Positions 1-64,000 of a stretch of 64,000 nucleotides of DNA are shown piece after piece; positions within the stretch are counted from its first letter, which is position 1; each line of letters begins with the position of its first letter. Both the position numbers and the translations under genes were made by a program. The notes beneath the pieces were generated by a model. The model ran no database searches and was not told the origin of the DNA. It saw only the letters and a program-made list of their open reading frames with translations. This DNA comes from Hormiphora californensis (taxonomy: Eukaryota; Animalia; Ctenophora). Location: NCBI GenBank assembly GCA_020137815.1, contig CM035353.1, positions 7,688,001-7,752,000 of the forward strand, given 5' to 3'.

Positions 1-727
1 CATAGCCACTTACAAACCCAACCAAACTTCGCGCTCAATGTTCACTCACAATACGCGCGTCATGTTACACTCAGTGCGCGTTAATTAGCGCCGATACCCC
101 TGCAGAAAGAGCTGTGTCGATGGCGCGTTACGTTAAGTGATGTTGAATGTTGAGCAATCACTAATAACACATCGTCATCACCGAATTCCTCTCAAATGTT
201 CCAGAACTATAGACCATGAGTCTCTTTCTCTCCCAGCGAGAGAGAGAAAGGGACTCAGCGCCATAGTTACCACATACCCGGGTTGGTATGGAGGTTTGCT
301 GAGCGTACCCCATGGTTTAGTGACAAACAAACAAACAAACAAACAATCGTCATCACACCCAATGAGAGAGAAAATAAAAATAAGGGATTTGGTTGTCAGA
401 AATCAACAAAAGAAAGATGTGACATATTTGTACAATTTCAAATAATCAAGTTAAAAGCTCAACAACTGTACCATACGTTGTAACAGATTTATAATTGTAA
501 CACTCTCACATCTAGATAAAAGAATAGTTAACGTATACCAGACACGTTAATCACTGAAGCTTTAGTGTTGCCGAAGCAGGCATAAAAAGTTTTTAACTTG
601 TAAAATAAACATCACTTTCATCAAATTGTCATTTGCTCGACCCTCTCTGTCAGTAGGGCTAGAACAACTAACTAATTATCTTGTCTCTCTGAGTACAACA
701 ACTAACTAATATGGATCAAGACACCTC

Positions 728-3700
728 TTAATACCTCATACCTGGTTTTTTGAACACCAAATCATCTTCATCATCACTACTGTCATAGTCTTTCAACAGT
801 TTCTGGAACCCTGACCTGTCTACCCCGTCCCTGGACTGGCCTCCACCCCTACACCTTACCACTACAACTATAGCTAGATAGGTGACTGGGAACATCCCTA
901 CAATAGCCAGTAAGATAACTACAGAGACTGGGATCTGAGTACTGGATATCTTCCGTAGTATTGTCTTAGTAAGAGAGTTATCTTTAGTATCAGGGGTAGG
1001 AGGGGCAACTGAGGATGGGATAAATCTCCATACTTTATAGGGAGCTGCTATCTCTCCGGCAAATAACCCAAAGCTTTTCAGGTGTGTTATGGAGTGAGGT
1101 GTGTTCAGTGGAGAAGGGGAGGAAGGGGATGCTGCCTTGATCGTACCTGGAACAATATATGGTGTTATTTTGTGATTATATCCCTCTCTTATCAAGCTAT
1201 GTCATCTCTTTCACCCCCAGTTTCTGTATTACCATTCTATTACCTGTTGCAGGATCGATAGTCATTATTTTGCTCTCCCTATACCCCCCATCAGTGACGT
1301 TAACAGCAAAGAGTGCTGGAGGGTCAGTAGAGAAATCGACGCTATATACTGATCCAGGAATAGGGTAGACCCTGGTAAAGTTACCAGATATGTAGTTCAG
1401 TACATGGACCTGTAGGGGGACACGGGGGTGTGTGTTAGGAGGATGATAAAGATAGTTAGGAAGGATTAGAAGAGATTTAAGTATGATATATTCACCAGGA
1501 ACCGACCGAAACAAGTAAACAACCAATTAGAACTCGTTATTTAGGTCACGTGACTGGTAATCAGCCAATCAGGGACCAGTATTTCCTGATTCGGTCGGTT
1601 CCTGATATTCACCTGTCCGTTTTCCCTATCAGCAACATGTATCTCATGGTGTATAGGGTCGATGGTCAGGTCGTGTACCAACCCCATGATACCAGGCTGA
1701 AATTAGGTGTCAGCATTAGGTGTCAGCATTAGGTATCAGCACTCACCATTAGGTGTCAGCATTAGGTGTCAGCATTAGGTGTCAGCATTAGATGGCAGCA
1801 TTAGGTGTCAGCATTAGGTGTCAGCATTAGGTGTCAGCATTAGGTGTCAGCATTAGGTGTCAGCATTAGGTGTCAGCATTAGGTGTCAGCATTAGGTGTC
1901 AGCATTAGGTGTTAGCACAGTGTTGGAACTACACATCAGTGAGAGGTATAAATTGAAACATTACCTTTCCCTTCTCTGTCCCTGATTCTCCATACTGAGC
2001 AAGGTATTTCCCCGTGTGATCAAACTTAACAACCCTACTGTTACAGTACCCATCAGAAACGTAGATGTTACCAGCAATATCAACCACCTGTACACATTTG
2101 ACATTGGTAGAGACTAGAGCAGGAACCGACCGAAACAAGTAAACAACCAATCAGAACTCGTTATTTCGGTTGGTTCCTGAACTAGAGGATTAACCAGTTT
2201 TGAATGGGGTGTATAGCAACAACTAGCAACAACTAGCAACAACAACTATTACACGTACCACAGAGGTTGGTTTACAGAAGTGGGTCGAATCAGACCCTGG
2301 GTGATACTTGGAGCCCAGAATTAGGGATGGTTTACTCCACTCTCCCTTATTAAACTTGTATACCTGGTGGGGGAGATGTATCAGGAAGTGGTAGGAAGGT
2401 AGCTATTGTCTGAACATTGGGCAATATAACACATATTATGGAGTAGTCAGTTGTGGGAGGGGACATTGGGGGATGTACTGACCTGGTGTAATGCAACATC
2501 AGTCAGGTAGACATTGTCCTCAGAATCAAGGTAGACCCCGTGAGGCATTATAAACAGATCCTTACCAAAGGAGTCCTCTATCATTCCTATAATGGTGGTC
2601 ACTGGTCAGTATGAAACACACTATAAAACACCTTCCCTTACTCAACCCTCTCTGGAACAACAAACACAACATGACAACTAACCAGTCTCTGGGTTCACAA
2701 ATAGGACGGTATTCTCCTTGATGATCTCTGTTTTGAATAACACGTTGTTGCTCTGATCAAACCACTGTTTAGATGACCAATCATTGGATCCTCTGTGGAA
2801 CACCTGCGGAGAGGGATGTGTGTTGGAACTCCTGAGAGTTGTAGAAGGGTGTTGTGTTAGATCCTGTTAGAATTGTATTAGATGGGTGAGTTGTAGTAGA
2901 CTACTGCCATGCTACTCCTAGTATGTACTAAGTATCTACTATCTCATTTCTTACCACTAGTTGGTCCTGCTGAGTGTTGTGAGATAGTCCACCCACTTGC
3001 CCAATAGCAGAGGAGAGAGACCAGTTGCTGCTGACTTCGTATCGGTTAGCAAGGGGATCTAGAGAGGAAGGGTTAAGTAGATGGGGGATCTAGAGAGATA
3101 GAGGATGGGTCAGATAGCGGATCTAGAGAGATAGAGGAAGGGTCACATAGCGGATCTAGAGGGATAGAGAAAGGATTAGATAGGGGATCTAGAGGGATAG
3201 AGAAAGGATTAGATAGGGGATCTAGAGAGATACAGAGAAAGGGTCACATAGGGATCTAGAGAGATATAGAGGAAGGGTCAGATAGGGGATCTAGAGAGAT
3301 ACAGAGAAAGGGTCACATAGGGATCTAGAGAGATATAGAGGAAGGGTCAGATAGGGGATCTAGAGAGATAGAGAGGAAGGATTAAGTAGATAGCGGATCT
3401 AAAAGGATAGAGAAAGGATTAGATAGGGGATCTAAAGGGCTCAGTCAACTATTATATTATAGCAAGGCATGTTTACCCCACTCATCCTTCCTATCTACAA
3501 CTTGTTACCTGTAATGCGAGCGTAGCGAGGGACAGTGAACCGTTTACTTCGAAAGCACCCATCATCATTGTATCTGAAACAGGGGGGGGGGGGGTAGTGG
3601 TAATCAGAGAGATCATGGGCAACAATGAAGTAGAAGATCACATTTGCCAGCATTCAGCAACATTATATTATTCTTTCATGGTCTTCTTATTTTGTTACCT

Positions 3701-5719
3701 GAAAAGTGATAACCTCTTTTCCCTCCCACTCCCACTCTTTTCCCGTTTAGTTAGGAGAGGTAACATGCGCTCAAACCTGAACAAAGAGGCATTGACACTG
3801 TACATCAGATAGAAATTACACATCTCGTCCTTCCCAGTACTGCCGATTGTGGTTCTAGTGTCCCTGTCTGAACTATCAAATACACACCGGGCATGCACCA
3901 TATCACCTGAAGTAGATGGGGGAGTGAGTTAGACACGGTGTGATGGGGGAGTGAGTTAGACACGGTGTGAAGGGGGAGAGAGTTAGACACGGTGTGAAGG
4001 GGGAGTGAGTTAGACACGGTTTGATGGGGGAGTGAATTAGACACGGTGTGATGGGGGAGAGAGCTAGACATGGTGTGATGGGGGAGTGAGCTAGACACGG
4101 TTTGATGGGGGAGTGAATTAGACACGGTGTGATGGGGGAGAGAGTTAGACACGGTGTGATGGGGGGGGGAGAGAGTTAGACATGGTGTGATGGGGGGGAG
4201 TGAGCTAGACACGGTTTGATGGGGGAGAGAGTTAGACACGGTGTGATGGGGGAGAGAGTTAGACACGGTGTGATGGGGGAGTGAGTTAGACACGGTGTGA
4301 AGGGGGAGAGAGTTAGACACGGTGTGAAGGGTTGGGTTGGAGTGTGAGAGACACCGTCACCTCTCTAGAGGGCATCGCGGGCTTCGTTTTACCGTGCTAT
4401 GCGCGGGAGTTGTAAGGGTGACTGCGTCACCAACACTATTTAGACTCAGGACTACAATACGTACCTTCTGATATGAGCGTCTTCTCCCCCTCAATCAGAT
4501 AGAACATCTGAGGTTTGCGTGGGTCTCCAGTTCCTATTAGTTCCCACCTGCCCTCCCTCTCTCTCCATGCTGAGACCCTTCTTCCCAGTGTATGGGTATG
4601 GGTCCTGAATGCAAAGGGTTCTATCGTGTTCTTGCCCTGAAACACGCACCTCCAGTTACATTAGTTAGTTACACTGGTTACATAATGCTACATACAGCTC
4701 AGGTCTAGTTACACCCCTTTGTATTGGGTATAACAAGCTGTGAAGTATTGGTCTGTACTAAATCTGGTGATATCCCATACCTTGAACTCGCAGGACAGGT
4801 CTGCGTTGATGATAGAGTGGGGTGGAATAACAGTGGCACCATCTGCAAACAGGTAAATACCTGCCAACCTAGCTGGCTGCTCTTTTGTCACTACCAGATT
4901 CACACCTGCATAGTATAGAGCGTGTTAAAACCAGATCAGTATTATATCCTTACAGTGTTTTAATTCAGTCCACTAGAGGGTATGTTTCGAGTTAACACTC
5001 ACCAGATCAGTATATCCTTACAGTGTTTTAATTCAGTCTACTACTTACTAGAGGGTATTTCGAGTTAAAACTCACCGGATGAGTCAGGGTCTGCCACTAC
5101 GTGTTTGTAATGTATCTGCATAGCTATGTAGTTGATATTAGCATCCCTCCCAACCTTGAACCCAATCCCATCGGGCAGTTCAAACTTAGGAGCATCCAGC
5201 GCCCAGGCCCACAGGATAGTTGTTATTTTGGAGTCATATTTGCAGATACCTCCCATCCCCTCAAACTCGGACCAGTATTCTTTATCATGCGCTATCTCGG
5301 TACACCCGTATAGTAACAGGTGGTGTACTTTATCAGAGGACGCCTGGGAAGGGGTTGTTACAATCTTTATAGAGAGGGGACACTAGTTAGTAACAACTAG
5401 TAACGGGCGGGGGGGGGCAGTAACAAACTGAACTACGTACTTACCACAGCTTCGAATCCTAGAATATAAATCTCATCTTCAGTTATCTTGAAGGGGCGGA
5501 CTAGATATGAATCATGGGTTGTCGTCTTGACATCTACAAAGGGGGGGGGGTTAGTGTTAGTTTGGTTTGGGAGAAAACAGCCCTATTCTAGTATCCCCTT
5601 CTAAATTTGGAAGACTATATTTGTAGTGTGTTGCACATACCTGGCATTCTAATCTCTAGTTTCTCTGATAGAACATAAGGGATGAGAACCAGGAGAACTG
5701 CTAACAGATCCCGTGACAT
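728..5719 (-). CDS. PAM: Bifunctional peptidylglycine alpha-amidating monooxygenase (signal peptide-PHM-PAL-TM-cytosolic tail), 15 exons, about 717 aa
   Basis: Phase-consistent GT-AG exons: 5641-5719, 5445-5533, 5076-5343, 4781-4905, 4465-4636, 3777-3906, 3509-3573, 2955-3058, 2683-2803, 2483-2586, 2259-2363, 1965-2087, 1613-1696, 1244-1409, 728-1146. Signal peptide MSRDLLAVLLVLIPYVLS. PHM motifs IRMP, VHHLLLYGC, LWAWALDAP, MQIHY, FRTHTH, DEMCNFY. PAL motifs FHRG, MPHG, FCKPT, DGYCNSR, ADRENG, PHSI. TM helix and acidic tail. Exon 6 has an alternative in-phase donor at 3699. Confidence 0.93.
1496..1604. mobile_element. About 109-bp MITE with CAGGAACCGACCGAA TIRs and 8-bp TSD (hAT-like)
   Basis: TIR caggaaccgaccgaa...ttcggtcggttcctg; TSD ATATTCAC at 1488-1495 and 1605-1612; related copies at 2120-2179 and about 30842-30948. 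Confidence 0.8.
1703..1917. repeat. 13-bp intronic minisatellite (attaggtgtcagc)n
   Basis: About 16 direct copies abutting the 3' splice site of PAM exon 13. Confidence 0.9.
2120..2179. mobile_element. Internally deleted copy of the CAGGAACC MITE
   Basis: Same termini; flanks gactagag and aactagag form a near-TSD. Confidence 0.7.
3052..3440. repeat. Degenerate roughly 30-bp minisatellite (gatagggggatctagagagatagag...)
   Basis: Direct repeats; the minus-strand unit contains ctctctag|ATCCC, which matches the acceptor and start of PAM exon 8. Confidence 0.8.
3915..4330. repeat. 27-bp minisatellite (gagttagacacggtgtgatggggga..)
   Basis: About 15 copies in PAM intron 5; explains the spurious ORF 3805..4320. 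Confidence 0.9.
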
Positions 5720-5860
5720 GATCTAGGAGCTAGAACAATGTGTTAGTTGTTGTGGGTAGTAGTCAGACAAATATAGGCTGGGGGTTTAGAAAACCTGAAA
5801 ATCAATAAATAACATGGTATAAAAGAATAAAACGCGTTATGATCCGACCCTCCTTTACAC

Positions 5861-5892
<32 letters not shown>

Positions 5893-5909
5893 GAGGTCGA
5901 ACAACTCTT

Positions 5910-7673
5910 CTAGTTGTATGAGTTAGCGACATGTTTGGGTACAAAGTTAAACTGATCTGGAACCTTGCCGAGCAACATTTCAGTTATTTTGATCCAGTCT
6001 GATGATTTGGCAGAACACATCAGGGTTTCCAGGTCGTCCCTCCCAAAGTATGTGGGTGGTCTCTCATTGATTCTCTGTGGTAACACCTCTAGTAGACCCA
6101 CTGGTATATACCGGTACAGGAAGGAGAGCCACTCCAACAGGAAGTGTCGACACTTCTCAACCCCCGCTATATCAGTTCCCCAGTGCTCCAACCCGTAGTC
6201 TCTGAATCTCTTCAACATGTCAAGTCTCTCGGAGGATGAGATATCGATATGTCTCTGCTCCTTGATCTCCTGGAATATCCAGGGTTTAATAAGGGCACCT
6301 CTACCTATCATAACCCCATCTGCCTGCTGTAGCCTGGTGTTATAGTCCTCATAAGACAGCACATCCCCATTACCAAATAGTGGTACCGGCTGACACACCT
6401 CCCGGCACTGTGATACATAGTCCCAGTCAGCGTGTTTGGTATACCTCTGCTGTCTTGTCCTACCATGCATCGCCAAGTGTGAAACCCCTGTTTTACTAAG
6501 TCTCTCACACAGTGCCTTGCCAGTGATGTTTTTCTCACTAGTCCCTATCCGCACCTTGACAGATATAGGAACACTAGACACCGCCACCATCGCCTCCACC
6601 ATCTGTTCTAGTCGGACTGCCCTGTCCATTAGGGCACTGCCAGCCCCCTTATTATAAACCAGATCTATGGGACACCCCACATTGAGGTCAATGAAGTCAA
6701 CATCACACTCACTACTAATCAGTTCAACAGTTTTAGCTACTTTCAGAGGGCTGTTAGCACAGATCTGTACCCCAAATATATTCTCTGTATGATGCCTCTT
6801 CATTAGAGCCCACTCACTAGCGTTACCTTGTAATAGATCCTCGCATAGTGCCATCTCTCCACATGTTACATCAACCCCATACTCCTTACAAACCCGTCTA
6901 AACGGGAGGTTACCGACTGTAGTTAGAGGGGCCAGGAATGTCTTCCCCCTGATAGCATCCCCTAGAGTCTTCCTTGGTTTGCTACTCAGACAATAGTACT
7001 CATCCCTTACTTCCTCAAACACTGCTTTGGTTGTGATAGGTTCCTCAGACACCTGATCTCCTTCAGGGCTCTCAACCTTAGCCCTCTTGTTTTCAGGGCT
7101 CTCAACCTTAGCCCTCTTGTTCTTGGTCCTGTGTTGCAGTAGCTCATTTGATATCTGAATCCCTGCATTCTCTAGGTGAGTGTAACTGGAACCAAACCAA
7201 ACCTTCTTACCCCTCAGATACGAGTGGAGGTCTTTTGAAAGTGTCTTCTTCACTTCATATATCTTCATTTTCTCCCATTTCTCTTCATCAACAATAGAGT
7301 TCAGTTCTGCATCAAGATGTTTAGAACCGTACCTACAGGCGATACCATAACTACACTTCCCAAACTTGTTGAATATAACACACTCCTCCCCCAGATCGCA
7401 TCCCTTTATCTCCAGAAACTGTTTCTTATCGTGAATCTTCTTACACACTTGACTGGTGATACCACACTCCTCGTTACGAATCACAGAGGGACACAGACGA
7501 TTAGATAGGAGCTGTCTGAAGGGCTGACGACGGTTCTTGTTCTGACCTCCCTTCCTCTTCTTTTTCTTCTTCTCCCCTGGCTCTAGGTCTTTATCATCAT
7601 CAGGGATAGGTTCCCGTGGTACTATGTACTGAGAGTACACAGGGGCCTCACCCACACGGCGGGTTACCATCAT
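5910..7673 (-). CDS. DUS3L: tRNA-dihydrouridine(47) synthase DUS3-like, single exon, 587 aa
   Basis: N-terminal CCCH-type fingers. Dus domain motifs LAPLTTVGNLPFRR, TCGEMA, FGVQI, IDLNVGCP, MHGRTRQQRY, GNGD, MIGRGALIKPWIF, LEHWG, LLEWLSFLYRYIP, FVPKH. Confidence 0.95.
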   Translation of the reverse strand: MMVTRRVGEAPVYSQYIVPREPIPDDDKDLEPGEKKKKKRKGGQNKNRRQPFRQLLSNRLCPSVIRNEECGITSQVCKKIHDKKQFLEIKGCDLGEECVIFNKFGKCSYGIACRYGSKHLDAELNSIVDEEKWEKMKIYEVKKTLSKDLHSYLRGKKVWFGSSYTHLENAGIQISNELLQHRTKNKRAKVESPENKRAKVESPEGDQVSEEPITTKAVFEEVRDEYYCLSSKPRKTLGDAIRGKTFLAPLTTVGNLPFRRVCKEYGVDVTCGEMALCEDLLQGNASEWALMKRHHTENIFGVQICANSPLKVAKTVELISSECDVDFIDLNVGCPIDLVYNKGAGSALMDRAVRLEQMVEAMVAVSSVPISVKVRIGTSEKNITGKALCERLSKTGVSHLAMHGRTRQQRYTKHADWDYVSQCREVCQPVPLFGNGDVLSYEDYNTRLQQADGVMIGRGALIKPWIFQEIKEQRHIDISSSERLDMLKRFRDYGLEHWGTDIAGVEKCRHFLLEWLSFLYRYIPVGLLEVLPQRINERPPTYFGRDDLETLMCSAKSSDWIKITEMLLGKVPDQFNFVPKHVANSYN

Positions 7674-7960
7674 GGTTACCTAGTAGTAGAGAGGGGGGTT
7701 ACCATGGTTACCTAGTAGTAGAGGGGGGGGGGTTACCATGGTTACCTAGTAGTAGAGAGAGGGGAGGAGAGGAGGATATATGGAGGAGATAACACACTTC
7801 ATATAAACAGTTAATAATTTAATTAAATAATTAACAAATAATCATGGAACAACAAATAACATAACACACCCGATTTACATCTTTAGTTCCCCTAAAAACC
7901 ACCGTGGGCCAAGTCGCATTATCAATTAGGGTCGTTTGAGTCAGTTTAGACACAATTTCA

Positions 7961-9462
7961 CTATTTCATCTTGGTTGCACTATCAATATCATCATATTCC
8001 TCCATCAGTCCATCCATCTCCCCAATATGTCTCCTGCCCATCCTGCCTCCACCCTCCTCACCCTGCCAACCTAACCTCACCATCACCATAGCAACCAACA
8101 CTGTTGCCATTATCACCAGGGTGATAAGGTAGGGGTGTGTTGTAAAGAATGCCCCCACTACTGCTGCCCAGGTATCTAGGTTGGGGTGGGCAGATACATC
8201 TCCAAAGTGGGCAGGGGTAGAGCACTGCCCAACACTGTCACCCTCTCTATCAGTAGGTACCATTATTAGGAGGGTCAGTAGACATGTCTCCTTGCTGGGT
8301 GCCCGGTAGGGGGTGATGACAGGAGGCAGGTTGTTAGGGGTGTAGTCAAACTGACACCGTACCTTCAGTACCTCCCCTGACTGGATCCGTATCGGTGTGT
8401 CGAATGTGTGAATCTGATGGGAGTCAGTAATCCTGGTAACTAGGATGTCACGTGACTTCACTCTCTTAGTGTTGGTGATGGCAGTCTGGTTATTCCTCCA
8501 CAGTATAACACTTTTACCATGCTGACCCAGGTCAGTATACACCCCATATATCATGAACCCAGCACCAATCTGGCACCTTGTATCCACATTGAATAGAGTG
8601 TGGGTGTTGGAGGGCCGGGATACAGTCCTGTGGAATTGGTAGTTGCTCTGCCGGAATTTAGGCTTTGTGAAACAGTCCCTGAATGTCACCTTTACATCTT
8701 TGGGTCGTAGTGAGATGGTGTTCTTGTACTGGTTGGGGTTGTAGAACTTGACAAGCCGAGCAACTAGGAAATGAACATTAGCGTCGTATCTGAAACGGGG
8801 AGATTATGATCAGAAGGCTTTAAAATACTCATCATTAGGACAACGACAATTCTAGTGTGTACTGGATTAAATGGGAGAGAGTTTAAAAATGCAGACATAA
8901 CAACCTCATCATATAATGTGCATGAATCAAAATGAATATTATTCTCTCTCTCAACTCATCCTACCCTCCCCCTCTCTGATCCCCATCTCCCATATCTGAT
9001 CCCTATCTCCCCTCTCTCCCACTGCTACCTGATCATTCTCTCACCAGTCACCAACCCCGTCTCCCCACCCTCGTCACCCTCTTCCCACCATCTCCTCACC
9101 CTCCTCTCACAACTCACCCTACCCTCCCCCTCCCCCTCCCCCTCCCTGATCCCCATCTCCCATCTCTAATCTCCATCTCCCCTCTCTCCCCTGCTATCTG
9201 ATCATCCTCTCACCAACCCCCCTCTCCCCACCCTCTATCTCTTAACTCACCCGACATGAACCCCAGTATTGGGAGGTAGGTTCTGAACAGCCTGTCCATT
9301 GTACCAGGCCCACAGAAGGGTGTGTGTCCCTCCTCCACAATGTCTTGGGTTTAGTTCCGTATCAGGAACTAGATCCTCTCTAGGTCCTGAGGTAGCGAGG
9401 TGGATACAGGCCGTTTATATATATTGAGTGTGTTGCAATCAAACTAAACCACACCTGGCCCC

Positions 9463-9540
<78 letters not shown>

Positions 9541-11512
9541 GGAGAGAAACATTCGAGAGTGGCCGTGGTGAGGGAAACAGTCAACAAAGAGAGATAGAGA
9601 GAGGGACGTGGGGGATGGGGCAACATAGTGAGATAGAGACAGAGAGGGATGGGGCAACAAAGAGAATGTAACACACGAACTATTGAGGTGAACTATCATG
9701 TGGTAGGTTGCACAATACCCCCATTCTAATCACACGACTAGTCTAATACACGTGTGTCATGTGCAGTGTGTACTGTGTATAACACTACCACTACATAATA
9801 TGATGTCAGGCACTGTAATATCGCGCTGTTTCTCTCCTCACCGGGCCTTCAGTCCGGTTTGGAGAGTGCGGTCTTTTGTGAGACAATAAACATTTGGAGG
9901 GCCGGACAGGGGGGCCTACATCACGTGAGGGGCTTGAATCACGTGAGGGAGGAGGACATTACATACCCTTCACGAGTTTGCTACACCCGTACAGCTCCAC
10001 TCTACTCATGGTATTGTCCCAGTCGAGTATGTTGAAGTTAGATAGATAGCTACTTGCCATATCTGCATACACACCTGAAGGAATGTGTGATATATATGAG
10101 GCATAAACTCTGGCCACTGGCGCGTTATTTCAGATAACTTTCTCCCAGCGCGCCGCTGGGAGAAGTTAGCTGGAGTTTATCCGCCGCTGGCGGATAAACT
10201 GGTTTAAATCACGACGACGATCCCGAGGCTTAGCCGAGGGAGAGGCGGAGGGGTTTAAACCTATAACGTGCCAGTGGTCAGAGTTTATGGGTTATATACC
10301 CTGCTTTAGTTGTTTATTTCAAGTATTACACACCAACAAGAGAGAGAACACTAATCAAAACACACAAAGAGAACTGAGAAATAGTTAAAAACACGTCACA
10401 ATTGAGTGTACACTGTTTGGTAACAGTTACTAAGCAGTTGCTAAGGAAAGAGAGTGAAAGAAATAGCCTGATAAGGGGCATGTCACAAATAACACAGAGA
10501 AAGAGATAGTGAGACAAAAGGGGAGATAAAGAGAGAGTAATTGACGGAATGTGTCCTTTCTTTCTCTCCAATGTAGTGTGTAAGTGTTGCACATAGTGTT
10601 CCCTCTGTATTTTAGTAAGAACTGATCATTTACACACACTTTGAATGTTACGTAGGAGTTAAAAATAAATAACCTGCCAGTGGGAAATAATCTGCCGCTG
10701 GACTGGCTGTTTACTGAGAGCGCGCTAGTGGGACTTCTCGCCACTGGCGCATTATTTAAGTTAGCAGGGTATATAACATTATAACGCATTGTTTCTAGTG
10801 TGTGACGTGCATTGTTTCTTGGACACAAGGAAATGAGAGATGAGTATTGAATCTCTGAGCACTGATTCTATTTCAAGAGACACTTATTATTATTAGTTGT
10901 TCCATATCTGGTTTGTTTACCTCCAAAGGCAGGTGACACTGCAGCCACATGTATGTTCACATAGTGTTCCTCACAATCATGGTGTCGTGCTGCTAGTCTT
11001 TGCATCATTTGATACAGTTTAAACAGAAGGAAAGTTTTCACCATATCTCTCTGTCTATCTCTCTCCTTCTGTCTCTCCTCCTTGAGAGCCTGGAGGTGAT
11101 CCTTCAGCAGTGACACACTCACAGCCACCTCCTTATTGCCTGATGATGCGGGGGGAGGTTTAGCTATCTGTCCCTGTAAAGTACTGTGCTGTTTGTTGTC
11201 TTTGTGAACCACGTTGAACTGTTTAACTGTGTGTCTTGTCTGTTTGTGTGTTGGGTCTGGAATTACAACCCTCTTCTTCTTGTGTTGTTTGTTGGTAGGT
11301 TTGTCTGTCCGTCTGGTGTGTCGGGGAGGGGCAGGTATTTGGTTTCCCACCTTTACATCAACCTTCAGATTCTTGGCGTTGTTAAGGATGGCTTTAGCTG
11401 AGGAGCTCACTACTGGTGGTGGGGGAGCTGGTTTAGCTGGGGGAGGAGGAGGAGGTGGGGGTTCCAGGAGTTGGGCCACTGACACACTAAACAATAATAC
11501 CATCAACATCAT
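7961..11512 (-). CDS. PHM-fold type I membrane protein lacking all copper ligands (putative pseudoenzyme), with a Pro-rich/basic/coiled N-terminal extension; 4 exons, about 554 aa
   Basis: Exons 10921-11512, 9967-10074, 9251-9386, 7961-8789 join in frame (phases 1,1,2) with no stops. Signal peptide MMLMVLLFSVSVA. PHM landmarks VELYGC, LLWAW..LPPNTGVHVG, GEVLKVRCQFD, KETC. TM PYLITLVIMATVLVAMVMV. Confidence 0.8.
10100..10780. mobile_element. Hairpin-rich non-autonomous repeat with paired inverted repeats (family also at about 56.67-57.29 kb)
   Basis: IR pairs ataaactctggccactggcgcgttat/ataacgtgccagtggtcagagtttat and gttatataccctgct/agcagggtatataac; nested hairpins; shares blocks with 56700-57120. 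Confidence 0.6.
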
Positions 11513-11971
11513 GGCTATAGGGAGAGGGAGTATATACCGTTAGTTGTTAGGTGGAGGGAGGGGGTCTTGATGGGGGCAGTTGGGGTGATAACGATTAATA
11601 AACTGATTAAATGGACAAATAAATACAGTTAAACAATTTTCAAATTCACGTCAGCCAGAAACCATGCTACCTTCTTGGCCAGTGCATACAAACAATAACT
11701 ACTTTTTTTAAGTCAGAGCACAAAAATACACACAATTAAATAATGCCTTTCACTTTTATACAAATACTCGGGGGGTGAATAAACAACCTTGCTAATTTGG
11801 CTACAATAAAATACATGGCTGTTAAAATGTTATTGAGATTGTAAAAATCAGTCATTGAGAACCACGTTAAATAAACGTGAAGTACCGAGCAAGAGAGTAT
11901 TAACTGTCCAGCTATAGTAGCACTTGTAGGACCTGTATTTCAATAAGAGTGCTTGTAGGAGGACCAGTATT

Positions 11972-14954
11972 TCAATAAGAGTGCTTGTAGGACCTGTATA
12001 GAATTTCATCTTCATCTTCATCATCCATAGGGCTAAACAACTTTTCAAATCCTTCATTTCCCTTTGTGTAATAGGCAGTCCTGAGAGGGAGATAAGAGCA
12101 TTGAATAACAAATAGCAAACAACACCAAGTTATATTCCTGACACAATTTCACCACCCAAGATATGGTGCTAATTTCCTGATGGTGTCTTACTTGGGACAG
12201 AAGTATGCCTTGGTACAGATAGCAACAGCGAACACGCCCAGTACAACTATAAGGATGATAACTATAGACCTGATTAGTCCCTCTCCCTTAACATAGTGGT
12301 CGTACCAATGTTCATCCTGCAAGGTAGCTGTGTTAGTAAACAGCAGGTCCCACAGCAGGGAGTTAGATCTCTATTTAAATTAAGTAGAAAGTGACTGAGA
12401 CTGACTGAGAGTCTCAGTCAGTGAGTGTATATTTCAGCCCGCCCTCTCCTTTACTCAGACAAATGGATTGAAGAAGGGGCCCTCTCCCACTTGGTTAGTT
12501 ACCTGATGTCCAGGTACACTGAATATTCTCTTTTGGGTACATTCCTCTGTTATACTACCAATCTGGGAACTCTCTGGAAGGAGCACATTTTATTAAATTA
12601 AAGAAAGGAAGAAAAAGCAACTACAGTCGGACCCCGATTTAGTGGCCCCCGATTTAGTGGCACCCCGATTTAGTGGCAGGATTTTTCCCCCCGATATATA
12701 GAAAACTAACATTATTTGACCCCAATTTAGTGGCACCCCAATTTAGTGGCAGGATTTTTTCCCCCGAGGATGCCACTAAATCGGGGTCCGGCTGTAGTAT
12801 AATGTAGCTTGTGTATACGAGGGGTGATGGTTACTTACCAGTGTAATACATTAGGTAGAGATTGCACATTTCATCATTATGAGTTGATCCAATAGATATT
12901 GTTCTGTTTGTACTCCTCGTATCGAACTCACACCTGATGATGTGAGTTGTTACTTGGTGTCAGGAACTGTTAGGATACATGCCACATGCCACACACAACA
13001 GTAATAACTAGAGTAGTCTCATAATAATAGTAACAACTGTCCTAGATACACAATAGTAACTACAGCTGGTAATAGTAACTACTCGTACCTTGCATAAACA
13101 GTATCCCCAGGTGTTATTACAAAGACCTCGCTGGTCTTAACAAACATCTCACTAAGATTGGGATCTCTTGATCCTAACATATCCCAGTCACCTTCGTGCT
13201 CTCTCCACCCACTTATCTGCAGGGAGGGGGTGTAAATTGAGTTGGATAAACTACCCAATGAAATTTAGGTCTATCTCATATTGTTGATGGTCCTTGTCCC
13301 GGAGAGTGCTGTACTCACGGTTGCGAGGAGCTATTAACACACCTATCTCATACTAATCTCACTGGATTCTCTCTCTCTCTCTCTTACCCGTCTAGCCCAG
13401 GTATGGCCATGTGTTCTGTAAGCGAAGACGTTAATTGCAGGGGCGGTATAGTTGCAAGCTAGGTCGAGGTGGATATCTTTCTGGCCAGGGGGGAAGGTGC
13501 CCTCTAGAGCCATGAACAGGTAGATGCCCGCACTGTACCGGGTAGGGGAGGAATTGAAGAACACATCAACTCCGGAGGTATCCTTGTAGTCATCAGGCTG
13601 GGCCAACTGAAATTGTTAATGTTGTACTGATATATCTAATTACAGAGGTCGCCGGAATACCTTCTTACTACTACTGATATATTTAGGTAACTAGTATTTA
13701 CTGAGTAACACGTAGTAACTAGTAACAAGTAGTAACTAGTAGCAACTAGCAGTAACTAGTAGTAACTAGTAGTAACTAGTAGCAACTAGTAGTAACTAGT
13801 AGTAACTAGTAGTAACTAGTAGTAACTAGTAGTAACTAGTAGTAACTAGTAGTAACTAGTAGTAACTATAGTAGCTCTACCTTGTAATGAAGCTGTGCCA
13901 CGAGATATCTAATACGTTTGTTCCCTGCCTCTATGCTAACATTAGCAGGAAAGGCAAATTTGGGTGCGTCTAGAGCCCATGCCCACAATATAACACCCTC
14001 GCCATCTTTACAGGTCCCTCCGCCCAGCCATGGGTCTGTACTAGGGATCTGGTAGGGGGTAAGGATGGGTTAACAGGGGTCTGTACTAGGGATCTGGTAG
14101 GGGGTTAGGATGGGTTAACAGGGGTCTCTAATACTAGAAATCAGTACAGATCAGTAATCAGGGTGTCACAGTGTTCAGGTGACCTACATCGGGGCATCCA
14201 TACAGTAAAAGATGGTGAACTACACTAGATTTAGCAGCAGCTCTGTACCCCGTTATATACACTGTATCCTTCACTTCAGTGGGTACATGCCAGTACATGT
14301 CGTCTTTAGGTACCTGGATACCTGGGGGAGAGTGGGAATTAGGTACCTGGATACCTGCATGGGAGAGTGGGAATTAGGTACCTGGATACCTGTGGGAGAG
14401 TGGGAATTAGGTACCTGGATACCTGGGGGAGAGTGGGAATTAGGTACCTGGATACCTGGGGGAGAGGGGGAATTAGGTACCTGGATACCTGGGGGAGAGT
14501 AGGAATTAGGTACCTGGATACCTGGGGGAGAGTAGGAATTAGGTACCTGGATACCTGGGGGAGAGTGGGAATTAGGTACCTGGATACCTGGGGGAGAGTG
14601 GGAATTAGGTACCTGGATACCTGGGGGAGAGTGGGAATTAGGTACCTGGATACCTGGGGGAGGGTGGGAATTAGGTACCTGGATACCTGGGGGAGAGTGG
14701 GAATTAGGTACCTGGATACCTGGGGGAGAGTGGGAATTAGGTACCTGGATACCTAATATGGACTTTAGATGACCTGGGATACTGACTCGAGGACAGTCGG
14801 GGAGATTAGAATGGCTATAATAGTGGAGGGATGGGTTGTATCTAGATAATCAGATGTTACAAGAAGGTTAACACATACCTGGCATTCTAATCTCAATAAT
14901 ATCATCGTCTCCCAACACAAAGGCAAATAATACCGTCAATAGTAACACTGACAT
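11972..14954 (-). CDS. PHM: Monofunctional membrane-anchored peptidylglycine alpha-hydroxylating monooxygenase (no PAL domain), 9 exons, about 374 aa
   Basis: Phase-consistent exons 14879-14954, 14188-14321, 13881-14048, 13388-13606, 13089-13216, 12839-12933, 12503-12573, 12192-12316, 11972-12080. Signal peptide, IRMPG, VHHLLLYGC, LWAWALDAP, AQLHY, YRTHGH, DEMCNLY, TM SIVIILIVVLGVFAVAIC, tail GFEKLFSPMDDEDEDE. Confidence 0.9.
12624..12794. mobile_element. Tc1/mariner-pogo-type MITE
   Basis: TIR cagtcggaccccgatttagtggc...gccactaaatcggggtccggctg with TA on both sides. Confidence 0.8.
13712..13868. repeat. 10-bp minisatellite (agtaactagt)n
   Basis: About 14 direct copies in a PHM intron. Confidence 0.9.
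14309..14755. repeat. 33-bp minisatellite made of a 3' splice site plus exon start
   Basis: Minus-strand unit ctaattcccactctcccccag|GTATCCAGGTAC, about 13 copies; the last copy is the PHM exon 2 acceptor. Confidence 0.9.
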
Positions 14955-15123
14955 GCTAGAGAGATTGGTATAAAGTTAAGAACAAACAAGTCCGAGACCC
15001 GTCTATTTAACACTCTCCAAACAAGTCTGCAGGGTTCAAGGTACACAAAGGGCAAAACACATGGTACGGTTAATGTACACACAAAGCATGACAGGCAGAA
15101 GGTGCCAGCACAGAAAGGGGGGC

Positions 15124-15185
<62 letters not shown>

Positions 15186-16167
15186 AAAGTAGAGGGGAGA
15201 GGTAAAGTGCGGCCCCAGTAAAGTCTCCCTGCTTTTTCCCTCTCCCAGAACATGCCTTGTTAGCTTGTTGGGTTGTTTGGGATATATATGTTTCCCGCAT
15301 CTTTACCACCTAACTGAAGCGTTAAACGACTTCCTTTTTGTCCAACCCGCATTCTCATGTAACACAAATTATCTGGAAGTCACGTGTACAATTCACTCTA
15401 TTGTTACTTGAGTACAATCTTGTTAGAAAATTTAAACGGATGTTACTGTTTCAAGAGCGTGTACTGACCAAGTGATCTCAGTGTATCTAGAGCGTGTACT
15501 GACCAAGTGATCTCAGTGTATCTAGAGCGTGACTGTGTACCATTAAAATTCATTGAGATAGAAGCTAGTTACAGAGTTAGAATTGATCATGTTTATTGAC
15601 TGTCTATGTTGGAAATAATTTTGATGTGGATATTTGCCATTTGGATATTGCCAGTAAATACTCGACTGGCAGTTTGAAATTATTGTTGGTTTAATTGTTG
15701 CATTGCCAACTTTATTAACTAATCGCTCGTTTCCTTATAAGTGAGTTCTTCATATTCTCTCTCTCTCTTGCCCCTGGGCACCCATCACTCACTTTAGTAA
15801 AGCATAGCTCTCTCCTGCCCCGTACAGGTGCACTGCAATTACACTAGAGACCGAGGCTTGCTCTCTCTCTCTCTTCCTTGCAGTGGCCTCATTCTCTCTC
15901 AGCTATCTCTCTGGTCTCTCTTACTTTCTCTGCTCCCTCTCTCTGTACTCTCTTTCCTCTAGATCTCCCTGCCTCTCTGCTCTCTATGCGGGTGTATTTC
16001 CCCGCTACCCTGAGTTAGTACCCTTTGTGTATAGATCTCAACCATCTCTCTCTCTGTTGGTCTGCCTGTTCTATGAGGTGTAGAGAATTCCCAGATATTT
16101 TGCTATTTTCCTCTACTATTTATATTTAATTTAACATGAGCGTGTCTAGAAATGTAATTTGTTTGAC

Positions 16168-16933
16168 ATGACGAGTTCGAAATCCAAGGTGCTGTCTTCC
16201 CTTGAATTCGAGAAAGACGAGGAAGGGAGTAAAAAGGAAAATGAAGGAGAGTTACCTTTACCGAAAATACCAAAGCAACGAGGTCAGTAGTATGTCATCA
16301 CTATGTCACGTATCCATGTTAATATTATTAAATGTTGTATTTTTCAGGGGGACCATTATTTGATGACGACTCTGAGAGCACCTCTCTGCTGTACAATGGG
16401 AGCTCAGAAAAGAGAGCACTGATAAGAGAGAGCTCAATCTCACTAACAAGCCCCCAACACCCCAAACAAGGCAAGATCACTCTACAGGAGTTCGACTATG
16501 ACGCCGGAGAGGTATGTTGTTGTTGTGAGCTGATTCTTCAATCACGCTATATAAGTTACAATTGCAATAACTCTCTTCTGCCCAGGCAAGAACATACACG
16601 GAACCCTCCACTAACTTCTGTTTGGCGGTGGTGTCCTCATTCTTTTGTGTTGTAGTTGGGATATTTGCAATCAGTCACTCTGTTCAGGCGCACTACTATA
16701 AAGAGGTAACACACCCTACATGTTATATATTGGAACTACTATTTAGTAGTAACACATACCTCACATGTCTATACCTCACACACATATCTCTCTCTCTCCA
16801 GGCTGGAATCATGTCCCTCGCGGAGACCCACGGTTCTAAGGCGGCACATCTCTCTGTTGTGGCGATAATCATGGGTCTTATCATTGTCATGTGGATCTCA
16901 ATTATTCATATCATGCTTCAGAGTAATGCTTAG
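16168..16933 (+). CDS. CD225/dispanin-family (IFITM/PRRT-like) membrane protein, 4 exons, about 176 aa
   Basis: Exons 16168-16282, 16348-16511, 16586-16705, 16802-16933 in phase. C-terminal PSTNFCLAVVSSFFCVVVGIFAISHSVQA...AG...A...SKAAHLSVVAIIMG matches the CD225 two-hydrophobic-segment pattern. Confidence 0.75.
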
Positions 16934-17389
16934 AGAATTGGACAGAATGATTTTTAGTGAAAAATACTTTGCTGTTGTTTCTGATTTATCACTTGTGTAT
17001 GTATTTATGGTTTTTAATAAGATGAGATTTTTTGTTTGAAATGTTGATGTATCTCCCCACGTGCAGAATGGCAGTGCAGAATGCTATTGGAAATTGCTGT
17101 GGTATCCCCCTGGGATTAAGTCGGAGTATGTTTTGTGGTAGGTCCACTTCTAGATAGCTGAAGGCCACCCATTCCCCCTGTTACGTGGGAGGGGTCTACC
17201 TTTCTATCAAAAGAACTCAAAAGCAAGAGCAAACTGGGTTATAAGCGAGTTATTCTTTTTCGTCCAATTAAAGTGAAAGGTACAGGGAAAGTTTGACAAG
17301 ATTCTAGATAAATTGTATGCTGTTATATATTCTTGGTCCATAACTTCAACTTTGGTAAAAAAATTCTTCGGCAGGTCGGTAGAACTTCG

Positions 17390-17552
17390 ACAGAATTTAG
17401 GGCAGGTCAATTTAGGCCTTAGGGCAGGTCTGAATTTAGGGCAGCTCTGAATTTAGGGCGGGTCTGAATTTAGGGCAGGTCTGAATTTAGGGCAGGTCTG
17501 AATTTAGGGCAGGTCAATTTAGGGCAGGTCTGAATTTAGGGCAGGTCTGAAT
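17390..17552. repeat. 17-bp minisatellite (gaatttagggcaggtct)n
   Basis: About 9 direct copies. Confidence 0.85.
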
Positions 17553-17759
17553 ACTCAGAGTGACTGAGAGTTAGTCGGATGATAGGTATTTAATGATCAT
17601 ATGATGGTTGAAAGTGAGTTAGGAGGATACAAATATTTAGGAATTCTTTGGGGGAGATCTAATACTATTTACTTGTTACAATAGTTATGGAGAAATATTA
17701 GAAGATAAGAATTTGGGTCAATGTTTTAGATGAGTAGGAATAGCGAGAAGCCACGTACA

Positions 17760-18300
17760 GAGAATTCTTCTGGAGAAGGCACAGCAGCAATTCCCTACTC
17801 TGTAGCTTCACAATCACTGGTCTCTCTCTTCCTCCCCGTTTGAAACCCACCCTTTGAGCTTCTATGGTCGGATTCTCACCTAGCTCAGCCAAAACATTTT
17901 CTATTTCAACACAGATTCAGTTTCATTCTCACATTCCGAAAGTCTAAACACCGTCAGATGTTTCGATCTGTCTGCGCCGGTATCAACTGGCTTGGACGAA
18001 GCTTTTTCCACGGCTTTCTGAATCTTTTTCGGTGCAAAAGAAGTCCTACAATTCTGCGTAATGACCACCGAGAAAGTACACAAATCTTTCTGTACCGCCT
18101 CAGTAACTGCAGTTGCTTACCCTGAAGTTCAAAAACCTGGCAGCACTTCTCAAAACATTATCACACTCCACTTTCAATTTCTCCTCCTGCCCCTGCAACT
18201 CGAGAGATTTTCTCAATAGTTCGTCTCGCTCCTCTTTGAGTTCGTCTCAATCCTCTTTGAGTTCAATCTCAGAAGATTTGTCGGCAAAGATATGACGTTC
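17760..18300 (-). pseudogene. Decayed LINE ORF1-like fragment
   Basis: Interrupted frames: a coiled-coil-like stretch, then DRSKHLTVFRLSE..., ...QRVGFKRGGRERPVIVKLQS, resembling CR1/L2 ORF1; stops and frameshifts. Confidence 0.4.
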
Positions 18301-18819
18301 AAAGAGTTTTAGAACGAGAAAGACTGCGTAGCTCAGTTTTTGTAACTCAGATGTCGTGTGTACCGCGTCGATCTTAATTGTTGACGGAATTTCACATCAA
18401 GGATAAGATCTAACACATCAAATTATCCGCCACATTCCCATTCACAACGTACAATAAAGTGTCCTCCCGATCAAAACTCGATTCTAAAGCGCTTCATTAA
18501 TATAAATATGATGAGGAAAGTGGAAGGGGGCAGGCCGTGGCTGTCTTCTTTTTCTGTCACAACTTCCGGGGGTTCCACCAAGGGGGGTTCCACCTACGGG
18601 TTCACACCCAAGTGGGCCACTCACCAGCACTACACCAGTGTCGTATCGACCAAATCGCAATGACGTAAGTCGCGATAGTTCTTTAGGACCTCACACCCGA
18701 CACTTGCAGAAGAAGAATATTAATACAAATATGGCCAATTTGAGTAAATAGAGAATCGATAGCACTATTATTATTTCATTTATTAAATCTATATAACTTA
18801 CACAATTTAATTGTATAGC

Positions 18820-21800
18820 ACTAACCGATAACCCCAAACAAATCGCCTGCCCCCAAACAGACCCTGACAACAGCCCTAACCCGTCTCGACTGCCAAAATC
18901 GATGAAGGCATCCAGATTTTAAGGGCGCCGTTACGATCTGGGTGTTTGATGGGCTGTTTACAGCTGCGCCCTTCCAAAAAAGTTGATTCACTAAATAAAA
19001 ATGGCTCTCCCCGAAGTTCGGGCCCGAAGGCCGAACCACTCAACCGTTTTGGCTAATTCAAAGTTTATCTGGTAGGAAATATCAAGGCCTCACCCCAACC
19101 CAAGCCCCAGCCCTAACCCTACGGCCTACTTTAGCCCTAACCCTAAAATACGAGTTGTCCTAGAAATAGCGGAGGACACACTCTGTAAGAAGGCAGAACC
19201 ACGAACAACCAAGCCCAAGAAGATCTCTGAACCCTTCAAAAGAAAAGCAAGGAAAATTAAAACGAAACTAGAGCTTGATCTGGATCCCTTTGAAAAGAAG
19301 CTATTACGAAACCAACTCATAGACAATGACGAAGAAATGAAAAAGGAGATCCGGCAGAACCTAGACCGTGGAGAAGAGAAGGCGGTTGATACGATTAAGG
19401 ATAATCCCAGATTCTTCTACACTTACGTGAAGAAACGATCCAAAACTGCGTCATCCGTTGCCCCCCTAAGAAGAGTAGACGGCAGCCTTACAACAGAAAG
19501 TGCAGAAAAAGCACAACTGTTGCAGAACCAGTATACTCGGGTGTTCAGTGACCCTACAAAAGTCGAAGTGAATGCCAGCCTCTCCTGGATTAAATCGGAA
19601 CCAGAAGCTATCCTTGATGATTTTGACTTTACCCCCGAGGATATCAAAGCTGCCCTGAAAGAAATCGACCCGTACGGCTCAGCACCCGACGGAGATATCC
19701 CTGCAAGGATACTTTATGAGTGCAGAGCACAGCTTGCCTACCCACTTTGGCTCCTTTGGAGAAGATCGATGGACAGTGAAACCATCCCCCCGTCTCTCAA
19801 AAATCAATACATTGTCCCAATATTTAAAAAAGGCGACAAGACTAACCCCGCCAACTATCGACCGGTATCACTAACGTCGAATATCATCAAGACGTTTGAG
19901 AGAGTGATGAGAAACCGTTTAGTTGACTTCCTTGAGGAGAGCAAAGTGTTTCCCGAATCGCAGCACGGTTTCCGCAAAAGAAGAAGCTGCCTTACCCAAC
20001 TCATCGAGCATGTGGACTCAATACTCAAGGAACTCAGAGAAGGAAATGAAGTCGATGTCATTTACGTCGACTATGCCAAAGCGTTCGATAAGGTTGATAT
20101 AAATGTCCTCCTGGCCAAACTCGAACGGTATGGAATCCAAGGGAAAACCCTCAACTGGATACGGTGTTTCCTAACAAACAGATACCAAACAGTTGTTGTG
20201 GATGGAAAAAAGTCTTCGTGGGAAATAGTTCGAAGTGGTGTTCCACAGGGGACAGTGCTTGGCCCTCCACTATTTATTCTTTATGTGGCAGATCTAAACT
20301 CCGCTGTCCTTAACTCAACCACGAAAACCCTGGCAGATGATACAAAACTGATTAAAGGGATCCAAACTGAGGATTCTCACACCCAACTACAAGAAGATCT
20401 TACGGAGGTAGGAAGATGGTCAAAAACAAACAACATGAGCCTCAACGAAGATAAATTTGAAGTGCTACATTACACCCTCAACAAAACCTTCCTCCTAAAG
20501 CAACTGCCTTTCGTCGCTGAACTGGAGACGTACTACACACCTGAAGGACTTGAAATCGAACCAAAGGAATGTGTTCGAGATCTAGGGATTCAGTTGTCAA
20601 ATACCCTGTCTTGGGAAAACCAAATCGGAAAAATGACCTCTGATGCTAGGCGGATAAGTGCGTGGGTTCTACGGGCGTTTAAGACCAGAGCCAAGAGAAC
20701 TATGCTAATTCTCTACAAAAGCCTTGTACGCAGTAAGCTTGAGTACTGCTGTCCACTTTGGGACTCTCCAAAAATCTCCAATATCCAACAAGTTGAGACA
20801 ATCCAAAGGAAATTCACAAAGAGGATCCAGGATATGTGCAATTTAAACTATTGGGACCGCCTGAAGAGGCTGGGGATCCTCTCGCTTCAGCGAAGGCGAG
20901 AACGCTACTCCATCATCATGGTCTGGAAAATGGCCAACGGTGAAGCGCCAAACAATATCGGGATCCGCTTTTACCAAAATGATCGCCTCGGACTACGAGC
21001 GGAGGTGCCAACGTGTCCCACTACCACACAGTCGTCGGTGGCCACGAAATTCCACAACTCCTTCGCTTCTAGAGCGACCCGACTATGGAACACTCTCCCA
21101 AGTGATGTGAACTCAGCCAAAAACCTCTCTGCGTTCAAAGTACTTCTTGGGGAATGGTTGAAGAGGATGCCGGACAGACCCCCGGTACCTGGATATACCA
21201 GACAAAATAACAACTCAATTCTGGACTGGATACTCCTTGTATCCAGGGAGGGGGAGGCTCTGTGAGGAGCTGACACCGGTACAGCATCTGTACGAAGCCA
21301 TTTACAAGATTACAAGATTACAAGAAACCGTTCGTCAGCACTCAGCGGTCAGCACTCTCCAAACACCCAGATTTTTACGCTGGCCAGATTTTTTAACTTT
21401 GCCCGGTGACGCGACCGCGACGAGAATTTACTGAAAAAGTCAAAATTCAAACTGCGAAGCCACGAAATGTAACGCGCGAGCTTTAGCCACTGATAAATGG
21501 TGAAAGCGCTGCCAAATTTTAGCTCTTATCAAGCCGCGCGCTCTGAATTTAAAACCGCGACCGGTCTTGAACGGCTTTCGGAATCTTTTAAAAATCAAAA
21601 TCCTTTCTCGGGTGCTTTCAAATTGTTTGAAAAGCGATGCCTTATCCCGCGCTGTCGGGGGCCAGCAACGTTTGCCAATCAAATTGTCAAAATTAGCACA
21701 AAACGGCCCCCTACACCCCCGCCGGGGCTGCGCCCCTGGGCCCCGCAGGTGGGGGGTTTCACACCCCCTGACCCGGGCTACCGCCCAAAACCCCTGGACG

Positions 21801-22180
21801 CACAGGGACGCGCTGGGCCTGCGGCCCAGCGCGATCTGGGTGGTTGGTCACCAACCGTTGGTGGCCAGGTTGGGGTTAGGCCTTGACATTTCCTAGTTTC
21901 TACCATATAAACTTTGGATTAGCCCAAACGGTTGAGTGGTTTGGCAGTTAGAGCAATTTTAGTGAATCAACTTATTTGGAAGCGTGTACCAGTAAACATG
22001 CCACGGTGGGCTAATTCAAAGTTTATATGGTAGGAACTATGAAATGTTCCTATCCCCAACCCAAACCCCATTCCTAGTCACTAACCCTAGTCCCTAACCC
22101 TACTTTAGAGTTTAGCTATAAGGCCTAACCCTAAAAAACCATTTGTCATCACTCACCAAACACCCAGATTTTAACGCTGA
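18820..22180. mobile_element. Nest of a dispersed non-autonomous repeat family with taaccct/agggtta tracts, interrupted by a LINE
   Basis: Blocks cacccagatcgtaacggcgcc, aactttggattagccNaaacggttgagtggtt, ccttatcccgcgctgt and cctaaccctaa recur at 18.8-19.15, 21.3-22.2 and 58.0-60.6 kb. Helitron/Helentron affinity is only a guess. Confidence 0.6.
19149..21324 (+). mobile_element. 5'-truncated CR1-like LINE; RT ORF 19337..21265
   Basis: NYRPVSLTS, QHGFR, DYAKAFDKV, SGVPQGTVLGP, LADD (variant of Y/FADD), RDLG, LEYC, LWNTLP; 3' tail (TTACAAGA)n at 21302-21324; no endonuclease domain. Confidence 0.9.
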
Positions 22181-22331
22181 CCTCCTTTTCCTGTTCTCTC
22201 TGGTTTCTATCTTTCAGCAACCCAGAAAGTGTGATTTGCTTTTGCCAAGCAGTATTTTTAGATACAATTCAAATCTTTAACTGTTATAATTTTAGTGCAA
22301 GGATAGCGGGTGTGGGGTCACACTTGGCATC

Positions 22332-23105
22332 ATGGGGTGCTGCCAATCAACTGAGAGCGACCAGATCTCTAATACGTTAATGGTTCAATTTGCAAGTAAC
22401 CAAAGTATTCAGACAAAATCAGGGCTCAGAGATCAAATCACTAAACGGGAATGGATAATGAAATATGGGTATCCCACAACAGACAACCTATTCCAGTATG
22501 AAGGTCATATCCTAGCTTACAGCAACTTCTTCAAGTGTCCCCTGTGGGTGTGTGAAGGTTTAACAAAAGATATGCTCGACAAGAAGTCCATTGACAGAGG
22601 TCAGAGGCGTTTTGAGAAGGTTGACCTGATTCCAGTTATGTTCCAAAGCAATTACAATGATTACAAGGTGAAGAATATTGATCGGGGTCACATGGCAGCA
22701 GCGGGCAACCATCATTACTCAGAACAGGCCCTATCTGATACATTCTTTCTCAACAATATCTGTGCTCAAACCAGGAATGTTAACCGATCGATATGGAAGG
22801 AGCTGGAGAACCACGTCAGGAAACTGGTAGGTCAGCATGGTACAGTTCATGTGATAACCGGGCCTCTCTTCTGTACAACCACCAAGTACCTTGAGATTCA
22901 GATGCTTGGTAAAAACAAGGTTGCCATGCCAACTCATTTCTTCAAAGCTCTCTGCTGGGCAGGGAGCATGGAGGGGTATATCATCCCTAATGAGGACACT
23001 GTCAGTGGAGAAATAGAACAGTATAAAGTTGGGACAATTTGTGAGATTGAGAAAGTTGCCGGGTTTAGAATTTTTGAGAAGGCCCAGGCTACACGAGAAG
23101 AATGA
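22332..23105 (+). CDS. Endonuclease G-like nuclease 1 with MGCCQS N-terminus
   Basis: Intronless ORF; KYGYP, PLWVCE, DRGHMAAAGNH, TFFLNNICAQ, WKELE, VITGPLF, MPTHFFK, IEKVAGF. Confidence 0.9.
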   Translation: MGCCQSTESDQISNTLMVQFASNQSIQTKSGLRDQITKREWIMKYGYPTTDNLFQYEGHILAYSNFFKCPLWVCEGLTKDMLDKKSIDRGQRRFEKVDLIPVMFQSNYNDYKVKNIDRGHMAAAGNHHYSEQALSDTFFLNNICAQTRNVNRSIWKELENHVRKLVGQHGTVHVITGPLFCTTTKYLEIQMLGKNKVAMPTHFFKALCWAGSMEGYIIPNEDTVSGEIEQYKVGTICEIEKVAGFRIFEKAQATREE

Positions 23106-23359
23106 CTATGGACCTCCCGTGAAATTATTTTAATTTTATCTGATTATGTTTTCCACAGCTCACTGATCTAACAAATGTGTTTTTTCAACATCTTTTTAAT
23201 TTTTATCACATCTGGATACTGTAACACAGATAAAATGATTGTTGTTTAATGTGTTCAGTTTTGTTTTACATTTTATTCGTGATGATATTGTGTTCTCTTA
23301 TGTTTTACCACCATAATAACTTCCCATATAACCTATTTACAGCTGTACCGAGTTATGTC

Positions 23360-24232
23360 ATGGGGTGCTGTTGCTCTAAGAAGGGCCACAGAAAGGATTC
23401 GGATGTTGATTTAGAGCATGTCTCACAACCACCAGCACCACTACCAGTGCCTAAACGGAGGGCTCCTTCACCCCCACAGAAACGAAAAGAGACATTTCGT
23501 AAACCGGATAACATCAATGTAAACAAGGGAGGGATTAAATTCCACAATGTATCTGGGAGATTAACTCCCGAGCAAAAAAGGATTAAGGATGTCTTAATGA
23601 TGTATGGTTATCCTACAAGGAAAGATCTGTACCTTTATGAAGGACACATTTTAGCCTACAGTGAGTTCCATAAATGCCCTCTATGGGTATGTGAGCGTGT
23701 TACAGCGGAGCAGCTCCGTCCAGAGCGGAGGGTTGTTAAACAGCGTTATATCGCTCCTGACCTAGACTACCCTGGATTTAGTAAGGGACATATGGCAGCT
23801 GCAGGAAATCATAAGCACTGCCAGCAGGCGCGTTATGACACTTTTGAAATGACCAACTTCTGCCCTCAAGTACAGGATCAAAATGAAAGGATTTGGAATG
23901 ATTTGGAGAAACATGCTCGTGAAATAGCTACTAAACGGGGATTCTGCCATATCTTAACTGGTCCTGTGTTTCCAAAGATTCCTGAGAGGATTGGTATTGA
24001 TAACACGTCAGTACCTTCTCACTTCTTCAAGGTTCTCTGTTGGGATATACATGAGGGGTACATGCAGATTGAGTCGTACCTCATTGCGAACAGGGAAGGT
24101 ATCAGTCGAGGGTTATCACCTCATGTTGTAAGGAGAGTTGATATTGAGGATAAAGTAGGGTTCCCTGTGTTTGAGGCACTGAGACCAGAGTGTCACCATT
24201 GCAAACGGTACCCGTGTAAATGTGGGATGTGA
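23360..24232 (+). CDS. Endonuclease G-like nuclease 2 with MGCCCS N-terminus and SKGH active-site variant
   Basis: Start placed at ATG 23360, after acceptor tttacag (23342); YGYP, PLWVCE, SKGHMAAAGNH, TNFCPQ, WNDLE, LTGP, VPSHFFK; Cys-rich C-terminus. Confidence 0.85.
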   Translation: MGCCCSKKGHRKDSDVDLEHVSQPPAPLPVPKRRAPSPPQKRKETFRKPDNINVNKGGIKFHNVSGRLTPEQKRIKDVLMMYGYPTRKDLYLYEGHILAYSEFHKCPLWVCERVTAEQLRPERRVVKQRYIAPDLDYPGFSKGHMAAAGNHKHCQQARYDTFEMTNFCPQVQDQNERIWNDLEKHAREIATKRGFCHILTGPVFPKIPERIGIDNTSVPSHFFKVLCWDIHEGYMQIESYLIANREGISRGLSPHVVRRVDIEDKVGFPVFEALRPECHHCKRYPCKCGM

Positions 24233-24696
24233 GATTGAAAATATGAAAATATTAACCTAACTATTATAGTTATTAGTTAGGTTAATATATTTTGTTTTAT
24301 ATCAATTAACTATTCAATTATATGTAATTATTCCGCTTTTAATGTCACAGTTTTTGGTTTTAAAGTTCTTTCGAGTGTTTCTGAATCAGAGTGTGGAGGA
24401 CTAGGTTCTGTGTAGTTAGGATCTTCTAGGTTTTACTGCTAGACAGAAGTTCGTATGTGTGTGTTTCTAACTGTTTCTAACTGTTTTTTAAACAATTTTC
24501 TATAATTAACTAATCTAACCTTAATTTATTATCTCCGGCCATTATCTAAGCATAGCTTTTTATTCTATTATTCCAAGACGACCGCTTTAGTCGCGGTGGA
24601 GAGATGTTCATACAACACTAGCCATTAGGTTCTTTAGTTGTTTCCTCCATTTATAACGCATAAAAGCGGTATATCAAATGTATATATTATTATTAG

Positions 24697-27600
24697 TAAT
24701 AATAATAATAACTATGTTTGTATTCCGCCCATATCCGACAGGGACAGAGCAGTAGAACTGTTTCTGTCACTGAAGGATGATCTGAACGGTTAACATACTT
24801 GAATAAACCTGCCGACTAATCCTTAATATTGCACAAAAAATGGTAAAGAAAAAAACAACGGCCCACATAACTATCGGTAACTGAAAACATAACAGACTGA
24901 GATAGAGTCCTGAAACTCTAAAAAGATGGTTTAAAAGTCCAATAGATAGAAAACACTCGTGCTATGAAAAAACCCAAAACGTGCTTCACACTTCTGCTCG
25001 CCACGAGCCAAAATACAGAAAAAATAAAACAGGTACCAGCTAGAGCACAAACCTCAGTAAGATGGAGAGAACACTCCTAGGACAATCAGGATTCACCGAA
25101 AGCCTCAATGAAGAGACTAGTCTTTAGCTTAGACTTGAAAGAGTCCACAGAGTCAATTGCTCTCAGATCAATGGAAAGCTTATTCCAGATTTCAGGCAGA
25201 TAAACCGACGGACGTCTCCTCCTCAACTTAGAAGTTGCATTCACACTGGATAGCTTAGGATACCTCAGCTTGAGGCCATCAGGCTGAGCGTTTCCTCTGG
25301 TAGTCCGGATCACATGTAGTCCATCATCCACAGGGACCTGTTCCTGCAGGTACACTGGAGCCAAGCCATGTACAATCTTGTACGCCATTAAGCAAACCTT
25401 GAACTTAACTCGCTGTTCAATCGGGAGGACGTGCATTTCACTCAAGTAGGGCATGTAACTGTCCTGGTGACCATACAGGCCATACACAAATCTGACACAT
25501 GAGTTCAGAACTCGCTGCAAGCTATCCAGGAGCTTCTTTGGTAAGCCAGAATAAAGGACATTACAGTAGTCAAGTCTCGAAACGATGAGTTGCTTCACCA
25601 GAAGCATCTTGGTCGATTTATCCAAACATCGGTTAACCTGCCACAAATTCTTGAGAAGCATTCCACATTGCTTCTTAACACTGTTGATCTGCCTTTCCAT
25701 CGAAATGTTACTGTCAAGGAATACACCCAGGGTCTTCCCTGCAGATCCAGTAAATTCCATAGGGCTGATTTCCACTCCTCCAAAGCTTACTGTGGGCTGG
25801 AAGACCATCTTATCCAGAGCACTGCTCTTACCTAACAGTAAAAACTCTGTCTTTGCCTCATTACACTTAAGCCAGTGATCACTCATCCACAGTTTCACAC
25901 TTGATAGACACTCCTCAATCCTCTCCTTCGCTGCATTCCAACCATCCTCGTCAGTAGGCACAAGACTGATGTACAGTTGAGAGTCATCAGCGTATAGCTT
26001 AATCCTCAGACCAAAGGGTCTAACCAAGTCCTGGAGCTCCTCGACATACAACAAGAACAATACCGGCCCAAGCAGTGACCCCTGTGGAACTCCACATATC
26101 AGCGTGATGATCCTCGAAAGCTCCCCCTCCACATTAACTCGGTAATTCCTACACTGTAGATAGCTGGCAAACCAATCCAGCACAGAGCCTTTCACTCCAA
26201 AACGTCCTTCCAGAGTCTCTAGCAGCTTCCCATGGTCCACTGTATCAAAGGCGGCACTCATGTCTAAAAGAAAGAGGCCAGTGACCTTTCCTTCATCAAG
26301 GTCTCGTAGTAAATCATCAAACATACCCATCAGGAGTGTTTCACAACTATGTCCCACCCGATAACCCGATTGATGTTTGTTCAGTAACTCATTCTCATTG
26401 AGGTATGAGTTCAGCTGCTCTAGGACAACCTTTTCCAGTAATTTGGAGATAAACGGTAGGTTGGAGACTGGACGGTAGTTGGATAAGGAGTCTTTGTCCC
26501 CATGGGGGTTCTTAATCGTAGGAAAAACCAATGCTTGTTGAAGAATATCAGGAACGCTGGAACACTGGAGTGATAGGTTTACAAACTTGCACAAAGCGGT
26601 GGCTAGCTCATCAATGCAACCTTTCACCAACCACGTAGGTATGAGATCAAGATCACAGGTCTTGTCAGGCATATCTTTGATAATCCTCATTAGTTTCTCT
26701 GGGGAAACTTCCTCAAACTTTTCAAAACAACAGACAGGGGTCTGATGTAAAACATTCCTCGTTGTTCTCTGGTTCTGCTCCTCTAACACAGTAGTTCGGA
26801 TCCTCTCAACTTTTCCAACAAAGAAGTCACCAAAATCATCCGCTAGCTTCCTCTTATCACTTGTTTCTGGTAGAAAGGTTTCATTGTTTCCAAGAAGGCG
26901 GCTGAGCTTCCTCTGAAGTGCTTTTGGGTCATCCCTTGATTCCTCTAGATCATCTTTCACATACTTCATTCTCGCCTCTTTATCCACACGTCCAAACTGT
27001 CTCTTGAGGTCATTGAATTGCTTCTTCGTTATACTAGTTCTGTTGCTTTCCCAAGCCCTCTCGGCTTTCCTTCGTAGTCGAAGAACCTCACGCACCTCTG
27101 GATTATCTCTCCATGGCTTTATCTTCGCCCCTTTCTTCTTCTTCCTCTTCAGTGGGACAGTCCTCTCCACAAGATCCTCGATTATCCTCGAATAAGCAGT
27201 CAAAGCATCCTCAGCAGATTTAGACTCCATCACCGCACTCCAATCCACATCTCCAAAAGCTCGCCTGAACAGTTCCAGGTCAACTGCCCTAAAATCCCTG
27301 TATGTGTCAATCTGTTCACGGGTTTTGTATTCACTTCTAGTAGTCTCGATTAACAGATCAGCTAAAACCATAAAGTGATCCGAAGTTGTCCCTTCTGGAA
27401 ATATTGTCACTGATTGAACTTTGGAAACTCTGTCTTTTTGGCACAGCAAGAGATCAAGAGTACCTCCTCGAACATGGGTGGGTTGCATTGGAACTAATTG
27501 ATCAAACCCCAGAGAGTCAAGCAGTGCAAGTAATTTCTTGGCATAGAAGTTCTGGGTGTCATGGACCTGGAAGTTAAAATCACCCATCAGAACGGGATAT

Positions 27601-27775
27601 CCAGTTTTGCAGACTAGCTCGGACAGATAGTCATTAAACTCATCCAGGAACTGTGCTTCCGTATATCTTGCCTTGCCCGTGTAAGGAGGCCTATAGATAT
27701 TGCACAACCTTGTAAGATCCTGCCCAATACCGATAAGGGCTTCCTGGACCTGGAATGATTTAAACTTAGTCTTTA
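24697..27775 (-). mobile_element. L2/Jockey-group LINE with partial AP endonuclease and RT (ORF 25086..27707)
   Basis: IYRPP, MGDFN, PTH..GGTLDL, SDHF (endonuclease); NYRPVSNLPFISKLLEKVV, QSGYR, LDMSAAFDTVDH, GVPQGSLLGP, YADDSQLY, LDYCN; (TTA)n tail near 24697-24712; 5'-truncated. Confidence 0.92.
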
Positions 27776-27838
27776 CTGGTGTGTAGTCTTTACTGGTGTG
27801 TAGTCTTTACTGGTGTGTAGTCTTTACTGGTGTGTAGT
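27767..27838. repeat. 17-bp tandem repeat (tagtctttactggtgtg) x4 at the LINE 5' junction
   Basis: Four direct copies. Confidence 0.85.
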
Positions 27839-28047
27839 ATACTATTATATATTTTTACAATCGTGTGTTGAATGTTTATTATGCTATGATGTACAGTATA
27901 TTATTTCAGTTGTACTAGTATAAGTTTGTATTCTAAAAATATAATGCAGTGTTTGATTACCCCGGTCCCTGGTAACTACCCTCTACAGAGCCCATGCTGT
28001 GGAACATCTTGTTACCATAGTAACCTCCCCCCAGGTATAATGGTGAG

Positions 28048-29259
28048 ATGGGGTGCTGTTATTCCAAGGAACGAATTGCCCCAGCACCTCTTGCTACTAT
28101 ACCTCTCCAACCTCTAACATCTCTCAAACCTACCTCTACTACCTTTGCTACACCTCTCCAACCTCTAACATCTCTCAAACCTACCTCTGCTACATCTACT
28201 GATGGCACCGCAACTAACCCTTCACTGGCGGGGACCAGTGGAACCCCTCAATACACACCAGACACCCCTGTCTGTCCTACTGAACATCCTCTTCAGCCAA
28301 CTACAGAATTAGCTGAGAATTATGGGAATAAATCTAACATCCCACCTTTCAAGACACCACCATCAACCAAACTAAACAAGATACAGCCACTCTCGAAACT
28401 ATCCCAAACTAACACCCAACTCTCTAAACACGTCCAAACCAACATTCTTCTAACACTCTACAAGAGCACCCAAACTAACAACCTACCCCGGCAACCCCAT
28501 CCTCCAAAGAAGATTTCAGAAGTGAGGATGTTTGTAAACCTTGCTAACCCTTCCAATAAAGAGTTACAAAAAAGGAGTCAGATAATGAGATATGGGTATC
28601 CCACAACAAACAACCTTTTCCAGTATGAAGGTCACATCCTAGCTTACAGCAACTTCTTCAAGTGTCCCCTGTGGGTGTGTGAGAGGATTACTAAGGCGAA
28701 CCTGGGTAATAAGAGAGTTGACAGAAAGACACACAGTAACAGGAATAGTTTTGTAGAAGTCGATGAGTTGGAGGATTTCTCATCTGACAACTCTGATTTC
28801 TCAGAGTCAGGGTTCGATAGAGGTCACATGGCGGCTGCAGGAAACCATCAACACTCCATGAGATCTTATAGTGATACATTCAAACTAACTAACGTGTGTC
28901 CCCAGTCACCAGACCTTAATAGGAGACTTTGGAATGAGTTAGAGGGTCAGATAAGGAGCATTGTTTGGGATTACGATGTTGTCCATGTTCTAACAGGACC
29001 TTTGTTTGCTGCGGTTAATGATAAGAAGGCTAACTTGGTAGTAAGGAGGATTGGACAGAACAGGGTCTCTGTACCAACACACTTCTTTAAGGTGTACTGC
29101 TGGAATCAGAATGGAGGGATGAGACTAGATTCTTATATAATGCCCAATAGATGCGGGCTGAAGGGGACCCTTAGTAATTATATAGTACACTTTAGTGAAG
29201 TGGAGAGAAAGGCTGGGTTTAGAGTTTTTAGTTTGCTAAATCGTAAAAACACCAGCTAA
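28048..29259 (+). CDS. Endonuclease G-like nuclease 3 with MGCCYS N-terminus and long Thr/Pro/Ser linker
   Basis: Intronless 403-aa ORF; DRGHMAAAGNH, TNVCPQ, WNELE, LTGPLF, VPTHFFK. Confidence 0.9.
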   Translation: MGCCYSKERIAPAPLATIPLQPLTSLKPTSTTFATPLQPLTSLKPTSATSTDGTATNPSLAGTSGTPQYTPDTPVCPTEHPLQPTTELAENYGNKSNIPPFKTPPSTKLNKIQPLSKLSQTNTQLSKHVQTNILLTLYKSTQTNNLPRQPHPPKKISEVRMFVNLANPSNKELQKRSQIMRYGYPTTNNLFQYEGHILAYSNFFKCPLWVCERITKANLGNKRVDRKTHSNRNSFVEVDELEDFSSDNSDFSESGFDRGHMAAAGNHQHSMRSYSDTFKLTNVCPQSPDLNRRLWNELEGQIRSIVWDYDVVHVLTGPLFAAVNDKKANLVVRRIGQNRVSVPTHFFKVYCWNQNGGMRLDSYIMPNRCGLKGTLSNYIVHFSEVERKAGFRVFSLLNRKNTS

Positions 29260-29574
29260 TTTCAGATTTAAACCGCTTTATATTCTTTTACATGTTGTAC
29301 ATAATTAGATAACCAGAGATATAAATCAGATAATTTATTGAACGGGTAGTATCCATTGTACAGAGTGTGATAATGTATATTTTGAAGCAGCTATTGAAAT
29401 CAACATGTGTAAATAACAAACCTAATTGATTGTTTATCTTTTGTACATATATATCTTTATTCTTCATACAAATTAAAAACAACGGAAGTTTTTAAGGTCT
29501 TTATTCTTCTGCATGTTGTACAGTTTATTATAGACTTGTTAGAACTGTGTGTTATCCCCATTTGTTATATCCCT

Positions 29575-29999
29575 GTAATCCCACTCCCTCTCTCCCAGCC
29601 CTAATCCCACTCCCTCTCTCCCAGTCCCTAATCCCAGCCTCTAATCCCACTCCCTCTCTCCCAGCCCCTAATCCCACTCCCTCTCTCCCAGCCCCTAATC
29701 CCACTCCCTCTCTCCCAGCCCCTAATCCCACTCCCTCTCTCCCAGCCCCTAATCCCACTCCCTCTCTCCCAGCCCCTAATCCCACTCCCTCTCTCCCAGC
29801 CCCTAATCCCACTCCCTCTCTCCCACCCCCTAATCCCACTCCCTCTCTACCACCCTCTAATCCCACTCCCTCTCTCTCTCCCACCCCCTAATCCCACTCC
29901 CTCTCTCCCATCCCCTAATCCCACTCCCTCTCTCTCCCATCCCCTAATCCCACTCCCCCTCTCTCCCACCCCCTAATCCCACTCTCTCCCAGCCCCCAG
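29575..29999. repeat. 27-bp minisatellite (cccctaatcccactccctctctcccag)n
   Basis: About 15 copies ending 9 nt before the ATG of nuclease 4; unit is CTAAT + pyrimidine tract + CAG. Confidence 0.9.
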
Positions 30000-30008
30000 T
30001 ATGTTACA

Positions 30009-30806
30009 ATGGGTTGCTGCTACTCCTCTCAACTACCCTCTACAGGTGACCTGGAACACAATGCAATACACGTGAAAATACAGGGTAGTAAAAGACAAGT
30101 TACAATTCAACTTATAGAACAGAGATACCAGATAATGAGATATGGGTATCCCACAACAGACAACCTTTTCCAGTATGAAGGTCACATCCTAGCTTACAGC
30201 AACTTCTTCAAGTGCCCCCTGTGGGTGTGCGAGAGGGTCACCAAGGCTAACCTCCGTAACAAGCGTGTTGACAGGACTGATAAGGAAGACAAGTTTGAGA
30301 GAGTGTGTCTGCTACCTAACTACTTCTCATCAGACAACCCCGACTATAGAGGGTATGATAGGGGTCACATGGCAGCTGCAGGCAACCATCAACACTCCCC
30401 TACCTCCCATGCTGACACCTTCCAGCTCAACAACATCTGTCCCCAGAGTGGGGAACTTAACAGGGGGCTGTGGAACGATCTAGAGAAGTATGCTAGGGAT
30501 GTGGCCTGGCAGAGAGGGGAGTGCCACATCCTGACTGGACCTCTCTTTCTCGCTCCTGAGGCTGGGTATTTTAGGACTGAGAAGAGTGAAGACAAGCTAG
30601 TTATACGGAGAATAGGGAACAGTGGTGTTGCACTACCATCTCACTTCTTTAAAGTTATCCTGCCTCCTATTGGGAAGGCACAGTGTTACATCCTACCCAA
30701 TAGAGATGGGTTGAAAGGCTCTATAGAGCAGTTCCAGGTACCGTTACAGGAGGTGGAGAAGAAGGCAGCGTTCAGGGTGTTCCACAGACGGGAGGGCCGT
30801 GTGTAG
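30009..30806 (+). CDS. Endonuclease G-like nuclease 4 with MGCCYS N-terminus
   Basis: Intronless 265-aa ORF; DRGHMAAAGNH, NNICPQ, WNDLE, LTGPLF, LPSHFFK. Confidence 0.9.
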   Translation: MGCCYSSQLPSTGDLEHNAIHVKIQGSKRQVTIQLIEQRYQIMRYGYPTTDNLFQYEGHILAYSNFFKCPLWVCERVTKANLRNKRVDRTDKEDKFERVCLLPNYFSSDNPDYRGYDRGHMAAAGNHQHSPTSHADTFQLNNICPQSGELNRGLWNDLEKYARDVAWQRGECHILTGPLFLAPEAGYFRTEKSEDKLVIRRIGNSGVALPSHFFKVILPPIGKAQCYILPNRDGLKGSIEQFQVPLQEVEKKAAFRVFHRREGRV

Positions 30807-30841
30807 TCAATAACGGGGGGTATACTGTGTATATACTAACT

Positions 30842-30948
30842 AGGAATCGACCGAATCAGGAAATACTGGTCCCTGATTGGCTGATAACCAGTCACGTGAC
30901 CTAAATAACGAGTTCTGATTGGTTGTTTACTTAATCCAGTCGGTTCCT
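30842..30948. mobile_element. CAGGAACC MITE copy, opposite orientation to 1496-1604
   Basis: Reverse-complement similarity to 1496-1604. Confidence 0.8.
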
Positions 30949-31256
30949 GGTATACAATGTATATACTAACTATCTTAACCACTATAATGTTGACTTAACC
31001 ACTATAATGTTGTTGACTTAACCACTATGCTGTCAACTAAGTTGACTAGTGTGTATTATGAATGTATTATGAATGAGATACTTCACAGATATAATGTTTT
31101 TATACTAGGTATTGATTTGGGCATGACTATTTTTATATCGCTAATGGATTGTAAATGTTAACCTTTCTTTTATTGAAACTAACTGCAATAGTTATCTCTC
31201 TCTACCCTCTCTACTCTTTCCCTTGTAACAATAACCCCGTGTCTCCCTGATATAGG

Positions 31257-32246
31257 ATGATGTTTCAAGGAATGTTAAGAAAGGCGAAACGAGCTCTAGC
31301 AGCAGCAACTGCTGGAATAGTGGCCCACTCTATAATATATGACACCCCAGCTCCAGATCTCTCCACCTCTATCCTCCCATCTCCCTCCACATCTCCATCC
31401 ACTCTAGCACATCTGCTCAATGCCATCCATATATCTGCCCAGGCTAAGTCAGCACCATCCCCATCTGAAAATGTTGTCCCTAGCCTAGAACACAGACTCT
31501 GGAAACGTAACGAAGTTATGAAGTTTGGGTACCCCACCCTGGACAACGTTACTCAGTATGAAGATCACGTTCTGGCCTACTCTAACTTCCATCGCTCCCC
31601 CCTGTGGGTCTGTGAGCATCTGACAGAGCACAATATCAACATCAACGCAGATAGTTCGGGGGATAGGAGCAACTCTAAATTCACAACCGTCCCCACCGTT
31701 CACCCCTTCTTTGCAGCAACTAACAAGGATTATTTAAACAGTGGGTTTGATCGGGGCCACATGGCGGCTGCAGCTAACCACCGATACAGCCAGGCCGCCA
31801 TGAATGATACCTTCTATCTGGACAACATATGTCCCCAGACCGGGAAGGGACTAAACAGATCCAAATGGAATGATCTTGAGAAGAGAGCACGGGCACTAGC
31901 CAGGAAACACGGGTCTGTTCACGTGTTAACGGGGCCGTTATATCTACCTACTGTAACTAACGGGGAGAAGTTCATTAAGATGCAGCTGATAGGAAACAAC
32001 AATATAACTGTACCTACCCACTTCTTTAAAGTATTGCTAGTGACTGAGAGGGGTGGTAATGGTTACCAGATGGAGTGTTATGTGATGCCTAATGAGCCGA
32101 TACGAGATGACCTCCCTATAACCTCATTCCTGGTACCCAAGACTGCTATTGAGAAAGGTGCTGGGTTCTTTGTCTTCGAGTTTGTGGCTGACAGTCAGCT
32201 AAGGAAGATTAATGGTATTGATAACCCAGACTTTATAGGTCGGTAA
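31257..32246 (+). CDS. ENDOG: Canonical mitochondrial endonuclease G
   Basis: Basic amphipathic N-terminus with no acidic residues (MMFQGMLRKAKRALAAATAGIVA); MKFGYP, SGFDRGHMAAAANH, TFYLDNICPQ.G.GLNR..WNDLE, TGPLYLP, VPTHFFKV, YVMPN, IEKGAG, LRKING. Confidence 0.92.
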   Translation: MMFQGMLRKAKRALAAATAGIVAHSIIYDTPAPDLSTSILPSPSTSPSTLAHLLNAIHISAQAKSAPSPSENVVPSLEHRLWKRNEVMKFGYPTLDNVTQYEDHVLAYSNFHRSPLWVCEHLTEHNININADSSGDRSNSKFTTVPTVHPFFAATNKDYLNSGFDRGHMAAAANHRYSQAAMNDTFYLDNICPQTGKGLNRSKWNDLEKRARALARKHGSVHVLTGPLYLPTVTNGEKFIKMQLIGNNNITVPTHFFKVLLVTERGGNGYQMECYVMPNEPIRDDLPITSFLVPKTAIEKGAGFFVFEFVADSQLRKINGIDNPDFIGR

Positions 32247-32580
32247 GAATATATTGTGTTAAATATTATGTGTTCTAACATGTTAGATATAACTAGATTG
32301 ATTGTTCCAGGTTTCACATGCCACACTAGTGATTACAGGTGCAGCTTATCTTTCTTCAGGGTCTCGTATCATGCAATCTAGAGCACAGTCTTGTCTCATA
32401 GCCTTTCAGCTTGTTGGTCGTAGTAATTTATTAGCGCTTATAGTTTTACAAATTGTATCTGATTTTTATGTTTTTTAAGACATCTTTTAACAGCTGTTGT
32501 TAATCTGCGTATAATATCACACTGTGTGTGCTTGTCAGTGATAATGTGGAACTAATTACCCCGGCACTATTTAGTAACAG

Positions 32581-34733
32581 ATGACAATGGAGGTTGACCT
32601 AGACAGGGAATTAATGAATGGGTTCAAGACCATGAATACAACTGACAAGGACGTCCTAATCACTGAGTTCCTACGGGTACGTACAGCACCTATCTATAGT
32701 GTTATGTGTTTATAATGGACTCTTCCAGTGATATCCCTCCTTATATAGGATTGTATCTCCCTTCATACACCTCCCTTCCCTCCTCAGGTGCTTTGTATCT
32801 CCCTTCATACACCTCCCTTCCCACCTCAGGTGCTTTGTATCTCCCTTCATACACCTCCCTTCCCACCTCAGGTGCTTTGTATCTCCCTTCATACACCTCC
32901 CTTCCCACCTCAGGTGCTTTGTATCTCCCTTCATACACCTCCCTTCCCACCTCAGGTGCTTTGTATCTCCCTTCATACACCTCCCTTCCCACCTCAGGTG
33001 CTTTGTATCTCCCTTCATACACCTCCCTTCCCACCTCAGGTGCTTTGTATCTCCCTTCATACACCTCCCTTCCCACCTCAGGTGCTTTGTATCTCCCTTC
33101 ATACACCTCCCTTCCCACCTCAGGTGCTTTGTATCTCCCTTCATACACCTCCCTTCCCACCTCAGGTGCTTTGTATCTCCCTTCATACACCTCCCTTCCC
33201 TCCTCAGGTGCTTTGTATCTCCCTTCATACACCTCCCTTCCCACCTTATATAGGATTGTATCTCCCTTCATACACCTCCCTTCCCACCTCAGGTGCTTTG
33301 TATCTCCCTTCATACACCTCCCTTCCCACCTCAGGTGCTTTGTATCTCCCTTCATACACCTCCCTTCCCACCTCAGGTGCTTTGTATCTCCCTTCATACA
33401 CCTCCCTTCCCACCTCAGGTGCTTTGTATCTCCCTTCATACACCTCCCTTCCCACCTCAGGTGCTTTGTATCTCCCTTCATACACCTCCCTTCCCACCTC
33501 AGGTGCTTTGTATCTCCCTTCATACACCTCCCTTCCCACCTCAGGTGCTTTGTATCTCCCTTCATACATCTCCCTTCCCACCTCAGGTGCTTTGTATCTC
33601 CCTTCATACATCTCCCTTCCCACCTCAGGTGCTTTGTATCTCCCTTCATAAACCTCCCTTCCCACCTCAGGTGCTTTGTATCTCCCTTCATACATCTCCC
33701 TTCCCACCTCAGGTGCTTTGTATCTCCCTTCATACACCTCCCTTCCCACCTCAGGTGCTTTGTATCTCCCTTCATACACCTCCCTTCCCACCTTATGTAG
33801 GATTGTATCTCCCTTCATACATCTCCCTTCCCACCTCAGGTGCTTTGTATCTCCCTTCATACATCTCCCTTCCCACCTTATATAGGATTGTATCTCCCTT
33901 CATACACCTCCCTTCCCTCCTCAGGTGCTTTGTATCTCCCTTCATACACCTCCCTTCCCACCTCAGGTGCTTGGTATCTCCATACACCTCCCTCCCCACC
34001 TCAGGTGCTTGGTAGTCAGCCCAACGCAGCAGAGGGTGCGTTTTATTTGGATATGGCTAACTGGAATCTTCAGGAGGCAGTATCGGCATGGATGGACGTG
34101 CATCACCCCAGAAATAATCCACTGGCAATGCGATTCGTACAGGTGAGGGTGGGAGAATAGAGAGAAGAGGAGGATATCCCTTAGTGTGCTGTGAAATGTC
34201 CAATAACACTAATCATTCTACAGGATATCACTATTGGTGAAGGGGAGAGTGTGCCACCTAGTACAAGGTTTACCAAGACGTGGAGGATTAGGAATACTGG
34301 AGCAGAATCTTGGCCCCCAGGATGCACTCTTCGTTTCACCGATGGAGATCAACTCTCAAATCATACGGAGGTTAGTTAGCCCCACGTGATGCCCAAATAT
34401 GGCGGTTAGTTAGTCCCACGTGATGCCCAAATATGGCCGTTAGTTAGCTCCAATTAATGATTAAATTCCACTGTTCAATTAATGATTAAATGATCTAGAA
34501 GATTGTTATCTCAACTTGCCCCAACTTATCGTTGATATTATCAGGGGCGTGGATATGTGAGTACCCTGGATTTTAACTTCCCTCTCCTAACCGCCACTTA
34601 GCAGGTGGACAGTAGGGACAGGTCAGTGCTGGACAGGAGATTGATATCAGTGTGGAGATGTGTTCACCCCCAGACCAAGGAATGTTTCCAGGGAAAATGG
34701 AGGATGTGCAATCCAGGGGGAAACTTTTTCGGA
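32581..34733 (+). CDS. ILRUN: ILRUN/C6orf106 (UBA-like + NBR1-like FW domain); 3' end unresolved
   Basis: Exons 32581-32676 (MEVDLDRELM...TTDKDVLITEF), 34005-34142 (AFYLDMANWNLQEA), 34224-34370 (DITIGEGESVPP.T.FTKTWRIRNTGAE.WPPG), about 34604-34733 (IDISVEMCSP...QGKWRMC, with apparent indels). Confidence 0.85.
32750..34004. repeat. 42-bp minisatellite filling ILRUN intron 1
   Basis: Unit gtgctttgtatctcccttcatacacctcccttcccacctcag, roughly 30 copies; source of many spurious ORFs. Confidence 0.95.
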
Positions 34734-34992
34734 GGTTTGTCAGGCAATTACCCCTGAAGCTGACTGTATTTTAGCGAACTGACTGCTTATGTACATTGTT
34801 CAACTTACCCTTATGTACATTGTTCTACCTACCTTTACTCCGGGCCCTCAGATCCAACAGGATCCGGGCTCGGGGGATTTAACCCTGCTCTCGCACGGGG
34901 CCTTACGGCCCCGTGTGGGAGTGGTGCGTGTAGTGGACCGAGAGAGAGAGAGCGAGGGAGAGACAGAAAGAGAGAGGGAGGAGAGAGAGACA

Positions 34993-35108
<116 letters not shown>

Positions 35109-36780
35109 TCTTGTTGTTTTGCACCCTCACTACTGGCTATTGTCCATCTAATACACACTACACAAACACTACACATCTTTTACCGGCACAATGCACATGT
35201 TGTACAGAGTTTTTAAACACACAAATACACACACTCATCTCACTTTCTACTCACTCACTCTCACTTTCTACTCACTCACTCTCACTTTCTACTTCTCACA
35301 TCCACACTAACAACAATCACCATTTGTCCTATGTCCCACATGTGTCCGATGTATGGCTGACTTGTTAAAATCGTTACGTCATATCATGTGTTAGCCTATC
35401 AGTGAGGGATATATGTCCCCCTCCCGCCTGACAATGGGTGATTTCACAGCACACATTGTTGGTGTGATTTATTTGGAGAAACTGTTACAGATAATCACAT
35501 GTTACTGTTACAGATAATCACATTTTACTAACTGTTATTACTCAAATTAAAAACAACGGAAGTTTTTAATTTGTATAAACTGCTCGCTGGCTAACCCCGT
35601 GCTAGAGCTCTCTGTTGATCTCGGACCAAGGGACAGGATATCTATCTTGTCATCAATCTACTAATCTCGCTATAACTGTTATTACTCTGAAAGTGAAAGT
35701 AAAGATATCTATCTGCACAACTCACTAGCCAGTAAACCACCTCTCTTTGTATTACAGATGCGATATGGGTGATAATATGTGTTGAGAAAGGAGGAGTACT
35801 AGCAGTGACACAACAGCTAAACAGCAACTCTTTTGATTTCCAGCACAACACATCTGCAGGAAGCAGCGGGGAGACACACAACAACCCATTCAATATGGGC
35901 ATGGTAAGAGAGGGAGGGAGAGAGGGGGGGGGGGCTTTCTAGAAATATCTGATAGTGATATATTTGTGATTTGTCACGTGTGATTCGATGCACGTTGATA
36001 TGTAGCAAGAGTGAAGCGGCGGCAGGAGCCCTCTCAGGAGGAGGTCTACCGCTCATACACGCCGCGCGTCAAGGTTCTATCATATTGTTAGCACTTTGCG
36101 CGCACACGCGTTCTCCTCTTTTTGGGTTGGAAATGACGAATTTAGAACTTATCCAAAACACCGAAGTTTTGTATGTACAGTGTGCCGTCACAAGCTTGGT
36201 ATGCTACAAGTAACCAATAATAAGCCGGGTCTGTATACTAATGATACCTATTTTCAGGAATGATGCATCCGTCAAAGATCGACAACTATTTATTGGCGGG
36301 GACACTTTTTACATTTACAAAATTGGAACATTTTACAAACCGGACTGTGTGCACTGGACACTGTTGATTTACTCAACAACACTGGACATGCTGTGTGCAG
36401 CTTATACGTGAATTTTATCATACAATTCTTTTTGCCAATATATACATACAAGATATATTTGATAACTTAATACACGGCAATTGAAACAACTGGATTTTCA
36501 TTGTGTGGCATTTTGGACTTGTACAATGTTGTGTGAAGTGAAAATGTTTTTTGAAGAAATCAGCTTGTGCCTGCAAATCTCTCATTTTTATTGTAGTGCG
36601 GAAGGGGGCCAATGTTTGCATTGTATCTGGCGGTGCCGGCTCGTTCTGAGAGCACTGGCGGCGCTTGTTACTCAACAAGTCGGCGCCGTAAGATACTGAT
36701 ACAGTTGATTGAGTAACTTACTCAACAAGATACAGTTGGATATGGAAGCATTGAGCCTGCTCATTGGGCGGACAATATCC

Positions 36781-36851
36781 TTAGAGTTGGGACGACTGGT
36801 AGCATGTAGCTGTACAGTACAGCTACATGCTACCAGTCGTCCCAACTCTAA
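36781..36851. repeat. Perfect 35-bp-arm palindrome with a 1-nt loop
   Basis: ttagagttgggacgactggtagcatgtagctgtac-a-gtacagctacatgctaccagtcgtcccaactctaa; outer IR caatatcc/ggatattg. Confidence 0.85.
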
Positions 36852-37431
36852 CTTAGAGTCTAAGGATATTGTGAATAGTGATTAGTGGTATTACTGATAT
36901 GATATTACCAGGGGGCTGTGAGATCATAGTGCAGTAGTGTAGTGGGGGTATTCCACTCACTCAATATTCATATGTGCGATTATATGTGTTCCCTTTCTCT
37001 TTGTACAAACTTAAGATTGTAAAGCTAATGAGTTTACATTGTTTGGGGAGGTCTAAATGAAATAAATAAAAAGGGGGCAGCTCAATTATAAAGGAGGGCA
37101 ACTCAATCTAGACTGATTTTCAGTAGATCCTTAATAGGGCTCCTTTTTACGTTTTAAACAAGTTCAAAACACACAATCTTTAAATTCAATCAATATAAGA
37201 AATAATCCACTTACAAAAACAAACACACAGTCACACACACAACCCTGCAGTGAAACCTTGGGGAGAAACACACACACACACTTCTCTGATTAGCACACAA
37301 TGAATCAATGTCATTGATTGTTAGCAGCATCTCTTTTTAATGAGAGACTTTAATAAACAACAAACTGTCCCCCTTCGCCACATGCTGCAATCTCTCACAG
37401 CCGCCCATCTGATAACCGTAAACTCTCCACT

Positions 37432-37564
37432 GTGATGACGTGACGTCACGCTGTGTTCATGATGACGTCACACTGTGTTCATGATGACGTCACACTGTGT
37501 TCATGATGACGTCACACTGTGTTCATGATGACGTCACACTGTGTTCATGATGACGTCACACCGT

Positions 37565-37572
<8 letters not shown>
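37432..37572. repeat. 22-bp tandem repeat carrying TGACGTCA
   Basis: Unit gtgttcatgatgacgtcacact, about 6 copies, starting at the homeobox stop codon. Confidence 0.85.
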
Positions 37573-46864
<9,292 letters not shown>

Positions 46865-48365
46865 CCTCAATTATACACCTGCAGAAAGAGTGTTGGGGTA
46901 GTGAAACAGTATTTCCTGTAAAGGACTGGAGTGAAGTTGGTGAATCGCTCTCTCACGTGCAACTCAGATATTAGATGCCCTCTCACGTGAAAGAGTTCTC
47001 TCTCTCACACACTCTCTCTCTCTCTCTCACACCCTCACCCAGACTCCCTTCCTTGCGTTCGCACCAGACACGAAAGGCCGGAGAGTTTCAACTCTCATTA
47101 TCACCGTCGTGTACCCTGTCCCAGTTACTCTGGGGACTACAACTCTAGTCCTAGCTGCATTATCGCTCAAATTTTATCCATATATATTCTGTTTCCTTCC
47201 CCTTCTCTCTCTTTCTCCCGTTCTCTATCTCTCTGGTTTAGTTCTCTATCTCTCTCTCTCTCTCTCTCTCACTTTCTCCCTTTCTCCCTCTGAAAAATCT
47301 CAAAAAAACAAATTGAGAAAGGTTTAAAAAGATGAACACTTGCTAGATAGAACCGAATGACTCGAATCATGGTGAACATCTGGATTCACTACAATATATT
47401 TTTCATCCGAGTTTTTTATTCGTGAAAACACTGATTATTACCCGGACAATGTATTTGTAAAAAAGGAATATAATAAGGAAAAACGAGGAAAAACTGTTTG
47501 GCGGTTCAGACCCGATCTGAGCCCACTATCAAAACGGGGTCTGACTTCGCTAGACAAAAGAATTAAAAGTAAAAAGTAAAACAAAACATTAGAAAAATAA
47601 AATTAACCGAGAAACAACAACTGTAAAATTAGAAATTCATGAAAAATGAAAGAAAAAAGTGAAAATACAAAAGTAAAAGACACGAAAGAGAAGGACGGGC
47701 GTGAGAAGTGGGGAGACAAATAGTAAACGCGGCCAAATTGTTCAGCGAATCTAATTATTGCTAAACAAGTTAACTCTCTCTCTCCCTCCCTATCTCTACA
47801 ACTCAATTGGGTGATGTGATAATTGTGTTACATATAAGTAATTGTGTTACAACATTTCAAAATTAATTAAGCTGAAAGCTGCAGTATTATATACGTACTA
47901 ACTTGATAACTAACCTTTTTAACTCAATATAAAAATATCCAAATGGTGTGCAGGTCCTTTATTATTTGCACCCCTCTCCACAGACAAACAAGCTTTCAGT
48001 GCCACGTGATTTGGGAACCAATCAGGGGCCAGGAGACACATCACGTGATGAGAAGGGAGGCACCTGATAGGGAAATGTCACGTGGGGAGGGGAGGTCAAC
48101 CAATAGGAGAGTAGTGGAGCAGTAGGCCCTGAATCAGTACAAGTTTTGTAGCTAGATAATAAGTAACATGAGTCCTTCCTTCTTCTCCACCTGCAGTCCT
48201 ATCTTTCTCTCTTTCTGTATGTCCTCCAAGTCCCTCTCTCTCTGTCTCTCTGTCCTCTTGTTGCCCTTCTTTAATTTTCTACATCTTCTAATCTCTAAGT
48301 CTAAACTCTCTGTCTCCATCTCTTTCCCTACACCCTATCTTCCTTCTGACTTCACCCTCTCTCTC

Positions 48366-48449
<84 letters not shown>

Positions 48450-49635
48450 CATTTCTCTCTAATTTTGTCATCTTTATCTCTTCACATTGCATCATTTCAC
48501 CCGGGTTTTATTGATATTGTTCCATCGAGTCATCTAACGGATGCCCAAAGCGTCACGAGTTCCAACACCACATTGTCAGCGAAACTGCCAACTTCGTCGG
48601 AGACCGGAGACGCTCGCGCACCACAATACAGGGGATAGCGTGACGTGCCCAAAACACCACAATCAGAAAAGAGTTGTTGAGAAAGAAGAAAATAGAAATT
48701 TACAATGTCCTCGTGACGGAACGTTGATAAGGAACTGCCGTCCACTCTACAGGCAGGTAGTGAGCACAACAAGTTAACAAAATGGAGACGACAAATGTAA
48801 ATTGTAACCATTGAAAGAATGTTTGTCATATTGTCACTCCTTCATAATGGACCGCATAATGGGGTGATTGGCTTGTAAAGGAAGTACAATGAGAAAAGCC
48901 ACATGACTCACTATTACGTCAGCACATGTGTACACATATCGAGAGTTTTACTGAGTTCAAATTGTGGATAACCCCCCTACATACAGTTCTGTATAGTGTC
49001 GGTCTGTATGTAGGGGGGATTCCAAATTGTGGTAAAGGTGGACGCGGTGGAAACTGTGTAGGTGGGGAAACACGTCCGGGGAGGTCATTCCAAGTCAAAA
49101 CACGGATGTATGTTTGAACGTTGAAATCGGGGTTAGGGTGGGGTTAAGGTTAGGGTTAGGGTGGAGTTAGGGTTAAGGTTAGGGTGGGGTTAGGGACGTG
49201 TTTCCCCACCTACACAGTTTTATAGCAGCATTATATTTGCAAATATTTGAACAGTTGCAGTTGATTTTATGAGATGTCAGATGGTCACCCATATCCTGGC
49301 CCCTCTTCTAGTATACTCATTCAAGGTTGATCTCAGATAGATATCATGCTGCTGTATACTATTGACGTTGTTTTGAATTTAATGTGTCATACTAACTGAT
49401 GGGAGACACAACGTGCAGTCCAAATGATACAGTAGATAATAATAATGTTGAGGCAGCCGACATGTGGGTACATGTGATTTGTTGAGTAAGGGGGAAAACA
49501 CATGTGATGGTACTTTCGCATATTCACGTCAGACCCTTTTTTGTAAGACAAATTAAACAACATTTCACAAAGATGGACTATCTTTCGAGAGATACAGCTG
49601 AATTTCGTTAACACATTTCTTCACTATCTCTCTCT

Positions 49636-52016
49636 CTAGTGGTAGTCTCTATCACTGCGCTGGCAAGCGCAAAGGTGGCCCCATCCCATCCCCCCAAAAC
49701 TTTTCCCGAAAAAGTGGGCCCGCTTGCCAACAGCGTAGATATAACAATTTTGAAGTTTTAGCCCATTTTGGCACTTTTCAACCCATCCAAACTCCAGAAC
49801 CAGATGAGGTAGGAGGCTGAAATTTGGTACTAAGAAGCTTCACATAGACCTCTACTGACGGTAAAAATTTCAAGTAGCTAGCTCATTCCGGTCGCAAGTT
49901 ATGACACCACCCCCAAAACAGAAAATTCAGTGTGGCGAGAGATAGATAGATATCACTGCGCTGGCAAGCGCAAAGGTGGCCCCATCCCCTCCCCCCTAAA
50001 ACTTTTCCCGAAAAAGTGGGCCCGCTTGCCAACAGCGTAGATATAACAATTTTGAAGTTTTAGCCCATTTTGGCACTTTTCGACCCCTCCTAACTCCGGA
50101 ACCAGATGAGCTAGGAGGCTGAAATTTGGTACTAAGAAGCTTCACATAGACCTCTACTGACGGTAAAAATTTCAAGTAGCTAGCTCATTCCGGTCGCAAG
50201 TTATGACACCACCCCCAAAACAGAAAATTCAGTGTGGCGATAGGTATATATATATATAGATAGATAGATAGATATATAGATATAGACGCTTCACTGTGTA
50301 ACACTTGTAGCTCGAACCATACTAGCTAGAGACTTGAACCAAGTTTTATCCATTAGAAAATCGTTCGGGTCATGCATTAGTTAGGGTTTCAAGTGAAAAT
50401 GTCCACTATGACGGGCGTAATGACGTCACAAAGTGACGTCATTGAAAAATCTCAGACCAAATAGTTTCAAACGCCTCTAGCACCCTCAAGACATTTTTCA
50501 ATTCCTGATTTGACGCAAAATCGTTAGTGGCAAATTGTCTGAACTTTCAGATACTATATTAAAAATTTTTCTAACTTGTCATTTTCAGACCTTAAAACGC
50601 GTCGGAACTCAAAAATTTGATGTGAAAATCCACATAAAAACTCACATTTCGTACAATAACTTCAGTTCTTGACTACCATGGCCTTTAAAACTGTTCACAC
50701 GTTTAGTGCTTCATTGGCCGAATGGTCTGTCATAATTTTTCACGTCGTCGTGACGTCACGTGTGACGTCACGACGTCAAAACGACGTCGAATTTTGAAAA
50801 TTTAGTCAAATCAGTTTCCTACAACCCAGGTACATTTGAATTACATTTGAACACTTTAGTTGACAATTAGCTTAGTTGTTTGAGGTCATAAATGACCTCA
50901 GACGACCAAAAAAGAATACAAATTTAGAGCAAAAACTAATTGAAATTAGTTCGCCAGAAAGGTGGCCCATTTTGAACTTACTCCTTCATTTCCGTCACCT
51001 TTGAGTTGAAGGCGGAAAAGTTTACGGATACCTCAATGTCTTTGAAGCCTCAACTCAAAGGTGACGGAAATGAAGGAGTAAGTTCAAAATGGGCCACCTT
51101 TCTGGCGAACTAATTTCAATTAGTTTTTGCTCTAAATATAGATATATAGATAGATATATATAGACGCTTCACTGTGTAACACTTGTAGCCTGAACCATAC
51201 TAGCTAGAGGCTTGAATCAAGTTTTATCCGTTAGCAAATCGTTTGGGGCATGCATTAGTTAAGGTTTCGAGTGAAAATGTCCTCTATGACGGGCGTAATG
51301 ACGTCAGAATGTGACGTCATTGCAAAATCTCAGACCAAATATTTTCAAACGCTTCTAACACCCTCAAGACGAATTCTGATTCCTGATTTGACTAAAAATC
51401 GTTAGTGGCAAATTGTCTGAACTTTCAGATACTATATCACAAATTTATCTAACTTGTCATTTTCAGACCTTAAAACGCGTCGGAACTCAAAAATTTGATG
51501 TTAAAATTCACATAAAAACTCACATTTCGTGCAATAACTTCAGTTCTTGAGTGCCATGGCCTTTAAAACTTTTCACGCGTTTAGTGCTTCATTGGCCAAA
51601 TAGTCTGTCATAATTTTTTACGTCGTCGTGACGTCACATGTGACGTCACGACGTCAAAACGACGTCGAATTTTGAAAATTTCGTCAAATCAATTTCCTAC
51701 AACCCAGGATACATTTGAATTACATTTGAACACTTTAGTTGACAATTATCTTAGTTGTTTGAGGTCATAAATGACCTCAAACAACCAAAAAAGAGTACAA
51801 ATTTAGAGCAAAAACTAATTGAAATTAGTTCGCCAGAAAGGTGGCCCATTTTGAACTTACTCTTTCATTTCCGTCACCTTTGAGTTGAAGGCGGAAAAGT
51901 TTACGGATACCTCAATGTCTTTGAAGCCTCAACTCAAAGGTGACGGAAATGAAAGAGTAAGTTCAAAATGGGCTACCTTTCTGGCGAACTAATTTCAATT
52001 AGTTTTTGCTCTAAAT
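49636..52016. mobile_element. Composite A-A-B-B repeat (two about 300-bp units, two about 860-bp units) separated by TAGA/TATA microsatellites; possibly a non-autonomous Helitron-like element
   Basis: A copies about 49651-49940 and 49952-50240; B copies about 50282-51137 and 51160-52016, each ending in a long palindrome. Class assignment is inference. Confidence 0.65.
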
Positions 52017-52187
52017 ATCATTATACTCTTCATGACATACATTGCCTGCAAGATGTACACGTGCTTTTCCTCTACTTCTAACTTGTTGTAACTTGTTGTA
52101 GCAGTGTTTCTACACATTGTAGCAGTGTTTCTACACGTTGTAACAGTGTTTCTGTGGGCACGATGTGTGATCGTGACTCCCTCTCCT

Positions 52188-54096
52188 CTAGAACATTTTC
52201 CAGTTCTTAGCACGTCGGGTGGCGATATCAGCGGGGCTCTCAGCAATGGCTGTAGTACTGGTCTCCACTAGCAGCCAACTAACCACCGCTGCGATACAGG
52301 ACATGGTACCGATAATGATGATAGGGACAGAAGGGCCGGCAGCCTTAGCAAGGGCATTGAACATCATTGGGCCAAAGAAACCACCAACTCTGCTGATAAC
52401 GGAACACAGACTGAACACCAGACCCCGATGGGATGAGGGAGCTAGTTCACTAGACCACAGGTAGACACCGGAGAAGGCAGCTGATACAAAGACAATACCA
52501 AGAAGACAGGAGATGGATCCCACCGTCCAGTCCCCACTGACAGTGGTCTGACAGAGGGCGGTGAAGACAGCAATGGCAGCCAGGATGAACATGGTAACCA
52601 TGGAGAACCGCCTACCTAACCGGGAAACCACTGGGATAAACAGGGTATAGGCAGTTATCTCTCCAATCATAGCTGTGATATAACCCAGGTAGGGGTCAGG
52701 GATGATGCTGCCCCAACCGAAGTTGAAGGCGTAGTAAGCCATTCCAACAAAGAACCACAGGTACATCTGTCCCAGAGTTTCAAGGAGAAGGGTGGGATGT
52801 TTCACCAGATCCCTCAGCTGTGTGAGCAGGTTGCTACTGCTATCCCCCCTCTGGAGATCACCCATTTTGGGCAGGGTAACTCCGTTATAGTGGGCCAGTT
52901 TCTTGAGCACCTCCTCCGCAGAGTCCTGGTCTCCCTGTAGCATGTGGTATCGTGGGGACTCTGGTGCGTATATCTGGGGTATGGCGACCACTGCCATGAA
53001 GATGGCCATGGTGAGGAATAGATCGTTCCAGTCCTGGACCAGATAGGCAGCTAGAGCTAGGATGGAGTTACCAACAGCCCAGAGGTTCATGGCCCACCCG
53101 TTAACCAGGTTCCTGTATTGGGCAGGTAGAATCTCTACTGAGATGATGTACATGCCAGTACCCGCCAGGAAGGCCCCCAGACCCTGGATGAATCTGATAG
53201 CCAGGAGGAAGATATAGTTCTTACAGAACATTCCGATCAGGGAGGTCGTTACAACAAGGATACTGCCAAACCAGGCAGATCTCTTCCTGCCAAACTGGTC
53301 ATATGTCACACTGCCCACCAGGAGTCCCGTGAGGGCTCCGATAAAGAAGATGGACGACACCAGGTCCACTTGGAATGGTTGACAGACCAGGTCCAGATCA
53401 ATTGCGAAGGAGCTCCTGTTGGATTTTGGGATCCACACATAATCCGCACCACTCTCCCATCTACCAAACCTGTCTATTCGCCCAGCGGTGTCCGCACAGG
53501 GAAACAGTTCTTCTGTATCAGCCTGAAACATTGAAATATTATTATATTCAACGAATGATACAGTAAAGGTGATACGGTAAGGGTGACGGCCCTAACTCAA
53601 GATCTTGATTATCTAATATCGAACAAGGATTTACCTTCCATTCTGTCTGCAAGGTCTGGCACTCTTTAGAAACACACTTCCAGGAACTCGGCATCTCACC
53701 TGGAAACAAATGTCATATATCAGACACTGCAGTTACACATGATTAGAGCCTTCCCACATTAATGAATAATATTGTTTGGAGATGGAAAATCTTTGTGATA
53801 TAAAACTTTGTTGAGCAGGTAAAGCTAAACTAGTACTGCATATTTACTGACCCCCTAAGGCCACGGGGCACTTGCCAGTGCAGTGACTAGTACCATATTT
53901 ACATACCGCTGAATGAAGGGGAGTAGATGATCATTGGGTTACCCAGCCACCACGCCATCATGGAGAGCACCACGAATATAAAGAGAGGTCTCCTGTTAGA
54001 AGCAATCCGGTCTATCATATCATCTAGTGTCCCCCCTGATCCCTCCTGATCCATCTCCCCCATCTCCATTGCAGCAACCTTGTTGTTCCCCGGCAT
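52188..54096 (-). CDS. SLC22-like organic cation/anion transporter (MFS), 3 exons, about 529 aa
   Basis: Exons 53907-54096, 53635-53699, 52188-53522 in phase; Cys-containing first loop, DLDLVC, DQFGRK, RFIQG, EILP..YR, PESPRY, LGRR, ELAPSSHRG; about 12 hydrophobic segments. Confidence 0.88.
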
Positions 54097-56669
54097 AACA
54101 CCTGGATCTACAGGGTGTTATCTCTCTACTACTCATCACCAGCACTCTCTTGGAACTCGGCAGGGCAGACATGTACAATATAGTGGAGCTATAGCTAGAA
54201 TATAATGCAGAGGTCTGTTTAACGTGTCGTGGAAGTATTGGACACACAGAGAACTATATTCTAACCACACTTCCACTGTCAGAACATTGGCATGATCCTA
54301 TTCTCATTTGTTTCAAAGAGCAGCATATATTGGCCTCACAACACTTCCATACCAAGACACGTCATACAGTAACCCAAACTAAGATAATAATATTGCCTTT
54401 TAATTCTCAATACAAGGACTGTACGGGAGATAACGATATGTTAAATTATCTAGGACCAGCTAGGTAAGGCTTGTGTTACGCAGAAGGATTAAATTGTCAA
54501 TAGACGCTGCGATCTGAGAGACCAGGTGATTGTCCATATGGAATGAGATAGTTACTAAGATTGCGTTGTGTTTCCATGAAATTAAAACACTGAAATACTC
54601 GTGGTATTATAATTGTGTTTTACAATCTGAGAGGAATCGAGCTGATGGAAACAATATCAAACAACATATGCCGTGTGTGTCTCTGTTCACCAGAGTGATA
54701 TGGTTTTCTAAACAGCTGGTCCTCTAGAGGGCTGCTACAACAAGTCACATGTAATTACAACACCAGAATGAACAGGCATGGCTGCTACAAAGTTCCAACA
54801 CCAGAATAATGATGGCCCAAATAACTGCTGCGTGAGCTGCTGCAGTAGTGGCACAGAGGACTAAAGTGTACCATTAGTGAAACCCTGACTCATGAGAGAG
54901 GACTAGTGCACAAGTGACATGGTGGCCCGAATGGCTGCTGCACTGCGTGGCCCGGATGATAGAGGAATGCCGGGAAATTAAATATATACTTGTGCCAGTG
55001 TCAGCAGCAGAACTAATGCAATAATAGGTGCTTCTAGGGAGTGGCACGTCATGGTGCAGTGCAGTACTTGCAGAGTTTAAATATAGGAGCTGAATATTGG
55101 AAAACACGCCCCTCCTGGTACCGTGTTCAGCAGTAGTGCCCCTCTTGGTAGCAGTGAATTTAGTATCGTGTCTAATAGAGGGTGTGGTTGTGAGCCGGAA
55201 ACATGCTTCGCACTTGACTAATATATATCACAGTTCAGAGTGGGAGAAACCAGCAAAACAGGCTTGTGTGTTGTGATGGGCAAATGTTGCCTTTTTAAGC
55301 CGCCCCTTGCAAGGGAGAGAAAGGGAGAGAGAGATAGATAGAGAAAGGAAGAGAGAGAGAGAGAGAGAGAGAAAACGAGGAGGGGTAAAGAATGATAACT
55401 TGCGATAATGCTAGCTAAGTCTTATCAAAGCTGGCTTAACAAGTTTACAGCATTCCCCCAAAAATCAAAAATTAGATTAATCTAAAGTCACCGGCCGATA
55501 AAATAAAAATGCAGACTTGAATTTCAATTGGAGAGAGGTGGTACTGGAGGCCTCTAACTCCTCAAGTCGTTAGGGAAGGAGATAAGAGGAGACGCCTTGT
55601 AGCCTAGTGGATTATTTGTTATGTTTCTCAAATAAAAAAGACACCAAAAAAGACTTCAAACTGATAAGTATTAACCTTTTTTCATTCTGTCTTATCAGGC
55701 CTGTATGGGTTTTAATCAATTATGCAAAGGTGAAAAATGATGAAAGGGTGGGCCCAGGCCCAGTGGCATGATAAAGGCAAGGGCCACCCTTTCACGAAGT
55801 GTCCAGCCATATTTTACATCAAGTCACCTGGACAGTACTATTTACTGTCAGGCCAATGCTCTGACCACAGTTCTCGCGCGCTCCGAGAATGGGTCAGGCC
55901 AATGCTCTGACAGACTATTTACAGAACTCCACCATTTTTACCGGAATCCACAGACGTCCAGCAAATGACCTCAAATCATCTCAAATGATCACTGCAGTAG
56001 TCAGCAGTGTACAATGTACATCGTATCCATTCAGTTGGATACTCTTAGGTCAGACATACAAAACTCGCCACATGTCACGAATCCTAAAACAAGCACCCAG
56101 ATTATAATCACGCCTTGCTCAACCCTCTGACCTCTCCCCTCGCATTGAGCTAATCTGAGCAGAGTCATCATATCACATTTGCTTTGCCAAGTCCTTCATC
56201 AGATCTGAAATACAGATAATTTGTTATATATAAGCTCAGCACTAGATAAATCAATAAATACGACTGTTAACTAAATAATAAATAGTTACGTTTGTTGGGA
56301 CAATATGCTACAATAACGTACCGACTGTATACGAGGTTCCAATTGTGTTTCCAAGCCCAACGGTGACGTGGTAAATAGACCTAAGGTTGGTGGGAAAATT
56401 TAAGTGGAATAAAAACTGTATAAGTTTCTTCAACTAAACACATGACCTTGGTTAGGGGTTTCCCATGTATAAGGTCTACATGGTGCACAGAGCTTTTCTG
56501 AATCAGTTTTTCGAGACGAATCGAATGCAGTTGGAATTAGCTTTCTATCTTATCGGGAAGTGCTGGGTCTGGGGGGTCCATCATGACCACAAGATGGGGT
56601 CCCCGGGCCCCTCGCGAGGTCCTGGCATGGGTCGTGTATGGGAGGATACACACACACAAGCTGGGGGCA

Positions 56670-57292
56670 GCCAACTGGAGTTTAATCGCCCGGCAGGGCG
56701 ATTAAACTGGTTTAAATCCCGACGCCGATCCCGAGGCGCCAGCCGAGGGTGAGGGGGAGGTGATTTAAACCTATAACGCGATAGGCTAACAAACGTTCAT
56801 AGTTTATGAAACCCGATAGTAATTACACACAAATAAGAGACACAACACAAGGGGTAACACACAAGGACTACTGGCAAATAGTCAACAGACACTCTCAAAA
56901 TGTGTGTAGACTTAGTGTCTACTGTTCCTAACATGTTTGAGAAAGAGAGAGAAAGATTAGGGGCAAAACACACAGTGAGAGATATTGAACAGTAAAAGAG
57001 AGAATGAGAGAGAGAAACGAATGGAATGCGACTATTTTGCCTCTTGATGAGAGAGATAACATTGAAAAGTGTTGCAGATGTGTTCCCCTCTCTGTTATTG
57101 ACAGAACTGTGTGTTTACACACATTTTCATTACTTGGAAATTTACACGCATGTTATGGAAATGAAGAGAAACGCGTGAAAATGGGCACTGGTCTGATAAA
57201 GAGCGAGCAGGGTGTTAAATCCCCCATCTCGCAGTTAACGTGTGCGCGTAAAATGTTCAAACGACTGATAAATCAACTATCGGGTTTCATAC
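56670..57292. mobile_element. Second member of the hairpin-rich repeat family at 10.1-10.8 kb
   Basis: aaactggtttaaatc...ccgaggc...gccgaggg...tttaaacctataacg block; IR atgaaacccgatagt/actatcgggtttcat. Confidence 0.55.
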
Positions 57293-58435
57293 ACCAGTAA
57301 AAATTAAAAATTAAAATGAAGATCTCACTACCCGAGGCACTGCATTCCACAACTGAGCTCCTTTTTCGCCGAATGATGAGTCATAGGGGCCAGAGATGGA
57401 TTTTGGATGGATGGGCCAAGTAATTATACCGAGGGGCGAGGGATTATCGCTCTGGTGCCAAGGCGTGGGTGCTCTGTAAACAAGAGACTCGTACTGTTTG
57501 GTACACTACGCTGAACCGCCTAACCAACTCTAGTCTCTACCACGGGTAGATCAGACCGTCTCACCTCCACTATGGGCGAAACCATTGGCGGAAGTTGATC
57601 TTTGTTGAGTAAGGTTAGTAATTAGTTACTCAACTGTCAACAACTGGCTGCTGAATGCTTACAATCTAAACACCTGGCCCACATTGTAACTTGTCCCGTC
57701 AAGAGCTTATCATGCTAGGCAGTCTGCCCGTCCGGCGAGTTAAGCGTCTTGGAGCTTACGGCTACGCTGAACTCTCGCCCTTCGGGCTCGCGTAATTAAG
57801 CTCACACCGTACCGGGCCTTCGGCCCGGTGTGACAGCCCACAGACTGTCAATCAAGACTGGAAGAAAGTTCCGCGAAAGCCTCTCCGGCCCTCTTTAGGG
57901 GCAAAAATGGTGTGTAAACGGTGTGTAAATACTTTTTAGGGATCCTTCGAGACTTAAGCTGTTAAAAAAAGTAGAAAAAACAGTGCACGAAAAATAAAAA
58001 ATAATAAGACTTGTCGTGCATGTGGTAACCTAGAAAAACATAAATACGCTGCATTACCCAAATGCGCGTTGTAGTAAAATGCGCGTCTTACACCCAGCGC
58101 GGTGCGGAGATCAGAGAAAGCGGCCAGCGTTAAAGTCCGTTTCAAGCGACTTGACCCGTAATTCTTGGAATTTGGCGCATTGCGCGTGTATTTACAAAGG
58201 GGAAATCCTGAATTTCCAGGAATCTCAGGTCAAGTCGTTTGAAACGCACTTTAAAATCTGGGTGTTTCGTTGAAAAGCGCTGCCTTATCCCGCGCTGTGC
58301 GTGGGGCCAGCAACGTTTGCCAAGGTGTTTCGTGAATGCTGACAAACGGTTATTTAAGGTTAGGGCTGAAGTAGGGTTAGGGTTAAGGTTGGGGTTTGGG
58401 TTGGGGTTAGGCCTTGACCTTTCCTATAAGGAACC

Positions 58436-58781
58436 ATAATAAAGTTCAAGAGCCTCCAAGAGCACCCAAGAGCGCACCCCATCGAAGAGAGACCACACCT
58501 GAGAGCGCACCACACCCAAAAGAGACCACAACCAAGAGCGTACCACATCCAGAAGAGACCACTCCAAGAGCGCACCACATCAAAGAGAGCTCCCCATCCA
58601 GAAGATACCACGCGCAGGGGACACCACGCGCAGAAGAGACCAGCGCGGTGTTGTATTTGCGCGTGCGGCCTCTTCTGCGCGTGGTATCCCTTGCGCGCGG
58701 TCTCTTCTGGATGGGGTGCTCTCCTGGTCCTGGTGTGCTCTTGGACCTGGTGCGCTCTTGGAGGCTCTTGAACTTTATTAT
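58436..58781. mobile_element. Foldback/MITE with about 30-bp TIRs and internal cagaagagacc repeats
   Basis: ataataaagttcaagagcctccaagagc...gctcttggaggctcttgaactttattat. Confidence 0.75.
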
Positions 58782-59142
58782 CAGATAAACTTTGGATTAG
58801 CCAAAACGGTTGAGTGGTTCGGCGGTTAGAACATTTTAGTGCAGGGTACTTTTTTGGCAGCAAACACCTGTAAAGTGTAAACAGGCCACCAAACGGCAAA
58901 CACCCAGATCGTAACGGCGCCCGACAAAGCTGAGCTGGCCAGCGTTAAAATCTGGGTGTTTAGAGTGTCAGCACTCACTGTTGTTTAAGGTTAGCGGCTA
59001 GCGCTAAAGTAGGGTTAGGGCTGGGGTTTAGGTTAGGGCTTGACATTTCCTATCAGCTAAACTTTGGATTAGCCGAAACGGTTGAGTGGTTTGGGCTTTG
59101 GTGGTTAGAGCCATTTTAGGCCAGGGTACTTTTCTGGCAGTG

Positions 59143-60370
59143 ACTTACTTGACTTATGGCGGCCGGAGAGGTCGAGTAGTAATGAACGATCTCCAGTTAT
59201 CCCGGTTGCACATAAGTTCAAGCATTTCGTTACTGTTATCACACACCCCGTCCAGGTCTTGTAATAGGACATCTGGGAAGGTTAGTAACGGGCGGCCACG
59301 CCGCACCTGGCCATGAGCTGGTTTCCACATTAGTAGTTCATGTCCCACTAGGTCATCGTGTCTAGCAAGGTGCCCTGCCATTCTCAGTCTCTGGCTTCTA
59401 ATCTTCTCAGTTACACGAGGAATATCTTGGAAAACCACGGCATTTGACACTCTGTCCGCACACCTGATGTTCAGTGCTGCCCTCAACATCCTCGAGTAAC
59501 ACCCATCAATCTTCTTGCCTAGGCTCTTGGTTATAGTCCACGTTTCAGATCCGTAGAGAAAGATAGTCTCGACAGTGGATCTGAATAACCTCACCTTCAT
59601 CTTTCTAGACATCTTAGACTTCCAGACTCTGTTCATCTTATTTAGGGCACTCCATGCCTTAGCCTTCCTAACTTCGAAATCTTTCACACTGTTTCCAATC
59701 CATGATCCCAGGTATACAAAGTCATCCACTTCATCCAGCAACTGTCCATCAGATGTTCTGATACCGTTGTGATCTGGACCAATGCTGTTAGTCATGTACT
59801 TCGTCTTACTACCATTTATGTGGAGACCAACAGATGCAGCAAACTCCTCCAGCCGGGCCAGGAATACCTGGGCCCCATCGATGGTATCAGCTAACAGAGC
59901 GAGATCATCGGCATAATCAGCATCTGTTAGCTTTTTAGCCGGGTACCTTCTGCTCCTCCGTGGTTGGATAGTGAATCCAAGATCTACTCCTTCAAGAGTT
60001 TTCCTCATTATATAATCGATGGCTATAATAAATAGCAAGGGAGCAAGAGTATCTCCCTGAAGAACACCGGCTAAGATCTGGAATATCTCAGTAGGTCCAT
60101 CCTCAGTGATTACACTTGCCACAGTATCCTGGTAAAGGGCGTCAATAAGGTCTACCAGGCGGTCGGGGACTCCATAAGCCGTCAGAATCTTCATTAGGAT
60201 ACCTCGATGAAGGGAGTCAAAGGCACGACGAAAGTCCACAAACAGGAGCACTGCCGTGATCTGTTTCGCCCTCGCACCCTCCAATATCCGTCTGAGACCT
60301 AATACGTGAGAGGATGTTGATCTACCCGGCCTAAAACCATTCTGCTCCGGTCTCAGGATGTCCTCAAAAG
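59143..60370 (-). mobile_element. 5'-truncated RTE-clade LINE with 9-bp TSD
   Basis: QNGFRPGRST, FVDFRRAFDS, GVLQGDTLAP, YADDLAL, FVYLGS, LYGSETW, RRGRP; tail taagtcaagtaagt; TSD CTGGCAGTG at 59134-59142 and 60371-60379. Confidence 0.92.
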
Positions 60371-60671
60371 CTGGCAGTGCACACTTGTTAACAGGCCTCA
60401 GTCTGGCCTCCAAACACCGATATCGTAACGGCACCAGACAAAGCTTTGCAAAGTTAATACTCATCCAATTTGGACAAAGTTAAAATCTATGTGCCTTCCA
60501 TTGCTAACGATTCATCGATTTTGGCGGTCGAGACGGGTTAGGGCTGCCCGTCAGGGTCTGGTTAGGTTATTGGTTTGGGGTTATCGGTTCGCTAGTTGTT
60601 TCAATGTAACATTTTAACAAATACAAATACTAACATGGTTCTAATATCCAGGTGAAATGTATCTATAAAGA

Positions 60672-61199
60672 ATGGCCACCCGAACCTTTAGCAGATCTCT
60701 GTCGTTAAACCTAAAACCACTATCTGATAACGACTTCAAACTCGAGCCTGAGAAAGTTATAGTTCCCATAACATCCTACCTGTACCTAGGAGCGGAGTGT
60801 AATGCGGCCGGGGACACCAAATCAAAAGGAATAACACACCTACTTAACTCGAGTATCAGTAGCCCCAACCTGAAAGTACAGCCTCCTGTAAAATACAAGA
60901 AGATTCCCCTGAAGGACCACTGTAGTGAGAATGTGTCGCAGTTTCTAGAGGAGGCTCTAGAGTTTATTGATGACGCCAGGAGAACACCTGGAGGGAGGGT
61001 TCTGGTGTATTGTCACGCAGGTATATCACGATCAGTTACCGTTACTGTCGCATACCTAATGAGTCGCAACAGAATGACCTTTGAAGAGGCTTACCAGTAT
61101 GTGAAAACAAGGAAAAGTGATATTTCGCCAAACATTGGGTTTATTAGTCAGTTGCAACAACTGGAGGCTGCTCTTAGGGAGAGTGGAAACTATCTTTAG
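60672..61199 (+). CDS. Small atypical dual-specificity phosphatase, single exon, 175 aa
   Basis: YLYLG, GITHLLN, PLKD, VLVYCHAGISRSVTVTVAYLM, AYQYVK..K..ISPNIGF..QL; in-frame stop at 60666-60668 just upstream, so no rhodanese domain. Confidence 0.88.
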   Translation: MATRTFSRSLSLNLKPLSDNDFKLEPEKVIVPITSYLYLGAECNAAGDTKSKGITHLLNSSISSPNLKVQPPVKYKKIPLKDHCSENVSQFLEEALEFIDDARRTPGGRVLVYCHAGISRSVTVTVAYLMSRNRMTFEEAYQYVKTRKSDISPNIGFISQLQQLEAALRESGNYL

Positions 61200-61674
61200 A
61201 GGGAGAGGTGAATCGTGGAAACTATCTTTAGAGGGAGAGAGAGACGGGACACCTCTGGGAACTATCTTCAGAAGGAGAGGAGATCATCTGTACTAAGGAA
61301 AGCGAGGTGTGGAATAAAGCAGGACTTTACTGAAATCTGAGAATCCGTGACGTCAGGATATGTTGTATAACAAGTATATACAAGTGTATTGGGAATCTGC
61401 AGCAATGATCAGTTATAATACAGCACACATTTAAACTACATTGTACATTTTGTATAGAGAGTGTGGATCAGGAGACTGTGTGTGTGACATGCTTTTATTA
61501 ATTGGCAATATATATGTATACAATGTGTTATATTATATTATACATTGTGTTATACAAATAAAATGTATCATGTGTTTTATGTGCTTCCTCCAGCTCCCAC
61601 AATCGGTTAGATCATTTTGTAACTCAGCACACTTGCTTTCTTTTTTCGCTCACAACACAGCTTTTGCTCTGTCT

Positions 61675-61975
<301 letters not shown>

Positions 61976-62187
61976 CGTCATGTTTACACTAAAAGTATAC
62001 AACTCACGTACGCAGCATATAATATTGAAGGCAGCCATTAGGTCATGCAGCAACACAGCAAACCACCTCACACACTACAACACACTTGGTTCTCTTTTAT
62101 TCACACTTCCTAACCAGAACAGTACCCCTCTCAGTGAGATACAAGCACACTCCCTAACTAGAACAGTACCCCTCTCAGAGATATATA

Positions 62188-63855
<1,668 letters not shown>

Positions 63856-64000
63856 TAAGTTGTACCTGAAAACTTATAACACGAGACCGAAGGTCGAGTG
63901 TTATAAGTACAACAATAATGATCCGAGACCACAGGTCGAGGCAGATTCTTGTACTTTAGTGCACGAGCCTGCGAGTGCCACTAAGTGTAACTACCTCACG

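Follow-up and report, generated by a model that had tools for sequence, protein, structure and literature searches.

The window, a stretch of 64,000 nucleotides of Hormiphora californensis DNA, carries on one strand and in this order PHM-TM, a PHM paralogue without the copper ligands (hereafter the copper-less paralogue), DUS3L and PAM (Table 1). PHM-TM carries all the ligand motifs, one of its exons matches Cu2_monoox_C (E=1.3e-5), and the joint between its exons 2 and 3 was chosen among 5 open options. The earlier note had compared the paralogue only with the downstream PAM; upstream lies another intact PHM. We infer that the copper-less paralogue arose by duplication within the PHM-TM/PAM cluster.

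Table 1. Genes of the cluster and features of the copper-less paralogue (positions in the window; residue numbers are those of the encoded 554-residue protein).
Feature	Position	Strand	Description
Upstream PHM-TM	11972..14954	-	Intact monofunctional PHM, membrane helix, acidic tail; 9 exons, 371 aa
Exon 1	10921..11512	-	aa 1-197; carries the start codon, a likely signal peptide, the Pro/Lys-rich extension, the long helix and the opening strand of the PHM fold
Likely signal peptide	11474..11512	-	aa 1-13; from hydropathy
Poly-proline run	11414..11461	-	aa 18-33; opens a basic extension (pI 10.7) predicted to be disordered
Predicted helix (~48 residues)	10988..11134	-	aa 127-175; directly before the fold
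Exon 2	9967..10074	-	aa 198-233; site of the lost CuH His-His; 5' and 3' joints RNA-bridged
S221/R222	10001..10006	-	Replace CuH ligands H107/H108; same S-R in P0013
Exon 3	9251..9386	-	aa 234-279; LLWAW landmark; matched by P0001 and P0013
Exon 4	7961..8789	-	aa 279-554; remaining PHM fold, membrane helix, cytosolic tail, stop
R290-L-V292	8750..8758	-	Replaces Q170-x-H172; from alignment
Y363, D365, G367	8525..8539	-	Replace R240, H242, H244; from alignments
H406	8408..8410	-	Family-invariant His at the rat Y275 column; 6/6 family rows
T447	8285..8287	-	Replaces CuM ligand M314; from alignments
Membrane helix	8072..8134	-	aa 498-518; hydropathy peak 2.56; helix in model; 6/6 family rows tested
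Tail motif ExxxLM, [DE]xxxL[LIM] type	8003..8020	-	aa 536-541; 5/6 family rows
Lys third from C-terminus	7970..7972	-	6/6 family rows, 0/2 intact neighbours
Downstream DUS3L-type dihydrouridine synthase	5910..7670	-	Intronless; Pfam Dus E=1.7e-58, zf-CCCH_DUS3L E=2.6e-8
Intact bifunctional PAM	728..5719	-	15 exons, 743 aa

A similar arrangement may exist in another ctenophore, Mnemiopsis, whose gene identifiers presumably follow the gene order on the scaffold. In Supplementary Table 5 of PMC9525235, ML00113a is a partial PAM with a monofunctional PHM as its best C. elegans match and ML00116a is a full PAM; these two and ML02634a are recognised PAM/PHM homologues and members of the same superfamily. 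If the identifiers follow scaffold order, two genes lie between ML00113a and ML00116a, the spacing seen between PHM-TM and PAM in the window, and ML00114a is by gene order a candidate orthologue of the copper-less paralogue. Neither ML00114a nor ML00115a occurs in four supplement files of PMC9525235 or in any main text searched.

The four exons of the copper-less paralogue are joined across GT..AG introns into 1665 bases that encode 554 residues and a stop, with no internal stop codon, and the stop-free four-exon frame proposed earlier is thus borne out. Introns 1 and 2 (10921/10074 and 9967/9386) are bridged exactly by a single RNA contig of run X3 (239 bases, depth 2.3), one of the six public RNA-type runs compared with the region. 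Intron 3 (9251/8789) was bridged in none of the six, so that two of the three junctions are confirmed in RNA whereas the third has its support at the protein level. The Pleurobrachia bachei protein model P0001 has the three joints, that of intron 3 included, exactly where the exon model of the window puts them, and P0013 continues in a single frame across the corresponding region. P0002 and P0008 start where exon 4 starts, hinting that intron 3 is common to their lineages. An RNA contig of run X2 spans positions 8640-8790, in exon 4. RNA depth over the gene is low. Where RNA and genome were compared, the contig carries 6 differences and the two listed in exon 4 are both synonymous. Words shared with runs X1, X4 and X5 were rejected as signs of exon expression; their source is a repeat in intron 1.

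The signal peptide seen earlier appears as a hydropathy peak in the window protein (10-residue mean of 2.75, compared with 3.0-3.2 in the two intact neighbours) but is missing from P0001, whose first five residues differ. In an AlphaFold2 model of P0001, residues 1-72 have pLDDT below 50, in line with a disordered extension, and a helix covers residues 72-119, with pLDDT of 85-89 over residues 81-100. The extension (about 165 residues) is seen only in the window protein and its P. bachei orthologue. Its poly-proline run is present as the earlier note described; the polybasic site RHTRR is not kept in P. bachei, where it reads QHTRR. The transmembrane segment is found both by hydropathy and in the model, and recurs in every family row tested.

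Fold and family of the paralogue

Single sequences give little sign of PHM ancestry. Pfam PF01082 scores 16.2 bits on P0001 against a gathering threshold of 30 (E=0.012), and the best relative, P0005, reaches 21.5 bits with PF03712 against a threshold of 23. Exon 4 alone matched no Pfam family and no PHM among PDB sequences, and P0001 alone likewise found no PHM among PDB sequences, so that the link to PHM has to be made through a family profile or through the fold. A family profile built without the active enzymes gave 13 matches among PDB sequences, all of them rat PHM/PAM (E of 4e-7 to 7e-6), and with a second such profile rat PHM/PAM provided the 13 best of 16 matches (best 1.3e-9; the next, unrelated, 0.69). 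Aligning the family with the two intact neighbours by hhalign gave 99.1%. The profile of these two neighbours scored 32.7 bits on the window protein, with a best shuffle of 5.9 (n=1000), and the Smith-Waterman score against a partly mis-spliced PAM model was 90, compared with 32.4+/-4.8 and a maximum of 54 for shuffles (n=500). A language-model search ranked PHM/PAM clusters first (0.95).

The predicted structure points the same way. The AlphaFold2 model of the P0001 core was made from a PHM-free family alignment of 8 rows (pLDDT 70, pTM 0.68) and contains two beta-sandwiches corresponding to both PHM subdomains. Foldseek aligned it with rat PHM at E=1.9e-13 and TM 0.64, and in a VIA-align comparison with 48,161 chains rat PHM reached Z 22.8 (rmsd 3.2 A over 268 residues). 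Dopamine beta-hydroxylase followed at Z 14.3, well below PHM, and the best non-monooxygenase was PNGase F at Z 8.6. The checks by HMM search and structure prediction suggested earlier therefore both lead to rat PHM, the former through the family profile and not through single-sequence Pfam matches. A homodimer prediction for P0001 70-420, in which the alignment was unused, returned a score of 0.09 and a mark of 0.32.

The window protein thus shares with the PHM core of rat PAM (PDB 1PHM, 5WM0 and 1SDW; PF01082 and PF03712) a predicted two-sandwich fold, the landmarks YGC, LLWAW, RC and the C315 equivalent, and three cysteine pairs; retention of YGC, LLWAW and cysteines had been claimed from the neighbouring PAM and is also seen against rat PHM. 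Type I membrane topology and an acidic tail are shared with rat PAM. The window protein differs from rat PHM in its low identity (13-15%), Pfam scores below gathering, an extra cysteine pair, the extension and a basic surface. The core has 8 cysteines, and their positions suggest the ancestral disulfides 228-250, 351-468 and 424-448 together with a new pair, C180-C318, as the likely pairing. Unlike bifunctional PAM, it has no PAL (NHL-repeat) domain, as only about 30 residues separate the last cysteine (468) from the membrane helix (498) in the window protein and its relatives. The catalytic-core fold is the same in dopamine beta-hydroxylase/MOXD1; compared with these enzymes and TBH, the window protein lacks the ligands and DOMON (no Pfam match to the latter on exon 1 or P0001, where the region is predicted to be disordered plus helix), and its membrane anchor is C-terminal rather than N-terminal.

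A search with exon 4 led to P0001 (EukProt entry P. bachei sb|3464086), which is 96% identical over exon 4 and, judged by its sequence, is the P. bachei orthologue. Its differences from the window protein number 11 among the 300 residues of the core, 8 among the 116 of the extension and 4 among the 77 of the helix and tail, a distribution that may reflect constraint on the core. An exhaustive comparison of part of exon 4 with 1.84 billion representatives gave 8 matches: P0001, six true relatives and P0006. The last, with its cluster (P0014-P0019), was dropped as a repeat-driven false match. Word-based searches returned only P0001 or three rows already in the query, and none of the 57 pattern matches in a JGI metagenome scan was confirmed. 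In an atlas search of unnamed clusters the best score was 0.88, which serves as a lead only.

The relatives were drawn from ENA and Logan records, and six family rows were counted: the window protein, P0013, P0002, P0012, P0003 and P0007. Left out of the counts were P0004, P0005 and P0009-P0011 (cluster-mates), P0008 (a 60-residue fragment) and P0001 (near-identical to the window protein). Pairwise identity within this set is 26-41%, or 77% for P0002 with P0012, and identity to the active neighbours is 13-21%; four further lineages keep the cysteines, the membrane helix and the tail. The family may range across ctenophores. Since relatives this divergent share the cysteines, helix, tail and ligand loss, these comparisons mark the copper-less paralogue as an old family and not a decaying copy. 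A tree of 8 rows separates the family from PAM and PHM-TM by a very long branch without indicating which of the two is the parent. Intron 2 alone falls near a same-phase PHM-TM intron, at the PHM-TM joint that was chosen among 5 options, and this match was given no weight.

Replacements at the copper sites

For rat PHM, we take H244, Q170, Y275, N316 and Y318 to be the correct numbers of these positions. H107, H108, H172, H242, M314, R240 and Q272 are numbered as in the accessible text of PMC12164859. Columns were assigned by aligning the protein with rat PHM and also with both intact neighbours, and all four motif replacements described in the earlier note are present, in the same register against the neighbouring PAM, the neighbouring PHM and rat PHM. 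All six ligands are lost in the window protein and in P. bachei, and each family row retains at most one of the ligands that it covers. The H107/H108 columns are covered in only two rows, several homologues being fragments, and read S-R in both. The register of H172 is uncertain by at least one residue (V292 in the ungapped alignment, K293 or Q299 in others), with no histidine in any register; the arginine of R290 is kept in all five rows that cover its column (the window protein, P0013, P0002, P0003 and P0008). The H244 column is glycine throughout the six rows, the H242 column is acidic (D/E) in five and histidine in P0013, and the M314 column reads T, V, L, L, I and H (in the order of the rows given above), never methionine. 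The residues around the substrate have changed too: R240, the substrate-carboxylate arginine, is replaced by Y363 and is arginine in no family row, and N316 and Y318 are replaced by L449 and T451 in the window protein.

No alternative set of three metal ligands is conserved across the six rows, which weighs against the possibility raised earlier that other residues rebuild the metal sites. A histidine at the Q272 column occurs in two of the six rows only, P0007 has a histidine at M314, and the invariant residues of the family are mostly cysteine, glycine, tryptophan and other structural types. According to the accessible text of the review PMC12164859, activity was about 5% or less in each of the rat PHM mutants M314H, H242A, H107A, H108A and H172A. 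Combined with the profile, profile-profile and structure comparisons and the ligand loss across a conserved family, this supports the reading of the protein as a catalytically dead PHM fold, and the window protein is very probably copper-less and dead as a monooxygenase. By the general definition of a pseudoenzyme, an enzyme fold kept with catalytic residues missing, the predicted protein would count as one.

Possible roles of a copper-less PHM

A [DE]xxxL[LIM] motif stands at one position in five of the six cytosolic tails, compared with 2-6.5% per shuffled tail, the rows being homologous and not independent trials; P0003 has no dileucine-type motif and a neutral pI. The tails of the active neighbours have neither this motif nor the lysine at -3, and carry a similar Phe-x-x-Leu and acidic stretch. 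[DE]xxxL[LIM] motifs and C-terminal lysines resemble the AP-adaptor and COPI signals known from mammalian and yeast work, although a single lysine at -3 differs from the canonical dilysine signal. On the luminal side, the domain has a pI of 8.7-10.4 in five of the six rows, compared with 6.6 and 5.2 in the intact neighbours. The earlier note had left the role open among receptor, scaffold, structural protein and amidation regulator; because the tail motifs are conserved, the evidence shifts weight to the receptor, as a trafficking or cargo receptor. A cargo-sorting receptor of the secretory pathway is the best role in our analysis, and we propose it tentatively.

As such a receptor, a type I membrane protein with a predicted PHM fold would bind luminal cargo without catalysis. 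We take the R222 and R290 columns to face the cleft in PHM. Arginine and lysine at cleft positions (R222, R290, K293) would stand in for the charge of the lost copper ions, and the resulting basic cleft could accommodate acidic ligands, for instance peptide precursors or proteins of the granule matrix. The tail motifs would engage AP adaptors and possibly COPI, and the protein would cycle from the early secretory pathway to endosomes or granules and back, much as catalytically dead mammalian PAM may do for proANP. The accessible text of PMC12164859 credits the coppers and R240 with five positive charges in the PHM cleft. In the mouse atrium, PAM1/M314I, whose monooxygenase is dead, restores the storage of proANP as active PAM does, and the authors, in the accessible part of the preprint, propose a cargo-receptor role and COPI recycling of PAM (bioRxiv 10.1101/2020.03.08.982777). 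Dead membrane PAM in atrial granules thus acts in the trafficking of soluble cargo and is likened there to cargo receptors. In mammals this job is an additional one, held by an active enzyme and revealed with an engineered mutant, whereas the window holds a separate natural gene with both copper sites lost; against the analogy, the rescue was made with complete PAM, whose PAL domain was active, and the window protein lacks that domain. Since the role of PAM in ciliogenesis appears, in the accessible text of PMC5461114, to need activity, it lends no support to a ciliary role of the dead copy.

The proline-rich basic extension and long helix, which count against a sorting receptor, look equally like a surface or matrix feature. 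The protein could thus be a copper-less receptor, adhesion or structural protein facing the cell surface or matrix, its dead PHM fold and extension binding extracellular polyanions or a partner cell and its tail motif serving only endocytosis or polarity. Type I topology, the strongly basic luminal domain and extension (pI 8.7-10.7), a poly-proline stalk before a long helix and dibasic sites that could shed the extension would all fit; the link from fold to membrane is very short, however, the conserved -3 lysine and PAM-like tail suggest intracellular cycling, and the extension is known only from the window protein and P. bachei, and we regard this role as unlikely. Another idea, that the protein regulates or chaperones the active PHM or PAM next to it and tunes neuropeptide amidation by associating with them or competing for their trafficking machinery, draws on the strand-aligned cluster with intact PHM-TM and PAM, on a tail resembling theirs and on similar gene-identifier spacing in Mnemiopsis. 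Tandem duplication alone accounts for the adjacency, though, and the unrelated DUS3L lies in the same cluster; moreover, a peptidyl-glycine trap is less favoured because the R240, N316 and Y318 columns are all replaced. Such a regulator seems fairly improbable.

PNGase F is a bacterial, metal-free hydrolase with catalytic acids of its own. It uses the PHM/PNGase F fold without copper, at 6% identity, and the paralogue might be an enzyme of a new kind built on the PHM scaffold, its chemistry different or its metal site rebuilt, drawing on H406, R290 and the acidic residue that occupies the H242 column. The invariance of H406, an aspartate, glutamate or histidine at the H242 column in all six rows, the H242 retained in P0013 and the histidine at M314 in P0007 would suit this idea; set against the missing three-ligand set, a Q272-column histidine in a minority of rows and invariants of mostly structural type, it appears distinctly improbable. 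A recent duplicate decaying without function, to which the very long branch from the active enzymes and the low RNA depth might be ascribed, is largely refuted and highly improbable: the frame is open in the window genome and in P. bachei, spliced RNA exists, and the divergent relatives keep the cysteine pairs, membrane helix, tail motifs and same replacements.

To our knowledge, peptides are amidated by way of PHM alone, an enzyme whose copper ligands are regarded as invariant. The earlier note knew of no described example of a ligand-less PHM, and our literature search, which left most subscription papers outside its reach, likewise found none; nor did it return a paper combining 'pseudoenzyme' with 'peptidylglycine'. 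The searchable text and tables of PMC9525235 hold no ligand-less paralogue; its PAM domain diagrams (Supplementary Figure 1) may include the gene, and its tree omits short models. Pseudoenzymes as a class and a non-catalytic role of PAM are already known; the ligand-less PHM paralogue appears to be new. If true, a natural and conserved copper-less paralogue would separate the catalytic from the trafficking job of PHM, a separation available in mammals only through an engineered mutant, and it would do so in ctenophores, a group whose peptide signalling lies at the heart of the debate about the origins of neurons.

A more ambitious reading, possible if doubtful, is that this is the first dedicated PHM pseudoenzyme, old and probably ctenophore-wide, in which the granule cargo-receptor moonlighting was split into its own gene, with both copper sites giving way to a basic cleft selective for acidic precursors of peptides or for granule proteins, and which marks or builds a ctenophore-specific secretory cell type. 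The paralogue is too divergent for Pfam calls and is therefore missed by usual annotation. If ML00114a is its orthologue, existing Mnemiopsis single-cell data can assign the cell type.

Histidines in distant relatives

Two distant relatives of the copper-less PHM-like protein carry histidine at active-site columns (rat PHM numbering): P0013 retains His at the CuM ligand H242 and also has His in the substrate-binding column Y318, and P0007 has His in place of the CuM ligand M314. These proteins may be intermediates or have partial metal sites.

Neighbouring genes and the intron 1 repeat

Features surrounding and within the copper-less gene
Feature	Position	Strand	Pfam E
PAM linker joining PHM to PAL, dibasic-pair-rich (several KR)	3699-3906	-	
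DUS3L, intronless, wedged between PHM paralogues	5910-7670	-	
Repeat element within intron 1 of the copper-less gene	10093-10780		
Monofunctional PHM, intact, with membrane helix and acidic PAM-like tail	11972-14954	-	
LINE-type reverse transcriptase, long frame	19076-21265	+	
Five Endonuclease_NS (EndoG-like) genes, tandem, intronless	22296-32246	+	5e-26 to 5e-55
LINE-type reverse transcriptase, long frame	25086-27806	-	
LINE-type reverse transcriptase, long frame	59154-60479	-	

The dibasic pairs of the PAM linker are possible sites where PHM and PAL are separated. DUS3L is devoid of introns whereas the adjoining genes have many, and intron 1 of the monofunctional PHM gene holds a tandem array of ~33-base units, each with splice-like AG/GT words. 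The element in intron 1 of the copper-less gene includes a 36-base inverted repeat (10093-10128 / 10263-10298), has a second copy at 56660-57127 (66%) and is covered by several RNA-type runs.

The endonuclease array

Four of the five EndoG-like proteins start with Met-Gly-Cys-Cys, which we take to resemble a myristoylation and palmitoylation anchor motif. From these N-termini, a putative lipid anchor appears to replace the mitochondrial presequence in the four; the fifth gene looks like an ordinary EndoG. One of the three reverse transcriptase frames lies inside the array.

Follow-up and report, generated by a model that had tools for sequence, protein, structure and literature searches.

Upstream of a mitochondrial-type ENDOG gene in the ctenophore Hormiphora californensis, ORF inspection of a 64,000-nt stretch of contig CM035353.1 (hereafter the window) identified four single-ORF EndoG paralogs in tandem, each with an N-terminal MGCCxS motif. 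We propose, as a reading with somewhat better than even prospects, that these ctenophore-specific duplicates are held by acyl chains on the cytosolic side of the plasma membrane or of endolysosomal membranes and would there likely destroy incoming DNA or RNA. Their sequences make it quite probable that the paralogs are acylated and membrane-bound, and probable, a little more cautiously, that they are active nucleases as well. Destruction of nucleic acid crossing from outside as their specific role is a tentative suggestion.

An earlier reading, made from the sequence alone, had described four paralogs 5' of canonical ENDOG with the starts MGCCQS, MGCCCS, MGCCYS and MGCCYS. We recovered these frames, and all five proteins match PF01223 (Endonuclease_NS; E 6e-26 to 5e-55), above the Pfam cut-off in 4/4 paralogs (Table 1). 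PF01223 was the only Pfam domain matched in the paralogs, with no Staphylococcal-nuclease domain. The description of the paralogs as intronless holds for their coding part. The array lies between a gene with a CD225 domain (IFITM family) and one resembling ILRUN and is divided by the insertion of a LINE, which lies outside the nuclease system. The unit of the minisatellite resembles a branch point followed by a pyrimidine tract and CAG.

Table 1. Features of the EndoG array, in window positions.
Feature	Position	Strand	Description
EndoG paralog 1	22332..23105	+	257 aa, MGCCQS start; catalytic residues kept; dimer wing shortened
EndoG paralog 2	23360..24232	+	290 aa counted from MGCCCS; SKGH; Cys-rich tail
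EndoG paralog 2 deletions			loop before active site and most of dimer wing missing
EndoG paralog 3	28048..29259	+	403 aa, MGCCYS start; 173-aa Pro/Thr/Ser-rich linker
EndoG paralog 4	30009..30806	+	265 aa, MGCCYSS start; dimer wing lengthened
Mitochondrial-type ENDOG	31257..32246	+	329 aa; basic then hydrophobic leader with AxAK
T-rich open stretch before copy 2	23249..23359	+	three in-frame ATGs; hydrophobic if translated
Probably homogenised 96-nt block, copy 1	22458..22553	+	nt identity to copies 3 and 4
Probably homogenised 96-nt block, copy 3	28585..28680	+	nt identity to copies 1 and 4
Probably homogenised 96-nt block, copy 4	30135..30230	+	nt identity to copies 1 and 3
Acceptor-like site, copy 1	22275..22295	+	pyrimidine-rich, YAG; 36 nt 5' of start
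Acceptor-like sites, other four genes	ends 23342, 28034, 29999, 31255	+	17, 13, 9, 1 nt 5' of starts
27-nt minisatellite, 12.9 copies	29632..29988	+	terminates just 5' of copy 4 acceptor
Out-of-frame upstream ORF over copy 3 start	28040..28117	+	ORF inspection
Out-of-frame upstream ORFs like copy 3's	23355-23414 (copy 2), 30001-30075 (copy 4)	+	ORF inspection
5'-truncated LINE retrotransposon	25086..27806	-	RVT_1 E 5e-29; between copies 2 and 3

MGCCxS is present in 4/4 paralogs, and the linkers that follow it cannot be aligned between copies. Past residue 6 they measure 36, 73, 173 and 36 aa (copies 1-4), in agreement with the unrelated linkers of ~35-170 aa described earlier. At the base composition of the window, 4e-6 to 1e-5 in-frame MGCCxS motifs are expected per open upstream stretch, although the copies share common ancestry and are not four independent draws; judged on this estimate, the motif is not there by chance. 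Its codons differ synonymously between copies (Gly GGG/GGT, Cys TGC/TGT, Ser TCA/TCT/TCC). Because the motif has been kept in four copies despite unalignable linkers and mostly saturated synonymous sites, it is under selection. SH4-type features (a Met-Gly start, Cys within positions 3-5 and a small residue at position 6) are found in 4/4 copies and in 2/2 full-length P. bachei orthologs, and the N-termini of 4/4 copies fit what we take to be the PROSITE myristoylation pattern. In established biochemistry, Met is removed from such a start, Gly2 is N-myristoylated and Cys3/Cys4 are S-palmitoylated. A search for MGCC-bearing EndoG beyond the window returned MGCCYS starts, predicted rather than measured, in two P. 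bachei ortholog gene models, and no MGCCxS-type start among the other 326 homologs examined.

The mitochondrial-type leader is missing from the tagged proteins. By crude features rather than a trained predictor, 15-residue hydropathy of the N-termini is 0.07-0.97 in the paralogs versus 1.28-2.11 in the mitochondrial type. The AxAK motif occurs in 14/15 mitochondrial-type proteins and 0/4 paralogs, and ENDOG at 31257 has the leader features that the four paralogs lack. Replacement by MGCCxS of the basic/hydrophobic leader and AxAK of ctenophore mitochondrial EndoG, with predicted retargeting, is well supported. Retargeting by a dual-acylation motif, as the sequence-only reading had it, thus stands at the level of sequence, through the conserved motif, its P. 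bachei orthologs, the loss of the leader and a likeness to p18/LAMTOR1. Residues 1-7 of copy 4 and 1-6 of copy 3 are those of the p18/LAMTOR1 N-terminal peptide, of which 39-40 residues are used for lysosome targeting (PMC12878585, PMC11844325). The paralog linkers contain no dileucine sorting motif, and therefore the lysosome is not singled out. Searched against the PDB, the N-terminal 24 residues of copy 4 had no informative match.

Outside a converted block, divergence between copies is high at synonymous sites (pS 0.72-0.81) and lower at nonsynonymous sites (pN 0.33-0.45), and the paralogs are therefore old and constrained. The block itself spans 96 nt with 95-97% nucleotide identity among copies 1, 3 and 4 versus 52-58% elsewhere; its excess of synonymous identity (Fisher p 4.5e-6 to 1.6e-4) suggests likely homogenisation by gene conversion. 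The P. bachei orthologs are 83-96% identical to the window copies. That of copy 4 (P0006) is 96% identical, of equal length and with the same start, and in that of copy 3 (P0075) the start is conserved and the linker stays open, its indels being in frame. Orthologs of copies 1 and 2 were not found among proteins of 123-706 residues, an absence that means little because P. bachei ENDOG was likewise not found. The window's ENDOG is 54-60% identical to 14 ctenophore-type EndoGs, including Bolinopsis XP_063678041.1, and is likely the parent of the paralogs. In a careful tree the paralogs are sister to it (support 92/90), and the constrained tree is 5.07 log units better (p-AU 0.84); in a quick 24-row tree with copy 2 left out, their place at the base of the ctenophores was not resolved. 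By residues shared privately with the paralogs, ENDOG is not set apart, its 2 being matched by two other rows. From these trees we favour a duplication within the Pleurobrachia line. The stem branch of the paralogs is 0.93 versus 0.13 for ENDOG, and the terminal branch of copy 2 is 1.59.

Wider searches added little. The protein collection held exact matches to 0/6 window sequences, and for the locus covered by the paralog alignment 0/202 pattern matches were confirmed in JGI metagenomes and 0/226 in viral contigs. The multi-domain best matches of a representative search were a Strigamia model and secreted-looking proteins without the MGCCxS tag; a shorter-protein search gave 11 fragments at 36-64% identity.

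DRGH in copies 1, 3 and 4, SKGH in copy 2, the Asn of N-x-C-P/A-Q and W-x-x-LE were all found in the alignment, as first read from the letters, and the equivalents of human H141, N163, N172 and the W-x-x-LE Glu are kept in 4/4 copies. Using the functional residue set of human EndoG (PMC2653514), we checked the equivalents of R110, R139, H141, N163, N172, R184, H228, N251 and E271 in copies 1, 3 and 4, which keep all of them bar one site conservatively changed in two copies. In the Drosophila structure, Mg2+ is ligated by a later Asn, that of N-R-x-x-W (PMC2790893), which is likewise conserved in 4/4 copies. A model of copy 4 (pLDDT 86) resembles CPS-6 (TM 0.73-0.77; Foldseek E 4e-23), and the EndoG fold is also preserved in the model of copy 2 (208 residues aligned to CPS-6, rmsd 2.4, Z 23.6). 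Copy 2 is without D138, R139 and the F122/F132 loop, which matter in CPS-6, and its equivalent of R110 is ambiguous (K127 or R123). By its residues, copy 2 is eroded, with SKGH and a shortened DNA-binding loop and dimer wing; it may be weak, and by prediction monomeric, or may start upstream.

The dimer wing is remodelled throughout. It spans 15, 10, 18 and 25 residues in copies 1-4 versus 19-21 in 34/45 canonical rows, the remaining 11/45 having been mis-measured by the pattern and dropped. The wing proline, present in 45/45 canonical rows, is displaced or lost in 4/4 paralogs. Loss of the redox-sensitive proline at the interface (P207 of CPS-6) was considered and rejected: manual mapping puts P207 on the conserved TGP proline, kept in 4/4 paralogs. 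Monomeric CPS-6 is 3- to 7-fold weaker (PMC5137453). Position 69 of copy 4 is a new Cys common to all four paralogs; a conserved pair of new cysteines that could form a disulfide is not evident among them.

The acceptor-like site before every start is likely a site of spliced-leader trans-splicing. Spliced leaders are carried by 56% of Iso-Seq reads in Hormiphora (PMC8527503); in a polyadenylated ctenophore EndoG contig (L001) the ATG follows a leader-like end at a distance of 25 nt, and a contig of the next gene (run X2) has a leader end ~15 nt before its ATG. The window contains 0 matches to a spliced-leader gene. In copies 2-4 the start is preceded at 5-8 nt by an out-of-frame ATG, whose context is strong in copy 3, and the overlapping upstream ORFs all lie in the same relative frame; these ATGs could suppress translation of copies 2-4. 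An oligo-dT RNA run yielded two contigs of copy 1 (22728-22902 and 22905-23092), and an RNA contig lies over ENDOG at 31970-32108. The single run with cover, of low depth and possible DNA content, showed none on copies 2-4 and the 5' end of no paralog; missing cover on copies 2-4 is no evidence of silence.

Taken together, the sequences show tandem duplication and loss of the mitochondrial-type leader, with MGCCxS and the fold kept and catalytic residues retained in copies 1, 3 and 4. A spliced leader joined at the acceptor just 5' of the ATG would make Gly residue 2, and Met removal, myristoylation of Gly2 and palmitoylation of Cys3/Cys4 are predicted to follow. By analogy, a cytosol-facing sugar-non-specific nuclease should be toxic unless restrained, which counts against the proposal; EndoGI in Drosophila illustrates the problem of an unrestrained cytosolic EndoG-type nuclease (PMC2790893). 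In place of confinement to mitochondria, tethering would keep a non-specific Mg2+ nuclease safe, perhaps aided by the overlapping upstream ORFs and a weakened dimer. The substrate, more speculatively, would be foreign or food-derived nucleic acid leaking through the tethering membranes. At its widest, the idea is of lipid-anchored, cytosol-facing membrane guards that attack incoming nucleic acid from viruses or prey. They would form a cell-autonomous layer of defence that arose independently of vertebrate TREX1 and plant CAN nucleases, with upstream ORFs, gene conversion and a changed dimer adjusting it; in this full form we regard it as doubtful.

The same acylated, membrane-bound nucleases could instead serve terminal differentiation or a programme of self-destruction, for instance in dying cells, gametes, or adhesive or ciliary cells, a role we consider rather unlikely. 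In its favour are the parent enzyme's part in apoptosis and paternal mtDNA removal (PMC5137453) and the Arabidopsis nuclease CAN1, an acylated plasma-membrane enzyme induced during cell death (PMC3505149); output-dampening features such as the upstream ORFs and altered wing would fit an executioner. However, several copies whose loops on the substrate side have diverged, and a long stem branch, would suit a range of substrates no less well. Dual acylation might also direct export to the outer cell surface or extracellular vesicles, as digestive or mucus nucleases; in Leishmania the dually acylated protein HASPB is exported, which sets a precedent, but such export is rare. Toxicity would then cease to be a problem, and bacterial relatives are secreted and nutritional (PMC2790893). 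Against export, which we hold improbable, plant CAN proteins were not found in the medium (PMC3505149), and the paralogs share one new Cys rather than a conserved pair.

About as improbable is a true start upstream, whether in a coding exon private to each gene or, in copy 2, at ATG 23249 with a hydrophobic signal or anchor, leaving Gly internal and not myristoylated. All four proteins had been said to begin with MGCC. The first in-frame ATG is the MGCC start in copies 1, 3 and 4, and copy 1 has an in-frame stop 12 codons upstream with no in-frame ATG upstream; for copy 2 the start is our inference, because three in-frame ATGs that the earlier reading omits precede it, at 23249 (37 codons earlier), 23282 and 23300. 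An upstream start would fit the acceptor-like site 5' of every gene and the copy 2 extension, whose 15-residue hydropathy would be 2.83 if translated. This extension, though, has 32% GC and 45% T, contains an acceptor-like AG at 23342 and scores -18 bits as coding, on a codon model by which the genuine linkers of copies 1 and 4, both short, also come out at ~ -6; 23249..23359 is likely non-coding, an outron or intron. Acceptor offsets of 36, 17, 13, 9 and 1 nt give phases 0, 2, 1, 0 and 1, and because these disagree one shared upstream coding exon is ruled out. If it were internal, an exact Met-Gly-Cys-Cys-x-Ser in four old copies and two orthologs would have no easy explanation. That the copies bind or sense nucleic acid at membranes with little cutting activity, or are decaying duplicates, is very improbable: the displaced or lost wing proline and, in copy 2, SKGH, two deletions and the long terminal branch point that way, but His, both Asn, Glu and the interface Pro are kept in 4/4 copies, frames are open and the orthologs remain close.

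EndoG has been treated as safe only when locked in mitochondria or inhibitor-bound (PMC2790893). Intact copies on the cytosolic side of membranes, if real, would constitute a third way to restrain it, and a route by which a death nuclease is put to other use in an animal lineage that was among the first to branch off. The principle has plant precedent; the tagged array has so far been seen in one genus-level lineage. New here are the acceptor-like site before each start, the putatively gene-converted block and the remodelled dimer wing; for the membrane location predicted for the paralogs, we found no earlier report in the EndoG family.

Compared with mitochondrial EndoG/CPS-6/Nuc1 (PF01223, beta-beta-alpha-metal nucleases), the paralogs share the fold, the DRGH/SKGH-N-N-E set and descent from ctenophore EndoG, but they have an MGCCxS start and variable linkers in place of the mitochondrial-type leader, a remodelled dimer wing, a shorter C-terminus, and several tandem copies with gene conversion. 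EXOG is likewise an EndoG paralog with changed properties, but it remains in mitochondria and carries an additional C-terminal domain; by score, the proteins of the window are closer to EndoG than to EXOG. Mammalian TREX1, a membrane-tethered, cytosol-facing nuclease that clears stray DNA, is the closest analogue of the proposed role, though it is an unrelated protein, a DEDD 3' exonuclease with a different, C-terminal ER anchor. The p18/LAMTOR1 anchor is matched at the first six or seven residues; the paralogs diverge beyond residue 7 and lack a dileucine motif, and LAMTOR1 is a scaffold, not an enzyme. In the accessible literature, judged from listings, we found no acylated or ctenophore EndoG, although supplementary myristoylome tables could hold a precedent; the one EndoG-centred paper mentioning myristoylation refers to AMID. 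The earlier statement that no acylated EndoG has been described agrees with this search, but it missed acylated nucleases of another fold, Arabidopsis CAN1/CAN2. These combine a non-specific DNA/RNA nuclease with an N-terminal myristoylation/palmitoylation membrane motif (PMC3505149), as is predicted for the paralogs. Unlike the paralogs, they are Ca2+-dependent plant enzymes of Staphylococcal-nuclease fold, and their location was shown by motif deletion, whereas that of the paralogs is predicted from sequence. Because CAN1/CAN2 have no homology to the paralogs, the likeness is convergent.

The array of EndoG paralogs in the window, with its N-terminal MGCCxS tag, is real and under selection. 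A domain search placed Endonuclease_NS in five plus-strand open frames, four of which contain, in order, MGCCQS, MGCCCS, MGCCYS and MGCCYS (copies 1-4); the fifth is the mitochondrial-type gene, ENDOG. The sequence-only reading had put the linkers after the tag at about 35-170 residues, and they measure 36, 73, 173 and 36. At its C-terminus copy 2 has a Cys/His-rich tail, including two Cys pairs, that the other copies lack and that could bind zinc or form a second acylation site; its final Cys is third from the end and hence not a standard CaaX. Three LINE-type reverse-transcriptase frames occur in the window, two of them flanking or splitting the array. Same-strand exons encoding peptidylglycine monooxygenase-like copper type II monooxygenase domains lie on either side of the DUS3L gene, which seems to be nested or placed between tandem monooxygenase copies.

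Features in and around the EndoG array, by window position
Feature	Position	Strand	Remark
DUS3L, single ORF	5910-7679	-	within ~5065-13615
CD225/dispanin (IFITM-family domain) gene, spliced	~16170-16933	+	Pfam CD225 E 3e-9; ~5.4 kb upstream of array
LINE-type frame	19076-21265	+	
Copy 1	22332-23105	+	
Copy 2	23360-24232	+	
Copy 2 Cys/His-rich tail	24190-24232		
Truncated LINE	25086-27806	-	reverse-transcriptase frame; between copies 2 and 3
Copy 3	28048-29259	+	
Minisatellite	29632-29988		27 nt x 12.9
Copy 4	30009-30806	+	
ENDOG	31257-32246	+	
UBA_4 + N_BRCA1_IG gene, spliced	32587 to ~36290	+	starts 340 nt after ENDOG
Minisatellite	32751-34014		42 nt x 30.1
MFS/sugar transporter, single ORF	52188-53591	-	
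LINE-type frame	59154-60479	-	
Dual-specificity phosphatase domain	60669-61199	+	
Thiolase exon	63388-63858	+	

Synonymous sites between copies are saturated outside one block (pS 0.72-0.81; pN 0.33-0.45) and the linkers of copies 1-4 are unalignable, yet the M, G, C, C and S of the tag are retained in all copies through differing codons. At the sequence level, this points to selection on the tag peptide. All four paralogs fit the myristoylation consensus, as the earlier reading had proposed.

The search beyond the window that it had suggested yielded two tagged Pleurobrachia bachei proteins among 328 homologs listed (the 69 best matches listed, the best 120 of 425 and the best 150 of 12,250, plus cluster members). 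Among these matches, 9/328 non-window proteins start with MG, and only the two P. bachei proteins carry Cys at positions 3-6. One is the top match to copy 4 in a protein search (96% identity, equal length); the other is the copy 3 ortholog, with start and open linker both kept. An N-terminally incomplete protein, P0007, has 91% identity to copy 3, and X2, a sequencing run from a diverged relative and only presumably RNA, gave short paralog-type contigs on 28816-28849 and 30459-30513. The ctenophore group holds 14 other EndoGs, including one from Bolinopsis microptera, with 54-60% identity to ENDOG. The paralogs group as a single clade (100/99) in a 39-row tree, nested in this group (100/100) and sister to ENDOG (92/90), with a stem of 0.93 vs 0.13 for ENDOG. 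A quick tree of 24 rows that omitted copy 2 leaves the clade unresolved at the base of ctenophores; the topology in which the paralogs join ENDOG scores 5.07 log units better, with p-AU 0.84. The paralogs are thus ctenophore-specific and fast-evolving, and duplication within the Pleurobrachia line is favoured. EndoG expansions recur in other animals: P0183-P0186 each have 2-5 tandem EndoG-like domains, several without the DRGH His; P0183, a Strigamia model, may fuse several genes, and P0184-P0186 have signal-like starts.

A 96-nt block at the domain start has 95-97% identity among copies 1, 3 and 4 vs 52-58% elsewhere, and copies 1 and 3 share 26/28 synonymous codons within it vs 32/72 outside. 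The synonymous excess gives Fisher p 4.5e-6 to 1.6e-4 for the three pairs of these copies, optimistic values for a block picked after inspection, and p 0.12-1 for the remaining seven pairs. At three sites the P. bachei copy 3 departs from its counterpart in the window and agrees with copy 4, which suggests that gene conversion, the likely source of the block, is ongoing.

Removal of Met1, myristoylation of Gly2 and palmitoylation of adjacent cysteines are established biochemistry. Each copy would be translated from a leader-spliced mRNA, lose Met1 and be myristoylated on Gly2, then palmitoylated on the following cysteines, leaving the protein on the cytosolic leaflet of the plasma or endolysosomal membrane with its nuclease on a flexible tether. 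Such tethering would substitute for mitochondrial sequestration, and the role would be removal of nucleic acid crossing the membrane. We consider it probable that the paralogs are acylated and membrane-bound, and somewhat less so, if still favoured, that they are nuclease-active as well; the clearance role, the one preferred here, is tentative and less likely than not. The CD225 gene and the UBA plus NBR1-Ig gene, which resembles ILRUN/C6orf106, a gene with an immune role, fit that reading, though this may be coincidence. Its rival is a role in cell death or differentiation like that of Arabidopsis CAN1.

The paralogs might instead be catalytically weak binders. The predicted structure of copy 4 (pLDDT 86) matches CPS-6 and Drosophila EndoG, and that of copy 2 retains the EndoG fold. 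Compared with residues tested in human EndoG (PMC2653514, in part) and the Drosophila structure (PMC2790893, in part), copies 1, 3 and 4 keep equivalents of R110, D138, R139, H141, N163, N172, E180, R184, H228, N251 and E271; at the R272 position copies 1 and 4, like ENDOG, have Lys. Copy 2 retains the His, both Asn and Glu, but its motif reads SKGH and it lacks the loop bearing CPS-6 F122 and F132 (mapped by hand), residues linked to DNA binding and dimer formation in excerpts of PMC5137453. The dimer-forming beta-wing spans 15, 10, 18 and 25 residues in copies 1-4, and 19-21 in 34/45 canonical rows (the other 11, mis-measured, were dropped). All 45 canonical rows have a proline at the base of the wing, and in each of the four paralogs it is shifted or missing; interface proline P207 is retained.

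In another rival reading, a true start upstream of the tag would displace Gly from residue 2. That all four paralogs begin with MGCCxS holds for copies 1, 3 and 4, where the tag Met is the first in-frame ATG past a stop; the copy 2 start is uncertain, with in-frame ATGs upstream at 23249, 23282 and 23300, absent from the earlier reading. T makes up 45% of this stretch, and a codon model built from genes of the window gives it -18 bits; the model is weak, since the linkers of copies 1 and 4, both short, also get about -6. An acceptor-like YAG lies 36, 17, 13, 9 and 1 nt upstream of the ATGs of copies 1-4 and ENDOG; the phases differ (0, 2, 1, 0, 1), and therefore a single common coding exon cannot serve all five. 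Hormiphora californensis, placed within the Pleurobrachia clade, has spliced leaders on 56% of long reads (excerpts of PMC8527503). In L001, a polyadenylated ctenophore EndoG contig with 98% identity to the protein from Bolinopsis, a leader-like end lies 25 nt upstream of the ATG, and an X2 contig of the gene directly downstream of the array carries the leader end ~15 nt before its ATG. This indirect evidence suggests leader splicing just before each start, which would make the Gly of the tag residue 2. No paralog 5' ends were seen in the RNA data examined; an oligo-dT metatranscriptome, a library that may contain DNA, gave two contigs on copy 1 (~98% identity) and one on ENDOG, without joints and with nothing on copies 2-4. 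Out-of-frame ATGs 5, 8 and 8 nt upstream of copies 2, 3 and 4, in the same relative frame, may dampen translation, but L002, another ctenophore EndoG, also has upstream ATGs. In L002:1-55, a leader-like end is followed by two of these in a 53-nt 5' region. Both minisatellites have units resembling amplified 3' splice sites and terminate at an acceptor. Unconventional export of the paralogs is a further rival to cytosolic tethering.

The earlier reading knew of no acylated EndoG, and searches of the open-access literature likewise yielded neither an acylated EndoG nor a ctenophore one. Residues 1-7 of the p18/LAMTOR1 peptide, used for lysosome targeting of proteins, are identical in copy 4 (PMC12878585 and PMC11844325, in part); a dileucine motif looked for after the tag is absent from the paralogs, so the target compartment is not fixed as the lysosome. 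With mitochondrial EndoG the paralogs share the fold family but not the leader: the basic-then-hydrophobic leader and AxAK motif of 14/15 mitochondrial-type proteins are both absent from all four. Arabidopsis CAN1/CAN2 are acylated nucleases at the plasma membrane (excerpts of PMC3505149); the paralogs would work alike, but on an unrelated fold.
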